A stretch of 64,000 nt of DNA, from assembly GCA_963793425.1 (NCBI GenBank), contig CAWCAG010000009.1, positions 768,001 through 832,000 on the forward strand, given 5' to 3'. Below are positions 1 through 64,000 of this stretch, one piece after another. Source of the stretch: an uncultured cyanobacterium. Lineage in GTDB: Bacteria; Cyanobacteriota; Cyanobacteriia; Cyanobacteriales; CAWCAG01. The position numbers were made by a program, and so were the translations under genes. The notes beneath the pieces were generated by a model. That model had not been told where the DNA came from and made no database searches. It saw only the letters and a program-made list of their open reading frames with translations. Position 1 is the first letter of the stretch, and every line of letters starts with the position of its first letter.

Positions 1-1514
<1,514 letters not shown>

Positions 1515-1620
1515 TTGTAGCTTGAAATTTGAAGATACGTTATGTAAATACTTTCTGTTTTTAGCAAACAGGGTATTTACTTACTACCTCTATTCTTTCT
1601 GCTTTCTACCTGTTTCTTAT

Positions 1621-1636
1621 GCAGTTTTCAAGGTTC
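1621..1636 (-). promoter_or_regulatory. ITS boxA antiterminator
   Basis: The reverse complement is GAACCTTGAAAACTGC, the cyanobacterial boxA, located between tRNA-Ala and 23S. Confidence 0.8.
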
Positions 1637-1723
1637 TAACTGGATAGATTTATCCAGCAGGCTCTCTATGCTCAGATACTGAGTATTAGACAAGTTGCTG
1701 AATTAAGCTTAATCCTTCTTTAT

Positions 1724-1799
1724 TGGTGGAGGTAAGCGGACTTGAACCGCTGACATCCTGCTTGCAAAGCAGGCGCTCTACCAACTGAGCTATACCCCC
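1724..1799 (-). tRNA. tRNA-Ala(TGC)
   Basis: The reverse complement GGGGGTATAGCTCAG...TTGCAA...TACCTCCACCA folds as a cloverleaf with encoded CCA, in the rRNA ITS. Confidence 0.97.
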
Positions 1800-1811
1800 A
1801 ATTCAAATTGG

Positions 1812-1888
<77 letters not shown>

Positions 1889-2012
1889 TTTGTTTAGTTC
1901 ACCTGAACTCTAGTTTGAAAGCTTTACTACGCCCATTTCCTCCGAACGACCTTGGGATTGTTTTCAATCTCTTAATAACAATTGGGTTAAGAGCTGAAAA
2001 CTGGTCTCCCTA

Positions 2013-3501
<1,489 letters not shown>

Positions 3502-3710
3502 GTGGTTTGAGTTCTTTAGCTCTTTTTCGCAACTGCAAACTAAATAGCTTGAGTTACTGTTTTATTATTTCTTTGACGAAGGTTGTTCGCAATCTATTTA
3601 AGCTCTCTTCAAAGCTTAATAGTTACTTGGTTTCGTATTACTTTCAAACTATTGTTTTTTCCAGGTGCTGGCGCTGAAAGAAGCGTGCCTCTCTCAACCG
3701 CGCATTTACC

Positions 3711-3739
3711 AATATACTCACCCTTTTATTGTTTGTCAA
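3711..3739 (-). promoter_or_regulatory. rRNA operon sigma70-type promoter
   Basis: The minus strand reads TTGACA-17 bp-TATATT. A leader boxA-like AGCACCTGGAAAA lies near 3656-3669. Confidence 0.8.
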
Positions 3740-3835
3740 TACTTCTGAAGAAAATAATTCGGACGACAGGGACAATATATCCTAAAACCCTATACACAAC
3801 AATACTTTTGAGAGTTTTAAGAAATTGAAAATTAA

Positions 3836-4096
3836 TTACTGGTAACGATTAATCTCTTCTTGCAACCAAGCATCTACAGGAGTTCCATCTTTACGACATA
3901 GTTCTATTTCAATTATTGTGTCTAGGTCTGAACCTTCTGGAGCAGGTATTTGATGAAAAGAAATATCATACTCCAGGGGATTTTCTTTACGCTCTCGTAG
4001 CCAATCTTGCACTTTTGTCATAGCAAAGAAGGATTGCCCTTGCTCAAACATCCGAGAGAGTTGCATTCTTAGAGTGTAGGGATTGATACGGGCCAT
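3836..4096 (-). CDS. conserved cyanobacterial hypothetical protein (likely start MARINPYTLRMQ)
   Basis: ORF track 3836..4204. The internal ATG at 4096 gives an 86-aa protein. Confidence 0.7.
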   Translation of the reverse strand: MARINPYTLRMQLSRMFEQGQSFFAMTKVQDWLRERKENPLEYDISFHQIPAPEGSDLDTIIEIELCRKDGTPVDAWLQEEINRYQ

Positions 4097-4205
4097 AGCT
4101 AAAATTCCCCATGTAATAAGTTGCAAATCTAAGTTTATAGTAATCTTGGGAGATATTAAAAGGTAAATACCAACGCCTGAATACCTAGTAGTGGAGAATG
4201 CCAAA

Positions 4206-7200
4206 CTAACTAATGGTGCGAACTGGAATTTCTACTATGAACTCCGCACCTTTGCCTGGTTCGGAGATGCAGGTAATGTTACCTTGATGACGTTCTACAA
4301 CAATTTGATAGCTAATCGATAAACCCAAACCTGTTCCTTTGCCGATTGGTTTGGTTGTAAAGAAAGGATCGAATAATTTAGAAGCTACTTCGGCAGTCAT
4401 ACCAGGGCCATTATCCTTGATACTAATAGCGACCCAACCATTATTAAGTAAGGTGCGGATATGGATATTAGGAACTTGGTGGTTTTCTTGATCTAGAGCA
4501 TCAATAGCATTAGATAAGAGATTCATGAAAACTTGGTTTATTTGTCCTGCATGGCAGGTGATAGGTGGCAAATCACCGTATTCTTTGGTAACTGTAATCT
4601 CACTTCGGTTATTCCTTCCAGATGAAAAGCGCAAACGATTTTGTAGGATCAGCAAAGTATTGTCTAAACCTTCGTGTAAATCTACTTCTTTTGCTCCTGA
4701 TTCATCTAGGCGAGAGAAGTTACGTAGAGAAAGGACAATCTGGCGAATGCGCTCTGCACCCATTTTCATTGAGCCTAATAATTTAGGTAGATCGGATTTA
4801 ATGAAGTCCCAATCTATTTCTTTCTGTGCTTGGCAAACTGCTGTTACAGGCTTAGGATAATGAGTTTCCCAAAGATTAAGAAGTTCTAGTAAGTCGTGGG
4901 TGTATTCTTTAGCATGGGCAACATTACCATAGATGAAATTAACCGGGTTATTTATCTCATGGGCAACCCCCCCTACCATCTGCCCTAAGCTAGACATCTT
5001 TTCACTTTGAATTAGTTGAGTTTGGGTGCGCCTCAGTTCATGCAAAGTTTGTTCGATTTTCTCAGCTTGAGCCTGGGCTTTAGTGGTTGCTTCTTTACTT
5101 TGATTGTAAAGTTCTGCTTGTTCAATTGCGATGGCCACAGGGGTAGCTAAAGCTTTGAGAAGTTTGACTTGACTTTTAGCCCAAGGACGAGGGCTACTAC
5201 AGCGAATACAGGCAATCACTCCTGGTTGACCTTGCTGAGTTCGAGTAGGCACTGCTAGCAGAGATTTATAATTGAGAGATTGAAAGAAACGTTGTATGGG
5301 TTGACTTTTAACTCTAGTAATGTCATCAATTTGAATTAATTCTCTTTGGAAAATTTCTTCAGTCCACTCGCCAATTTCCAAGGCAGGATAAATACCAAGT
5401 TGGTTAGGAACCCCTTCAGCTTTAGATTGGGTAACAACCTGCCAAAAAGGTTGGTTGAAATCTTTTCTATACCAAAGAAATATACACAGGTCTATAGCAA
5501 ACAATTCTCGGATTCGGTTGACTGTAGTCTGTAAAATCGTATTCAGGTTGAGGGATGTACGAATTTGAGTAACTACAGAATTAAAAAGTTTTTCTCGTTG
5601 AGCAATTTCTCGATAACGAGCTTCTGAAAGTCCGATTTGTCGTTGAGCTTGTTTTTTGGCAGTAGAGTCTACAGCTAGCCCAATAATACCTGTAACTTGC
5701 TCATTGCGGTCTTTAATCTTAGCTTTGATAATTTCTAACTCGTGGTATTTACCATCAACAAAAGGAAGAGTTTCCTCAGAAAAGTGGGGGTTTTCTTGAG
5801 CTAAACAAGCTGCATCTGAAGCTACACAGTTGGCTGATTCTGATTCCCCCAGAATTTTTTTATAATGGCTAGCTTGCAGAAATTTTGATTCAGGAACCCC
5901 CACATTTTCACAAAAAGTCTTATTAACAAATTGCATCTTTCCTTGGGTATCTGTCATCCAAATCCAAATAGGGGCATTATTTAACAAAGCTTTTAGGGTT
6001 TGTTTTTGCTCTTCTAAAAGATTCTCTGCCCGCTTACGTTCGGTTATATCAACACCAATACTCCAAGATTCCCAACCAGGAATAGGAAATTGATCAGAAA
6101 TATTTGACCAAGCAACAGTTCTCACAGAGTTATCTTTAGCAGTCATTTCCCATTCCCAACTGCGATAATTTTTCTCCTTCTTTTGCCATTGACTCATCAT
6201 AAAATTGTGATAACTAGATTCTGGATAAAGTTTGGTCAAAGCATCAGGTTGATTGACAATTTCTTGAGCAGAAAAACCTGTGACTCTTTCACATTCTTTG
6301 TTCCAGACAATGAAGTTACCCTCTTCATCTATAGCATCCATCATCACAGGCATATTTTCAATAACCGAACGCAGTTTCTGTTCTTGCTGTTTTAAGGCAA
6401 TTTCTCCTTTTTGTCGTTCTGTGACATCAAGAATTAAGGAAAGAACAGATTCAAGCTGACCTGAATTATCGAGAGAAACTGAGTTATACCACTCGCAATA
6501 AACAACAGAACCTTCTTTGTTATAGTTACGGTTGAGAATAGTGTTATGAGGTTGGCTGCCGTCAATTAGACTAGCTATTACTTGTTCAACCTGTTTTAGA
6601 TCCTGTGGAAAAATAAATTTCCATTGGTCAGGATTTTTACCTATGACTTCTTGAGGTTGCCAACCGAAAATTTCTACAGCTTTTTTTGACCAACGCTTGA
6701 CGCAAAAATGATTATCCCATTCAATAACGGCTACAGGAGAGTTTTCGACGTGAAAGTTTAATTGTTGGAGAGCTTGTTTAAGTTGTTCTGCTGTTTGCTT
6801 ACGTTCACTAACTTCTTTTTCTAAAAGTTGGTTAGCTTGTTTCATTTGCTCTGGACTTGGTAAAGCTAGAGCTTTAGGGAATAAAATGACCAACAACACT
6901 GCCGTTACTACAGAAATGCTAGCTGTAATTGCCTCAACAAATCCTGATAGCCAGTAGTTAGGATGCCAAAGAGTCCAAACACTTAAAATATGGCCAGTAC
7001 CACAAGCAATAATAAAAGCTGCGAATAATTGAAAAATCCAGTGAAAAGGAATATCAGGGCGTTTGCGGAGAAAATAAATAATTGTTATGGGAATAGAATA
7101 ATAGGATAGAGCAATTAGAGCATCGCTTATCCAATGAAGCTTCATTAGACCTGGCTGCCAGAGATAGCAGTTACCGTGAGGCATATAAGAAGCAATTGCT

Positions 7201-7226
7201 AACAGATTAGCGGTTAAATCAAACAT
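4206..7226 (-). CDS. sensor histidine kinase with an ethylene-receptor-like N-terminal TM domain, 3 PAS, GAF and HisKA/HATPase
   Basis: ETR1-like motif SDALIALSYYSIP...FIIACGTGH, H-box AHEINNP and G-box GKGTGLGLSISY. Confidence 0.9.
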   Translation of the reverse strand: MFDLTANLLAIASYMPHGNCYLWQPGLMKLHWISDALIALSYYSIPITIIYFLRKRPDIPFHWIFQLFAAFIIACGTGHILSVWTLWHPNYWLSGFVEAITASISVVTAVLLVILFPKALALPSPEQMKQANQLLEKEVSERKQTAEQLKQALQQLNFHVENSPVAVIEWDNHFCVKRWSKKAVEIFGWQPQEVIGKNPDQWKFIFPQDLKQVEQVIASLIDGSQPHNTILNRNYNKEGSVVYCEWYNSVSLDNSGQLESVLSLILDVTERQKGEIALKQQEQKLRSVIENMPVMMDAIDEEGNFIVWNKECERVTGFSAQEIVNQPDALTKLYPESSYHNFMMSQWQKKEKNYRSWEWEMTAKDNSVRTVAWSNISDQFPIPGWESWSIGVDITERKRAENLLEEQKQTLKALLNNAPIWIWMTDTQGKMQFVNKTFCENVGVPESKFLQASHYKKILGESESANCVASDAACLAQENPHFSEETLPFVDGKYHELEIIKAKIKDRNEQVTGIIGLAVDSTAKKQAQRQIGLSEARYREIAQREKLFNSVVTQIRTSLNLNTILQTTVNRIRELFAIDLCIFLWYRKDFNQPFWQVVTQSKAEGVPNQLGIYPALEIGEWTEEIFQRELIQIDDITRVKSQPIQRFFQSLNYKSLLAVPTRTQQGQPGVIACIRCSSPRPWAKSQVKLLKALATPVAIAIEQAELYNQSKEATTKAQAQAEKIEQTLHELRRTQTQLIQSEKMSSLGQMVGGVAHEINNPVNFIYGNVAHAKEYTHDLLELLNLWETHYPKPVTAVCQAQKEIDWDFIKSDLPKLLGSMKMGAERIRQIVLSLRNFSRLDESGAKEVDLHEGLDNTLLILQNRLRFSSGRNNRSEITVTKEYGDLPPITCHAGQINQVFMNLLSNAIDALDQENHQVPNIHIRTLLNNGWVAISIKDNGPGMTAEVASKLFDPFFTTKPIGKGTGLGLSISYQIVVERHQGNITCISEPGKGAEFIVEIPVRTIS

Positions 7227-7458
7227 AAAGGAGCAACAACAGTTTTTTTACCTTGATTTATCATTCACCCTTGGCTCTTAGGCACATATCGAAAGTGAAG
7301 TAACAAATGCCCCCAAAAAAAACAGAAAAAGAGTCAGTCAGCCTGAACTACCTCTTAAGTTATACTTGATACTCCCCCTTCTTGGCCGCTTTATGAATGA
7401 CTAAATTTGAAATAGTTATCTACAATTTTGCTGAAATAATTTTTATTTAAACGAAAGA

Positions 7459-9084
7459 ATGTCCCCTGAAATTCAGACTAGCTTGCAAACAGCCGTTGAG
7501 AGTCGGCGCAACTTTGCAATTATTTCTCATCCTGATGCTGGTAAAACAACCCTAACAGAAAAACTTTTGCTCTATGGAGGAGCAATTCATCAAGCTGGTG
7601 CTGTGAAAGCCCGTAGGACTCAGCGTAAAGCTACTTCTGATTGGATGGAGATGGAGCAACAAAGAGGTATTTCTATTACCTCTACGGTGTTACAGTTTGA
7701 TTACCAGGATTATCAGATTAACTTACTCGATACACCAGGACACCAAGATTTTAGTGAAGATACTTATCGTACTTTAGCAGCAGCAGATAATGCTGTGATG
7801 TTGATTGATGCAGCGAAAGGTTTGGAACCTCAAACAAGAAAATTGTTTGAAGTTTGTCAAATGCGATCCCTGCCTATTTTTACTTTTGTGAATAAGTTAG
7901 ATCGTCCAGGAAGAGAGCCTTTAGAATTACTTGATGAAATTGAGCAGGAGTTGGGTTTACAAACCTATGCCGTAAATTGGCCCATTGGTATGGGAGATCG
8001 TTTTAAAGGGGTTTTTGATCGTCGTCAGCAAAAAGTTCACTTGTTTGAACGTCAGGCCCATGGTAGCAAGGAAGCAAAGGATACAATCCTTGATTGGGGA
8101 GATCCTCAGATTGAGGAAGTATTAGAACCAGAACTCTATAATCAACTTAAAGAAGATTTAGAAATATTAGAAGAAATTGGTCTGCCTCTGGATTTAGAAG
8201 CAATTCACACAGGTAAAATGGCTCCTGTTTTCTTTGGCAGTGCTATGACTAATTTTGGGGTGCAGTTGTTCTTAGATGCTTTCTTAGATTATTCCCTACA
8301 ACCCGAATCCCGTAACTCTTCTATAGGAGAAATTCCTCCTACCTATCCCGAATTTAGCGGTTTTATTTTCAAACTACAGGCGAATATGGATTCTAAACAT
8401 AGGGATAGGGTGGCTTTTGTACGAGTTTGTACGGGCAAGTTTGAGAAGGATATGAGCGTCAAGCACGCCCGTACCGGGAAAAGCATTCGCCTATCCCGCC
8501 CCCAAAAACTTTTTGCTCAAGGTCGGGAATCCTTAGAAGAAGCCTATCCTGGGGACGTGATTGGTTTGAATAATCCTGGGGTTTTTGCTATCGGCGATAC
8601 CATTTACCAAGGACAAAAGATTGAGTATGAAGGGATTCCTTGTTTTTCTCCGGAAATATTTGCTTATGTAAAAAATCCTAACCCTTCTAAGTTTAAGCAA
8701 TTCCATAAAGGGATTACAGAATTAAGGGAAGAAGGTGCGGTACAAATTATGTATTCTGCTGATGAGTTTAAACGTGATCCTATCCTCGCCGCTGTGGGGC
8801 AATTGCAATTTGAAGTTGTTCAGTTTCGCCTTAAAAATGAATATGGGGTAGAAACAAAGTTAGAAGTTTTACCCTACAGTGTTGCACGTTGGGTAGCTGG
8901 GGGCTGGGCAGCTTTAGAAAAGGCAGGACGCTTGTTTAATACAGAGGTTGTGAAGGATAATTGGGGTAGACCTGTGCTATTATTTCGCAATCAGTGGAAT
9001 GTAGACCAGATTAAGAGTGATTTTTCGGAGTTAGAGTTAACAAGTATTGCTCCGGTAGGGGCAGGCTTACAACCAGAAAAATAA
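7459..9084 (+). CDS. prfC: peptide chain release factor 3
   Basis: Motifs [24 protein letters not shown] and NKLD. Confidence 0.97.
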
Positions 9085-9123
9085 ATCCATGATTCCCGTG
9101 GTATATAAAAAGACTATAAGTTG

Positions 9124-10839
9124 CTACCAATACAACTTTTCTGACAATAATTTCTCCGCCGCCTCTCCCTGGAGAGGTTTAGAAAACAAATATCCTTGCC
9201 CATATTCACACTGTAACCAAAGTAATTGAGAAATTTGTTCTGCTTCTTCAATGCCTTCAGCAATCACATCCATTTCTAAACCATGGGCTAAGGTAATAAT
9301 AGTGCGAATAATCTCCAAACTTTCTTCGTCAGAATCCATGCGATTAATGAAAGAACGATCAATTTTTAGGGTATCAATGGGCATTTGATGTAATCTTTCC
9401 AAACAGGAGTAACCTGTACCAAAATCATCAATGGAGAGTTTGATGCCCATTGACTTGAGCTGTTGCAGCATTCCTGTTTCTACATCATTGTGTTTCATCA
9501 TTACCCTTTCAGTGATTTCTAGCTTCAAGCTGCCTTTTCTAAGTTTAGTTTGAGCCAAGATACTCTCTAAACGGAATTGCATACCAATTTGATAGAGCAT
9601 TTGCCCTGACATATTGACGCTTATGGCAAAGGAGTCTGTTACTTTACCTTCCCTTTGCCAAGCACTGATTTGCTGGCAAGCTTTTTCCAGAATCCACCAA
9701 TCAATTGCACTTATTAAATCGCTTTCTTCTGCTAAAGGAATAAATTCGTTAGGAGAAATCCAACCTTCTGTCGGGTGTTTCCAACGTACTAGGGCTTCAA
9801 ACCCAATAATAGTGCCAGTTTTTAGGGAAACTATCGGTTGGTAAACAATTTTAAGTTGCTCATCTTGAATACCTCTTCGCAAATCTGTTTCTAGCTGTAA
9901 ACGGGCTACAGCTTGCTGGTGCATTTGAGGTTTGAAGACAGCATAACCGCTTTTAGCTTTGACTTTGGCATAATTCATTGCTGTATCTGCGGCATCTAAC
10001 CAGTCTTCTGGCTGAGAAAAATCGTTCTTTTCGAGAGAATTCTTGTTGCCAAAAGCAATTCCTACGCTGACAGGAGAATAGATTTCATGGTTACTGAATT
10101 TCAGAGGGGAGTTTAATTTTGTGGAGATAAGTTTAGCAAGGGAAATAGCATCTAACTTAAACAATTGTTCTTGCCATAAAATTGCTAAGGCTTTATCCCC
10201 TACTCGCGCTATAGGTTCATTTAGGCTTAAGAAAGCTTGAACTTCCTTTGCTATGGTAGGGATCAATTGTTCAGCGACTTGATGTCCCAAACTGTATTTA
10301 ATTTTGGCGAAGCGATCTAGGTTGATAAAAACCACAGCAAAGGCTTTTTTGTCTTGATTATTTTCTGATTTAAGCAGAGTTTCTAAGTGTTGCAAGAACC
10401 AAGTCTTATTTGGTAATCCTGTTAGGGAGTCATGAAGAGCAACTCGTTTAAGTTCATTTTCCAGTTGTTCGCAACTAGTAAGATTGTTTTTGGGTTGTAG
10501 CTTTTCTCTAAAGTTTGCAGGCAACTTTTTTAGGGATTGACAAGGATAATTATTAACTACTTGAAGCCTAGTACTAAAATTCTGATTCTGATTCAGTGTT
10601 TCTTGTTTCTGGGATTTTTTATTATTAACTCGCCAACGCAGTAATAAATAAACAAATAAACCTGTAGTCACAACGAAAATCCAGCTTCTTACATTTTGTA
10701 TTTGACTCAAAAGTTCAAGATCATCTATCAATTGTTGTAACAAAAGGTCAAAGAGTAATATCCAGACACTACTAAGCAAGAAATAAAGACTGATGAGATT
10801 ACGGGGTTGCTGGGCTATCCAACTATTATCGTTGTTCAT
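9124..10839 (-). CDS. membrane-anchored GGDEF(degenerate)-EAL protein, probable c-di-GMP phosphodiesterase
   Basis: HDSLTGLPN is present, the GGDEF site is replaced by VGDKA, and EAL and DDFGTGYS are intact. Confidence 0.88.
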   Translation of the reverse strand: MNNDNSWIAQQPRNLISLYFLLSSVWILLFDLLLQQLIDDLELLSQIQNVRSWIFVVTTGLFVYLLLRWRVNNKKSQKQETLNQNQNFSTRLQVVNNYPCQSLKKLPANFREKLQPKNNLTSCEQLENELKRVALHDSLTGLPNKTWFLQHLETLLKSENNQDKKAFAVVFINLDRFAKIKYSLGHQVAEQLIPTIAKEVQAFLSLNEPIARVGDKALAILWQEQLFKLDAISLAKLISTKLNSPLKFSNHEIYSPVSVGIAFGNKNSLEKNDFSQPEDWLDAADTAMNYAKVKAKSGYAVFKPQMHQQAVARLQLETDLRRGIQDEQLKIVYQPIVSLKTGTIIGFEALVRWKHPTEGWISPNEFIPLAEESDLISAIDWWILEKACQQISAWQREGKVTDSFAISVNMSGQMLYQIGMQFRLESILAQTKLRKGSLKLEITERVMMKHNDVETGMLQQLKSMGIKLSIDDFGTGYSCLERLHQMPIDTLKIDRSFINRMDSDEESLEIIRTIITLAHGLEMDVIAEGIEEAEQISQLLWLQCEYGQGYLFSKPLQGEAAEKLLSEKLYW

Positions 10840-11326
10840 GTCTTTATGAGTCTGTAGAGTTTGGGAGTGTTTAGGGAAGCAGGTTAAAGAAGTGTTCTTT
10901 GATCTTTACTTAACAAACAGCAACATTAAAGCACTGCTTAGAAAAGCTGGATTTTAGGGATTTAACTATTTTCAATAAGTAGCTTTAACTACTACAAGAG
11001 TGTTAATAAATAGCCTGCTGAGCATTTTAAGTGTAAATTGTCAGCAGCTACTATCACCTCCTGCTTTTTATATATCTTCAACAGTGAAATGACTGATTAC
11101 TGATCAAGTAAATAATTTTTCTCTGAAGTGATATTAACGAAAATAATCTGCAAGATAAATTTATTCAAACCCTATAGGGTATAGACAACCAGGCAAATTA
11201 GTATAAGTTGTTGAGTATTCAGTGTATATATTGTCACTAGTAGTCAATTTTTAATTGAGGGTAGAGGGAGAAAGGCAATCTTTAAACTGCACAAACTAGT
11301 TTTTAACTTATATCTAGAAAAGACTA

Positions 11327-12181
11327 CTATGACAGAGTTCCTTTGTCTGTTACCCAGCTTACAATTGCTTGAGTTAGCCCTTCTAGGGTATATTCCTCGG
11401 CTTCTATATCTACCCGATGAAAAATTTCCTGGCAACTTAGAGAGGTTTGAGGACCAATGGAAGCGATAATAATTTGGGAAAGAAAACTATCTAATTCTGC
11501 TGGTAATAAATTTGACTTTAAAAGCTGGTGGAAGTTTTTGACGGTTTTAGAACTAGCAAAAGTAACAATATCAATATTCTGCTGTTTGATAGCCTTTAAG
11601 GTGAAAGAAGGAATTTGCTTAGGACAAGCAGACTGATAAACCGGAACCTCTGTCACTTTTGCCCCTTCTTCGGTTAAAGCCTTAACCAAAAGTTCTCGCC
11701 CTCCTGTTTCTACCCTAGGGAAAAGAACTTTTTTCTCTTTTAAGGGTTCCGGAAACTCTTCTACCAAAGAATCTGCTATATAGGCAGAGGGAATAAAGTC
11801 AGCTTTCAAACTGCGTTGCTGAAGATACTGAGAAGTCTTTTTACCCACCACAGCAATTTTAATTTTCATCCTCGCCAAATCTTTAATGCTTTTCCCTAAA
11901 CTCAAAAGGCGATCGCAAAAATAATTTACTCCGTTAGCAGAAGTCAGAATCAACCAATCAAAATCTTGTAAAACTGCGATCGCCTCATCTAAACCTTGCC
12001 AGTTAGAAGGGGGACAAATTTCTAAAGCAGGCATCTCAACAACTTCGGCCCCTTGTTTTTCTAAAAGATTAGTAAATGTACTTGATTGTTGGGCCGCACG
12101 AGTGATTAAAATTGTCTTTTGGTTTAAAGGTAGTTGAGTCATTTTTTTAGTTGGAGAAGCAACATCAAGAAATTCAACCAT
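11327..12181 (-). CDS. hemD: uroporphyrinogen-III synthase
   Basis: Motifs ILITRA, DWLILTSANGV, TFASSKTV and ASIGPQT. Confidence 0.92.
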   Translation of the reverse strand: MVEFLDVASPTKKMTQLPLNQKTILITRAAQQSSTFTNLLEKQGAEVVEMPALEICPPSNWQGLDEAIAVLQDFDWLILTSANGVNYFCDRLLSLGKSIKDLARMKIKIAVVGKKTSQYLQQRSLKADFIPSAYIADSLVEEFPEPLKEKKVLFPRVETGGRELLVKALTEEGAKVTEVPVYQSACPKQIPSFTLKAIKQQNIDIVTFASSKTVKNFHQLLKSNLLPAELDSFLSQIIIASIGPQTSLSCQEIFHRVDIEAEEYTLEGLTQAIVSWVTDKGTLS

Positions 12182-12250
12182 TAATTATCCTGCTTTGTTA
12201 GGACAAAAAACCAACTTGACAAAAAAACAAAGACAAACAAACTATCAATT

Positions 12251-14284
12251 ATGACTCGCTTACCCAACCAACGCTGGCAAATTGCCTCCCCTCCTCCAGA
12301 ACAAGTTTCTCTACTAATTCAAGCAACGGGTTTGCCCAGTCTCCTGGCTAAAGTTGTCATTAACCGCAGCATCAAAACCCCCGAACAAGCAGAAATTTAT
12401 CTTGATCCAGAATCTCAAACCTTGCCCCCCCCCATTGATGAATTTGCTGATTTGGGCGTTAGCGTTGATTTAATCTCTGAAGCGATCGCCGAAGGGAGAA
12501 AAATTGCTATTTGTGGAGATTATGATGCCGACGGCATGACTAGTACCGCTTTGTTATGGCGGGCTTTAGGGCATTTAGGGGCAGAGGTTAGTTATGCTAT
12601 TCCTAGTCGTATGAAAGATGGTTACGGCATCAATAACCGCATTGTCGAAGAATTTGCTAAAGAAGGAGTCGAGTTAATTTTAACCGTAGACAATGGTATT
12701 TCTGCTGTGGAACCCATCGCTAGGGCAGTAGAGTTAGGTTTAAGCGTAATTATTACCGATCACCATGATTTGCCCCCAGAATTGCCAGAAGCAGATGCCA
12801 TCCTTAATCCTAAATTATTACCAAAATCTTCTCCTTATTATGGCTTAGCAGGAGTAGGAGTTGCTTATATCTTAGCCATAACCACCGCCCAGGAAATGGG
12901 GCAACTCAAAGGTTTAACCAACCAACTCTTAGAACTATTCACATTAGGAACTATTGCAGACTTAGCCCCCTTAGTGGGAGTAAACCGCCGTTGGTTAAAG
13001 CGAGGTTTGCGTATGTTACCCAAATCTCAATTAGCAGGAGTACAAGCCTTAATTCAAGTTTCAGGAGTAAGTGAAGAACAAAAAGCCCTGCAACCCGATG
13101 ATATTGGCTTCCGTTTAGGACCGAGAATCAACGCTGTGGGGCGTTTGGCAGACCCACAAATTGTTATTGACCTCCTCACTACTAATGACCAGGGAATAGC
13201 CTTAGAAAGGGCTATGCAATGCGAACAAATCAACCGCCAACGGCAAACTCTTTGCGAAGAAATTGAACAACAAGCCATTGCCAGCCTCAAACAAAGAAAA
13301 GAAGATTGGTATAAAAAGCGAGTTTTAGTTGTTGTGCAACCAGGTTGGCATCATGGAGTCATTGGTATCGTTGCTTCGCGTTTAGTAGAACGTTATGGGG
13401 TTCCTGTCTTTATTGGTACTTACGAAGAAGATGATGATAGCAGAATTAGGGGTTCTGCCAGAGGAATACCTGAATTTAATATTTTTGAAGCCTTACAACA
13501 TTGCCAACCTCTTTTGGGTAAATTTGGGGGACACAAGGCGGCAGGAGGATTTGGTTTACCTGCTGAGAATTTAAAAGATTTTGAAACTAAGTTAGCAGAA
13601 TTTGCCCAACAATCTCTAGAACCAGATCACCTCAAACCCTTAGTCAAAATCGATGCTGAGACACATTTACGAGAAATCAACGCCTACTTATATAAACAAA
13701 TTGATAGTTTGCAACCCTGGGGAATTCAAAACCCAGCCCCCATCTTTTGGACAGCTAATGTAAGGGTTTTAGAACAAGAAAGAGTTGGTAAAGGTAAGGG
13801 GCATCTGAAGCTAGTTTTAGGGGAAGATGCCAGTAAATCTGCCCCAACATCAATTAAGGCGATCGCCTGGCGTTGGGGAGAGTATTTTCCTGTACCTTCC
13901 CGCGTTGATGTTGCTTATAAGCTGAAGGAAAACCACTGGAATGGCAAAACCAATGTAGAGTTAGAAATTGTCGGCATCAGGCTTCCTAGTTCAACAACCT
14001 CTCAAGCCATCACTCAAACTACTGCTACTCAAAAAGCACAATTCAGCTATAAAGGGCGCTTCTATAGCTGTAGCCTTTGGGAATCATTAAACGAACTAAG
14101 AATCAAAAATCCCCAAGGAAAAGTCCTAGCAGTTAGCAAAGGGAAAACCATAGCCCTCATCGGCACAACCAGAGATGATGCCCAAGAAGTTGATGTAGGT
14201 AAAAATTCCCCTTACTACTCCGTTATCAAAGCTGCCGTAGCTGCTTTAGCAAAACAAAACCCAGTAAGCAATGATCAACAATAG
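12251..14284 (+). CDS. recJ: ssDNA-specific exonuclease RecJ
   Basis: DHH-family motifs GDYDADG, TDHH and GGHKAAGG. Confidence 0.95.
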   Translation: MTRLPNQRWQIASPPPEQVSLLIQATGLPSLLAKVVINRSIKTPEQAEIYLDPESQTLPPPIDEFADLGVSVDLISEAIAEGRKIAICGDYDADGMTSTALLWRALGHLGAEVSYAIPSRMKDGYGINNRIVEEFAKEGVELILTVDNGISAVEPIARAVELGLSVIITDHHDLPPELPEADAILNPKLLPKSSPYYGLAGVGVAYILAITTAQEMGQLKGLTNQLLELFTLGTIADLAPLVGVNRRWLKRGLRMLPKSQLAGVQALIQVSGVSEEQKALQPDDIGFRLGPRINAVGRLADPQIVIDLLTTNDQGIALERAMQCEQINRQRQTLCEEIEQQAIASLKQRKEDWYKKRVLVVVQPGWHHGVIGIVASRLVERYGVPVFIGTYEEDDDSRIRGSARGIPEFNIFEALQHCQPLLGKFGGHKAAGGFGLPAENLKDFETKLAEFAQQSLEPDHLKPLVKIDAETHLREINAYLYKQIDSLQPWGIQNPAPIFWTANVRVLEQERVGKGKGHLKLVLGEDASKSAPTSIKAIAWRWGEYFPVPSRVDVAYKLKENHWNGKTNVELEIVGIRLPSSTTSQAITQTTATQKAQFSYKGRFYSCSLWESLNELRIKNPQGKVLAVSKGKTIALIGTTRDDAQEVDVGKNSPYYSVIKAAVAALAKQNPVSNDQQ

Positions 14285-14331
14285 TCAACTGACAACTGTT
14301 CGGCTTACCGTTGCCGCTAGGCATCATTGAG

Positions 14332-14472
14332 TTACATATCTCCACCGCTAAAAGCCAAGACAAAAATAACAGCAGGCCCAGCAATCATAATTAAACTGAC
14401 AAATAATAAATTAGCGATTACTTCCCAGTTAATACTGGTAACAATATCAACAAATCCTGATAATATGCCCAT
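14332..14472 (-). CDS. psb30: photosystem II protein Psb30 (Ycf12), 46 aa, not in ORF track
   Basis: Manual translation MGILSGFVDIVTSINWEVIANLLFVSLIMIAGPAVIFVLAFSGGDM, with an AGGAGA RBS upstream. Confidence 0.92.
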   Translation of the reverse strand: MGILSGFVDIVTSINWEVIANLLFVSLIMIAGPAVIFVLAFSGGDM

Positions 14473-14726
14473 TTCTTCTCCTTGCGTTTTTATCTAAACT
14501 AAATATTAAAGATATAGAAATCCAATTCACATACTACCTGCCTGACCTGACAACTTTTTCATTTATCTTACAAAACTTCATAAAGTTGAGTGAAGAGAAC
14601 AGGGGCAAAAGAAAAATAACTGAACATAATTCAAAAAATATACGGATTAATCACGAGGAGAAGTTGTAGAAACAATTATCATATATAACAATGTGAGCAA
14701 ACCTTAACCCCATTGGAGAAACCCTA

Positions 14727-17300
14727 GTGGAGACTCAATATAACCCGTCGGCAATAGAGAAAAAGTGGCAGCAGAAATGGGCTGAACTTAAATTAGATCA
14801 GACATTAGAAGATAGCAACAAGCCTAAATTCTATGCCCTATCCATGTTTCCCTATCCATCGGGTAACCTCCATATGGGTCATGTACGCAACTATACGATT
14901 ACTGATGTGATTGCCCGTATGAAGCGGATGCAAGGTTATCGTGTACTTCATCCGATGGGTTGGGATGCCTTTGGTTTACCCGCCGAGAATGCTGCCATTA
15001 AAAACGGGGTTCACCCAGCGAAGTGGACTTACCAAAATATTGCTCAAATGAAAAAGCAACTTCAATCTTTAGGCTTTTCCTTAGACTGGGAAAGGGAAGT
15101 TGCCACTTGTTCCCCGGAGTATTATAGGTGGACTCAGTGGATCTTTTTACAGTTTTTCCAGGCTGACTTAGCCTACCAGAAAGAATCGGCGGTTAACTGG
15201 GACCCCGTTGACCAAACAGTTTTAGCCAATGAACAAGTAGATGCTTCCGGACGTTCTTGGCGCAGTGGGGCTATGGTGGAACGGAAGATGTTGCGCCAAT
15301 GGTTTTTGAAGATTACCGATTATGCAGAACAACTTCTTACGGATTTAGATAAATTAACAGGTTGGCCCGAACGGGTTAAACTGATGCAAGCTAACTGGAT
15401 TGGTAAATCTGTTGGGGCTTATTTAGAATTCCCGATTGTCGGTCGGAAAGAAAAAATTGGTGTTTTCACGACCAGACCCGATACTGTTTATGGTGTCAGC
15501 TATCTTGTTCTAGCTCCGGAACACCCCTTAACCGCAAAAGTTACTACTTCTGAACAAAAAGCGGCTGTGGAGGCTTTTATTGAGGAAGTGGCAGGGCAAA
15601 GCGAAATAGAAAGAACAGCAGAAGATAAACCAAAACGGGGGATTCCTACAGGGGGCAAAGCTATCAATCCCTTTAATGGGGAAGAAGTTCCCATTTTAAT
15701 TGCAGACTATGTCTTGTATGAATATGGTACGGGGGCGGTTATGGGTGTTCCCGCCCATGATACACGGGACTTTAAGTTTGCGAAAGAGAAGGATTTACCT
15801 ATTAAAGTTGTAGTTGTGCCGGAAGGAGAGGAAGATAATAACTCAGCTTTAACAGCAGCTTATACCGAAGCGGGAATGATGATTAATTCTGGCCCCTTCA
15901 ACGGCAAAGCTTCCTTGGCTGGTAAAGAAGCTGTAATTCAATATGCAGAAGAACAAGGTTACGGCAAAACCAGAATACAATACCGCCTTCGAGATTGGTT
16001 GATCTCCCGGCAACGCTATTGGGGTGTACCAATTCCCATGGTTCATTGCCCTAACTGTGGTATTGTTCCTGTACCAGAAAAAGACTTACCAGTAGAGTTA
16101 CCCGAAGATGTCAACTTTAGCGGTAAAGGCTCTCCTTTGGCACAATTAACAGACTGGGTTAATGTAGCTTGTCCTAGTTGTAGCGAACCAGCAAAGCGGG
16201 AAACCGATACTATGGATACCTTCATTGATTCTTCTTGGTATTTCCTCCGCTTCACCGATGCTCAAAATGAAGAGGAAATTTTTAATAAGGACAAGGTTAA
16301 TGAGTGGATGAATGTAGATCAATATGTGGGGGGCATTGAACACGCCATCTTGCATTTACTTTATTCTCGCTTTGTAACTAAAGTATTGCGCGATCGCAGC
16401 TTACTCAATTTTGATGAACCTTTCCAACGTCTTTTAACCCAAGGTATGGTGCAAGGGCAAACCTACTTAAACCCCAACAAGCCCGGTAAGGATAAATGGA
16501 TTCCTTCTGCTTTAGTTAATGCAGAAAACCCTGTTGATCCCAATACGGGAGAAGCTTTAGACATGGTTTATGCAACCATGTCTAAATCCAAAGGTAATGG
16601 TGTTGCACCGGAAGATGTTATTGCTAAATACGGCGTTGACACTGCCAGAATGTTTATTTTGTTCAAAGCCCCGCCGGAAAAGGATTTAGAATGGGAAGAT
16701 GCGGATGTTGAAGGGCAATTCCGTTTCTTAAATCGGGTGTGGCGTTTGGTAACAGACTTTGCTGCAAAGTCTCCTAGTGAGAAGAAGCAAAAATCTGCCA
16801 AGATGAACAAAGCAGAAAAAGACTTGCGTCGCGCTATCCACCTTGCCATCAAAGAAGTTAGCGAAGACTTACAAGGAGATTACCAATTTAATACCGCCAT
16901 TTCTGAATTAATGAAACTCAGCAATGCCCTTGGAGATGCCAAGATATCAGATTCACTAGTTTATCAAGAAGGCATTGAAACCTTACTCCAACTCTTAGCA
17001 CCCTTTGCCCCCCATATTACCGAGGAATTGTGGCAAACAATCGGTAAAAGTGATTTAGTTAATCAACAAAGTTGGCCAAAATTTGACCCTCAAGCTTTGC
17101 AAGTAGATGAGATTACTTTAGTGATTCAAATTATGGGTAAAACTCGCGGTACAATTCAAGCCCCAGCCAACTTAAGCAAGTCAGAATTAGAAGACTTTGC
17201 CCGTAACTCAGATGTGGCACAACGGTATATTGGGGATAAGGAAATTAAGAAGGTAATTGTTGTACCCAACAAGCTAGTTAACTTTGTCGTTCCTAAGTAA
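14727..17300 (+). CDS. leuS: leucine--tRNA ligase
   Basis: [13 protein letters not shown] (HIGH motif) and TMSKS (KMSKS motif). Confidence 0.97.
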
Positions 17301-17334
17301 CTATTCAATAATCAATGATCAAGACGAAGCCATG

Positions 17335-17634
17335 TTACAGTATGATTTGTCCGCTCTTCCTACCGCTGAAGAATTACCTTCCACTGACTTTAAACCCGTG
17401 GATAATGAATTACAAAGGGCTGTTCCTTTTCTACTCCATCAAATACTGCACTTTATTTGGCAAAATCGCGAAGACTTCTTCTTTGGTATGGACATTGGTT
17501 ACTACTACGACTCAGGGCAACCTGCTATTTCCCCTGATGGCTTTTTGAGTCTTGGTGTCCCGAAAAGGAAAAGACAAACCAAAAATCCTAGCAAAGATTG
17601 GCGTTTAAGCTATGTATTGTGGGAAGAACTATAA
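17335..17634 (+). pseudogene. Uma2-family endonuclease, N-terminal fragment
   Basis: LPTAEELPSTDFKPVDNELQ...PDGFLSLGV...LSYVLWEE ends before the catalytic ExxS region. Confidence 0.75.
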
Positions 17635-17653
17635 AGAAAACAATTTTCAGCTA

Positions 17654-18352
17654 TTAATTCCTTAACTCTGTCAACTTCTGAGCTACATTCTGAATATCTT
17701 GCCACATCAACCACTTCGGCTTACCTTTTTCCCGCGAAGGATTGCGTAATAAATAAGCAGGATGAAAAATTGCCATGCAAGCCCTGCCTTGCCATTCTAA
17801 CCATTGACCCCGCACTTTCGTAATACCTCTTTTTTCCCCTGTCAATGCTTTTAAAGCTGTCGCCCCGGTAAAAAGAATAATCTTCGGATCTATCAGACGA
17901 ATTTGTTCTAAAAGATAGGGTGTGCAAGACTCAATCTCTTTCGCCACAGGAGTTCGATTTCCAGGAGGGCGACATTTAACCACATTCGCAATATAAATAT
18001 CTTGTTCCGTATCTAGTTTCACTGAAGCTAAAATCTTTTCTAACAATTGCCCAGACTTCCCTACAAAAGGTAAACCTGTCTCATCTTCTTGTTGTCCAGG
18101 CCCTTCACCAATAACCATTATATCTGCTTGATGGTTGCCTCGCCCCACAACAACATTTGTACGACTTAAACTTAATTCACAACGCTGGCACTGTTGGCAA
18201 TGATTAGTTAGCTGTTCTAGATTTTGATAAGTATTTTGGGGAATAGGGATATTAGCATCAGTAGGAATCAAATCGAACTCAGACTCTGTAAGAGATGGAG
18301 TCTGCTCAATATCTGAGTTATCAAAAAGACTAAATTGTTGAACCTCGGTCAT
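17654..18352 (-). CDS. uracil-DNA glycosylase family 4
   Basis: CQQCQRC Fe-S ligands plus GEGPG, KCRPP and HPAYLLR. Start taken at MTEVQQFSLF. Confidence 0.92.
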   Translation of the reverse strand: MTEVQQFSLFDNSDIEQTPSLTESEFDLIPTDANIPIPQNTYQNLEQLTNHCQQCQRCELSLSRTNVVVGRGNHQADIMVIGEGPGQQEDETGLPFVGKSGQLLEKILASVKLDTEQDIYIANVVKCRPPGNRTPVAKEIESCTPYLLEQIRLIDPKIILFTGATALKALTGEKRGITKVRGQWLEWQGRACMAIFHPAYLLRNPSREKGKPKWLMWQDIQNVAQKLTELRN

Positions 18353-18572
18353 TGCCTTCGGTAGTTGCTGGTTTGCGATCGCAGTTCTTGTGATTATACC
18401 GCTTCTTGACAAATCCACTGGCATTGAGGAAAAAATCTCCCCTAGCTTCCCATATCTTGATACATAGACATTCAAAACCAGCAGTTATCTATTTTACAAA
18501 AAAGATTTAGTATTAAATTGTCTGTTTACATACAAATAGAATAATGTCAATTTCGGGAGGGGGAAAACAACC

Positions 18573-19259
18573 ATGTCAACAGCTACCCAGTTTAAGGATC
18601 GCCTCAGTGCAGGAGAACAGCTAGGTGAAAAAATAGTTATGGAAATGACTCAGCTAAGATTAGAAGAAATCTGGGCTAGTCCGATTGTTTATGCCCTGCC
18701 TAGAGGTGGCGTTAGTGTTGCTGTTCCCCTTGCCCAACAACTCAATTGTGCTTTAGAGGTGGTGGTTGCAAAAAAAATCTCCTTGCCTGAGAACCCAGAA
18801 TTAGCTGTTGGGGCGCTTACGAATGAAGGGCAAGTCCTTTGGACTTATTCTCAAAGCTTAAAAGAGCAAACCCCTCAACAGCTAAAAGCTGCCCAATACG
18901 AAGCAGAAAGAAGAGCAGCCAGCCAGCACCAATTATTTGCTGATTTTGATCTCAAGATTAATCCTCAAGGGGCGATCGCTATTTTAGTAGATGATGGCAT
19001 CGCCACGGGAATGACGATGGCAGTAGCGATCCAAACCTTGAGAACCTATTCTCCTGCCCAAATCTGGCTTTGCGCTCCTGTAGCACCACGAGAATTAATT
19101 GATAAGCTTAGAAGTTGGTGCGATCGCTTGATTATTTTGGAAACCCCCCATCCTTTTCATAGTGTTAGCCGCTTTTATGAAAAGTTTGATCAAGTGGAGG
19201 ATGAGCAGGCTTTGGCTTATTTGGAAGAACATAGACAGTATTTAGAGTCTAGTTTTTAA
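18573..19259 (+). CDS. phosphoribosyltransferase family protein
   Basis: LPRGG and the PRPP-binding motif LVDDGIATGMT. Confidence 0.9.
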   Translation: MSTATQFKDRLSAGEQLGEKIVMEMTQLRLEEIWASPIVYALPRGGVSVAVPLAQQLNCALEVVVAKKISLPENPELAVGALTNEGQVLWTYSQSLKEQTPQQLKAAQYEAERRAASQHQLFADFDLKINPQGAIAILVDDGIATGMTMAVAIQTLRTYSPAQIWLCAPVAPRELIDKLRSWCDRLIILETPHPFHSVSRFYEKFDQVEDEQALAYLEEHRQYLESSF

Positions 19260-19289
19260 AGTATTAAGTAATAAGTTATGAACAAAGAT

Positions 19290-19886
19290 TCAATTTAAAA
19301 GTAAGCTGGAAGTTTGTAAAATACTATAGCCGAGAAAAGCAAATATCAGGGTGATTAAAAAGCTCAGAAAATAACTCACACACATTAGTAAACCATCAGC
19401 TTCTAACATGGCTATGGCTAAAAAGAGAATGCCTATTGTGGGCATAAAGTTTGTGAAAGGTAAGGGCAAGATTAATAAAATAGTTAGCCAAGCAATACAA
19501 ACTCCATTTAAGCGCCAAATGTAGGGATTTTTAGCTAACCCCAACAAGCGAGGACGAACAAATTTTTCTAAAAACTGAGTAATACTTTTCAGTTTTTGTA
19601 ACAATTTGATTGTGATTTTTTGTGGAAACTGATAATTACTGACTCGCTTCGGTAGCCACAAATTATTTTTACCTAAAGCCATTTGTATAGCTAACAAAAA
19701 ACACCCTAATCCCAAAATACTTGCTGAGCCGGGGGGCATAGGGACTAAAAAAGGTAAAACTAATAAAGCAATGACTAAAGTTATTCCTCGCTGAGAAGTT
19801 TCTTGTAAAACATCTTTAATAGTCAGAGGTTGATGAGTTAGTGCCTCAAGCAAATATTCAATGTCTTGAGAAAAATTGAGATACAT
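19290..19886 (-). CDS. exopolysaccharide biosynthesis protein ExoD family
   Basis: Hydrophobic protein with LPFLVPMPPG, LWLPK, PLPFTN and EADG. Confidence 0.85.
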   Translation of the reverse strand: MYLNFSQDIEYLLEALTHQPLTIKDVLQETSQRGITLVIALLVLPFLVPMPPGSASILGLGCFLLAIQMALGKNNLWLPKRVSNYQFPQKITIKLLQKLKSITQFLEKFVRPRLLGLAKNPYIWRLNGVCIAWLTILLILPLPFTNFMPTIGILFLAIAMLEADGLLMCVSYFLSFLITLIFAFLGYSILQTSSLLLN

Positions 19887-19959
19887 AAAATGGTTCTCAT
19901 GAAAATGATGTCTATTACAATATTTAGATATTTGCTAATTACTGATTGAAATTCAATCT

Positions 19960-21750
19960 TCATAAACCATAAATCCAAATAATTAGTAAAGGCGTAATAA
20001 TAGTTAGTAACAAATTAAGACCAGCTCCAAAACGGGTAAAATCAAAAAACTTATAGTTTCCTGGCCCATAAACCATCGTATTAGTTTGGTAACCAATAGG
20101 AGTCATAAAACTTGTTGAAGCAGCGAAAGTTACAGCAAACATGAAAGCAAGTGGATTAAGTTCTAAAGTTTTAGCCACCTCCACAGCAATAGGCAGCATC
20201 AAAACGACTGAAGCATTGTTAGAGAGAATTTCTGTTAACAAAGAGGTAGTTAAATAGAAAAGAGTCAAAACCCAATAGCCAGATAAATTCCCTCCTAAAA
20301 CAACCAAATTATCTGCTAACCAAGCCGTTGCCCCAGAATTATCCATGGCAATGCCTAAAGGAATTAAACCGGCTAGAAGAAATATGACATCCCAACGTAC
20401 AGCACTATAAATTTCCCCTGGTTTCAGACAGCCTGTAATAATCATTAAAACTACCCCAGCTAGCGCACTAACCAAAATTGGTACTAAGTCAGCAGCAGCT
20501 AAGGCGACTACTGCCATGATGATAGCAATGGCAATAGGAGCCTTATCAGTACGTAAACTTTCCAAATCTCCTTGTTCAATTACCAATAGTTCTTTAGTGG
20601 TTTGTAAACCTAAAAAGCTTTGTCTTGGGGCTTGAATGAGTAATAAATCTCCAAAACGCAAAGGCACTCTGCCTAATCTTTTGCGGACAAATTCCTGTCC
20701 TCTACGGATAGCGATTACCGTAGCATTATAACGTTGGCGAAAACGTAAATCTTTGAGGGTAGAACCGATTAAATGAGAATTAGATAAAATCAAAACTTCC
20801 CCGACTTTTTCTTCTCCTGAAGTTAGTTCTACCTCCAAAGAACCTTGACCAAATTCTACATCTGGTAGTATATCAATTCCTCTTTCATCTTTAATGTTTA
20901 ATAAGTCATCTCGACTTCCCCGGACAATTAAAATATCTCCAGCGGAAAGCACTTTATCAGCTAAAGGTTGAGGGAAACGGTTATCATCGTGGATAATTTC
21001 TAGGATGTCTAAATCAAACTTACGTTGGATTTGACTTTGGCTCAAAGTTTGGCCTATCAAACTAGAACGAGGGAGAACAACCACCTCACTAACATAATCT
21101 TTTAAACCATATTCTTGCCCGACTAAATCACTATTAGCTTTTTTACGATCTGGTAAAAATCTTGGTGCAGCTAAAGTGAGATAAGTTAAACCAATACAGA
21201 AAGTAGCAAGACCCAAAGGAGTAAATTGGAAAATACTAAATTCTCCATATCCTAACTGTTTTGATAAGCCACTAGCGAGGATATTTGTGGAAGTACCAAT
21301 AACAGTAATCATTCCTCCTAAAATGGAAATATAAGAAAGAGGAATTAGGAGTTTAGAAACAGAAATTCCTTGTTTTTTTCCCCATTCTTCAACAATGGGC
21401 AGAAACACAGCTACCACAGCAGTATTGTTGATTAAAGCAGAAATGGGGCCAACAACAACACCCATGATCAAAATCTGTTGAGTTGGGTTTTGTCCTCCAA
21501 ATTGTATCAGCCAATCTCGAATTACCTGAACTACCCCTGTACGAGTAACTCCAGCGCTAAGAATAAACATCGCCATTACTGTGATGGTGGCAGCATTACC
21601 AAAACCAGAAATGCCTTCTTCTGGTTCAACTAATCCTAGTAACATCAAAATGACTGTCACTAAAATAGCGGTAATATCTACAGGTAGCCACTCAGTGATA
21701 AACAGTACTAAAGCCAAAACCAAGACGCTGAGGGTAAGAAGAATTGTCAT
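19960..21750 (-). CDS. SLC13/CitMHS-type permease with TrkA-C domains
   Basis: Motifs INNTAVV, IGTSTN and TPIGYQTN, with two TrkA-C repeats. Confidence 0.9.
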   Translation of the reverse strand: MTILLTLSVLVLALVLFITEWLPVDITAILVTVILMLLGLVEPEEGISGFGNAATITVMAMFILSAGVTRTGVVQVIRDWLIQFGGQNPTQQILIMGVVVGPISALINNTAVVAVFLPIVEEWGKKQGISVSKLLIPLSYISILGGMITVIGTSTNILASGLSKQLGYGEFSIFQFTPLGLATFCIGLTYLTLAAPRFLPDRKKANSDLVGQEYGLKDYVSEVVVLPRSSLIGQTLSQSQIQRKFDLDILEIIHDDNRFPQPLADKVLSAGDILIVRGSRDDLLNIKDERGIDILPDVEFGQGSLEVELTSGEEKVGEVLILSNSHLIGSTLKDLRFRQRYNATVIAIRRGQEFVRKRLGRVPLRFGDLLLIQAPRQSFLGLQTTKELLVIEQGDLESLRTDKAPIAIAIIMAVVALAAADLVPILVSALAGVVLMIITGCLKPGEIYSAVRWDVIFLLAGLIPLGIAMDNSGATAWLADNLVVLGGNLSGYWVLTLFYLTTSLLTEILSNNASVVLMLPIAVEVAKTLELNPLAFMFAVTFAASTSFMTPIGYQTNTMVYGPGNYKFFDFTRFGAGLNLLLTIITPLLIIWIYGL

Positions 21751-21969
21751 GCTAAGGGGAAAAAGAATATAGTGTTTCGTTGAGGTTTTTAATTAACTTG
21801 TTTGAACTTGAGAAAGTATATATCTTTTAACCCAAAATAGCGACTATATTTAGTTAGTCAATAGTTCCCATTTCCCTCCCTAACTCCTGAAGTGATAGAT
21901 TTGTGCTATAAATGCAGCTTTTTATCTTAAAAAGTCAACTAAATCAAAGCTGTAAGGGAGTAAGATTTT

Positions 21970-22911
21970 ATGTCTGAAGAACGTCAAGAACAAACATCCT
22001 CAACCGTTAAGGCAGCTAATCAATCTTTTCTGAAAGCCCAAACTATCAAAACTCTGCGGGGAACGATTAATGTCCTAGAAGGAGTAGTAGATAAGCTAGA
22101 AGCTGAACCTGAAACACAAATTGCTACTACGATTAGTAGCGAAGAAGTTGGGGAAATTACAGAAGAGTTTAACCAAGAAGTTACTACTTTCCCGACACCA
22201 GAACCGATAGAAGAAGTTCCGACACAATTAGTTGAAGCGGAAACAACAGAAGTTAAGCAAGAAACTCCCCCTGGTAAAACCAGATTTTTCGATAAAATTT
22301 TGCCCAATTTCCCGACAGTAGAAACTTGGTGGGATGATAATTTGGATAAAATCCGTTCTTTGTTACCGACATCAGTAAGCGAGAAGCTTTCTGATTGGGG
22401 TTTGACAGGAATTTTAGTGACAATTGTGGTGATTATGTTGTGGACTGGGGTGGCTTTATTGCCTCAAAGAGATGTTCAAATAGCCCAGGAACAAGAAACC
22501 TTACCTCCTTTGATAGAAGCACCTCAAGAATTAAGCGCCCCACAAGAACCACAACCTATACAAGAACTTCCTCCCCCTCCTCCTCCAGAACCAAAATTAA
22601 CCCCAGAACAGGGCTTGATTGCAGCAATTCAAAAACAAACAGCAGAAATTACTAATCAATATGCAGAAGGTTTGGTTAACTCCATTGAAGCAGATTTTGT
22701 TGGTAGTAATTTAACAGTTAAAGTCAGTGATGATTGGTATGAATTAACTCCTTTTCGCCAATCTAAGCTAGCTAATAAAATGTTAGCTAAGGCTCAGAAT
22801 TTAGATTTTAGTAAGTTGAAAATAACGACCAGAGAAGGGAAACTTTTGGCTCGTAGCCCGGTGATTGGTTCGGATATGATTATTTTAGAAAGGCAGGCTG
22901 TTCCAAAATAG
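21970..22911 (+). CDS. hypothetical single-pass membrane protein with Pro/Glu-rich linker
   Basis: 313-aa ORF with one TM segment and a C-terminal LTPEQ...LLARSPVIG domain. Confidence 0.75.
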   Translation: MSEERQEQTSSTVKAANQSFLKAQTIKTLRGTINVLEGVVDKLEAEPETQIATTISSEEVGEITEEFNQEVTTFPTPEPIEEVPTQLVEAETTEVKQETPPGKTRFFDKILPNFPTVETWWDDNLDKIRSLLPTSVSEKLSDWGLTGILVTIVVIMLWTGVALLPQRDVQIAQEQETLPPLIEAPQELSAPQEPQPIQELPPPPPPEPKLTPEQGLIAAIQKQTAEITNQYAEGLVNSIEADFVGSNLTVKVSDDWYELTPFRQSKLANKMLAKAQNLDFSKLKITTREGKLLARSPVIGSDMIILERQAVPK

Positions 22912-22926
22912 AGAAAAGGAAAGAAA

Positions 22927-24480
22927 TCAGGGAGCATACTTATCTGCAAATAACCAACTATTGTTTTGTTGATTCCAAACCAGTTCAATGCGAGATTTAG
23001 GATCTTTGTAGAAAGTTCCCTTTTTCATATTGTAGCTAAGTTGAGCTTCGATAATAGCTTTAGCTTCATTCTGTTCAATAACCTTGATTTCACCAACATT
23101 AATACTATCCACACTATCCCACCAATCCTGATAGCTACTAAATCCCCCTGATTTAGCTTGGAATCCTGGGGTTAGATTATTCCAGGTACGGTTATAAAAG
23201 CGGTTATTAAGAGCGGTATAGTGATTTGAGATGAAGTTATTTGGTGAAGGTCTTGGTTGGGTAGAAGCATCATCAACTTCTTCTTCTTGGGGTACTTCCG
23301 GAGATTGAGGTTGAGGGATAGGAGTTACTGGAGTTACTGGAGTTACTGGAGTTACTGGTCTAGGAGAAGGTTCATTACTAGTATCATTAGTTGTCAGAGT
23401 ATTTTCTACTTCTGTATCCGGTTCGCCAGAAGACACCACTTCGTTTTGGTCTTGAACTGAGGGTTTAATCAAAAACAAACCCATTAACAAAAATACCCCA
23501 ACCACACCTCCAGTCAAGACAGCTTTTTGCCAGTCTCTCATGGCATTGCTTCTCTGTTCTACAGCGGCAACTAAAGTTGGAGATTCTTGGGGAGAAACAA
23601 AGTTGATGGGGGCAGAAACTTCTGTTCTTTCTTGAGGAGGTAAGGTTTTTGTTCCTGTTCCTCCTTGTAACACCTCCAACATTTCCTTGGTACTAGAATA
23701 GCGATCGCGAGGATGATATTGCACAGCCCGATCTAAAATTTCTGCAAAGCTAGAACTTACTCCTGGGGCATATTGATGCCAAAAAACTGTTCCTGTTTGA
23801 GGGTCAGTTCCCAATTCCTGGGGGATCTTGCCCGTCAAGCTATAAATAGCCGTCAACCCCAAACTATAAATATCACTAGGATAAATCGGTCTTCCTGCAC
23901 TTTGTTCCCCTGGCATATAACCTGGAGTACCAATCACAATAGAACTAGCACTATGACCAGAAGCTGTAAACACTGTTCCCATTGCTTCTTTCACCGCGCC
24001 AAAATCAATGAGAACTGGGGAATAATCTACTGAACGCAAAATAATGTTATCAGGTTTGATATCCCGATGAATAATACGCTTACTATGAACATAGTCGAGG
24101 ACTGGTAGAATCTCCAGCAAAATTTCCCTAACAGAACTCTCACTGAGAATTCCTCCATTTTGTACCTGGGCAGTAATAGTTGCTCCTTCGATATATTCTT
24201 GAACCAAGTAAAATTGACCAGCGTTTTCAAAATAAGCATACAAGCGAGGAATGCGAGTATGTCCTTCTCCCAATTCCTCTAAGATAACTGCTTCGCGTTG
24301 AAACCGTTCTTTTGCTAACTGATAGACTTGGGGATTATTGCTAAGGGGTTTGAGTTGTTTAATGACGCAGCGACGACCTGAAGGCATATAGGTATCTTCA
24401 GCCAGAAAAGTATCCCCAAACCCTCCAGTCCCCAAAGGGCGAATAATTTGATAGCGATTTTCTAAGGTTTGCAGCGTCAT
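22927..24480 (-). CDS. Ser/Thr protein kinase with TM segment and extracytoplasmic domain
   Basis: Motifs GTGGFG, HRDIKPDN, DFG and GTPGYM. Confidence 0.93.
   Translation of the reverse strand: MTLQTLENRYQIIRPLGTGGFGDTFLAEDTYMPSGRRCVIKQLKPLSNNPQVYQLAKERFQREAVILEELGEGHTRIPRLYAYFENAGQFYLVQEYIEGATITAQVQNGGILSESSVREILLEILPVLDYVHSKRIIHRDIKPDNIILRSVDYSPVLIDFGAVKEAMGTVFTASGHSASSIVIGTPGYMPGEQSAGRPIYPSDIYSLGLTAIYSLTGKIPQELGTDPQTGTVFWHQYAPGVSSSFAEILDRAVQYHPRDRYSSTKEMLEVLQGGTGTKTLPPQERTEVSAPINFVSPQESPTLVAAVEQRSNAMRDWQKAVLTGGVVGVFLLMGLFLIKPSVQDQNEVVSSGEPDTEVENTLTTNDTSNEPSPRPVTPVTPVTPVTPIPQPQSPEVPQEEEVDDASTQPRPSPNNFISNHYTALNNRFYNRTWNNLTPGFQAKSGGFSSYQDWWDSVDSINVGEIKVIEQNEAKAIIEAQLSYNMKKGTFYKDPKSRIELVWNQQNNSWLFADKYAP
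23321..23358. repeat. 9-bp tandem repeat (GGAGTTACT)x4 encoding PVT repeats in the kinase linker
   Basis: Directly visible tandem repeat. Confidence 0.85.
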
Positions 24481-24616
24481 GGTATCTCACCCCTGTCAGG
24501 GACTTATAAAGTTTTGCGATTGTGAGATGCTCCCAACTCCAATATTATGTTTTACACTGTTGCAAGTTCATTTTCCGCTCAAGGTCTGAAAAATAAGCAT
24601 TTAGTTAAAATCGCTC

Positions 24617-25582
24617 CTAAAAACTGACTTCAATACCTCTACTTCTTAACCTTTGCATAAAAAACTCTTCTAAGGAAGTACGAGCGAGATCCATACTGAT
24701 TAATTGGGCATCCATAAGACGTAGAGTAGCAATGAATTCTTGAGGTTCTCCTTGTAGTTGACCATACCAAAAATCTTCTTTAAACCTCAAGTTAGCCACC
24801 CAACGTTGGAGAATGTCAACATTTCCTCCTTTACCTTTAACCTGATAAGCATTAATAGAACCAAGAAGTTCATCTAAAGAACCGACACAAATAAGTTCTC
24901 CCCTGGCCAAAATAGCGATGCGATCGCAGATTTTTTCTACATCTCCTAAAACATGAGAGTTAAAGAAAATGGTCTTTCCTTGTTCTTTCAAGGAAAGAAT
25001 TATTTCCCGCATTTGGTAGCGCCCTAGAGGATCTAATCCTGACATTGGTTCGTCTAAAAAAACCACATCGGGGTTATTAATCAAAGCTTGGGCCATACCA
25101 ATTCTTTGTAGCATTCCCTTAGAATACTGGCGCAGTTGTTTATTACGAGTAGCAGATTGAGTTAAGCCAACTAAATCTATTAGTTGAGGAATGCGTTTTT
25201 TCTGTTGGGAGGGAGGAATTTGGAATAGTCCTGCGGTGTATTCTAGAAATTCCCAGCCTGTAAGAAAGTCATAAAAATAGGGGTTTTCGGGAAGATAGCC
25301 AATCTGTTCTTTGACCTGGCGGTTGCCGAGGGGTTGCCCTAATAACCTAGCTTTTCCTGAAGTAGGGCGAACAATCCCCAGTAGGGTTTTCAACAAAGTT
25401 GTTTTTCCTGCACCATTGGGGCCTAGCAAACCGAAGGTTTCCCCTTCTTGAACCTCTATTGAAAAGTTTTTCAGAGATTCTATCTTCTGGTTTAACCAAA
25501 AACCAGTACGATAAATTTTGCCAAGTTGCCAAGTTTGCACCACTGGAATTGCTTTAGGCGAGTTAACTGGTACGATCGTCAT
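24617..25582 (-). CDS. ABC transporter ATP-binding protein
   Basis: Motifs GPNGAGKTT, YSKGM and LDEP. Confidence 0.93.
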   Translation of the reverse strand: MTIVPVNSPKAIPVVQTWQLGKIYRTGFWLNQKIESLKNFSIEVQEGETFGLLGPNGAGKTTLLKTLLGIVRPTSGKARLLGQPLGNRQVKEQIGYLPENPYFYDFLTGWEFLEYTAGLFQIPPSQQKKRIPQLIDLVGLTQSATRNKQLRQYSKGMLQRIGMAQALINNPDVVFLDEPMSGLDPLGRYQMREIILSLKEQGKTIFFNSHVLGDVEKICDRIAILARGELICVGSLDELLGSINAYQVKGKGGNVDILQRWVANLRFKEDFWYGQLQGEPQEFIATLRLMDAQLISMDLARTSLEEFFMQRLRSRGIEVSF

Positions 25583-25661
25583 TCTTTATGTTGATTGCTC
25601 TTTGTTTCTTGTCCTATGCTCTTATAATTAAGTATAGGTTTGTAGAGTATCAAGGATAAAA

Positions 25662-25817
25662 ATGGAGCGAGGTAAAATTATTGCCGTTTTTACTGGGGCG
25701 ATATCGGTGTTGATTGCGATCGCTTATTTAATTCTCGTACAATTGCTAGATTTTCGTGGTGAGATGATTCCGGCCCCCATGGTATTGGGTTCACTGTTAT
25801 TAATTGAGTTTAGCTGA
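25662..25817 (+). CDS. small conserved cyanobacterial membrane protein, 51 aa, not in ORF track
   Basis: Manual translation MERGKIIAVFTGAISVLIAIAYLILVQLLDFRGEMIPAPMVLGSLLLIEFS, with an AAGGA RBS. Confidence 0.75.
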   Translation: MERGKIIAVFTGAISVLIAIAYLILVQLLDFRGEMIPAPMVLGSLLLIEFS

Positions 25818-25849
25818 TTAGCTAAGTAGGAGTTAGGGAGTTAAGGATT

Positions 25850-26251
25850 TTAACTCTGTAGTTGTTTTGAAAGTTGATTTTTTTCTATATACCTGTAGGC
25901 GATCACCCCTAAGTTAACTACTAAACAGGTGCTACCAAGTCCGAATAGAACAAAAGTTTGGATTTGAACAACTCCAATTACAAACCAAGTTGCTACATGG
26001 CAAACCATAATCACAGCTAAACTGACAGCTAGGGTAACTGCCAGGTAGAGGTGAGATGAAGGACGGCGTAGCAGCAAATAGAGCAGGGTTTGTGAGGTTG
26101 CTAGTAAGTTAGCTGGTACTAAAAAAGCACAAATGGCAATGCAGTTGCTACGGGAAAATTCAAATAAGGAGGAAGTATCTAACATATTTCCCATTGTAAA
26201 GTCTTTTTCACTGGGTAAGGAACAACAAACGGCAAACCTCACCCAAGCCAT
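25850..26251 (-). CDS. hypothetical membrane protein (start probably internal)
   Basis: Hydrophobic ORF with CIAICAFLVPANL and HVATWFVIGVV. Confidence 0.7.
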   Translation of the reverse strand: MAWVRFAVCCSLPSEKDFTMGNMLDTSSLFEFSRSNCIAICAFLVPANLLATSQTLLYLLLRRPSSHLYLAVTLAVSLAVIMVCHVATWFVIGVVQIQTFVLFGLGSTCLVVNLGVIAYRYIEKNQLSKQLQS

Positions 26252-26299
26252 TGTATCCTACATACTTGTGTATCACTTCAAGAAAGGATCGGGTAAATA

Positions 26300-27448
26300 G
26301 TGAGAATCAAACCAGAAGGGTGGATAGTTATCCTTTTCATATTGGGATTAGTGATCACAATTGTTACTCGCCCTCCTGAAATATTAGCGCCACAGAGAGA
26401 ATTACGAGGGGTTTGGTTAACCAATATTGATAGCGAGGTACTATTTTCTGCCAGAAAACTGCGTCAGAGTTTAAAGCGTCTTGCCCGTTTAAACTTTAAT
26501 ACAGTTTATCCTACAGTTTGGACGAGAGGGCATACCCTTTATCCGAGTAAAGTAGCTGAGTCGGTTTTAGGTATTTCTCTAGATCCAGAACCAGGTTTGC
26601 AGAAACGGGATATTTTAGAAGAAATAGTTGAACAAGGACACAGAGAGGGTTTAACGGTTATTCCTTGGTTTGAGTTTGGTTTTGTCGTGCCATCAGACTC
26701 TCCTATTATACAACTTCATCCTGATTGGTTAACTAACCGTCAAGATGGGGGGCAAACTGTTTACAGAAAAGGGCAAGAAATCGTTTGGCTTAATCCTTTT
26801 CACCCTCAAGTACAACAGTTTATGACAGTTATTTTTGCTGAGATTGTCGCTAACTATGACATTGATGGCATTCAATTTGATGATAATTTTGGTGTTCCCG
26901 TAGATATGGGTTACGATCCTTACACCTTAGCCCTCTATCGCAGCCAACACCAGGGTAATTCACCCCCAGCTAATTTTCGTGATCCGGAATGGATGCGTTG
27001 GCGTTCTAATCAACTGACGGAATTAGTCACCCAGTTGTTTCATACTATTAAAGCTCTTAAACCTAAATGTTTAATCGGTTTATCTCCTAATTCCCAACAT
27101 TATTCTTACAACAACTACTTACAAGACTGGCAAACCTGGCAAGAAAGGGGTTTAATTGATGAATTGATTTTGCAGGTTTATTGGGATGATTTAGAGAGGT
27201 TTAGGGCAGAATTGCAACTACCAGAAGTTAAGGCCGCTAGCCAGAAAATTCCTGTAGGCATTGGTATTTTAACTGGTTTAAAAAAGCGTTTTGTTCCTAT
27301 GAGTCAAGTACAAGCCCAAGTAAAAATTGTTCGCCAAGAAGATTTAGCCGGAGTCGCTTTCTTTTTCTACGAAACTCTGGCAGGGCGCGATCGCCAACTT
27401 AAAGAGTTGTTCGCTAACCCCGCTACCAGACCTGGGGCAAGTGATTAA
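26300..27448 (+). CDS. glycoside hydrolase family 10-like (GHL10/DUF187) protein
   Basis: Motifs ELRGVWLTN, IPWFEFG and YDIDGIQFDD. Confidence 0.88.
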   Translation: MRIKPEGWIVILFILGLVITIVTRPPEILAPQRELRGVWLTNIDSEVLFSARKLRQSLKRLARLNFNTVYPTVWTRGHTLYPSKVAESVLGISLDPEPGLQKRDILEEIVEQGHREGLTVIPWFEFGFVVPSDSPIIQLHPDWLTNRQDGGQTVYRKGQEIVWLNPFHPQVQQFMTVIFAEIVANYDIDGIQFDDNFGVPVDMGYDPYTLALYRSQHQGNSPPANFRDPEWMRWRSNQLTELVTQLFHTIKALKPKCLIGLSPNSQHYSYNNYLQDWQTWQERGLIDELILQVYWDDLERFRAELQLPEVKAASQKIPVGIGILTGLKKRFVPMSQVQAQVKIVRQEDLAGVAFFFYETLAGRDRQLKELFANPATRPGASD

Positions 27449-27494
27449 GTGATAAGTAATAAGTGATAAGTAATAAGTAATAAGTAATAAGCAA
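27446..27494. repeat. short tandem heptamer repeat (TAAGTRA)x7, STRR-like
   Basis: Directly visible intergenic tandem repeat. Confidence 0.85.
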
Positions 27495-27604
27495 TTATTA
27501 GTTCTTTAGTCACAATCGTTATGACTATGATATATTAGTAACAGTTCGTAACAAGTTAAAATTGGCTGATACCGAGATTTCAGCTTAGTAAGGAGTAATT
27601 AATA

Positions 27605-28198
27605 ATGGAAGAATGTTTAAGAGTAGGACAAGCAGCACCTGATTTTACAGCCACAGCAGTAGTAGATCAAGAATTCAAAACCCTTAAACTATCTGACTAT
27701 CGCGGCAAATATGTAGTCTTATTTTTCTATCCTTTAGACTTCACTTTCGTTTGTCCTACAGAAATCACAGCATTCAGCGATCGCAACAGTGAATTTGCAG
27801 ATATTGACACTCAAGTTTTGGGTGTCTCTGTTGATAGTGAATTTTCTCATCTCGCTTGGATTCAGAGCGATCGCAAGTCAGGGGGTGTAGGGGACTTAGA
27901 ATATCCTTTAGTCTCTGATATTAGAAAAGAAATTAGCACAAATTATAATGTTTTAGATCCAGAAGCCGGTGTAGCCTTGCGGGGACTATTTATCATTGAC
28001 AAAGATGGGGTAATTCAACACTCAACCATCAACAATCTTTCCTTTGGACGTAGTGTTGATGAAACCTTACGTACCCTTCAAGCAATTCAGTATGTACAGT
28101 CTCATCCTGACGAAGTTTGTCCTGCTGGTTGGGAACCCGGAAGTAAAACAATGGTTCCTGATCCTGTTAAGTCTAAAGTCTTCTTTGAATCTGTTTAG
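27605..28198 (+). CDS. 2-Cys peroxiredoxin (AhpC/TSA)
   Basis: Motifs [13 protein letters not shown] and EVCPAGW. Confidence 0.95.
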
Positions 28199-28276
28199 TA
28201 TTAAGAGAACTTGGAAGGTTAGCGATCGCATATCGACTAAAAGTTTTCCAAGACCTCAAGACCTAAATTTAAGTGA

Positions 28277-28314
28277 AATAGGCACTTCTTGCAACAGTTT
28301 AAGGAGTGCCTATT
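28277..28314. terminator. hairpin downstream of peroxiredoxin
   Basis: Inverted repeat AATAGGCACT...AGTGCCTATT. Confidence 0.5.
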
Positions 28315-28440
28315 CCTCATTATTTTTTACTTATAGCAACTCTAAGTCGCATGAGGAACTAAAAAATCCGGATCAATTCTAAGAGATAAGCTAAAAGAAA
28401 TTAGACCTAACTAATCCCTGATATTTAAAATTTAAGATTA

Positions 28441-28644
28441 ATGTTAAGAACGCTACTCTCTATATGGGGCTATTTTCCCGTATTTTTCCTTGCCCTCCTG
28501 GTAACCTTAACCTGGGGGCAAATTCTTCTTATTCCTAATTCCAGCAATGCTGCCTCCCAACAAGACTATCAAGTTGATCGTGATCTTGTTTACAAGACAG
28601 TTAACGACCACGAGTTGAAACTGGATCTTGATGAGAATATATAG
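28441..28644 (+). pseudogene. N-terminal fragment of a secreted alpha/beta hydrolase (esterase/lipase-like)
   Basis: A signal peptide is followed by RDLVYKTVNDHELKLDL and then a stop. Confidence 0.5.
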
Positions 28645-28725
28645 TCTTTCTCGGACTCATAAGGTGGATTTGGTCTATTTCCATATTTCCTACGCTTCCA
28701 AAGCGCAAAAAATCAAACAACAGAA

Positions 28726-30267
28726 TTAACCTTCTAAATCCCCTTCCATAACTGTTGCGATCGCACTTTTAGTATTAGCTTTGAACTCAGCTACATCTAC
28801 TCGATTGAGAAGATAGATAGCTATAAGCATACCTAAAGCTTGGAGGGCAAAAACTAAGCCGTAGGCGAATACAGGGTTTGTAAAAACTTTCTTGCCAATA
28901 TCTAAAACCACACCACCCAAAGCAGTAGCTATCCCTCTAGACATAGCCTGTGCCAACCCCCAAGCCCCAATGAAAGTACCAGCGGCTTCCACCGCTGTTA
29001 AATCTAGCATCAAACTAATACTGCCAATGGTAGCAATCCCCGCAGCTATACCGAATAAAAACACCGCAATTTTGAGAATATTTTCCTCTTGGGTAAAACC
29101 AGCCAGAATAATCAAGCAAAAACAAATAGCAATCAGTAAACAACCAATTTCGGCCGTTAATTTTTTCCCTAAACGTGGCACTACCAAAAAACCCGTTGTC
29201 CCATAACCCAGCAAAATTCCTAGTCCCCAAAAAGCGTTTAACTGAGTTGTTTCGGCAATAGACATACCAAAAACTTCACCCCCATAGGGTTCTAAAACCA
29301 CTTCTTGCATAAACAAGCTAATGGTAAAAACTAAGAGGAAGGAGAAAAAGATGCCTGTTTGACGGCTAGCAGTTAAGACTTTGAGGGATTTTCTTAGAGT
29401 TATACTATCTTCTCTTTCTGTGGCCGAAGAGCGCATCGAGAAGCGAGAATATTTTTTTTCTACACCGAAAGTCGCTATTAATGCTAAGACAAAAACAATA
29501 ATGGGGACAATGAGGAAAAGTTTGTTAAGAGGATTTTGTAGAACTTCTAGGGGAGTATCAATCATCTTTTCCCCTACTAATAAACTACTACCAATATTAA
29601 CTCCCAAAACAATGCCAGACTGTTGAACTTTTTTTAAAAGAATGCCACCGCTGATGCCACCGATCACGATACCTAGCATCAACATTGACCAAACCACAGA
29701 AACTATTTTTGAGCGGTTATCTTCTTCAGAAATATCCACCAACATGGCGGTAAAAGGGGTTGAACTAGAACTTAGTGCCAAACCGAAACAGACAAAAAGT
29801 AAAGCTAGTAAACCTGTCCAACCTATAGTTGAGATATTCCAAACCCAACCACCGTTAGCACGAACCAAACTACCAAGTTGCCAGACTGTTTGTACCGCTA
29901 AAAACACAGCTAAGCCTAATAACGCTGCTCCCAAACGTACATAATTAGTACGATGCTGACCGAACAACTTTTTAGAGTCTGATAGCTGTCCAAACCAAAC
30001 TCTAGCTGGAGAAACAAATTGCTGCATAGCCACCACCACACCAGTTATGGTCGCAGGGATACCTAACTCACTAATCATCACCCGATTAAGAATTGCTAGG
30101 GTCAGCACTGACATCAACCCCAATCCCAGATTAAATAAACCCAGGCGAAACATAGTAATCAAGTCAACTTTAGGGATTTTTCTTGAGTTGGAATTAGTTT
30201 GTAGATTAGGAAAATCGCCCGTAGTCATATCGTTAAAAATTAAACATTTATCATTTATATTAAACAT
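28726..30267 (-). CDS. BCD-family (PucC-like) MFS transporter
   Basis: Motifs FRLGLFNLGLGLMSVLTLAILNRVMI, LEPYGG and GTFIGAWGLAQA. Confidence 0.9.
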   Translation of the reverse strand: MFNINDKCLIFNDMTTGDFPNLQTNSNSRKIPKVDLITMFRLGLFNLGLGLMSVLTLAILNRVMISELGIPATITGVVVAMQQFVSPARVWFGQLSDSKKLFGQHRTNYVRLGAALLGLAVFLAVQTVWQLGSLVRANGGWVWNISTIGWTGLLALLFVCFGLALSSSSTPFTAMLVDISEEDNRSKIVSVVWSMLMLGIVIGGISGGILLKKVQQSGIVLGVNIGSSLLVGEKMIDTPLEVLQNPLNKLFLIVPIIVFVLALIATFGVEKKYSRFSMRSSATEREDSITLRKSLKVLTASRQTGIFFSFLLVFTISLFMQEVVLEPYGGEVFGMSIAETTQLNAFWGLGILLGYGTTGFLVVPRLGKKLTAEIGCLLIAICFCLIILAGFTQEENILKIAVFLFGIAAGIATIGSISLMLDLTAVEAAGTFIGAWGLAQAMSRGIATALGGVVLDIGKKVFTNPVFAYGLVFALQALGMLIAIYLLNRVDVAEFKANTKSAIATVMEGDLEG

Positions 30268-30292
30268 TTAACGCTGGTCATTTATCGTTAAT

Positions 30293-30318
30293 AAAAAAAA
30301 GGGAGCCTGAAAGCTCCC
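30293..30318 (-). terminator. Rho-independent terminator of the PEP-CTERM gene
   Basis: The minus strand reads GGGAGC-TTTCAG-GCTCCC followed by T8. Confidence 0.8.
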
Positions 30319-30356
30319 CCCGACCTTGACATGGACACTTTTACAAACTCTAAAAT

Positions 30357-31232
30357 TTAAGCTTTATTTTGCTTGCGCTTAGTTGCGACAACACCACTCA
30401 AAGCGATTAGACCTAAAATTGCGGAGGGTTCAGGTACTTTCTCTGCATCGTCTTCGCCCCACTGGAAAGAGAATTCAAAATTACCGTCGTGGGATGTTCC
30501 ATCAGAAACTTCATACTGACCGGAATCTGTGGATTTGTCGAAGCTATAGAATAATTCTGTTTGGCCCTTGTAGCTGACTTTAACCACTTCGCTAGCATAC
30601 CAACCCTGAAGTGCAGGGTGTACATTTCCTGCATCGCTATGACCAGCTAAACCAAAAGTAACAGTATCACCATCTTTACCTACGTAAGCAACGTTAGGAT
30701 CGCTGAAGCGTTGGAAACCATTAGACCCTAGGAATTGCTTGTAAAGCCCTACTTTTTGCATACCATTGTAGCCTGAGCCGTATTTAGCCATAGCCTTACC
30801 AAACCATTGGTTAGCAAAGTTATTTGCCCCATAAGCCTCGCTGACACCACTGCCTGTACCAAACCAGTCTTCGTAAGTCAAACTACTGAAGTTGACAATT
30901 TTACCATCAAGATCGGCTGTTAATGTAGCTGAGCCGATGTCTTTGAACTGGGTTAAGTTTAAACCATCTGTTTGGTCATAAAGTTCAACGTTACCACCAG
31001 GAGCGCTGCTGTCACCACTTAAAATAGTTGATAAATCTGCCCCTGTTACTTTTCTAGTTTTGGTCTTGCCATCACTATCAACAAAGGACTCATACACCGT
31101 AGTTGGGCCACTAGAACTAAAACTACCAGCAAAAGCCGGGTTAACTGCGTAGACGAAGTCCGTCATAGACATCGCACTTGCCCCTACTACAACTGAAGCA
31201 CCTAATAAAAATTTCTTAATTGTCCCCTTCAT
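30357..31232 (-). CDS. PEP-CTERM sorting domain protein
   Basis: Signal peptide and a C-terminal VPEPS-TM-KRK motif. Confidence 0.88.
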   Translation of the reverse strand: MKGTIKKFLLGASVVVGASAMSMTDFVYAVNPAFAGSFSSSGPTTVYESFVDSDGKTKTRKVTGADLSTILSGDSSAPGGNVELYDQTDGLNLTQFKDIGSATLTADLDGKIVNFSSLTYEDWFGTGSGVSEAYGANNFANQWFGKAMAKYGSGYNGMQKVGLYKQFLGSNGFQRFSDPNVAYVGKDGDTVTFGLAGHSDAGNVHPALQGWYASEVVKVSYKGQTELFYSFDKSTDSGQYEVSDGTSHDGNFEFSFQWGEDDAEKVPEPSAILGLIALSGVVATKRKQNKA

Positions 31233-31469
31233 ACCTTTAAAATCTACCTAGTTTTACAGTTTAAAATTTTTAGAAGTTCGAGTTTACAGTTGATTAGTTC
31301 AGCAGCCAAGATTTTCTGGTAAATATTTAAGTAAGCTAGCCCAAAACACCCTTAGACGCGCAAACTTTTGAATCCATTTCACTTTGAACCTATATTCATT
31401 TAAACTTTCTCTAGAAGCGAGTGGTTAAAGTTACGATAAAGTTTTGGTATTGTTTTTATGAAGTAAGCT

Positions 31470-31796
31470 ATGGCAGCTAAAGACATCTACCATGACACAG
31501 CGAAAAATGCTCTTATCAAAGACGGTTGGATAATTACTGACGATCCCTTAACTTTAAGGTGGGGTTCAAAAACACTATTAATTGACTTGGGTGCAAGAAA
31601 GCTAATAGCGGCAAGAAAAGGTGATCAAACAATTGCTGTAGAAATCAAAAGCTTTGTAGGAACGTCTCAAGTAAACGATCTCAAAAATGCTCTTGGTCAG
31701 TATATTTTATATAAAGATATCTTATTACAAAACCATCGAGTCCGTTTAATTGTGTTTGACCCTGACAAAGAGGAGATTTTGCAATGGATATCTTAG
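31470..31796 (+). pseudogene. xisH: XisH family protein with apparent internal deletion
   Basis: MAAKDIYHD...IAVEIKSF...ALGQYILY...LIVFDP...QWI is present, but the LYLAV-containing segment typical of XisH is missing. Confidence 0.75.
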
Positions 31797-31853
31797 ATAA
31801 AGATCGCCAAATTATTTATAAGGCTCTTAAATACTATGCTGATTTACCTTATT
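31784..31853 (+). pseudogene. xisI: XisI N-terminal remnant
   Basis: An ATG overlapping the end of xisH gives MDILDKDRQIIYKALKYYADLPY, then unrelated sequence. Confidence 0.55.
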
Positions 31854-32194
31854 GGTGTCAGGACGTAAAAACCTCACGGGGTGACAAGTGCCTCGAAACC
31901 TTTTCTATTAAAGGTTCTAGCTCACCGATCTTCAAAAAGATTAGAGCTTGTTGACAGGTCTATTGATACCTAAATAGCACTCACGACCACAGTAGCTTAG
32001 TTGCTTACAGTTTATATTACTCAGATGGTTTCATAATTGCGATCGCAAAGAGATTACCTAATTTTATTGGCAAGCTTGGGTGTCAATAAGTGTCAATTTT
32101 CAGAGAGTCAAATAAGCTGAAAGCTTTTGTAATATTAGCCTTCCAACTTGCTTTCCATCCCCCTGAAATTCGCCCCCATACTGAATTTGCTGTT

Positions 32195-33583
32195 TCATAG
32201 TCCCAAAATCATTCGGGCGATATTAAAGTAAATTAGTACCCCCAAAACGTCTACTGCTGTAGTGATAAACGGTGCAGACATGAGGGCAGGATCTAATTTT
32301 AAGGATCGGAACAGAAAAGGTAAGGCCGAGCCTGCCACAGAAGCGAGAATGGCGATCGCAACTAAACTTATGCCCACAGAAATAGCGACGGCGAGGTTTC
32401 CTTGCAACCAATAAGCCCAGAAAGTGGCTACAGTTCCTAGTATTGTCCCTAACAAGGTTCCTGCTAGGGCTTCTCGGAAGATAACTTGTCCTGGCCCCAA
32501 ATCACTCATTTCATCGGTGTTTAAGCCCCTAATCACTACGGTAGAAGATTGTGCGCCGACGTTTCCTCCTGTACCAGTCAAGAGCGGAATGAAAGCTGCT
32601 AAGGTAACAACTTGTTGCAAGATATCTTCTTGGGAACGAATAATGGTTCCTGTAACTGTATTGGTTAAAAGGAGAATAAACAACCAAACTACCCGCTTAC
32701 GGGCAACGGTTACTAAGTTTGTTTGAAAATAGTTATCCCCATCGGCTTGAACCCCACCCAAAGCATAAATATCTTCTGTGGCTTCTTGTTCTAAGATATC
32801 GATGACATCATCCACCGTCACCACCCCAACCAAACGTTCTTCTTTGTCTACAATAGGTAGAGCGAAAAGATCGTAGCGTTGAATTAACCGGGCGACTTCT
32901 TCTTGATCCATACTGGTGGGGGCGCGGACAAGATCAGAGGTCATAATTTCCCCTAAACTATTTTCCGGGGAAGAGGTAACTAAATCTCGTAAAGAAACAA
33001 TCCCCAATAAATGCCGAGAAGCATCAGTAACGTAGAGATAGTAGATGATTTCTGAAGCATTAGCTAAGCGACGAATTCTCTGTAGGGCATCAGCAACAGT
33101 TAGTTTCTCCTTCAGGGAAATATACTCCGGGGTCATAATTCGCCCGGCGGTATCCTCTTCATAACCTAGAAGTAAAGCTGTAGCGACACGCTCTTTCTGA
33201 CTTAACTGATCCAAAAACTGCCCCACAACTTTAGCTGGCAATTCATCGAATAACCTGGCGCGATCATCGGGGGACATTTGATCAACAATTTCGATTACCT
33301 CCTGACGCTTAAACTCTTGAATCAAAGCCTGCTGTACAGAAGAATCAAGATATTCATAAACTGCGATCGCCTTTTCTTTAGAAATTAAACGAAAACCAAT
33401 AGCGTGCAGTTTTTCTGGTAATCCTTCAATAGCTTCAGCAATATCCACTGGTTGCACAGGAACCAAAAGAGTTTTTGCCCCAGCTAAATTTCCTTCTTCC
33501 AGCAATAATTGCAACTGGGTACGAACCAGTTGACGTAGTTCGCTATGGGAGACGTTGGAGGCGGAAGTTGTTTGTTCACTCAA
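32195..33583 (-). CDS. mgtE: magnesium transporter MgtE
   Basis: TAGRIMT, a CBS pair, GGNVGAQS and APFITTAVD. Confidence 0.95.
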   Translation of the reverse strand: MSEQTTSASNVSHSELRQLVRTQLQLLLEEGNLAGAKTLLVPVQPVDIAEAIEGLPEKLHAIGFRLISKEKAIAVYEYLDSSVQQALIQEFKRQEVIEIVDQMSPDDRARLFDELPAKVVGQFLDQLSQKERVATALLLGYEEDTAGRIMTPEYISLKEKLTVADALQRIRRLANASEIIYYLYVTDASRHLLGIVSLRDLVTSSPENSLGEIMTSDLVRAPTSMDQEEVARLIQRYDLFALPIVDKEERLVGVVTVDDVIDILEQEATEDIYALGGVQADGDNYFQTNLVTVARKRVVWLFILLLTNTVTGTIIRSQEDILQQVVTLAAFIPLLTGTGGNVGAQSSTVVIRGLNTDEMSDLGPGQVIFREALAGTLLGTILGTVATFWAYWLQGNLAVAISVGISLVAIAILASVAGSALPFLFRSLKLDPALMSAPFITTAVDVLGVLIYFNIARMILGL

Positions 33584-33833
33584 GGTTAATCTTCTTTTAG
33601 CCAGGGACTAGGAAAGTTTTTTTGAATTTCTTGGTTTAGTTAATTTATCTAGATATCTAAATATATATTAAGAGCTGTTACCCCAGATTGCGTAAAGAAA
33701 AATTCAGAGGTAGAGCGTTGATACTCTACCCCTGCTTACTAATAGGAAGGAATAATCTCTCCTAACTCCCCATTTCTCTAGCTTCCTAGCCCCAAAAATA
33801 GCTAAATATGGGCTTCTCCTTGTGGCAAAGCGA

Positions 33834-34847
33834 CTAGCGCTTACGCCTACCACGTCCCCTCTGGCGAGGGCGATGGGAGATTTCGTACTCTAAGATTGCG
33901 CCAATACTGAAAAAGATCCCGCTAAAAACAAAAAACACCTCTAGTAAAGCACCACTTTGATACTCTGTTGGCAGGGTGGCAGCATATTTAAACCACATAT
34001 CAGCAATATATAAAGCAAAGGTAGCTGCACCAATCATCCGCCAAGACCAAGAATAGGCTCCTCCCCAGTAAGCTAGCAATAAAGTCGTAGCAATAATCAC
34101 TAAAGCTAAGTCACCAATGATGTAAAAGAAGTTTATTGGGCGGGCTAAAGGACTTAGGGTATCTTCTAAGGACATAACCCATTGAGGGGCTTCGTGGGTA
34201 GCGAGCGCCTCTATTTCTTCCTCCAAAGCTTGGGAGGGGGAACTCACAGCCTCTGTTTGTGCTGTAACTGGCTGATTGTTAGCGATCGCTTCTAACTCCT
34301 CTAAAGGGGGAGGGGAAATAGCAATCCAAACAGCTAAGGCTGTACCAATAACAGCAATGGAACCCAAAACAATCCATTGCCACTTCTCCAAATTCAAGCG
34401 CCTGGGTATGATAGCTAAAATCATTCCCCAGCTTAGCAGGAGATAAAAGGCAACATAAAACAAATCTGCTGGGGAAACATCAGGATCTAGTTCCCAATAC
34501 AATTCCCACCAGCCGAAAATCAGGTTAGCAGTAAAATAACTTAGGGTCCCTAAACCAATTCCTAGCCAGACATTACGGCCACTAGCAATTTTAGGGCTGT
34601 TAGCGTTACGAAAACACAAAAGCGCTGCCCCTAAAAAAGGCAGACACTCAAGGATATAGGTATCTATTAAATAGATAGTAGGACTATCTTGTTCTGAGGG
34701 AATCAGGGCAAATAAGATGAAGGAAATCAGCGCTAATACTGACCAAGTAATACCCGCATAGATAATGTTTTGACTAGTCAAAAGCTTATTAGACCCTGAT
34801 GAAGTATCTAAAGAGCTGCTCATAAGATTTTCTTGGATTCTTAACAA
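33834..34847 (-). CDS. hypothetical multi-pass membrane protein
   Basis: Long hydrophobic ORF with PDVSPADLFY and a basic C-terminal tail. Confidence 0.75.
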   Translation of the reverse strand: MLRIQENLMSSSLDTSSGSNKLLTSQNIIYAGITWSVLALISFILFALIPSEQDSPTIYLIDTYILECLPFLGAALLCFRNANSPKIASGRNVWLGIGLGTLSYFTANLIFGWWELYWELDPDVSPADLFYVAFYLLLSWGMILAIIPRRLNLEKWQWIVLGSIAVIGTALAVWIAISPPPLEELEAIANNQPVTAQTEAVSSPSQALEEEIEALATHEAPQWVMSLEDTLSPLARPINFFYIIGDLALVIIATTLLLAYWGGAYSWSWRMIGAATFALYIADMWFKYAATLPTEYQSGALLEVFFVFSGIFFSIGAILEYEISHRPRQRGRGRRKR

Positions 34848-34982
34848 GTTGCTGTTAGTAGTCTATCTTAGTCGCTGACGGCTAGTGATAATAGCCAAGC
34901 TGGGTTTAAGGATTGCTGGCATAATGTTTATAACCTGCCCCCACGAGAAATCTAGAAAGAAATAAATCCATAGCCCGATCAG

Positions 34983-36359
34983 CTAATTGCTTATTACCAA
35001 ACATTCTTGTGCCAACTCTTTCACTTGTTCGTAATTAACTTTTCCTTGAGCATTGCGGGGTAAAATAGCTGTTGCTAACCAATATTTAGGTTGCTTAAAC
35101 TTACTCAATTGATTGGCGATCGCGCCTTTTAATTCATTGATAGCCGTTTCGGATTGTCGGGGAACATAAACTGCTGTTACCGCTTGTCCCCAATAACTAT
35201 CAGCTAAACCAATGACGCAAACATCTTCAACTAACCTCGTAGCATAAATAGCTGCTTCTACTTCATTGGGGTAAACCTTCTCGCCCCCAGTAATAATCTT
35301 TTTGCTACAACGTCCGACGATATGTAAATAGCCTTGCTGATCAAAATAACCTAAATCATCTGGTTGGAAAATATCTGTTTGAGAGAAGGGCTGGGGATAG
35401 TAACCTAAACAAACAGATTCAGCTTGGATAGTGATAATCCCTATTTCCCCTACCTGACATTCTTGACCTTCACGATCAAAGATTTTTACTTTAGTATGGG
35501 GTAAAATTTGACCACAGCTATTATTCCCTGCTAAAAAGTCTTCTGGCTTTAAGGTGACAATTTGAGAAGCTGTCTCTGTCATACCGTAGGTAAGTGCCAA
35601 AGAAATGTTATTTAACCTGGCTTTGGCTAACAATTCCTGCCAAGGAGGTGCGCCCCCCAAAAGCACTGTTTGGAACTGAGATAGCCAAGTTGCGGCGTAG
35701 GAAGTGAGGAGATATTGCAGTTGAGTGGGTACTAAGGAGATGTAAAACTCTTTGGGGTCTATGTTGCCCCTAACTCCTGCTTTTAAAGCTTTGTAAGGTA
35801 AAACTAACAAACGCCCTCCTGTTAAAAAGGAGCGCAAAAACTGCATCAAACCACTAACATGATACAAGGGCAAAACGCAACAAGAATTAATCGCTTTAGC
35901 GCCAAAATAGCTTTGAAAACCCTTGACAGATGCACTCAAAGTCTCCCAAGTATGTATAGTAAAACGAATTTTGCCCGAAGATCCTCCGGTAGGAATCATA
36001 ATTTTGCCGGAAAAGAACTGTTCTTTTCTATTTTGAAGGGGATTAGTGGGCGGGAGATGCAAATTTTCTCCCCAGACTAGATCCGGTTGCACTAAATCTA
36101 AAACCTGTTGCCATTCTTTAGCTATCCAGCGGGGATTACAGAGAAACAGAGGACATTTAGCCATGACTCCAGCTAAGAAACCAGCTACAAATTTGAGAGG
36201 ATCACTTTGGGCTAAAAAAATAGTTGGAGTTTTGCCATTTTGAGATAGCTGAGTTAGTTGCTGCAATGATTCTTGAATCAGGAAGTTAAGTTGGTTGGTG
36301 TCGTAACCAATTAACCAATTTTCTTGGCTACGTTCGTATAGAGAAGTTATGCTCATCAA
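34983..36359 (-). CDS. menE: 2-succinylbenzoate--CoA ligase
   Basis: Motifs TGGSSG and YGMTET; adjacent to menC. Confidence 0.9.
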   Translation of the reverse strand: MMSITSLYERSQENWLIGYDTNQLNFLIQESLQQLTQLSQNGKTPTIFLAQSDPLKFVAGFLAGVMAKCPLFLCNPRWIAKEWQQVLDLVQPDLVWGENLHLPPTNPLQNRKEQFFSGKIMIPTGGSSGKIRFTIHTWETLSASVKGFQSYFGAKAINSCCVLPLYHVSGLMQFLRSFLTGGRLLVLPYKALKAGVRGNIDPKEFYISLVPTQLQYLLTSYAATWLSQFQTVLLGGAPPWQELLAKARLNNISLALTYGMTETASQIVTLKPEDFLAGNNSCGQILPHTKVKIFDREGQECQVGEIGIITIQAESVCLGYYPQPFSQTDIFQPDDLGYFDQQGYLHIVGRCSKKIITGGEKVYPNEVEAAIYATRLVEDVCVIGLADSYWGQAVTAVYVPRQSETAINELKGAIANQLSKFKQPKYWLATAILPRNAQGKVNYEQVKELAQECLVISN

Positions 36360-36453
36360 GTATCAGTTATCAGTTATCAGTTGTAGAGGCGACCAGTTTT
36401 TACAGTATTGCTCAAGAAGCCAGGATCTATATTGAGTCGCCTATCAATATTTA

Positions 36454-37380
36454 TCAATCATTTTCCATAAACCACCTATCAACACCGAAACCAACGGCAC
36501 GATGGGGGGAAGAGAGTTCTGTTGCTAACCGGAGTGCTGCTTTTCTCGCTACTTTTGTTGCCAAAACTGAGGAGAAAACTGCATCAATTTGGTGTTGCTG
36601 ACAAAACTTTCTTAATCTTTGAGGAGATCCGGCGATCGCAGCTTTAATGACAAAGATGCTTCGCCATCCTTGGCGATAACAATCTTCTAGTTGCTTGAGG
36701 GTTGCTACCGACTCATCTAAAGCTAGAGGGGTAGCATATTGCTCACTCAAAACCAACATTGCCATAAACTGGGAAGGGGCAAGGGGTTGTTCAATATATT
36801 CCACAATACCGGATGTACTGTCTGCGGCTTTTAACCACTCTTGAGCCTGTTTTAGATTTAACCCCCCGTTGGCATCAAGGCGTAGTTTAGCTGCTGATGG
36901 CAAATTCTTGATAAGTTGTTCGAAGATGGTCAGTTCTTGGGGAACAGGGGCAAGACCAATCTTCCATTTAAAGGTTAGTTCTCTACTTCTTGAGTATAAC
37001 TTCAAACTGGTTAAAGCGTCTTCTCCAGCAGGCAATAAATAGCTATAATTTAAAGATTTTTTTAGTTCAAGTTGATGGGGAGAAGTTTCTAACTCTTCTA
37101 AGGCTGATTCAAAAGCAAACTGGCAAGCAGGTAATTGATTAGGAATTGCCAAAATTGCTGTTTTGGTTATTTGAGATGACAATTCACGACAAAATGCTTC
37201 AGCAGCAGCTAAAGTTTCCGAACCAAACCAAGGCAAAGGGGCAATTTCTCCCCAACCTTTATTCCCATCACCATCAGTTAGGCAAATAATAATACCTTCC
37301 CGTATCTCCCAAACACCATGACTAGTTTTTAACGGTTGGTTAAAGCGGCGTTGATAAGGAGTGAAGGTGAGTTTGTACAT
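36454..37380 (-). CDS. menC: o-succinylbenzoate synthase
   Basis: Motifs KWKIG, LRLDANG, EQP and ALDES. Confidence 0.9.
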   Translation of the reverse strand: MYKLTFTPYQRRFNQPLKTSHGVWEIREGIIICLTDGDGNKGWGEIAPLPWFGSETLAAAEAFCRELSSQITKTAILAIPNQLPACQFAFESALEELETSPHQLELKKSLNYSYLLPAGEDALTSLKLYSRSRELTFKWKIGLAPVPQELTIFEQLIKNLPSAAKLRLDANGGLNLKQAQEWLKAADSTSGIVEYIEQPLAPSQFMAMLVLSEQYATPLALDESVATLKQLEDCYRQGWRSIFVIKAAIAGSPQRLRKFCQQHQIDAVFSSVLATKVARKAALRLATELSSPHRAVGFGVDRWFMEND

Positions 37381-37433
37381 ATTGCTAATTGCTAATTGCT
37401 AGTTGTTAAATCTCCCCAGCTCCCCATCTCCCC

Positions 37434-38426
37434 TCACTTCTTCTTCAAAAACTCTTCAACCTCAGCCGCCGTAGGTTGGGAGGCAATCGCGCCAGATTTC
37501 GTAGTTGTTAAAGCTCCCACAGCACAAGCATAGGTGACAATTTCTTTTGCTACCTGGGCATCTTTTAAGCTAGCAATACCTCTCGTTGCTAGTTGGTGAA
37601 TTAAACCCGCCACAAAACTATCCCCAGCCCCAGTAGTTTCTTCCACCTCTACAGAAAAAGAAGTTAATTTCCCTTCATTTTCCCCAAGACAGTAACTAAT
37701 ATCTCCATCTCCTGCGGTTACCAAAACCCCTTCTACTGTATCAAGACGATACTTGATCGCCCCCGCATCAGTAGTATTAAATAACCATTCTGCTTCTTCG
37801 TCAGATAATTTTAGAAAGTCTATATAGGGCCATAACTTCTTAATCCAGCTTAGGGCTTCTTCGGTGTCATCCCAAAACATCGGCCGCCAGTTAACATCTA
37901 AAACTACTTTTAAGCTGTATTGTTCCGCTAATTCCAAGGCACGGAAAATTGCTGAACGAGTTTGAGGATAAGCTAATTCTAAAGTACCAATCACCAAAAA
38001 CTCTGCTGTAGCGAAGAGGTTGGTTGGTAACTTTTTAAGATCGAGAAAAGCATCAGCAAACTCGTCGGCTTGCTTATCTCCGAAGCCAGCAAACTCGCGA
38101 TCGCCTGTTTCTGTACGCAAGACAAAAATTTGCCGAGTAGGAGCATTAGGATGATCTTGAACCCCAGAAATATCAACCCCCACCTCCTGGCACAATTGCC
38201 TTAACTCTTTTCCTGGTTCATCTTCCCCCACGCAACCAATAAAACCGGCACTAGTCCCTAATTTGACCAAAGCACAAGCAACATTAGCAGGCGCACCTCC
38301 TGGGTAAGGAGTCCAAGATGCCACTTCTTCTAACTTCTTGCCTCGCTCATTAGCCAGACAATCAAAGAGAATTTCCCCTAAACAAAGAACAGATGAATTA
38401 CTCACTATTATGCTAGCCCCTACCAC
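37434..38426 (-). CDS. PfkB-family carbohydrate kinase (fructokinase-like)
   Basis: Motifs GGAPANVA, DVNWR and TTGAGDSF. Confidence 0.9.
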   Translation of the reverse strand: MVGASIIVSNSSVLCLGEILFDCLANERGKKLEEVASWTPYPGGAPANVACALVKLGTSAGFIGCVGEDEPGKELRQLCQEVGVDISGVQDHPNAPTRQIFVLRTETGDREFAGFGDKQADEFADAFLDLKKLPTNLFATAEFLVIGTLELAYPQTRSAIFRALELAEQYSLKVVLDVNWRPMFWDDTEEALSWIKKLWPYIDFLKLSDEEAEWLFNTTDAGAIKYRLDTVEGVLVTAGDGDISYCLGENEGKLTSFSVEVEETTGAGDSFVAGLIHQLATRGIASLKDAQVAKEIVTYACAVGALTTTKSGAIASQPTAAEVEEFLKKK

Positions 38427-38606
38427 ATTTAATATTTAATATTTAACATTTAACCTTGAGCGATCAGCAATCAGTAACATAAAATACATAAAAGGTTAGT
38501 TTCTCTTTTACTTTTTCCTTAAGTACTGCAAAGTATTATCTTCAAAGCGACCTATATCTTCTAGAATTGAAACGACTGTAAGTAAATATACTAAACGTAA
38601 AAAGCT

Positions 38607-38900
38607 ATGGCTGGCTGTGAATCTCATCCAACTTCGGTACTTTCTGAGCGAGAACTCCAAATAATCGAACTAGTAGCTTCTGGGTTGACTAACTTTGAAG
38701 TTTCCCAAAAGCTAGAAATTAGCAAAAGAACTGTTGATAATCATATCAGCAATATTCTGAACAAAACTGCTACAGGCAACCGTGTTGCTATGGTTCGTTG
38801 GGCTTTATTATCAGGAAAAGTTTGCTTAGATAACTGGAATTGCTGCTATCTACCTAGCAATGAAGCTACATCTCCTAAATTGGCTTCGGAAACAGTTTAG
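38607..38900 (+). CDS. pedR: small LuxR-type regulator PedR
   Basis: LSERELQII...SKRTVDNHISNIL with a C-terminal VCLDNWNCC Cys motif. Confidence 0.85.
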   Translation: MAGCESHPTSVLSERELQIIELVASGLTNFEVSQKLEISKRTVDNHISNILNKTATGNRVAMVRWALLSGKVCLDNWNCCYLPSNEATSPKLASETV

Positions 38901-39561
38901 GGCAGTCTACATAAAGACGAATTTAATTTCAATGTCTCTCAGCTTAAGAAAATTTGGCTTGTTGTTAATGAGCAAACTAAAAAGTAAACTTCCTCATCGA
39001 CAACAACTCAGTTTTTATGTTGTCATGACATTTTTGTTAATTAGTCTTAGTAGTTGTGGCGATCGCGGTTTTGTTACCCCGCCAGCTAAGAATTTAGGTT
39101 CTAGTCTGAATAGCAAAGCCGCAGAACAATATCCTCATTTTTCCTATGATGGCCGCTATCTTGTTTTTGCCTCAGATCGTCGCCAGCAAAGAAGTATTTT
39201 CTTTTATGAATTATTATCTCGTCGGTTATTAGAATTACCAGGACTAAACCAACCAGGTAGCATACAAGATCAACCAGATATCAGTGCCGATGGCCGCTAC
39301 ATCGTCTATGTTTCCGAACAGCTTGGCAAACCTGATATTTTTGTTTATGACCGCAAGACAGGAAAAGCAGAGGCAATTACGAAAGATATTTTAGGAGAGG
39401 TACGCCATCCTTCCTTAAGTGGTAATGGGCGTTTTATCACTTTTGAAATTAATCGATCTGGTCAGTGGGATTTAGAAATTTATGACCGTGGTTCTGGTAT
39501 TGAACTTTCTATTCCCCAAGCCGCAGGGAATATATCTCCTTCTCCAGAGCAAGAAGAGTAG
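38860..39561 (+). CDS. TolB-like (PD40 repeat) lipoprotein (start likely internal)
   Basis: Lipobox LSSC and repeats SYDGRYLVF, SADGRYIVY and SGNGRFITF. Confidence 0.82.
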   Translation: MKLHLLNWLRKQFRAVYIKTNLISMSLSLRKFGLLLMSKLKSKLPHRQQLSFYVVMTFLLISLSSCGDRGFVTPPAKNLGSSLNSKAAEQYPHFSYDGRYLVFASDRRQQRSIFFYELLSRRLLELPGLNQPGSIQDQPDISADGRYIVYVSEQLGKPDIFVYDRKTGKAEAITKDILGEVRHPSLSGNGRFITFEINRSGQWDLEIYDRGSGIELSIPQAAGNISPSPEQEE

Positions 39562-39973
39562 GCCATAAGTAATAGGTAATAATGACAGGCATTTTTAAAT
39601 AGCACTCAGATTAAATATATTAATCTATATAAATTGCTTTAATCAAAGTATTTTATCAATACCTCCTAAGACAAAAATATCTTACTTAAAAGCGGCCTAC
39701 TCATTCAAGCAAATTTATTTTTTATATGTTAAACAATTTCTTTTTATTAACTATCAATAGTCAATAAAAAGCTACTTATCCTCAAAAATACACAAATAGA
39801 AGGCTTTAAAGCAGGCTTTTAAAGAAAAGTTTCTGAACTTTACATAAATTAATTAATTAAAAGTTTGATAAAGATAATTTTTATTGCTTAAAGGAAATGT
39901 ATTCTGTTGGTTGCTGAACAGAATATGTTCGGTTCAACATCTCTCCATTGAGAAACTAACCAATAGAATTATT

Positions 39974-40570
39974 ATGAAAACTAGTCATTTACTAGCTAGC
40001 TCATCCTTAACCTTGCTTGGTTGTTCTTGCTTAATTGTATCACCAGCTACTGCACAAATCCTTGATTTAGATGTAATCAGCGCGGATATCACCACAGAAG
40101 AAACTAATTTTGAGTTCAATACCTTAGATATTCCCGCTGCTGGGGAATTAGATCCTACAAATTTGTTTCGTTTTGATTGGGACATTCAAGCCCAAAACAC
40201 TTTTGATTTTAAAGTACTTGCTGGGTTTCTTTCCTTTGATTTATTTGAAATAGATGGAGATGAAGATGGAGAAGACGATTTTTTAGGGAATTTTGTTTTT
40301 GGTCCTCCTTCTGAAGATATTATTTTAGCGCCAGGACAAATAGGTCGCGCTCCTTGTGTTTTTCCTGATACTTGTTCCCGACGTTTCAATATTGCCGGAA
40401 GCCAAATCAACCCTGCTATTGATGCCTCTGAAAATGGACAGCTTGAATTTGCTTTGAGAAATGTACGAGTCACAGCTTCAAGGGTTCCTGAACCCGGAAC
40501 AACTGCTGCAACTATACTTGCTCTTGTTTCAGGAAGCTTACTTCATAAGAAACGTAAGGGAGCAAAATAA
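39974..40570 (+). CDS. PEP-CTERM sorting domain protein
   Basis: Signal peptide from MKTSH and a C-terminal VPEPG-TM-KKRK motif. Confidence 0.82.
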   Translation: MKTSHLLASSSLTLLGCSCLIVSPATAQILDLDVISADITTEETNFEFNTLDIPAAGELDPTNLFRFDWDIQAQNTFDFKVLAGFLSFDLFEIDGDEDGEDDFLGNFVFGPPSEDIILAPGQIGRAPCVFPDTCSRRFNIAGSQINPAIDASENGQLEFALRNVRVTASRVPEPGTTAATILALVSGSLLHKKRKGAK

Positions 40571-40637
40571 TACTAATGATCAATTGTCCGTTAATATAAA
40601 GCTACAGGGTTATTTTTCACTGCATAAATGAGTAGAG

Positions 40638-40669
40638 GCTACCTCACTTTAGAAAAGGAGGTAGCTTTT
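40638..40669 (+). terminator. hairpin terminator
   Basis: GCTACCTC...GAGGTAGC followed by TTTT. Confidence 0.6.
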
Positions 40670-40680
40670 GTTCTAAACAA

Positions 40681-41349
40681 CTAACCATTAGCGATTAGCA
40701 ATTGCCAAGCTTGTTTGGCTTCTTGTAGAAACAAGAGTATTTCTTCTGCTTCAAAACGTCTTTCTTGATGATAATAAAGAAAGTAATTATCTTTCACCTC
40801 ACTACAAATGTTCTGGGTAGAAGATTGATTTGAATATAAAGCTTGCACCTCTGTACTGAAAAGGCAGCAAATATTTTCTGCATCTTCTCCTGTTAAGCGA
40901 TAAGACTCCACAAAATTGCGATCGCCGCTAATCTCAACACTTTTGCTGCGGAATTTATCCATCAAGAGACGAAACACTTTACTATCTGGTTGTAGAGTGA
41001 AATTTGGCAAATTAAGAGTGACAAAATCAAAACAAATAATCGTTTGGTTAATCGTAGTTTTATTACAGTAAAAAGAATAATCAAAAATATAAAAACGGAC
41101 ATCTTCTAAATTGCCATAGATAATGTTCCTGATTTTAGGATAAACTTGTCTTGCCAAAAGTTGAAACTGATTAATATTAGGCAGAATTTTAGCTTTATTC
41201 TGACTATAAAAACGCCAACCCATTTTTTGCGCCAGGAGTTTTAAATTATTACTTCTCCTCAATTCTTTTAAATAAAGTAACTCAAGGGCTACTACTGTCA
41301 AACCAAGGACAATCAATAAAGCTATGCGCCGCCATTCCATAACCTGCAC
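40681..41349 (-). CDS. hypothetical protein with N-terminal membrane anchor
   Basis: 222-aa ORF. Confidence 0.7.
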   Translation of the reverse strand: MQVMEWRRIALLIVLGLTVVALELLYLKELRRSNNLKLLAQKMGWRFYSQNKAKILPNINQFQLLARQVYPKIRNIIYGNLEDVRFYIFDYSFYCNKTTINQTIICFDFVTLNLPNFTLQPDSKVFRLLMDKFRSKSVEISGDRNFVESYRLTGEDAENICCLFSTEVQALYSNQSSTQNICSEVKDNYFLYYHQERRFEAEEILLFLQEAKQAWQLLIANG

Positions 41350-41403
41350 CCGAAATTAAAGGTAATCCTATTTTGCCAAATGGGATGATAATAAATCTCC
41401 TTT

Positions 41404-41537
41404 TCATACCCAATCCGGTTATTAAACCCCCATTGTAGAATCCGATTAATAAAGTTTCTAACCCTTGCTGCCCACTCCCTACTCCCTACTCCCTCCCCCC
41501 ATAAATAATCTGTGCAACCAAGCCGGATTTAGTATTA
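41404..41537. mobile_element. MITE/REP-like miniature element
   Basis: Imperfect terminal inverted repeats ATACCCAATCCGGTT...AGCCGGATTTAGTAT with internal CTACTCC heptamers. A related end, CCAAATCCGGTTATT, occurs near 42831. Confidence 0.55.
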
Positions 41538-41558
41538 TTGATTAATAGGTAACAGTCT

Positions 41559-42806
41559 TTGAAAAAGCTCAATAATCGGCAATTACACCTCATAATTATC
41601 GGCTTCCTGATTATTGGTAGTATTCTTCGTTTGCTGTGGGCTGCGGATATGGAGTGGAAATATGATGAAAAAACTATTTTTGCCTTAGCTCAACAAATTG
41701 CTGATGGTACTGTACCCTGGCCTGTATCAGGATTTCCTAGTTCTGTTATTGTTCGCATTCCTGGCCTGAGTGTCTGGTGTTTTGCTGTCATTGCTAAGTT
41801 TGTTGATAGTCCTGTTGCTATGGTACGTTGGGTGCAATGGCTTAATGTGGGTACTCTCTGGCTATTTTTTGGCTTCATAATTTGGCAAATTCCCAAAATT
41901 GAGAGACTTACTTGGCTGTGGGGATTAGCTATTGCTAGTGTCAATCCTTTTGCCATCCTCATGTCAAGAAGAATTTGGCAACCAGATATTCTTGCTCCTT
42001 TTTGTTTATTAATATTTTTAGGTCACTGGTTTCGTCGCCAATTCTGGGGTAGCTTTTTATGGGGGTTTGTCGGTATTTTGAGCGGGCAAGTGCAGATGGG
42101 AGGTTTCTTTTTAGTTATGGGACTTTTCCTTTCAACTGTTTGGTTTGAATATAAACAAAACACTCTCAAACAGACTGCTTGGCTAGGCTGGTTTTTAGGT
42201 ACGGCAATCGGCTTCATTCCCTTAATTCCTTGGCTCTGGGAAGTTTTACCCCAAATGGGAGGCTACAGACGTTCCTTAGTTGCTCTGTTTGTACCCAAAT
42301 TTTACAGTCAATGGCTAACATCAGCATTGGGAGTTAATTTAAGTTATACCCTCAAAGAATTTTTCTGGAGTGATTTTCTCAAGGAACCTTTAATTTTTGG
42401 CAGTCCTAGCTACTTAATGATTCCCGCCCATTTATTTTTATTAGGTATTGGTATTTATCCCTTTTACAGATGGTTTAAATCAAGAAAAAAACCGACTTTT
42501 CCACCAGAAGATTCTCACTTAAGTTTTTACCTTAAAGCCATGGGTTTGTTTGTCGGTATTGTTTTCACTTTATCAAGGGTAAATGTACACCCTTATTACA
42601 TAACCATTATTTTTCCCTTCACCTACATTTGGTTAGCCAGACTATACAAAAATAAGCTCAAAGTTTTAATCGCGATCGCTCTGGTGCAATTATTAATTAG
42701 TTGTAGTTTTTTGATGTTTGTACATCGCACAGGAGGAATGCCTTATTGTGGTGCTGGTTATGGGTTTTCCTATCGCTTTCAAGTGGAAAAAGGGAGTGGC
42801 ATGTGA
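41559..42806 (+). CDS. integral membrane protein, GT-C (ArnT/PMT-like) glycosyltransferase candidate
   Basis: Multi-TM protein with an N-terminal loop WKYDE and SRRIWQP. Confidence 0.65.
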   Translation: MKKLNNRQLHLIIIGFLIIGSILRLLWAADMEWKYDEKTIFALAQQIADGTVPWPVSGFPSSVIVRIPGLSVWCFAVIAKFVDSPVAMVRWVQWLNVGTLWLFFGFIIWQIPKIERLTWLWGLAIASVNPFAILMSRRIWQPDILAPFCLLIFLGHWFRRQFWGSFLWGFVGILSGQVQMGGFFLVMGLFLSTVWFEYKQNTLKQTAWLGWFLGTAIGFIPLIPWLWEVLPQMGGYRRSLVALFVPKFYSQWLTSALGVNLSYTLKEFFWSDFLKEPLIFGSPSYLMIPAHLFLLGIGIYPFYRWFKSRKKPTFPPEDSHLSFYLKAMGLFVGIVFTLSRVNVHPYYITIIFPFTYIWLARLYKNKLKVLIAIALVQLLISCSFLMFVHRTGGMPYCGAGYGFSYRFQVEKGSGM

Positions 42807-42986
42807 AGAGAATTCGTGACACTCTTGACACCAAATCCGGTTATTAGAGTCCGGTTATAAAGTCTAGAATTGACTTCATTAGGAGATTCCCAAAATATTA
42901 GCTAGCACCCTGAAGCATTTACCGATTCCTTCCATTTACTTCCACACAACGTTAATATTTTTTCGACTACCGTTAAGATTAAATCT

Positions 42987-44342
42987 ATGAAACTCGATTG
43001 TCTTCTTGAGATTGTCAACCATCAGCTAATTGAAAACCAAAATCGTCCCCTTAATTCCGCAGAAACAATTATTCTACGTGGCATTTGGCAATATAGAACC
43101 TATAATCAGATAGCGATGGAGGCAGGTTATAGTCCTGGCTATTTTACTAATGTTGTAGCCCCAGACTTGTTTAAGCAACTTTCTAAGGTTGTTGGTCAGC
43201 ATATAACCAAGAAAAACTGTCGAACTTTGCTAGAATCCTATGCTACAACCCAAGCATCTGCTCAGACAAAATCTAATCAGCAACAAGTCAAGCAAGACCA
43301 GCTACCATGCTATCCTTGTGGTTCAATTCCTCTGGAGTCTCCCTTTTACTTAGAACGTTCTTCTATTGAAAAGCAAGTTTATCAAGAAATCGAAAAACCA
43401 GGAGCGCTAATCAGGATTAAAGCACCTAGAGAAATGGGTAAAACTTCGCTACTGCTGAGGATTCTGGATCATGCTAACAGCCTGAATTACCATACTGTTA
43501 GTTTGAACTTAGAGCAGGTAGACCAAGCAATTTTAAGGGACTTGAATCAATTTATGCGGTGGCTATGTGCCAATATTACTCATCAGCTTCAGCGTAAATC
43601 AGTGCTAGATGAGTATTGGGATCAAGACTTGGGTAGTAAAGTTAGCTGTACTATCTACTTTGAAGACTATTTGCTGGAGTTAGTTGACACTCCCTTGATT
43701 TTGGCATTAGATGAGGTGAATCAAATTTTTGAGCATCCTCAAGTAGCGAAGGATTTTTTACCTTTGTTGCGTTCTTGGTACGAAGAATCTAAAAGACTAC
43801 CCATCTGGCAAAAGCTACGCCTGATTGTTGTTCACTCTACAGAAATTTATGTTCCCCTCGAACTCAACCAGTCTCCTTTCAATGTGGGGCTGCCGATTCA
43901 GTTAAATAACTTTGCCCCCGAAGAGGTAAAGAAGTTAGCTAAATGCTACGGACTCCATTGGGGAGATGGGGAAGAAGCCGAAAAATTAATGGCTATGGTG
44001 GGTGGACATCCAGCCTTGATACATTTAGCCATCTATCATCTTAGTTGCGGGGAAATGACCATAGGGCAACTGCTCAAGACTGCTACTATGGCTACAGGGA
44101 TTTATGCTAATCACTTACAACGTCATTGGGTGGCTTTGAAAAAACAGCCTGAGTTAGCACAAGCATTTGATAGGGTTCTTAATGCTACTGAACCTGTTGC
44201 TTTAGAGCCGATTTTTACTCATCAACTAGCTAGTATGGGACTAATTAAACTTAAAAATGAGGGTGCAATGTCTACGATGGGCTTTGCTTGTGTAGCTTGT
44301 GAGTTATATCAGCAGTTTTTTAGCAAAACAAGCGATCCTTAG
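42987..44342 (+). CDS. HTH (vWA-MoxR-associated N-terminal type) + AAA_35 NTPase
   Basis: N-terminal LRGIWQYRTYNQIA...GYSPGY HTH, Walker A KAPREMGKTS and Walker B LALDEV. Confidence 0.85.
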   Translation: MKLDCLLEIVNHQLIENQNRPLNSAETIILRGIWQYRTYNQIAMEAGYSPGYFTNVVAPDLFKQLSKVVGQHITKKNCRTLLESYATTQASAQTKSNQQQVKQDQLPCYPCGSIPLESPFYLERSSIEKQVYQEIEKPGALIRIKAPREMGKTSLLLRILDHANSLNYHTVSLNLEQVDQAILRDLNQFMRWLCANITHQLQRKSVLDEYWDQDLGSKVSCTIYFEDYLLELVDTPLILALDEVNQIFEHPQVAKDFLPLLRSWYEESKRLPIWQKLRLIVVHSTEIYVPLELNQSPFNVGLPIQLNNFAPEEVKKLAKCYGLHWGDGEEAEKLMAMVGGHPALIHLAIYHLSCGEMTIGQLLKTATMATGIYANHLQRHWVALKKQPELAQAFDRVLNATEPVALEPIFTHQLASMGLIKLKNEGAMSTMGFACVACELYQQFFSKTSDP

Positions 44343-44355
44343 AAAGTAAACATTT

Positions 44356-45213
44356 TTAAGAAAGCTGCCATCCTACTAATACTGCCCCTGTTACAAACAT
44401 TAGCAAACTGTATATGGCTGCCGGAATTGCCATCGTTGGATTATCAAGTAAAGTGGGCGCACTGGCAACAGCGATCGCTAATGTGCCATTTTGAATCCCC
44501 ACTTCGCAAGTGATAGCCAGGGTATTCTTTTTACCTAGCCCAGCAAAGCTAGAGAGAACAAAGCCTAAAGCCATTGTTAGTATATTGAGTGCTAGAGTAA
44601 CACCACCGACTTGCAAGAAAAAGCTAAGTACATTCGCCTGCTCTTTTAACAGTAGCCCAAAGATAATCAGTGCGAGAAAGAATAGTGAAAGCCATTTGAC
44701 GCTTTTTTCAACTTTGGCAGCAATTGCTGGTGCGTAGCGATGTAATATCATGCCTAAGCTAATGGGAATAAGAGTTATGACTGCAATTTGGATCACCGTT
44801 GGCAAAAACGGTAGCTGAAGTGCGATGCCTTCTCCCATAAAATATTGCATTGCTAGGTTAACGACTAGGGGAATGGTAAATACGGTAATGAGGCTGCTGA
44901 TTGCAGTGAGAGTAACAGAGAGAGCAACATTGCCTTGAGCTAAATAAGTAACTAGGTTGGAAGTTGGCCCCCCTGGGCAGGCAGCTAGAATCATGACACC
45001 AACAGCTAACTCTGGTGACAGGGGGAAGAGTACAGCTAATAAAAAGCCCACTAGGGGCAGCATAACTAGCTGGGCAAGCAGTCCTAAGATAACTGATTTG
45101 GGTGCGATCACAATGCGCTTGAAGTCCTCAAGCTTCAGCCCTAAGCCCATGCCTAGCATGATGATAAAGAGTGCTAAGGGGAGAAAAACTGCGGTCAAAG
45201 AGTTAGATTCCAT
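44356..45213 (-). CDS. bile acid:sodium symporter (SBF/SLC10) family
   Basis: Motifs MLGMGL, ACPGGPTSN and EVGIQN. Confidence 0.92.
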   Translation of the reverse strand: MESNSLTAVFLPLALFIIMLGMGLGLKLEDFKRIVIAPKSVILGLLAQLVMLPLVGFLLAVLFPLSPELAVGVMILAACPGGPTSNLVTYLAQGNVALSVTLTAISSLITVFTIPLVVNLAMQYFMGEGIALQLPFLPTVIQIAVITLIPISLGMILHRYAPAIAAKVEKSVKWLSLFFLALIIFGLLLKEQANVLSFFLQVGGVTLALNILTMALGFVLSSFAGLGKKNTLAITCEVGIQNGTLAIAVASAPTLLDNPTMAIPAAIYSLLMFVTGAVLVGWQLS

Positions 45214-45569
45214 AAAAGGTTGAAACGGCTAAAAGTTGCTAATCATTTTACTTTCTATTAAGCAATCAGCAAAGGACACAAGAAACAAGCTGTTAGGCAT
45301 TTAGATTTGTTATGAGGGCAAGGTAATAGGTACAAACTACAGCTTATTGAGTTTGCTCAAAAGAGATATCCTAAGAATTTTCTTGATTGAAGTCCAAAAC
45401 TAGGATAAGAACGCTCAAATAACTTGCTACTAAAGGAAATATATCTCTAGAAGGTTTTGCTAAACTCATCTAAATACTCTATAAAGCTCATAGAAAAACT
45501 AATAATCAAATATTTTGCGCTATTGAAATTGTTGGATATGTCTATTGGTTTGTGAAAATAATTTTCTAA

Positions 45570-46190
45570 TTACTTGACGGAAAATTTAACAGTAATACTA
45601 CCTTCATTATCGCCGTAGAGTTCTTCAACATCATTCATTAAAAAACGAGCAGTTTGTTTTTCTTTTAAAAGGAAAGAGTCTTGTTTTCCGTAGGCAAGAC
45701 ATTCCCTTCCTATCTTAACTACTAATGCTCCTAAAGAAAGATCCGGACATGGCATATTAGGGTTAGATTCAAACTGCTGAACACCATCTGGGGAAAGCTC
45801 ACCTTTAGCATATTCAGGAACATCAATATCTGGGTTGTTAGGAATAGCCTGCCATTTACCTGTAGCAGTGAAGCTTATAGTCACAGGCTCATCTGTATTA
45901 TTAGTATAGGATTCACCATTTGTATCACTAGCTTCAACTGTACGTTCTTCCGTTTTTGGAGAAGTTTGGATTTCTTTGTCTTCAGATATCAAATGATTAA
46001 TACCTGCTGTCCCTAAAATTGCAGCAATAATTGCAGCAACTCCTGATAAGATACCAGGCAAACTAGTCCAGAAATTAGGCTTTTGCTCCCCTTCACTCAC
46101 TATCTCCCCTCCATTTTTTTTGATATCACTAATTGTCAAACTTGCAACCTGGGCATCTGTCTCAAGTTTGATATTAACTTGGTTATACAT
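45570..46190 (-). CDS. membrane-anchored protein with a LecA/PA-IL-like lectin domain
   Basis: TM segment FWTSLPGILSGVAAII; C-terminal GALVVKIG and MNDVEELYGDNEGSITV. Confidence 0.65.
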   Translation of the reverse strand: MYNQVNIKLETDAQVASLTISDIKKNGGEIVSEGEQKPNFWTSLPGILSGVAAIIAAILGTAGINHLISEDKEIQTSPKTEERTVEASDTNGESYTNNTDEPVTISFTATGKWQAIPNNPDIDVPEYAKGELSPDGVQQFESNPNMPCPDLSLGALVVKIGRECLAYGKQDSFLLKEKQTARFLMNDVEELYGDNEGSITVKFSVK

Positions 46191-46255
46191 CTCATAATCT
46201 CATGACTTTTAACTCTAAAACTCATTAAAAAACCAATAAAAAAGTTTTGTAGCAA

Positions 46256-46310
46256 ATGAGTTTATCTATGAGTTTTATCAGTAGCTTTTTGGGAAGATAT
46301 AAATAACAAT
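46256..46310 (+). promoter_or_regulatory. direct-repeat promoter upstream of the amidase-cyclodehydratase operon
   Basis: ATGAGTTT twice at 12-bp spacing, with TAACAAT 36 bp after the start of the second repeat. Same layout as 49493-49547. Confidence 0.6.
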
Positions 46311-46338
46311 ATCAGTAAAACTAGCAAGGTTAATCATT

Positions 46339-47151
46339 ATGAAACTTGGTATTGATATAGGACATAATTGCCCTCCAGATACAGGTGCAGAGAAAATCAA
46401 AAAAGAAGATCATTTGACCAAAGATGTGGGAACTCGTTTGATGCAGAAATTGATTGCTGCTGGTCACGAAGTAGTTGATTGCACACCTAATCCGGCAGAA
46501 ATAAAAGACAGAAACAAATCTCCACGAGAGCTAGTGAATTTATCTCTGCGAAAACGAGCAGAAAAAGCTAACTACAACAAAGTTGATATCTTTGTTTCTA
46601 TACACTTTAATGCTTATACTAACGCTTCTAGCAAGCCTACAAATAAGCCAATGGGAACAGAGATATATGCAATCAGTAATGCTGCTAGAGGCATTGCTCA
46701 AAAAGTCCTGGATGAAATCCTTAAGCTAGGGTTTAAAGACCGAAAGGTTAAAAATAAAGGCTTTGCAGTTCTCACAAGGACTTCAATGCCTGCTATTTTA
46801 GTTGAGTGTTGTTTTCTTGATTCATATCCGGATATGAATCTTTTCGATGCTGAAAAAATGGCTGAGGCGATTAAGATTGGTTTAGTTGGAGAAGCTCCTG
46901 ATAGCAATACTTCTCCTCTACCAGGTAAGTTAAAAGTTTTTCAATCAGCTATTCTCAAACCTTCCACAGAACAGTCTTCAGAGCTACCTCCAGACTCATT
47001 AATAAGTATTACTTCAGGAGAATATTTGGTTTTAGATTACCGTTTAGAAGAACGGCACTACTGGGTAAAATGGCCTGATAATAGCAAGGGAAATCGTTAT
47101 GAGCATTTTATTTTTGAAGCAGATGCTGAAATTATCCCGACTGAGAATTGA
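46339..47151 (+). CDS. N-acetylmuramoyl-L-alanine amidase (Amidase_3)
   Basis: Zn-amidase motifs IDIGH, E, SIHFNA and AILVECCF. Confidence 0.9.
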   Translation: MKLGIDIGHNCPPDTGAEKIKKEDHLTKDVGTRLMQKLIAAGHEVVDCTPNPAEIKDRNKSPRELVNLSLRKRAEKANYNKVDIFVSIHFNAYTNASSKPTNKPMGTEIYAISNAARGIAQKVLDEILKLGFKDRKVKNKGFAVLTRTSMPAILVECCFLDSYPDMNLFDAEKMAEAIKIGLVGEAPDSNTSPLPGKLKVFQSAILKPSTEQSSELPPDSLISITSGEYLVLDYRLEERHYWVKWPDNSKGNRYEHFIFEADAEIIPTEN

Positions 47152-47164
47152 TCAATCCTAAGTA

Positions 47165-49462
47165 ATGCAATACAAACCCCAGTTTAATCCTTGTTACTCT
47201 ATTGAAACTATAGAACCAAATCAGGTCTTCTTCTTATCTGAAAGAGAAAAAGCTTGGTTGTGTAATCGCCTATCTTATGATTTAGCTAATTTAATCGATG
47301 GCGATCGCACTAATGACGAAATTATTGATACCCTACAACAGTTACTACTACAAGACCCAAAAACTTTACAGCAAGCCAGTACTTTCTTCCAAGAAGTTCT
47401 TAATGTGAGTCTGCAAGCTCAATCTGCCTTATTGCAAATGCAACAGCAAGGCTATCTTGTTGAAAAAGATAACTCTATTCCATCTCACTTAAGCATCTTC
47501 TGCCATCATCTCAATATTGCTCCTAACCTAGCCCAGCAACGCTTGCAAACGATTAAAGTTGCTGTGAAAACTTGCGGTTCAGTTGCGACTGAGGACTTTG
47601 TTGCTACCCTTGAGTCTTTACAAATTCAAGTAGCAGAAGAAGGTGATTTAACAGTAGTCTTAACCGATAACTATCTCAATCCTCAGCTAGATAAATTTAA
47701 CCAACAATCCCTCGAATCTAAATCTCCCTGGTTGCTGGTTAAACCAGTAGGGACAATAGTTTGGCTCGGCCCCTTATTTCACCCCAACAAAACTGGCTGT
47801 TGGCAATGCTTAGCCAAGCGTCTGCGAGATAATCGACCGATTGAAGGGTTTATAGAAAGACAAAAAGAAACTTCTTCTCCTTTAACGACTCCTTTAGGCT
47901 TCTTACCATCTACAGTGCAAACTGCATTGGGAATGGCTGCTACAGAAGTGTTCAAATGGATTATTCAAGGAGAAAATCAACAATTAGAAAATAACTTACT
48001 TACTTACGATAATATTACCCTGCAAACCCAACATCATTCTTGGGTTAAGCGTCCTCAATGTTCTAGCTGTGGAGAACAAAAAAATAGCTTACTCAAACCT
48101 ATTGTTTTACAACATCGTCAGAAAAACTTCACTGCTGACGGAGGACATCGCATCTGTTCACCCCAAGAAACTCTTAGGAAATACCAACATCATATTAGCC
48201 CCATTACTGGCATTGTACGGGAACTAAACAAGATTCCTGTCAACAGCTTAACTCACAACTACATCGCTAAACATCATTTCTTAAGTACTTTCGATAATGT
48301 AGCTAGTTTGCAGCAAAACTTGGGGGGTAGAAGTGCAGGGAAAGGTAGGACTAACTCTCAAGCAATGGCTAGCGGTTTTTGTGAAGCAATTGAACGCTAT
48401 TCTGGGGTATTTCAAGGGGATGAAGTTAGGCAAAAAGGTAGTTATCTGCAAATGGGAGACAAAGCTATACATCCCAACGCTTGTATGAACTTTAGTCAAC
48501 GGCAATATCACCAGAGAAAACAATGGAATCTTGAATGTCAAGGCTGGTTTCAAAAAGTACCTGAACCCTTTGAGGAAGATAGAGTTATTGATTGGACTCC
48601 GGTTTGGTCTTTAACTCACCAGGAATTTAAGTATTTGCCCACAGCGTACTGTTATTATGGCTATCAAACAGACTATCAAACAGACTGTTGGGCTGATTCT
48701 AATGGTTGTGCCACGGGAAATACCATTGAAGAAGCGATTCTGCAAGGATTTATGGAATTAGTGGAGCGGGATGCTGTTGCTTTGTGGTGGTATAACTGTC
48801 TGCAAAAACCCCAAGTAGATTTAGACAGTTTTGATGAGCCTTACTTTCAAAGTCTGAAGCAATATTATCAAACAATTAACCGAGAAATTTGGGTTTTAGA
48901 TATTACCAGTGATTTGCACATTCCTGTCTTTGCTGCGATTAGTCGGAAAAAGGATAGCAAGGTAGAAAATATTGTCTTGGGCTATGGCGCTCATTTTGAT
49001 GCCAAGATTGCCATTAGTCGGGCTTTGACTGAAGTTAACCAAATTTTACCTAACGTCTTATTTACCAAAGCAGATGGTAGTACGAATTATCCCCCATCGG
49101 CGGATACCTTGGCTGTGGACTGGTGGCAAACTGCCACTGTAGCCGATCAATCTTATTTAGTCCCAGATGAGCGAATTGCGGTCAAAGTTAGCAATGATTA
49201 TCCTCAAATGGCCAGTGACGATTTACTTGAAGATGTCAAGCTTTGTCAGAAAATGGTTGAGAAAAACGGTATGGAAATGCTGGTTTTAGACCAAACTCGT
49301 GCTGATATTGGTTTAAGAGTTGCTAAGGTAGTTGTTCCGGGAATGCGCCATATGTGGCAAAGGTTAGCACCCGGAAGGCTGTATGAGGTTCCGGTGAAAA
49401 TGGGTTGGTTGCTAAAACCATTAGCCCAAGAGCAACTCAATTCTTTTCCGATGTGGATGTAA
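47165..49462 (+). CDS. PatD/TruD-like fused E1-YcaO cyclodehydratase (TOMM/cyanobactin heterocyclase)
   Basis: GPLFHPNKTGCWQCL, RPQCSSC, DGGHR, SAGKG, EAIERYSG, DSNGCATG and ELVERD; C-terminus LNSFPMWM. Confidence 0.93.
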   Translation: MQYKPQFNPCYSIETIEPNQVFFLSEREKAWLCNRLSYDLANLIDGDRTNDEIIDTLQQLLLQDPKTLQQASTFFQEVLNVSLQAQSALLQMQQQGYLVEKDNSIPSHLSIFCHHLNIAPNLAQQRLQTIKVAVKTCGSVATEDFVATLESLQIQVAEEGDLTVVLTDNYLNPQLDKFNQQSLESKSPWLLVKPVGTIVWLGPLFHPNKTGCWQCLAKRLRDNRPIEGFIERQKETSSPLTTPLGFLPSTVQTALGMAATEVFKWIIQGENQQLENNLLTYDNITLQTQHHSWVKRPQCSSCGEQKNSLLKPIVLQHRQKNFTADGGHRICSPQETLRKYQHHISPITGIVRELNKIPVNSLTHNYIAKHHFLSTFDNVASLQQNLGGRSAGKGRTNSQAMASGFCEAIERYSGVFQGDEVRQKGSYLQMGDKAIHPNACMNFSQRQYHQRKQWNLECQGWFQKVPEPFEEDRVIDWTPVWSLTHQEFKYLPTAYCYYGYQTDYQTDCWADSNGCATGNTIEEAILQGFMELVERDAVALWWYNCLQKPQVDLDSFDEPYFQSLKQYYQTINREIWVLDITSDLHIPVFAAISRKKDSKVENIVLGYGAHFDAKIAISRALTEVNQILPNVLFTKADGSTNYPPSADTLAVDWWQTATVADQSYLVPDERIAVKVSNDYPQMASDDLLEDVKLCQKMVEKNGMEMLVLDQTRADIGLRVAKVVVPGMRHMWQRLAPGRLYEVPVKMGWLLKPLAQEQLNSFPMWM

Positions 49463-49492
49463 ACATCTCCTTTCTCACGAATGTTATTTTCC

Positions 49493-49547
49493 ATGAGTTT
49501 TTATATGAGTTTTATAGGTTGTTACTTATCAAACCGTGAATAACAAT
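49493..49547 (+). promoter_or_regulatory. direct-repeat promoter upstream of the PatA-like protease
   Basis: ATGAGTTT twice at 12-bp spacing, with TAACAAT 36 bp after the start of the second repeat. Confidence 0.6.
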
Positions 49548-49663
49548 ACTGACAAGATAAGCAGGATGTCTATTAAATGAAAAGCCTAGTTTTCTCTCAA
49601 CTCCTTGAATAAGTCAATTCTGCACAAACAGAAATTTAATCAGTTATCAGGAGAAGTAAGCAG

Positions 49664-51868
49664 ATGACCAGCAATCCGAGCCTAGCAACTGTTTCAGCCA
49701 GTAGTATCACTGATATTTCAGCCTTGCCTGGTCTAAAATCCCTTTGGGCTGAAACTCTAGGAGATCCTCGGATTTGCGTAGCGATTCTTGACGGCCCTGT
49801 TGACCAATCCCACCCGTGTTTAGAAAATGCTCAACTAAAAAGACTACCCAGTTTAGTATCAGACCATGCTGGTAAAGGTATTATGTCTGCTCACGGTACT
49901 CATATTACCAGTACAATTTTTGCTCAACCTAGTGGAGACGTTCGTGGTATTGCACCTGAATGTCGCGGTCTGATAATTCCTGTGTTTTCCGACAACGGAA
50001 AAGGTAAGCTTTCGCAGCTTAACCTCGCTAGAGCTATTAATCAAGCCGTCGAACAAGGCGCACAGGTGATTAATATTAGCGGCGGTCAAAAGGTAGAACA
50101 GCCTCAAGAGGCCGATCCGATGTTGGTGAAAGCAGTTGAGTTCTGTAACAACGAGGGGGTTTTGATTGTTGCTGCTGCGGGTAACGATGGATGTGAATGC
50201 CTTCATGTTCCAGCAGCTTTACCTTCAGTGTTGGCAGTGGGAGCAATGAATGCTCAAGGATTACCTTTCGATTTCAGTAATTGGGGCAAAACCTACCAAA
50301 CTCAAGGTATTCTCGCTCCTGGTGAAAATATATTAGGTGCATTACCTGACGGCGGTACTACTGTCATGAGCGGTACTAGCTTTGCTAACCCTGTCGTATC
50401 TGGTGTTGCTGCTTTATTACTCAGTATTCAGCTTTTACGTGGAGAGAGGCCAAATCCTCATGCTGTGCGAGCAGCTTTACTCGATAGTGCTTTCCCCTGT
50501 GACCAGCTAAAAGTTTCTAATTGTCATCGTTTTTTAGTAGGTAGTCTCAACATTCTTGGAGCATACAACTTAATTAACAACGGAGAAATAAGCAATATGT
50601 CTGAGTCTCAATCAGATTTGGAAACTATCCAACCCAGTCAAACTAATAATCTTAATCAAACAGAATCTGCAAATGTGATACCAGCTAATAACTCAGAATC
50701 TGTCACAGCAACATCTAGCAATACTCCAGTACCAATGCAGATTGCCAATAATGGAATGGCTGTAATGCCCAGTAACAACGGAATGATTTCTATGCCCTAT
50801 CAGGTCGTGGCTGTTCCAGCAATGGGTAATAATCAAATGGCTGTTGTACCTAGTGTAGCTGCTACATCTAACGCTGTAGTTAATTCAGGAACTTGCGGTT
50901 GTCAAAATGGTGTAGTTACTTCAAATGCCACTCCTAACGAAATAGTAGATTCTTTTGTTTATGCCATTGGATTAATTGGTTATGATTTTGGCACTGAAGC
51001 GCGTCGGGACAGCTTTAAACAGTTGATGCCAGAATATACTCCAGAAGATTCAGAGCAAGAAAACCTAGTACTTCCGGCTAATCCCTATGATGCTAGGCAG
51101 ATGGCTCGTTACTTAGAAGAAAATCGAGATGAAGCCAAATCGCTTATTTGGACATTGAACTTAGACCTAACCCCAATCTATGCAATTGAGCCTCAAGGAG
51201 CCTTTGCTTCGGATGTCTACGGGCAATTACAAGATTTTTTAGCTGGACAGGTTAAGGCTGAAGATGATGATGAATATATTGAGAGAACTTCAATTCCAGC
51301 TATTTTGACTGGTAGAACCGTAACCCTCTTTTCTGGAGAGGTTGTTCCGGTCATTCGACCGATAAATACTCGTGGGATGTATGCTTGGCAAATTAATCAG
51401 TTAATCGATAGTGTCATAGCAGTGACCCAGCAAAGGTCTGAACAGGAAGGACTCACATCTCCTAGCGACGAAGTAATTGAAGAAATCAAGTATTCGTTAA
51501 GAAGTTTTCTAGAGCGAGTATACTATGATTTACGAAATCTGGGACAAACCTCTCAAGAGCGGGCCCTGAACTTTGCGGCAACCAACATTTTTCAGTATGC
51601 AGATGCCTTGGTACAAGTTTTAAGAAATAAGAAACGTCCTAGCGAGACAGGGGAAACACTAACAGCCGTAACTATGCAACTTGACTCTTTTCAAACAGAA
51701 AGAAGTCCTTTCTGTCGTAAAGATTCTGATTGCTGGGATGTGAAGCTGAAATTCTTTGATCCAGAAAATGCTCGGCGTGCGAGAAGAGTCATTCGCTATA
51801 CCCTGGATGTGAGTGATGTCATGCCAGTGACTCTAGGTAAAGTTAGAATCTGGGACGAAGCAAGCTAA
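49664..51868 (+). CDS. PatA-type cyanobactin maturation protease (S8 domain + PatG-C-terminal-like domain)
   Basis: Catalytic triad ILDG/HGTH/GTSFA; C-domain YDFGTEARRDSF...SPFCRKDSDCWDVKLKFFDPEN. There is no macrocyclase insertion between the Asp and His motifs. Confidence 0.93.
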   Translation: MTSNPSLATVSASSITDISALPGLKSLWAETLGDPRICVAILDGPVDQSHPCLENAQLKRLPSLVSDHAGKGIMSAHGTHITSTIFAQPSGDVRGIAPECRGLIIPVFSDNGKGKLSQLNLARAINQAVEQGAQVINISGGQKVEQPQEADPMLVKAVEFCNNEGVLIVAAAGNDGCECLHVPAALPSVLAVGAMNAQGLPFDFSNWGKTYQTQGILAPGENILGALPDGGTTVMSGTSFANPVVSGVAALLLSIQLLRGERPNPHAVRAALLDSAFPCDQLKVSNCHRFLVGSLNILGAYNLINNGEISNMSESQSDLETIQPSQTNNLNQTESANVIPANNSESVTATSSNTPVPMQIANNGMAVMPSNNGMISMPYQVVAVPAMGNNQMAVVPSVAATSNAVVNSGTCGCQNGVVTSNATPNEIVDSFVYAIGLIGYDFGTEARRDSFKQLMPEYTPEDSEQENLVLPANPYDARQMARYLEENRDEAKSLIWTLNLDLTPIYAIEPQGAFASDVYGQLQDFLAGQVKAEDDDEYIERTSIPAILTGRTVTLFSGEVVPVIRPINTRGMYAWQINQLIDSVIAVTQQRSEQEGLTSPSDEVIEEIKYSLRSFLERVYYDLRNLGQTSQERALNFAATNIFQYADALVQVLRNKKRPSETGETLTAVTMQLDSFQTERSPFCRKDSDCWDVKLKFFDPENARRARRVIRYTLDVSDVMPVTLGKVRIWDEAS

Positions 51869-51897
51869 CTATTTATTCAATAACAAAAATTAGACAA

Positions 51898-52056
51898 ATG
51901 AAATACTCAAAACAATCAAAATTACCTAAGCAAGTTGCCCCCATACAGCGACTTTCTACCTCAGTTGCACCTTCTAGTAATAATGGCGTTGAAGCTAGTG
52001 GAATATTCGATTTAATACGACAATTGCCTATTATTAGGACATTTGCTCGCAAATAA
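51898..52056 (+). CDS. cyanobactin-like RiPP precursor 1 (52 aa; core GIFDLIRQLPIIRTFARK)
   Basis: Manual translation MKYSKQSKLPKQVAPIQRLSTSVAPSSNNGVEAS|GIFDLIRQLPIIRTFARK. Confidence 0.85.
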   Translation: MKYSKQSKLPKQVAPIQRLSTSVAPSSNNGVEASGIFDLIRQLPIIRTFARK

Positions 52057-52148
52057 TGATCTAGTTTTTCTATAGAGACTTTTTTAGCGATTACACAGCG
52101 AAACTTGGTTGTAATGTTGCAAAAATCCCTTAACTAAATAAGAAAGCA

Positions 52149-52247
52149 ATGAAACTGGCAATACAAGCTGGACACGTACCGCGAATTAGCGAAAACTTCC
52201 GGCATACAAACAATCACTATTCTGAAACAAAGGAGTTTCTATTATGA
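52149..52247 (+). pseudogene. possible degenerate precursor remnant (32 aa)
   Basis: MKLAIQAGHVPRIS... aligns positionally with MKMPKQAQPVKR but has no VEAS site or core. Confidence 0.35.
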
Positions 52248-52405
52248 AAATGCAGAAACATAAAATGCCCAAACAAACGGCTCCCATCGCCAGAAATCTT
52301 AATACTACTGCTCAAGCTAGCGACCAGAATAGCGGCGTTGAAGCCAGTATTCCCTGGGGTCTTCTCGCAGGAGCAATTCCAGCCATTACTAGTTTATTCA
52401 ACTAG
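52244..52405 (+). CDS. cyanobactin-like RiPP precursor 2 (53 aa; core IPWGLLAGAIPAITSLFN)
   Basis: Manual translation MKMQKHKMPKQTAPIARNLNTTAQASDQNSGVEAS|IPWGLLAGAIPAITSLFN, with an AGGAG RBS at 52231. Confidence 0.88.
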   Translation: MKMQKHKMPKQTAPIARNLNTTAQASDQNSGVEASIPWGLLAGAIPAITSLFN

Positions 52406-52566
52406 CTAATTTGTTTGGGGGTTAATTGAGGCTTTGAGTTGAATTAACTTAATTCTGATTAACTTACCTGGCAAAAATTGCTTATAAAACGGTTATTGAT
52501 CGCTGGTCTGAATAAGTTGCACTCCAGCGATCGCCTCAATTACTGAAAAAACAAGGAGTACACACT

Positions 52567-52746
52567 ATGAAAATGCCCAAACAAACGGCTCCCATTGCCA
52601 GAAATCTCAACACTACTGCTCAGGCTGCTGACCAGAATGCTGTTGAAGCTAGTGCAAATTGGGGAAAGATTGGGGGAATTGGGAGTGCTATTGGAGCTGG
52701 TATTACAGGTCTTCAAGCACTAAAAGATTGGTTCAGAGGAAATTAG
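52567..52746 (+). CDS. cyanobactin-like RiPP precursor 3 (59 aa; core ANWGKIGGIGSAIGAGITGLQALKDWFRGN)
   Basis: Manual translation MKMPKQTAPIARNLNTTAQAADQNAVEAS|ANWGK...FRGN, with an AAGGAG RBS. Confidence 0.88.
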   Translation: MKMPKQTAPIARNLNTTAQAADQNAVEASANWGKIGGIGSAIGAGITGLQALKDWFRGN

Positions 52747-52850
52747 TTAGGGATCTGAATCAATTTCCTTCAATTCTGATGTGGATCGCTGGTTTCTTTA
52801 TATTATTGCCCAGCGATCGCACTTAACTTTAGCTTAGAGAGAAATAATTT

Positions 52851-53087
52851 ATGAAAATGCCAAAACAAGCTCAACCAGTCAAAAGGCCGCAACTCATTGA
52901 ACCTTACAAAACAGTAGATGTTATTCAAGGAGAGGAGGAAAGTTTGTTGAATGTTCGCTTCGATTTGTTACATGGAGCTAACTATAACGATCCAGCGAGG
53001 TTAAGAGTTGCAGTTGACTCTTGCGGCTGTCATATATTTTCTGGAACTTCAATGTCTCAATGTCTAGCAGTTTGCGGCTTAGTATAG
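52851..53087 (+). CDS. PatB/AcyB-like protein with a Cys-rich C-terminal extension
   Basis: PatB signature PVKRP...VD...LLHGANYNDP and tail SCGCHIFSGTSMSQCLAVCGLV. Confidence 0.85.
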   Translation: MKMPKQAQPVKRPQLIEPYKTVDVIQGEEESLLNVRFDLLHGANYNDPARLRVAVDSCGCHIFSGTSMSQCLAVCGLV

Positions 53088-53140
53088 AGCCAAAAACAAC
53101 AAAAAGCTTAATCTTTTTGGGTATAAAGAAGGAGAAATAA

Positions 53141-53497
53141 ATGTCGTTGCAGTGTATACAGCAGACTATTAGGCAAGAAATAAAAACTAGAGAAGTTCAA
53201 AGAGAAAGTATAACAGAACGCATATTTAAGCTTTATCTACAAGGACTAAAAAACGGGAAAAACAAAGAAGATAAACAATATGAAACTTTGTTTAACAAAA
53301 TAGATAGTACAGCTCATTGGAAGCAACGTCTTGATAGTTCTCATAGTAAAGAAATGTGGCTTAAGAAACTTGAGAGGATAGCAGAAAAACTTGAATTTCA
53401 AATAACTAAAAAAGAGAGTAAAGCACTTGAGAAAGTAGTCTGCCAGCTTAATCACAATTGGGGTGAGCATTGGGAAAGAGGACGGATCTGGGCATAA
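53141..53497 (+). CDS. hypothetical Lys-rich helical protein in the RiPP locus
   Basis: 118-aa ORF with a strong AAGGAG RBS. Confidence 0.7.
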   Translation: MSLQCIQQTIRQEIKTREVQRESITERIFKLYLQGLKNGKNKEDKQYETLFNKIDSTAHWKQRLDSSHSKEMWLKKLERIAEKLEFQITKKESKALEKVVCQLNHNWGEHWERGRIWA

Positions 53498-53547
53498 GTC
53501 AAAGTTGAAATATTGTTCTTCAAGTGTGATTGCTCAGGACAAATTAA

Positions 53548-54261
53548 TTGCAGATTATGCTCCAAGAATATAGGATTATTGATGCAGACTCCCATGTGGT
53601 TGAACCTCTAATTATGTGGGGTGAGTATCTCGAACCAGAATTCCAAAAGTTTGCACCTTCAATAGATATGAAAATGCAAGGGGAAGAGATTGTCGAAAAG
53701 GTGTCTAAGCAAGTTAGCGCTATCGGCAATAGGCAAATGATGCAGGCTCATCCTCATGCTTATTTCCAAGGCTATAGTGTTAAGTCTCACCTGGAAGAAA
53801 TGATAAAGATGGGTGTGGATGTGGCTTTTCTTTATCCAACTTATGGGTTGTGGCTTTGGGCGATAGATTCTATGCAACCGGAAGTTGCGGGGGCTTTTAC
53901 CCGTGCCTATAACAAGTGGTTAAAGTACTTTTGCGGCCATGCTCCAGATAGGTTGCAAGGGGTAGGAGCAATCAATCTGCACGCCCCAGAAACCCTGGTA
54001 GGCCAGTTACATCAGATTGCTGATTTTGGTTGGAAAGCGGTGTTTGTACGTCCCAACCCCATCAAAGGAAGACTGTTGAGTGACTCTGCTTATGAGCCTT
54101 TTTGGACAGAATGCGAACAGTTAGGTATAGCAGTTGGCATTCACGAAGGGACTCACTCTCGTTTGCCCACTACTGGCACAGATAGGTTTAACACTCGCTT
54201 TTCGCTAATGGGGGAGCGCAACAAGGCTTTCTCATCCTGGAAAAAGAGGAGCAATGGGTAA
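53548..54261 (+). pseudogene. amidohydrolase_2 family protein, C-terminally truncated
   Basis: IIDADSHV, YPT, AYNKWL and GIHEG are present. Family-like sequence stops near 54205 and runs into unrelated sequence. Confidence 0.8.
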
Positions 54262-55895
54262 TTGAAGCGGAAGGGACGATAGATTCTGAGCAGATTACTT
54301 TAGGGCGATCGCGCCCGATCAACTCTGTAGATACTGACACCCAGATACCAATCCTACCAGTTGCCGTAGTTAACTATGTTATTCGTACTCAAGAAAACGT
54401 CGTTTTAGACAATGCTGCACAAGAAGAACAATTTAGCCGTGATCGCTACATTGTGTCAACTCAACCCAAATCGATTCTCTGTACCCCTTTGTTACATCAA
54501 GGCAAGCTAAGGGGCATCTTATACTTAGAAAACAACTTAACCACAGGGGCATTTACTAGCGATCGCATTGAAACCTTAAGAATTCTCTCTGCCCAAGCTG
54601 CTATTTCCCTGGAAAATGCCCAACTCTACGCCCAACTAGAAGATGCTAACCGCAACCTAGAACAAAGAGTAACACAGCGCACCCAAGAACTCTCCCAAAC
54701 CCTAGAAATCCTCAAAGCTACCCAAGCCGAACTGATCTTTGAAAACGAGTTACTCAGAAGTGCCGAACAACCTTCTAACTTTGACTACCAAGTGGGGGGG
54801 AGTTTGCCCATGGATGCTCCCACCTATGTGGTGCGATCAGCAGATCGTTCCCTCTACAAAGCTTTGCAGCAGGGGCAAGTTTGTTATATTCTTAATCCTC
54901 GGCAGATGGGAAAATCAAGCCTGATGGTGCGGATGATGCACCACCTGAGACATGAAGGGTTTAGCTGCGGGGCCATTGATCTTACCCGCATTGGTAGCGA
55001 AAACATTACTCCTGAGCAATGGTATAAAGGTTTGACGGTAGAATTATGGCGAAGTTTTGGCTTGTTAAGGAAGGTTAATCTGAGAAGTTGGTGGAATGAA
55101 CAAGGGGATATCTCTCCAGTGCAACGGTTAAGCCAATTTATTGAAGAGATTTTGCTGGTTGAAGTTGGTCAAAGCGATGACACTTTGCCGAAAAACCTGA
55201 TTGTTTTTATTGATGAAATTGATAGCTTTTTAAGCTTGAATTTCCCCGTAAATGACTTTTTCGCTCTCATTCGCTCCTGCTATAACCAACGCAGTATTAA
55301 CCCAGAGTATCGGCGTTTAACCTTTGCTCTTTTTGGCGTTGCTACTCCCGGAAATTTAATTACTGAGCAACAAACAACTCCCTTCAACATCGGTCAAACT
55401 ATTCAATTAGAAGGCTTCAAAGAGCATGAGGCACAACCTTTACTGCAAGGATTGGCAGAGAAAGTAACTAATCCGCAAACACTCTTGAAAGAAGTGTTAG
55501 GTTGGACAAACGGCCAGCCTTTTTTAACTCAAAAGCTTTGTAAACTAATCCGTAATGCTTCTTCTCCCATACCCATTAACCAAGAAGCGGCATGGCTTGC
55601 AAATTTGGTGCAGAAGTCGATAATAGAGAATTGGGAATCACAGGATCAACCAGAGCATTTGCAGACAATACGCGATCGCCTTCTCAAAAGTAAGCGATCA
55701 CCTCAGTTACTAGAAATATATCGACAAATTCTGCATCAGGGAGAAGTTATCGCCGTTGATTCTCCAGTAGAAAAAGAACTGCTTTTGTCAGGGTTAGTGA
55801 TCAAGCAACAGGGAGTTTTGAAGATTCATAATCAGATTTATGAATCTATCTTTAGCCGTAGTTGGCTTGAGTATCACCTTCGCTTTGATGCTTAA
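54204..55895 (+). pseudogene. GAF + AAA_35 protein, N-terminally truncated remnant of a larger multidomain gene
   Basis: The frame is open from about 54192 (GAQQGFLILEKEEQWVIEAEG... GAF) with no start codon until 54453. Walker A PRQMGKSS is present. Confidence 0.75.
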
Positions 55896-55932
55896 CTGTA
55901 GCGGTTTGCGATCATTTGTTCAATAATTCCAA

Positions 55933-56040
55933 CTCCAACTGGCAGTAGAAGTGACCTCAACCAATTGGGATGACGATTATATTGACAAACTTGATGAGTA
56001 TCAGCGTTTGGGGATTAGAGAATATTGGATTGTGGACTAT
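55933..56040 (+). pseudogene. Uma2-family endonuclease internal fragment
   Basis: Manual translation LQLAVEVTSTNWDDDYIDKLDEYQRLGIREYWIVDY. Confidence 0.75.
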
Positions 56041-56043
56041 TCA

Positions 56044-57152
56044 TTAAACATTGATTATTTGCAGATTTTGCTTAATACTCATTCCTCTATCCTGCAAAGT
56101 TTCGACAAATAAATCTGTTCTAAAGCTTGTTCTACGGACCAAATACCAGGTTTTTTTAGTCTTCCTTTTAGCAATGATTCTACTACACTTCCTGTACCCA
56201 TACCTGCGACCACAGCAGTATTTTCGTGGGTGAAAGCAGCATGACACTTTGCCCTTTTGCCATCCTTTTCTCCCTGTATTTCCGAACTTATAGCTACCCC
56301 AACACCACTGAAGCGATCAGTCACTTTTGTCATGGCATAACTGATGCGGGAGAAAAACTCGATGCCTTGTGAACTTTCAATCCAAGCAGAGGGAAATATA
56401 TGGGCAGTTATCCAAGTTAGATGATTATACAAATCGGGAACGGAACCGAATTTAGTAATAATATTTTTAGCAGAAAAAGACTCAGCAAAAGTGTAGGTTT
56501 CTGGCATATCGAACCAATAAACTCCTATCTTGCCATACTTAGGAAACTCAATAACTTCGCGATCACTATAGGGTGAAACTTTCTGCCACTGCCCATTTAA
56601 CCAAGCATCAAAAGCAGCCCTTAAACCTAAAAAAGTTGTCCGCATTACCGTCATTCCTGCACCTCCAGAACCAGCCACAACATAACTTAAATGAATAGTT
56701 TCTATTGTGTCTAATTGCTCTACTCCTTGGCGTACCATACTATTAGAAATACCAGGAAAAATCCCAGTATTAAGTACAGCAGTAATGCCTGCATTGCCAG
56801 CTTCTTGGCGATATTTAATTACTTTTTGCAAAAATGAGCGATGATCACTAACATCAACATAATCAACTTGTTGTTCAATGCAAGTTTTTAAAACTCTACC
56901 ATCACGATAATGAAAAGGTCCGGCACAATGAACTACTGCATTAGCCCTTGCGATCGCAGCTTTTAATTGATCTTGATTATCTAAGTCTAATTGCAGAGGT
57001 TTCAGTCTTTCATTGCCAAGAGTTTGCGTGGTAACTGTTCTTCCTGTTACCGTAATTTCTGCATCGGTATATTGCAACAAATCCTTAGTTACACTACTAC
57101 CAATCCTCCCTAATCCTCCTAAAATTAGTACGCGCTGTTTCATCCTGATCAA
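56044..57152 (-). CDS. saccharopine dehydrogenase-like oxidoreductase with apparent frameshift near the 3' end
   Basis: GGLGRIG, HCAGPF and TGIFPG. The natural-looking C-terminus TDLFVETLQDRG is in another frame. Confidence 0.82.
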
Positions 57153-57354
57153 CTTTTTGTAAGATTTTTGATTTAGATGAATCTTAGCTTATCGAAAGTT
57201 GTCAAACTCTGCTTCCGGCTCTCTACCTTAACGGGAATAGTGAAAACTTATTTAAGCAAGCTTGTCAAACCAATACATTAGCTGCGGCGATCGCAACTTT
57301 TAACTGATCTTGATTATCCAAGTCTCATCGCTGCTAAGGGAAGGAATATCTCGC

Positions 57355-57591
57355 TCTGTAGTAGAAATTAAATCCCAAAGTGATAGAATTAGACCTCTGG
57401 TAGAAAAAATTGAGATGTTTCTTTCTTTGGGTGCGGAAGTAGGAATTCTTATTGATCTAGATACAAGAACTGTAGTTATTTACAGAAACTCTGGAAGACC
57501 AACCCGACTAACAGATAATGATACTTTAACAATATCAGAACTTTTCCCTAGTTGGAAACTACCCGTGAGAGAACTTGGCCCCTGTATTTGA
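57355..57591 (+). pseudogene. Uma2-family endonuclease C-terminal fragment
   Basis: VVEIKSQSDRIRPLVEKI...GILID...ELFPSWKLPV, lacking the N-terminus. Confidence 0.75.
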
Positions 57592-57824
57592 ATGAAGAGT
57601 AAAATAGCCAAAGTTTTATTAAAGCTAAATATTCCAGCTTAAGTAAGCAATAACAGCAGATAATATAGAGAAGGTGCAATCGCCTCACTCCCAATAGTTA
57701 ATGAATTTACTGACATTAATAGATAAACTGGGGTACATCTGACCTTGAAAGGCATTGTATAGTAGAGATTTGGCTTCCGAATGGAGGTAATTCTCCAAAT
57801 GCTAACGTTGGCAACAAGGACATC

Positions 57825-59924
57825 ATGGAATCAAGTGAGAACCAACCTAGAGCATTGAATTGGCGCGGAGAAAGTGCCTTAGCTGCCATTGTTTTTACAG
57901 ATGTTGAGTCTTTTACTCCGATTATGGCAGCGGATGAAAACCACGCTTTGGCACTGATACAGCGGGATTTTCAATTAATGGCTCGCTTTTGCGAACAGAA
58001 GGAGGGACAGGTACTCAAATACTTGGGAGATGGTATGTTGATGTACTTTATCAGCGCCGAAAAAGCTGTCGATTGTGCCATTGAAATCCAAAAAGAGTTA
58101 GTAACTACCGCCACTACCCTAGAAAAGAAAGATATTTTGACCCATCGCATCGGCATACATTTAGGAGATGTATTTTTTAATGGTCAAGATGTCATGGGTA
58201 AAGGGGTTAATATGGCCTCTCGGTTGGAAGGACAATCTCAACCTGGGGGAATTTGTATTTCCCACACAGTTTATGAAGTAGTTAAAAATTGCCTCCAAGC
58301 CCCCATTACCTATGCGGGGATGAGGAAATTAAAAGGTATCCGTGAACCCGCCCCTATTTATCTTATTCCACCGCCACGCCAAAAAGTAGAAACAAAAACC
58401 AGGGTTTTTATCAGCTATCGTAACCAAGAACCGGATTTAAGCCTTGCTCAGACGTTTTACCATACTCTAATTAAAGCTGATTATGAAGCTTTTATGGCAG
58501 GGGAAAGTATTCGTTTAGGGGAAAGGTGGGCTGAAAGAATTGAAGACGAATTAAAATGTTGTGATTATTTACTAATACTTCTTTCTGAACAATCTGCTGC
58601 CAGCGAGATGGTGACAGAAGAAGTTCGCCGGGCGAAGGAATTACATAGCCTTAATTCTGATGGGAAACCCTATATCTTACCCATTAGAGTTAAATTTCCC
58701 ATGACTTCCCCTTTGAATTACAACCTTAAAGGTTATTTAGATCGGATTCAACAAAGGGAGTGGAATTCAGAGGAAGATACTCCTCGGTTAGTACAGGAAG
58801 TTTTTGATATAATTCATTCAGGCAAACCCTTAGAACAACCAGAGGAAAATACTTCAGAAGCTTATGCAACTAATTGGGAAAATCCTGATCTTCCTCCTTT
58901 ACCCATAGCTATCCCAGAATTACCTGATGGGCAGGTGGATGTAGCTTCTGTATTTTATGTTGAACGCCCCCCTATTGAAGATCGGGCCATAGAAACAGTG
59001 ATTCAAGCTGGTTCTTTAATTAGGATCAAAGCCCCCAGGCAAATGGGCAAAACTTCCTTAATGGCGAGAATCTTACACCATGCCAAGGAACAAGGTTATT
59101 GTGCTGTCCCCCTAAGCTTTCAGCTAGCTGATGGCAAGATTTTTCAAGATTTAGACCGTTTTTTGCGTTGGTTTTGCGCCAGTGTCGGTAGGAGGCTACG
59201 CTTACCCAATCAGCTTAATGATTATTGGGATGAAATTTTTGGTAGTAAGGATAACTGCACCGCTTATTTTGAAGAATATCTCCTAGAAAATCTGGAAGCG
59301 CCTCTGGTTTTGGGTTTGGATGAGGTAGATTGTATTTTTAGATATCCAGAAATTGCCACAGACTTTTTTGGCTTATTGCGGGCTTGGCATGAAGAAGCGA
59401 AAAATCGTGATATCTGGAAAAAGTTACGCCTAGTGGTGGTACATTCGACGGAAGTTTATGTACCAATGGATGTCAACCAATCTCCTTTTAATGTTGGGCT
59501 ACCCTTAGAGTTACCAGAATTTACCCCAGAACAAGTTTGTGAACTATCTCGTTTACACGGTTTAGATTGGCAAAAGTCCCACATTTTGCAACTGATGAAC
59601 TTAGTGGGGGGACATCCTTATTTAGTTCGTTTGGCACTCTATTATATTGCTAGGCAAGATATTACTTTAGAAAAGTTAATCCAAGTTGCTCCTACAGAAG
59701 GAGGGTTATACAACAATCACTTGCGTCGCCATTTATGGAACTTACAACAACACCCAGAATTGGCTGGAGCAATGCAAGAGGTAGTAGAAGCGGGTACAGA
59801 ATCTCTACGTTTAGGTTCCAAGTTAGCTTTCAAATTACATAGTATGGGCTTGGTTAGTTTCCGAGCTAATGAAGTTAAACCTAGGTGTAATTTGTATCAA
59901 CAGTATTTTCAAGAAAGATTATAG
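57825..59924 (+). CDS. class III adenylate/guanylate cyclase-TIR-AAA_35 fusion protein
   Basis: Cyclase motifs VFTDV, KYLGDG, RIGIHLGDV and VNMASRLE; TIR VFISY...SEMVTEEV; NTPase KAPRQMGKTS and LDEVD. Confidence 0.9.
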   Translation: MESSENQPRALNWRGESALAAIVFTDVESFTPIMAADENHALALIQRDFQLMARFCEQKEGQVLKYLGDGMLMYFISAEKAVDCAIEIQKELVTTATTLEKKDILTHRIGIHLGDVFFNGQDVMGKGVNMASRLEGQSQPGGICISHTVYEVVKNCLQAPITYAGMRKLKGIREPAPIYLIPPPRQKVETKTRVFISYRNQEPDLSLAQTFYHTLIKADYEAFMAGESIRLGERWAERIEDELKCCDYLLILLSEQSAASEMVTEEVRRAKELHSLNSDGKPYILPIRVKFPMTSPLNYNLKGYLDRIQQREWNSEEDTPRLVQEVFDIIHSGKPLEQPEENTSEAYATNWENPDLPPLPIAIPELPDGQVDVASVFYVERPPIEDRAIETVIQAGSLIRIKAPRQMGKTSLMARILHHAKEQGYCAVPLSFQLADGKIFQDLDRFLRWFCASVGRRLRLPNQLNDYWDEIFGSKDNCTAYFEEYLLENLEAPLVLGLDEVDCIFRYPEIATDFFGLLRAWHEEAKNRDIWKKLRLVVVHSTEVYVPMDVNQSPFNVGLPLELPEFTPEQVCELSRLHGLDWQKSHILQLMNLVGGHPYLVRLALYYIARQDITLEKLIQVAPTEGGLYNNHLRRHLWNLQQHPELAGAMQEVVEAGTESLRLGSKLAFKLHSMGLVSFRANEVKPRCNLYQQYFQERL

Positions 59925-59972
59925 GTAGTGGTACAAAAATAATGATATTGATACAGCATGATAAGCAATTTG

Positions 59973-61460
59973 CTAGGGTTTATCATTCGCTCTTATTTTG
60001 GCGAACATCCATTTATCATTATCGTAATCCCAAAAAAGAGAAAACTGTAGCTTTTGGCTACTAACTTTTCCGTCATTCTTGTTATAAATTAACTCAACAT
60101 CAACCTTAGCGGTATCAGGATTATTTTTTGCTATTTCAAGGTCTTGAAGTTCTACAGAATCAATGGTTTCCCACCAATTAACATAGGAAAAATAGCCATC
60201 TGGATGTAAATCTTTGTCGTTTTGCAACCCTGCTGGTAAACGTTCCCAAGCTGCCCGATATTGACCATTGTTTATATCGTTGTAATAATCCTCAATGGCT
60301 TTTTCTGGGGAAGGACGCTGAATTTGATTGTTACTGTTGCTTAATGACTTGACTGGCGGTGCTTCAGGGGAACGAGTCATCATACGACCAATAACCACAG
60401 AACCCCCAATTAAACTCCCTAAAATTAGTAACGCCACAAAAAGACTTAAGAATAGATTTTGCTGGGGTTCAGCCTGTGAGGGTTCAACTGAAGTCTTTCT
60501 GGGGCCAGCTAAAGAAGGTTCTTGAGAAGTGGGGGCTACTGCTATAGTCGGAGATAGAGTTGGAGGTGGGGGTTGAGTTAGGTCTGGTGGCGGTTCTGTG
60601 AGATTATTGTAGGGTATAGTTGCAGGAAAACTTATTTCCTTATTTTCCAACGCCGCTAACATATCCATAGCAGTAGGAAAACGATCCCTAGGATGATATC
60701 TAACTGCTTTATCTAATACAGCAGCTAACTCTGAACTAACTTGAGTCGCTTGTTGTCGCCAAAGAATTTCTCCTGTTGCAGGATCTGTTTCCAACATCTG
60801 GGGTCTTTTCCCCGAAAGCAAATAAATTGCTACCAAACTCAAACTATATAAATCACTAGAATAAAGGGGCTTTCCCGCTGCTTGTTCACTGGGCATAAAG
60901 CCAGGAGTGCCGATAACAATGGAACTAGTGGTACTACCTTGGGCATTAACTATTGTTCCCATGGCTTCTTTAACAGCCCCAAAATCAATTAAAACTGGTT
61001 TCTGGTCGGAGGATCGTAGGATAATATTTTCTGGTTTAATATCCCTATGAACAATCTTTTGGCTGTGAATGTAATCCAGCACAGGCAAAATATCAACCAA
61101 AATTCCCCTAACTTCATCTTCTCCTAAACGTTGCTGCTGTTGGACTTTTTCAGCTAAGGTAACTCCTGGAATCCACTTTTGAACTAAATAAAATTGTTCT
61201 TCTTCAGTGAAATAAGCATAAAGTCTGGGGATTTGCTGATTAGCCTCTCCTAATTCTTCTAAGATAGCTGCTTCTCTTTGAAATCTCTCTTTAACTAATT
61301 CGTATACTTGAGGGTTTTGGGTCATCGGTTTAAGCAGCTTGATAACGCAACTTCTTCCGGAGGGCATATGAGTATCTTCGGCTAAGAAAGTCTCGCCGAA
61401 ACCCCCTTTACCTAAAGGACGAAGTAAGCGATAGCGGTTACTTAAAAGATCGTTAGTCAT
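59973..61460 (-). CDS. Ser/Thr protein kinase with TM segment and extracytoplasmic domain
   Basis: Motifs GKGGFG, HRDIKPEN and DFG; paralog of 22927..24480. Confidence 0.93.
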   Translation of the reverse strand: MTNDLLSNRYRLLRPLGKGGFGETFLAEDTHMPSGRSCVIKLLKPMTQNPQVYELVKERFQREAAILEELGEANQQIPRLYAYFTEEEQFYLVQKWIPGVTLAEKVQQQQRLGEDEVRGILVDILPVLDYIHSQKIVHRDIKPENIILRSSDQKPVLIDFGAVKEAMGTIVNAQGSTTSSIVIGTPGFMPSEQAAGKPLYSSDLYSLSLVAIYLLSGKRPQMLETDPATGEILWRQQATQVSSELAAVLDKAVRYHPRDRFPTAMDMLAALENKEISFPATIPYNNLTEPPPDLTQPPPPTLSPTIAVAPTSQEPSLAGPRKTSVEPSQAEPQQNLFLSLFVALLILGSLIGGSVVIGRMMTRSPEAPPVKSLSNSNNQIQRPSPEKAIEDYYNDINNGQYRAAWERLPAGLQNDKDLHPDGYFSYVNWWETIDSVELQDLEIAKNNPDTAKVDVELIYNKNDGKVSSQKLQFSLFWDYDNDKWMFAKIRANDKP

Positions 61461-61482
61461 TGGTGATTTAAAAAATTTGCTG

Positions 61483-62127
61483 CTACGGCGATAATCTTTC
61501 CCTTGTCCAATTCCCAGTTTGACTTTTTTGGTAAAGTAAGCGGTCGTGTAACCTACTAGGTCTTCCTTGCCAAAATTCCAGAGACTGGGGCATAACCCTG
61601 AATCCTCCCCAATGAGGCGGACGTGGTACTGTTTGTTCAGTATACTGCTCTTTAATCGCTTTCAATTTCTCTTCTAGCACCTGACGGTTAGGAATAACCT
61701 GGCTTTGGGCTGATGCCCATGCACCCAATTGAGAATTATGGGGACGGCTGTTAAAATACTCATTGGATTCTTGGGGAGAAATTTGTTCTACTAAACCAGA
61801 AATTCTTACTTGTCTTTCTAATTCAGCCCACCAAAAAACTAAAGAAGCATGAGGATTTTGCAGCAATTGTCGCCCTTTTTTACTTTCATAGTTGGTATAA
61901 AAGACAAAGCCCCTTTGATCAAAACCCTTCAGTAGAACCATTCTGGCCGAAGGTTTACCATCAGGAGTAGCCGTAGCAAGGGTCATGGCATTGGGTTCGT
62001 TTAATTGGGCTTCCAAGGCTTGATTAAACCAAATTTGAAATTGCTCAAAAGGATTGGTAGAAGCAGATTCTTCTGTTAAGCCAGCAAGGGTATAATTTTG
62101 GCGTAAGTCAGCAATGGATAGATTCAT
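61483..62127 (-). CDS. pdxH: pyridoxamine 5'-phosphate oxidase
   Basis: Motifs PSARMVLLK, FYTNYESKK and EFWQGRPSRLHDR. Confidence 0.96.
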   Translation of the reverse strand: MNLSIADLRQNYTLAGLTEESASTNPFEQFQIWFNQALEAQLNEPNAMTLATATPDGKPSARMVLLKGFDQRGFVFYTNYESKKGRQLLQNPHASLVFWWAELERQVRISGLVEQISPQESNEYFNSRPHNSQLGAWASAQSQVIPNRQVLEEKLKAIKEQYTEQTVPRPPHWGGFRVMPQSLEFWQGRPSRLHDRLLYQKSQTGNWTRERLSP

Positions 62128-62179
62128 AGGGTTAATTGATAACTGTATAGCTTGCCATTTGAGAAGACATCAATGATCA

Positions 62180-62968
62180 TTGAAAAGAATGCCAGAAAGT
62201 GTTGATGGAGCGATCGCAGTTTTACTTGATTTAGCCCAACGGGGAGAAATTGATCCTTGGGATGTCCAGGTGATTGAGGTGATTGATCGCTATTTGAGTA
62301 AGTTAACACTTCCTGGCAACCTTGAACCGGGAACCCAAGAAGCTGACTTACCTCAATCAGGACAAGCTTTTTTGTGGGCATCAATGTTGGTTTTTCTTAA
62401 GGCTGATACCCTCCAAAAACTGGAAGAAGAACCCGAAAATGAGGATTTTTTAGAAGAGGAGATAGTAGAGGTAGAGGGGAAACGTCGTTTACCTATACGC
62501 CTAGAAAAGCACATTCGTCGCCGCCCTAGCGCCCCTCCTTTACGTCGTAGGAGAGTAACCTTAAATGAATTGATTGGGCAAATTAAAGAGATTGCTGCCA
62601 CCCTAACCCTAGAAGAAAATCCTGCTTCTACGGATTCAGGGCGTAGCCGCCGCCATTCTCGCCAAGAAGCAACCCGTATTGTCACAGAATTAGCCCATAA
62701 CGAGAATCTTACGGAGGTAGCTAGCCAATTAGAGCAATTTTTAACTTTTGAATTACCTCAACTTTCTCCAGAACAAAGTTGGTTAGATTTGGAACAATTA
62801 TTAAATTGGTGGAGTGAGGCTACTAGCAGAAGTGATACCCATCATAACTCCAAAACCCATGACAGAGTAGGGGTTTTTTGGGCTTTACTTTTACTTTCGG
62901 CCCAATCAAAAGTAGAGTTATCTCAGGATGAATTTTACCAAGATTTAAGGGTTAAGCCTTTGAGATGA
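62180..62968 (+). CDS. scpA: segregation/condensation protein A
   Basis: Motifs GEIDPWDV and FWALLLLS...VELSQDEFY. Confidence 0.88.
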   Translation: MKRMPESVDGAIAVLLDLAQRGEIDPWDVQVIEVIDRYLSKLTLPGNLEPGTQEADLPQSGQAFLWASMLVFLKADTLQKLEEEPENEDFLEEEIVEVEGKRRLPIRLEKHIRRRPSAPPLRRRRVTLNELIGQIKEIAATLTLEENPASTDSGRSRRHSRQEATRIVTELAHNENLTEVASQLEQFLTFELPQLSPEQSWLDLEQLLNWWSEATSRSDTHHNSKTHDRVGVFWALLLLSAQSKVELSQDEFYQDLRVKPLR

Positions 62969-63117
62969 TCAGCTCAAAACGGTCGAAATGCCATCATTAT
63001 CTATCTAGATGAGTTAAAACAGAATAGTTAGCGATCGCTAACTATTCATCAGAAGAGTTAGTACGTTGAACAAAATCAGTAAACAAAATGTGATTTAGGG
63101 TTGAGGGATAAATAAAT

Positions 63118-64000
63118 ATGAAAGCCATGATCCTAGCGGCTGGCAAAGGTACTCGCGTGCGTCCAATTACTCACACAATTCCCAAACCACTGATTCCGAT
63201 CTTTCAGAAACCAGTGATGGAGTTCTTGCTAGAACTGCTCAGGAGTCATGGCTTTGATCAGGTTATGGTTAATGTTAGCCATCTTGCTGATCGTATAGAA
63301 GGTTATTTCCGGGATGGACAGCGTTTTGGGGTAGATATTGCCTATTCTTTTGAAGGCAAAATTGTTGATGATGGACGCTTGATTGGAGAAGCGATGGGTT
63401 CAGCAGGAGGATTGCGACGCATTCAAGATTTTTCTCCCTTCTTTGATGATACTTTTATTGTGCTTTGCGGCGATGCTTTAATTGATTTGGATCTTACCGC
63501 AGCAGTGAAAAAGCACCGGGAAAAAGGTGCGATCGCTACAGTTGTGACTAAATCAGTTCCCAAAGAACAAGTTTCTAGTTACGGGGTTGTGGTGACAGAT
63601 GAAGAAGGCAGAATTAAAGCTTTCCAAGAAAAGCCTACAGTTGAAGAAGCCCTGAGTAATGAAATAAATACCGGGATTTATATTTTTGAACCAGAAGTGA
63701 TTGATTATATTCCCCCAGGTCAAAATTATGATATTGGTGGAGAATTATTCCCTAAGTTAGTAGAAAACAATGCTCCTTTTTATGCTGTTTCTATGGATTT
63801 TCAATGGGTAGATATTGGGAAAGTTCCCGACTATTGGAATGCTATTCAAGGAGTGTTACAAGGAAAGATTAAAAATGTTGATATACCCGGTACAGAAGTT
63901 GCCCCCGGCATTTACACTGGCCTGAATGTGGCAGTTAATTGGGACAAAGTTGATATTACCGGGCCAGTTTATATTGGCGGTATGACTAAAATTGAAGATG
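63118..64000 (+). CDS. NDP-sugar synthase / nucleotidyltransferase (CugP/mannose-1-P guanylyltransferase-like), partial
   Basis: Manual translation MKAMILAAGKGTRVRPITHTIPKPLIPI... The frame appears to stay open to the window end. Confidence 0.9.
   Translation, partial: MKAMILAAGKGTRVRPITHTIPKPLIPIFQKPVMEFLLELLRSHGFDQVMVNVSHLADRIEGYFRDGQRFGVDIAYSFEGKIVDDGRLIGEAMGSAGGLRRIQDFSPFFDDTFIVLCGDALIDLDLTAAVKKHREKGAIATVVTKSVPKEQVSSYGVVVTDEEGRIKAFQEKPTVEEALSNEINTGIYIFEPEVIDYIPPGQNYDIGGELFPKLVENNAPFYAVSMDFQWVDIGKVPDYWNAIQGVLQGKIKNVDIPGTEVAPGIYTGLNVAVNWDKVDITGPVYIGGMTKIED

Follow-up and report, generated by a model that had tools for sequence, protein, structure and literature searches.

Does the run of eight open reading frames at positions 46,339 to 53,497 of this stretch of cyanobacterial DNA (the window, 64,000 nt in all) encode one peptide-producing system? 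The preliminary description had listed an amidase, a PatD-like YcaO cyclodehydratase, a PatA-type protease, three small precursors, a PatB-like protein and a hypothetical protein, and had read them as a single cyanobactin-like system. The ORF list and the profile matches bear out all eight genes, their families, their positions and their common location on the plus strand. The unity of the set did not hold up. Judged from the sequence, the genes are three unrelated pieces: a PatA-only cassette (49664-53497, plus strand; a PatA-type protease, three precursors, PatB and a PatC-tailed protein), a YcaO module and an amidase. The explanation that we favour, and consider probable though by no means certain, is that a self-contained cassette that would yield linear peptides was inserted beside an orphan YcaO gene, the amidase being unrelated to both.

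The cassette protease (49664..51868, plus strand) consists of an S8 subtilase domain, a low-complexity linker and the PatG_D and PatG_C domains. It matched TIGR03895 with 781.7 bits (cut-off 421) as well as the Pfam models S8, PatG_D and PatG_C. When compared with solved N-terminal proteases of the PatA type, the protease domain reached 374 and 340 bits, as opposed to 194 bits with the PatG macrocyclase, and its catalytic Asp, His and Ser blocks align with the PatA structures; by these alignments the domain is of the PatA type and not of the PatG type. The reported absence of patG, patF and an oxidase extends beyond the window to the genome, which is 98.6% complete and was covered as a whole by the absence searches. 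No PatG, LynF/TruF prenyltransferase, SagB-type dehydrogenase or azoline oxidase, LCM-type (carboxyl-type) methyltransferase or canonical PatC was found in it, and the cassette PatA is the sole protein above the TIGR03895 cut-off. Hence no trans-acting PatG or oxidase turned up elsewhere in the genome.

Three precursor genes follow on the same strand. E1 (51898..52056, 52 aa) and E2 (52244..52405, 53 aa) combine a leader and a GVEAS site with an 18-residue core, hydrophobic in the case of E2, and E3 (52567..52746, 59 aa) has a leader, an AVEAS site and a Gly-rich core of 30 residues. In all three, as described before, the core runs to the stop codon without a follower. The leader and site are present in 118 of the 120 best database matches, where the cores likewise run to the stop. 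A profile search (E<=0.001) delineated a family of 228 proteins, every named member of which is annotated as hypothetical, and in an alignment of 25 members P10, Q12, P15, R18 and S34 are invariant, serine being the P1 residue; the resemblance among the small ORFs thus exceeds what chance would give. The only model matched by the precursors is that of the D-less cyanobactins (TIGR04446, 20 bits, below the cut-off).

Cleavage by PatA would most likely fall directly behind the (G/A)-V-E-A-S site that the precursors share, so that C-terminal stretches of 18, 18 and 30 residues would be set free as linear peptides with both termini unblocked. Linear products are suggested by the combination of a PatA-type protease, a PatA site, no PatG in the genome and no C-terminal recognition sequence. 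Since PatG, a prenyltransferase and an azoline oxidase are all missing from the genome, the most likely products are these three peptides in linear and unmodified form; cyclisation, prenylation, oxidation and C-methylation would not take place, as the genome search found nothing able to perform them. To this extent the earlier proposal of linear peptides released by PatA is retained. Its other half, membrane activity, is less secure for the peptides of the window. The members of the family as a whole are predicted to form short amphipathic helices, with strong amphipathicity family-wide and a net charge mostly between -1 and +1, whereas the three cores of the window are only weakly amphipathic (p of 0.29 for E1, 0.05 for E2 and 0.55 for E3 when whole peptides were shuffled), which counts against our reading. 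These cores may nevertheless be membrane-active, and our best guess is that the peptides act on membranes or surfaces, in antagonism or signalling.

The PatB-family protein (52851..53087, plus strand, 78 aa; TIGR04220, 79.7 bits against a cut-off of 55) has an N-terminus that resembles the precursor leader and a Cys-rich C-terminus, with four Cys in the tail. Over its first 19 nt the gene matches the start of E3 with 95% identity (repeat D2), and a homologue is found in 13 of the 14 related loci defined below. The last gene (53141..53497, plus strand) encodes a Lys/Glu-rich protein of 118 aa for which TIGR04447 gave no hit, even with a threshold of E<=10. It ends, however, in ERGRIWA. In eight of the nine close loci the gene 3' of PatB ends in G(R/I)IW(A/S)-stop, and RRGRIW(A/S) is the end of true PatC proteins (TIGR04447, 66-69 bits) and of the RefSeq-annotated PatC of Gloeothece PCC 7822. 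Given this shared ending, the cassette probably includes a PatC-like partner, and the reported lack of patC applies to the canonical protein only.

A search for homologous clusters recovered the PatA-only design at 13 other loci. We distinguished a close set of nine loci (58-61% PatA identity) and a related set of 14 loci. An E1-type gene lies directly 3' of PatA in all nine close loci. PatD or a second protease is present in none of these nine cassettes (8 kb upstream covered in seven, 1-3.4 kb in the other two), and the amidase in none of the 14 PatA loci. In a quick tree the window PatA falls within a 10-row clade of PatA-only proteases (SH-aLRT 99), and all 20 PatA-only rows are separate from the PatA of D/G-containing clusters. 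The cassette is a member of a widespread family. The idea of an undescribed class survives in this form: the family seems undescribed, no account of it having been found in the literature searched.

The YcaO gene (47165..49462, plus strand) is found in another context. It is intact and encodes a PatD-like fused E1/YcaO cyclodehydratase (TIGR03604, 272.6 bits, cut-off 219; TIGR03882, 180.8 bits), whose best solved relatives are MusD (703 bits), LynD (675 bits) and TruD (670 bits). With 5 private changes at 278 otherwise invariant sites (0-17 in its relatives) it shows no sign of decay. Its closest homologues (63-81% identity) have an adjoining amidohydrolase in 11 of 12 loci and a protein that we call F4 in 9 of 12; together with a giant kinase/STAND protein these genes constitute a conserved module. 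PatA, E, PatB and the amidase are absent from all 12 loci, and in two of the five genomes that hold the closest homologues no protein passes the TIGR03895 cut-off. The F4 proteins (315-397 aa, no family match) end in IP(L/F)(S/T) followed by S/T/C residues in ten of ten cases, a tail that fits a native YcaO substrate and makes F4 the substrate candidate.

The cassette sits exactly in the spacer between the YcaO gene and the amidohydrolase gene of this other module, which argues against a single system. By blastn, window positions 47164-49511 align collinearly with the YcaO gene of L039 and L041 (81-82% identity) and 53540-54201 with their amidohydrolase gene (72-73% identity); the spacer measures 47 nt in L041. 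Neither the same-genus genome G415 nor the same-family genome G431 contains a match to the intervening 49512..53539, the extent of the insertion relative to that spacer, and in G415 the amidohydrolase gene directly follows YcaO without a cassette. Behind the insertion lie a truncated Amidohydro_2 gene (53548..54261, plus strand; 237 aa versus 361 aa in relatives, with homology stopping at 54201) and the 3' remnant of a ~1930-aa kinase/STAND gene (54207..55895, plus strand), which keeps the GAF end and AAA_35; its ORF 54453-55895 begins at position 86 of the GAF profile. The deletion junction is at ~54201/54207; in L039 the blastn match to window 54207 resumes 5.8 kb farther along. Besides receiving the cassette between YcaO and its amidohydrolase partner, the module has been reduced by a deletion of ~5.8 kb, which took away the amidohydrolase 3' part, all of F4 and ~4 kb of the kinase gene. 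No F4 or second amidohydrolase was found in the genome; of the module's genes only YcaO and the upstream AAA_35 gene remain complete in the window. As YcaO belongs to another, now partly deleted module, it is an orphan neighbour that is unlikely to modify E1-E3. The proposed -18 Da products therefore have gene adjacency as their only argument, given the spacer insertion and the lack of co-occurrence of PatD and the cassette. The N-acetylmuramoyl-L-alanine amidase (46339..47151, plus strand; Amidase_3, PF01520, 99.3 bits) is likewise a neighbour only, a conserved partner of neither module; its full-length orthologues in 11 other genomes adjoin glucosaminidase, CHAP, GDSL or M8 enzymes.

Adjacency nevertheless deserves to be weighed, as an intact YcaO gene on the same strand, 200 nt 5' of PatA, counts against our reading, and with F4 lost its integrity needs another explanation. 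The enzyme might have been recruited to turn Ser/Thr of E1-E3, or the Cys of the PatB tail, into azolines, giving linear heterocycle peptides, which we consider unlikely. Each core offers one or two Ser/Thr, and MusD acts on these residues. The cores have no Cys, however, and only one of 117 cores in the precursor subfamily has any, while the same Cys-rich PatB tail occurs in D-less cassettes. In the leaders of E1-E3, which belong to the D-less type, the LSEEEL-like segment of a D-dependent precursor is missing. A ATGAGTTT-NNNN-ATGAGTTTTAT repeat lies 5' of the amidase (46256..46278, plus strand), with a second copy right after the YcaO stop (49493-49515); similar ATGAGTTT repeats thus precede both the amidase-YcaO unit and PatA, and co-regulation of the two is possible. 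In the closest relative, L039, which has no cassette, the YcaO gene is flanked by these repeats as well, so they belong to the YcaO module. Finally, the deletion may simply be recent.

A comparable degree of doubt attaches to the view that the cassette is a stripped copy without a useful product, in a variable spot of an eroding locus. It is certainly atypical. It lacks the carboxyl-type methyltransferase found in 10 of the 13 other loci and the STAND NTPase (NB-ARC or AAA_35) whose gene, in 6 of 11 related loci, is transcribed divergently from that of PatA; its genes are ordered differently from those of the family at large, and no other PatA of the clade sits on so long a terminal branch (0.43). 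For these reasons it could be decaying, in line with the deletion in the surrounding module and the assorted insertions in the relatives' spacer (among them a PIN/DUF2281 pair and a Uma2 nuclease). On the other hand, all six cassette ORFs and the catalytic blocks of PatA are preserved, and L017 and L018 have no methyltransferase either. Moreover, E2 (AAGGAG) and E3 have good ribosome-binding sites, and their leader DNA is 90% identical over 69 nt (repeat D1) whereas the cores diverge, as would be expected under selection. Still less likely are signals (intracellular or secreted), or effectors of STAND-NTPase-controlled cell suicide or defence, in place of antagonistic toxins: the STAND genes, the CBASS-type patatin phospholipases adjoining two PatA-only loci (~180 bits), the Tle1-like lipase at L005, the near-neutral charge, unlike that of classical cationic antimicrobial peptides, and the absence of transporters among 38 proteins scanned at five related loci would suit such a role, but the STAND neighbours match no PADLOC model, and the window cassette has no such partner, its nearby AAA_35 matching those of the YcaO module.

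A self-contained PatA-only cassette that makes linear peptides, our preferred reading, has links to known systems. With the canonical cyanobactin pathways (pat, tru, acy, pag, pir) it shares the PatA-family protease with PatG_D and PatG_C, PatB, the PatC-like tail and a G(V/L)E(A/P)S-type N-terminal site, and in its leader it comes nearest to the D-less acy/pir type. In contrast to these pathways, its genome has no PatG macrocyclase, C-terminal protease, prenyltransferase or oxidase, and each precursor carries one core of 18-30 residues that runs to the stop without a C-terminal recognition sequence. One account gives the minimal cyanobactin gene set as A, G and E plus B and C (PMC3877893), and another has G removing the C-terminal sequence for cyclic and linear products alike (PMC12639078). 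The linear cyanobactins (aeruginosamides, viridisamide, muscorides) are, as proposed here, linear products of cyanobactin-type machinery, and the methyltransferase of the cassette's relatives may parallel their C-terminal methylation. Their clusters keep a G-type protease, whereas the cassette has Cys-free cores of 18-30 residues and a genome without G, prenyltransferase or methyltransferase.

Related by protease are PatA-only modules with Cys-rich cores (L051-L053, L087 and L088), which group with the window PatA (SH-aLRT 97) and have in common the PatA-type protease, an LP.Q..P(V/I).R leader, cores running to the stop and no other cyanobactin enzyme. Their cores are presumably disulfide-bonded, whereas those of the window subfamily are Cys-free and amphipathic and are accompanied by PatB, the PatC-tailed protein and usually the methyltransferase. 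Class II (unmodified) bacteriocins have a conserved leader, a variable core that is GxxxG-rich or amphipathic, a single cut and several peptides per locus. The cassette would work alike, by analogy and not by sequence relationship. Class II bacteriocins are processed by a C39 peptidase fused to an ABC exporter, whereas the cassette has a cytoplasmic PatA-family subtilisin and no recognisable exporter or immunity gene. The YcaO module, for its part, resembles the kinase-linked YcaO cassettes and NHLP-type azole systems, in which a fused E1/YcaO protein is likewise found by an amidohydrolase, an AAA-like NTPase and a giant kinase, but its substrate candidate is F4 and not an NHLP protein. One published grouping places cyanobactin D proteins with those of protease-less NHLP/Nif11 systems (PMC4603692).

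The preliminary description joined the YcaO, the amidase and the PatA-type protease into one hybrid system, a proposal that is not supported by the distribution of both parts of the locus in other genomes. PatA, the precursors, PatB and the amidase are absent from all 12 of the closest YcaO loci, and the nine closest loci of the PatA-only gene set (the cassette; window positions 49664-53497, + strand) contain neither a PatD homologue nor a second protease in the upstream sequence covered (8 kb in seven of them, 1-3.4 kb in two).

At the level of the individual genes the same description stands. The eight open reading frames (ORFs) listed on the + strand between 46339 and 53497 are indeed present, and family scans bear out their assignment. 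They comprise an Amidase_3 amidase, a fused E1-like/YcaO cyclodehydratase (47165..49462; TIGR03604, 272.6 bits; TIGR03882, 180.8 bits), a PatA/PatG-family protease with PatG_D and PatG_C domains (TIGR03895, 781.7 bits versus a cut-off of 421), the precursor ORFs E1, E2 and E3 (51898..52056, 52244..52405 and 52567..52746), PatB (TIGR04220, 79.7 bits versus a cut-off of 55) and a 118-aa 'hypothetical' protein. Compared with solved structures, the protease domain is of the PatA-type N-terminal kind (374 and 340 bits, versus 194 bits to the PatG macrocyclase) and the YcaO scores 703 bits with MusD, 675 with LynD and 670 with TruD. The 52-59-aa products of E1-E3 weakly match TIGR04446 (about 20 bits, cut-off 35), the precursor model of the D-less cyanobactins, i.e. 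those without a PatD cyclodehydratase. The reported lack of patG extends beyond the window to the whole genome (5.28 Mb, 98.6% complete), which encodes a single TIGR03895 protein above the cut-off; the remaining candidates are bare subtilase domains of 84, 55 and 22 bits, below that cut-off. The lack of an oxidase was likewise borne out, as a SagB-type dehydrogenase is absent genome-wide, and a LynF/TruF prenyltransferase is missing from the genome as well. The lack of patC holds in part: no canonical PatC scores above the cut-off in the genome, but the 118-aa protein follows PatB, the position of PatC, and ends in ERGRIWA. The sequence RRGRIW(A/S) forms the C-terminus of true PatC (TIGR04447, 66-69 bits) and of the RefSeq-annotated PatC of Gloeothece PCC 7822. 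Since the 118-aa protein shows no TIGR04447 match even at E<=10, we describe it as a protein with the position and the tail of PatC that does not satisfy the PatC model. Rfam gave no match between 44000 and 57000 at E<=0.1, nor in the related YcaO loci L041 and L042, and scans for promoters (11 sites versus 17.5 in shuffles) and terminators (3 versus 5.7) returned fewer sites than shuffled sequence.

The precursors E1-E3 have in common the leader K-x-P-K-Q-x-A-P-I-x-R followed by a (G/A)VEAS site. As claimed before, their cores run to the stop codon and no C-terminal recognition sequence is present; the cores measure 18, 18 and 30 aa and lack Cys, and an LSEEEL-type segment is missing. E2 and E3 are preceded by AAGGAG ribosome-binding sites, and at the DNA level their leaders are 90% identical over 69 nt, in contrast to the divergent cores. 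Among 25 aligned ORFs, drawn from the window and from 11 related loci, P10, Q12, P15, R18 and S34 (the serine that precedes the cut) never vary. When 5.8 billion proteins were searched with a profile, 228 family members were obtained at E<=0.001. The best 120 of these come from many cyanobacterial genera and all the named ones are annotated as 'hypothetical protein'; a simple pattern recovered leader plus site in 118 of them, and in 118 the core runs to the stop. For 117 cores (one double-length member of the 118 with leader and site was dropped) the median length is 22 residues, Cys occurs in one, and most carry a net charge between -1 and +1. In 74% of the cores the helical hydrophobic moment, taken over the first 18 residues or fewer, exceeds that of shuffled versions at p<0.05 (mean z 2.1). 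The amphipathicity of the window's own cores is less clear than that of the family: judged by shuffles, E1 (charge +3) has p=0.29, E2 (neutral) p=0.05, and E3 (charge +2) p=0.55 as a whole peptide and p=0.015 for its best 11-residue window.

The closest homologues of the YcaO sit in a separate conserved module. A YcaO match at E<=1e-50 was obtained in 42 of 401 genomes, the closest homologues being 63-81% identical, and of the five genomes with the closest YcaO, two lack a PatA-family protein above the cut-off. A 361-aa Amidohydro_2 protein lies next to the YcaO in 11 of the 12 closest loci. A protein of 315-397 aa without Pfam or NCBIfam match (F4) is found in nine, as the gene after the amidohydrolase (L039, L041-L045, L047, L049, L050), and has been deleted from the window at ~54201/54207. 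Where F4 is part of the module it is always followed by a giant kinase/STAND protein of ~1930 aa with the architecture Pkinase-AAA_16-TPR-GAF-AAA_35. All ten F4 proteins end in PYIP(L/F)(S/T) plus one or two S/T/C residues. Such a tail would be expected of a YcaO substrate, and F4 is a candidate protein-sized substrate of the adjacent PatD-like YcaO. No small conserved precursor emerged near the YcaO of the relatives; the search returned only clusters of antisense-looking ORFs inside the giant gene. Within the window's genome, the sole Nif11-leader match, 69 aa long, was rejected as another YcaO substrate because it has no core rich in Cys, Ser or Thr; small ORFs of the LSEEEL type were not found, and the search for an NHLP protein gave no match, as did its control. 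The YcaO gene of the window itself looks healthy, with five private changes at 278 otherwise invariant positions (range in relatives 0-17). In L079, the YcaO locus of the same-genus genome G415 (8513-10793), the corresponding gene is split into frames of 146 and 623 aa. It is 59% identical to that of the window over residues 153-765, whereas a genome from another family reaches 81%, which suggests horizontal movement of the YcaO module.

The arrangement of the window can be read from a DNA comparison with L039, the locus of the closest YcaO relative. Positions 47164-49511 correspond to its YcaO gene (81%), 53540-54201 to the first 660 nt of its amidohydrolase gene (82%), and from 54207 onward the window resumes 5.8 kb farther on in L039, at the GAF/AAA_35 end of the giant gene. 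From this collinearity it follows that the cassette (49512-53539) sits in the spacer between YcaO and amidohydrolase, which measures 47 nt in L041, and that a deletion took out F4 entirely, together with the rest of the amidohydrolase and ~4 kb of kinase sequence. Neither F4 nor a further amidohydrolase copy occurs elsewhere in the genome. In G415 the amidohydrolase directly follows the YcaO and there is no cassette; in the same-family genome G431 the spacer holds two unrelated ORFs, and in other relatives a PIN/DUF2281 pair or a Uma2 nuclease. Direct repeats of ATGAGTTT lie at 46256-46278, upstream of the amidase, and at 49493-49515, just after the YcaO stop. As they also flank the YcaO of L039 (11606-11625 and ~8870-8915), the repeats belong to the YcaO module, and they look like an operator-type element of it; one further copy with one mismatch lies on contig C6. 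At 42987-44342 lies an AAA_35 gene whose match is to the N-terminal domains of the AAA_35 genes adjacent to YcaO modules, not to the STAND genes of the cassette type. The amidase is a neighbour and not a cluster member: tblastn revealed full-length orthologues (50-63% identity) in 11 other genomes of the order, and these adjoin a glucosaminidase, a CHAP/SH3 protein, GDSL lipases or an M8 peptidase, never a YcaO. Divergent from the amidase, a 206-aa protein with a predicted membrane helix and a weak, sub-threshold match to a PA-IL-like lectin (18.7 bits) is encoded at 45570-46190 (- strand). Further downstream (57825-59924) lies the gene for a 699-aa protein combining adenylate/guanylate cyclase, TIR and AAA_35 domains that weakly matches Pycsar cyclase and TIR defence models.

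Scanning one genome per species, we obtained 14 loci that encode a relative of the window's PatA. The gene order in the nine closest (58-61% PatA identity) is PatA, an E1-type gene, PatB and further precursors. The protein encoded after PatB has a variable Lys/Glu-rich body, and eight of the nine share the terminus G(R/I)IW(A/S)-stop. A SAM methyltransferase of the LCM/TIGR00027 type occurs in 10 of the 13 other family loci, including one Planctomycetota and one Myxococcota MAG; it is absent from the cassette of the window, and tblastn (E<=1e-5) detected no homologue in the whole genome. A STAND NTPase is encoded divergently from PatA in 6 of 11 loci, and the window's cassette has no such gene. 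These STAND proteins (L005, L006, L007, L008, L010, L017) are of the NB-ARC and AAA_35 types and have in common ~80 N-terminal residues without Pfam match (54% identity between L005 and L017); PADLOC gave no match for them. Two PatA-only loci adjoin patatin phospholipases that match CBASS-effector models at ~180 bits (L017, 14927-16078; L051, 10878-12050), and a third adjoins a Tle1-like lipase and a chagasin-type inhibitor gene (L005, 13386-14480). A gene of the bile acid:sodium symporter family lies within 5 kb of a PatA-only protease both in the window (44356-45213) and on a plasmid of Gloeocapsa PCC 7428 (L090, 12143-13021), a proximity that may be coincidental.

A quick maximum-likelihood tree of 30 PatA/PatG-family proteins places the window's PatA in a 10-row clade with nine cassette PatAs (SH-aLRT 99). 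The 20 PatA-only proteases, some of them from loci with Cys-rich peptides, all form a single group (SH-aLRT 97), apart from the PatA of clusters with both D and G. The subfamily of the window is the Cys-free sister of the PatA-only modules with Cys-rich peptides. In a census of 401 cyanobacterial genomes, for which the top three candidates per genome were scored, 34 had a PatA/PatG-family member above the cut-off, and 12 of these had a single one. Ten single-protease loci divide into three of the cassette family (one of which duplicates L005), two with Cys-rich precursors, four PatG-like and one undecided. The window has the features of the cassette family, namely a protease in the PatA clade, an E1-type gene directly after PatA, PatB, a GRIWA-tailed protein and Cys-free cores that extend to the stop.

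The most likely course of events is that PatA would bind the conserved leader of E1-E3 and cut after the serine of (G/A)VEAS, which would yield three linear products (18, 18 and 30 residues) whose ends carry no modification. The probable function of PatB and the PatC-tailed protein is to help with, or to regulate, the handling of the leader. Their conservation in cassettes without PatD and PatG implies a role that is not tied to heterocycles or macrocyclisation. PatB may mimic the leaders and bind their partner. Its N-terminus (window 52851-52900) is leader-like, and its first 19 nt are 95% identical to the start of E3. The start M-K/R-x-P-x-x-x-x-P-V-x-R is common to the precursor leaders and the PatBs of the window, L005-L018 and L091. 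An alternative is that the YcaO modifies the E1-E3 peptides, for which its intact gene and its position beside the cassette can be put forward. Indirect evidence argues that it does not act on them, because its clade and the cassette co-occur in none of the other loci compared, the leaders are of the D-less type, the cores lack Cys, and the relatives have a plausible native substrate in F4. As to the putative role of the peptides, the family is amphipathic but mostly uncharged, and an exporter or immunity gene for the cassette is not evident.

Tentatively, the cassette family (PatA-type protease, PatB, PatC-tailed protein and usually a carboxyl methyltransferase) could represent a ribosomal peptide class of its own, so far undescribed, that occurs in many cyanobacteria and in no fewer than two further phyla. 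Its products would be linear, Cys-free, amphipathic peptides of 10-30 residues, a cyanobacterial counterpart of the unmodified bacteriocins or modulin-like peptides. In that case PatB and PatC would act in leader handling rather than in macrocycle chemistry, and the cassettes would offer a simpler setting in which to study their function. It would also account for the approximately one third of the sampled PatA-positive cyanobacterial genomes that have a single protease. A description of PatA-only linear cassettes was not found in the literature searched; coverage was partial and a prior description may exist. The predicted neutral monoisotopic masses of the linear cores, 2156.295 (E1), 1853.045 (E2) and 3027.604 (E3), render the linear-peptide claim directly testable. 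Furthermore, the locus illustrates how unrelated modules that happen to be neighbours can pass for a single cluster, and a 'cyanobactin' label given to such loci by rule-based cluster callers would imply the wrong chemistry.

The products known from the cyanobactin machinery are small peptides that are cyclic or heavily modified, and its uses would be widened if, across a large family, a leader protease alone released plain peptides of 10-30 residues. The minimal cyanobactin gene set is given in a passage of PMC3877893 as A, G and E plus B and C, and an equation of the PatA-only clusters with 'genotype IV' of Donia & Schmidt was rejected, as that genotype is the thc pathway in the same passage. 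The G protease strips the C-terminal sequence for cyclic and linear products alike, according to an excerpt of PMC12639078. Like a cyanobactin pathway, the cassette has a PatA-type protease, a leader with an N-terminal recognition site, and PatB; unlike it, the cassette lacks the PatG-type C-terminal protease/macrocyclase and the C-terminal recognition sequence. The azoline and azole cyanobactins depend on PatD. A PatD-like gene is adjacent to the cassette in the window but belongs to another module, and the precursors have neither Cys nor an LSEEEL-type segment. The known linear cyanobactins are characterised in an excerpt of PMC4663559 as prenylated and methylated peptides of 3-5 residues. 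The aeruginosamide type combines a short core of 3-5 aa with N-prenylation and a C-terminal methyl ester on a thiazole, and differs from the cassette with its longer, Cys-free cores in a genome that lacks a LynF/TruF prenyltransferase and any homologue of the cassette family's methyltransferase. By analogy, the cassette would work like the leader-removal step of the cyanobactins, coupled to bacteriocin-like unmodified cores.
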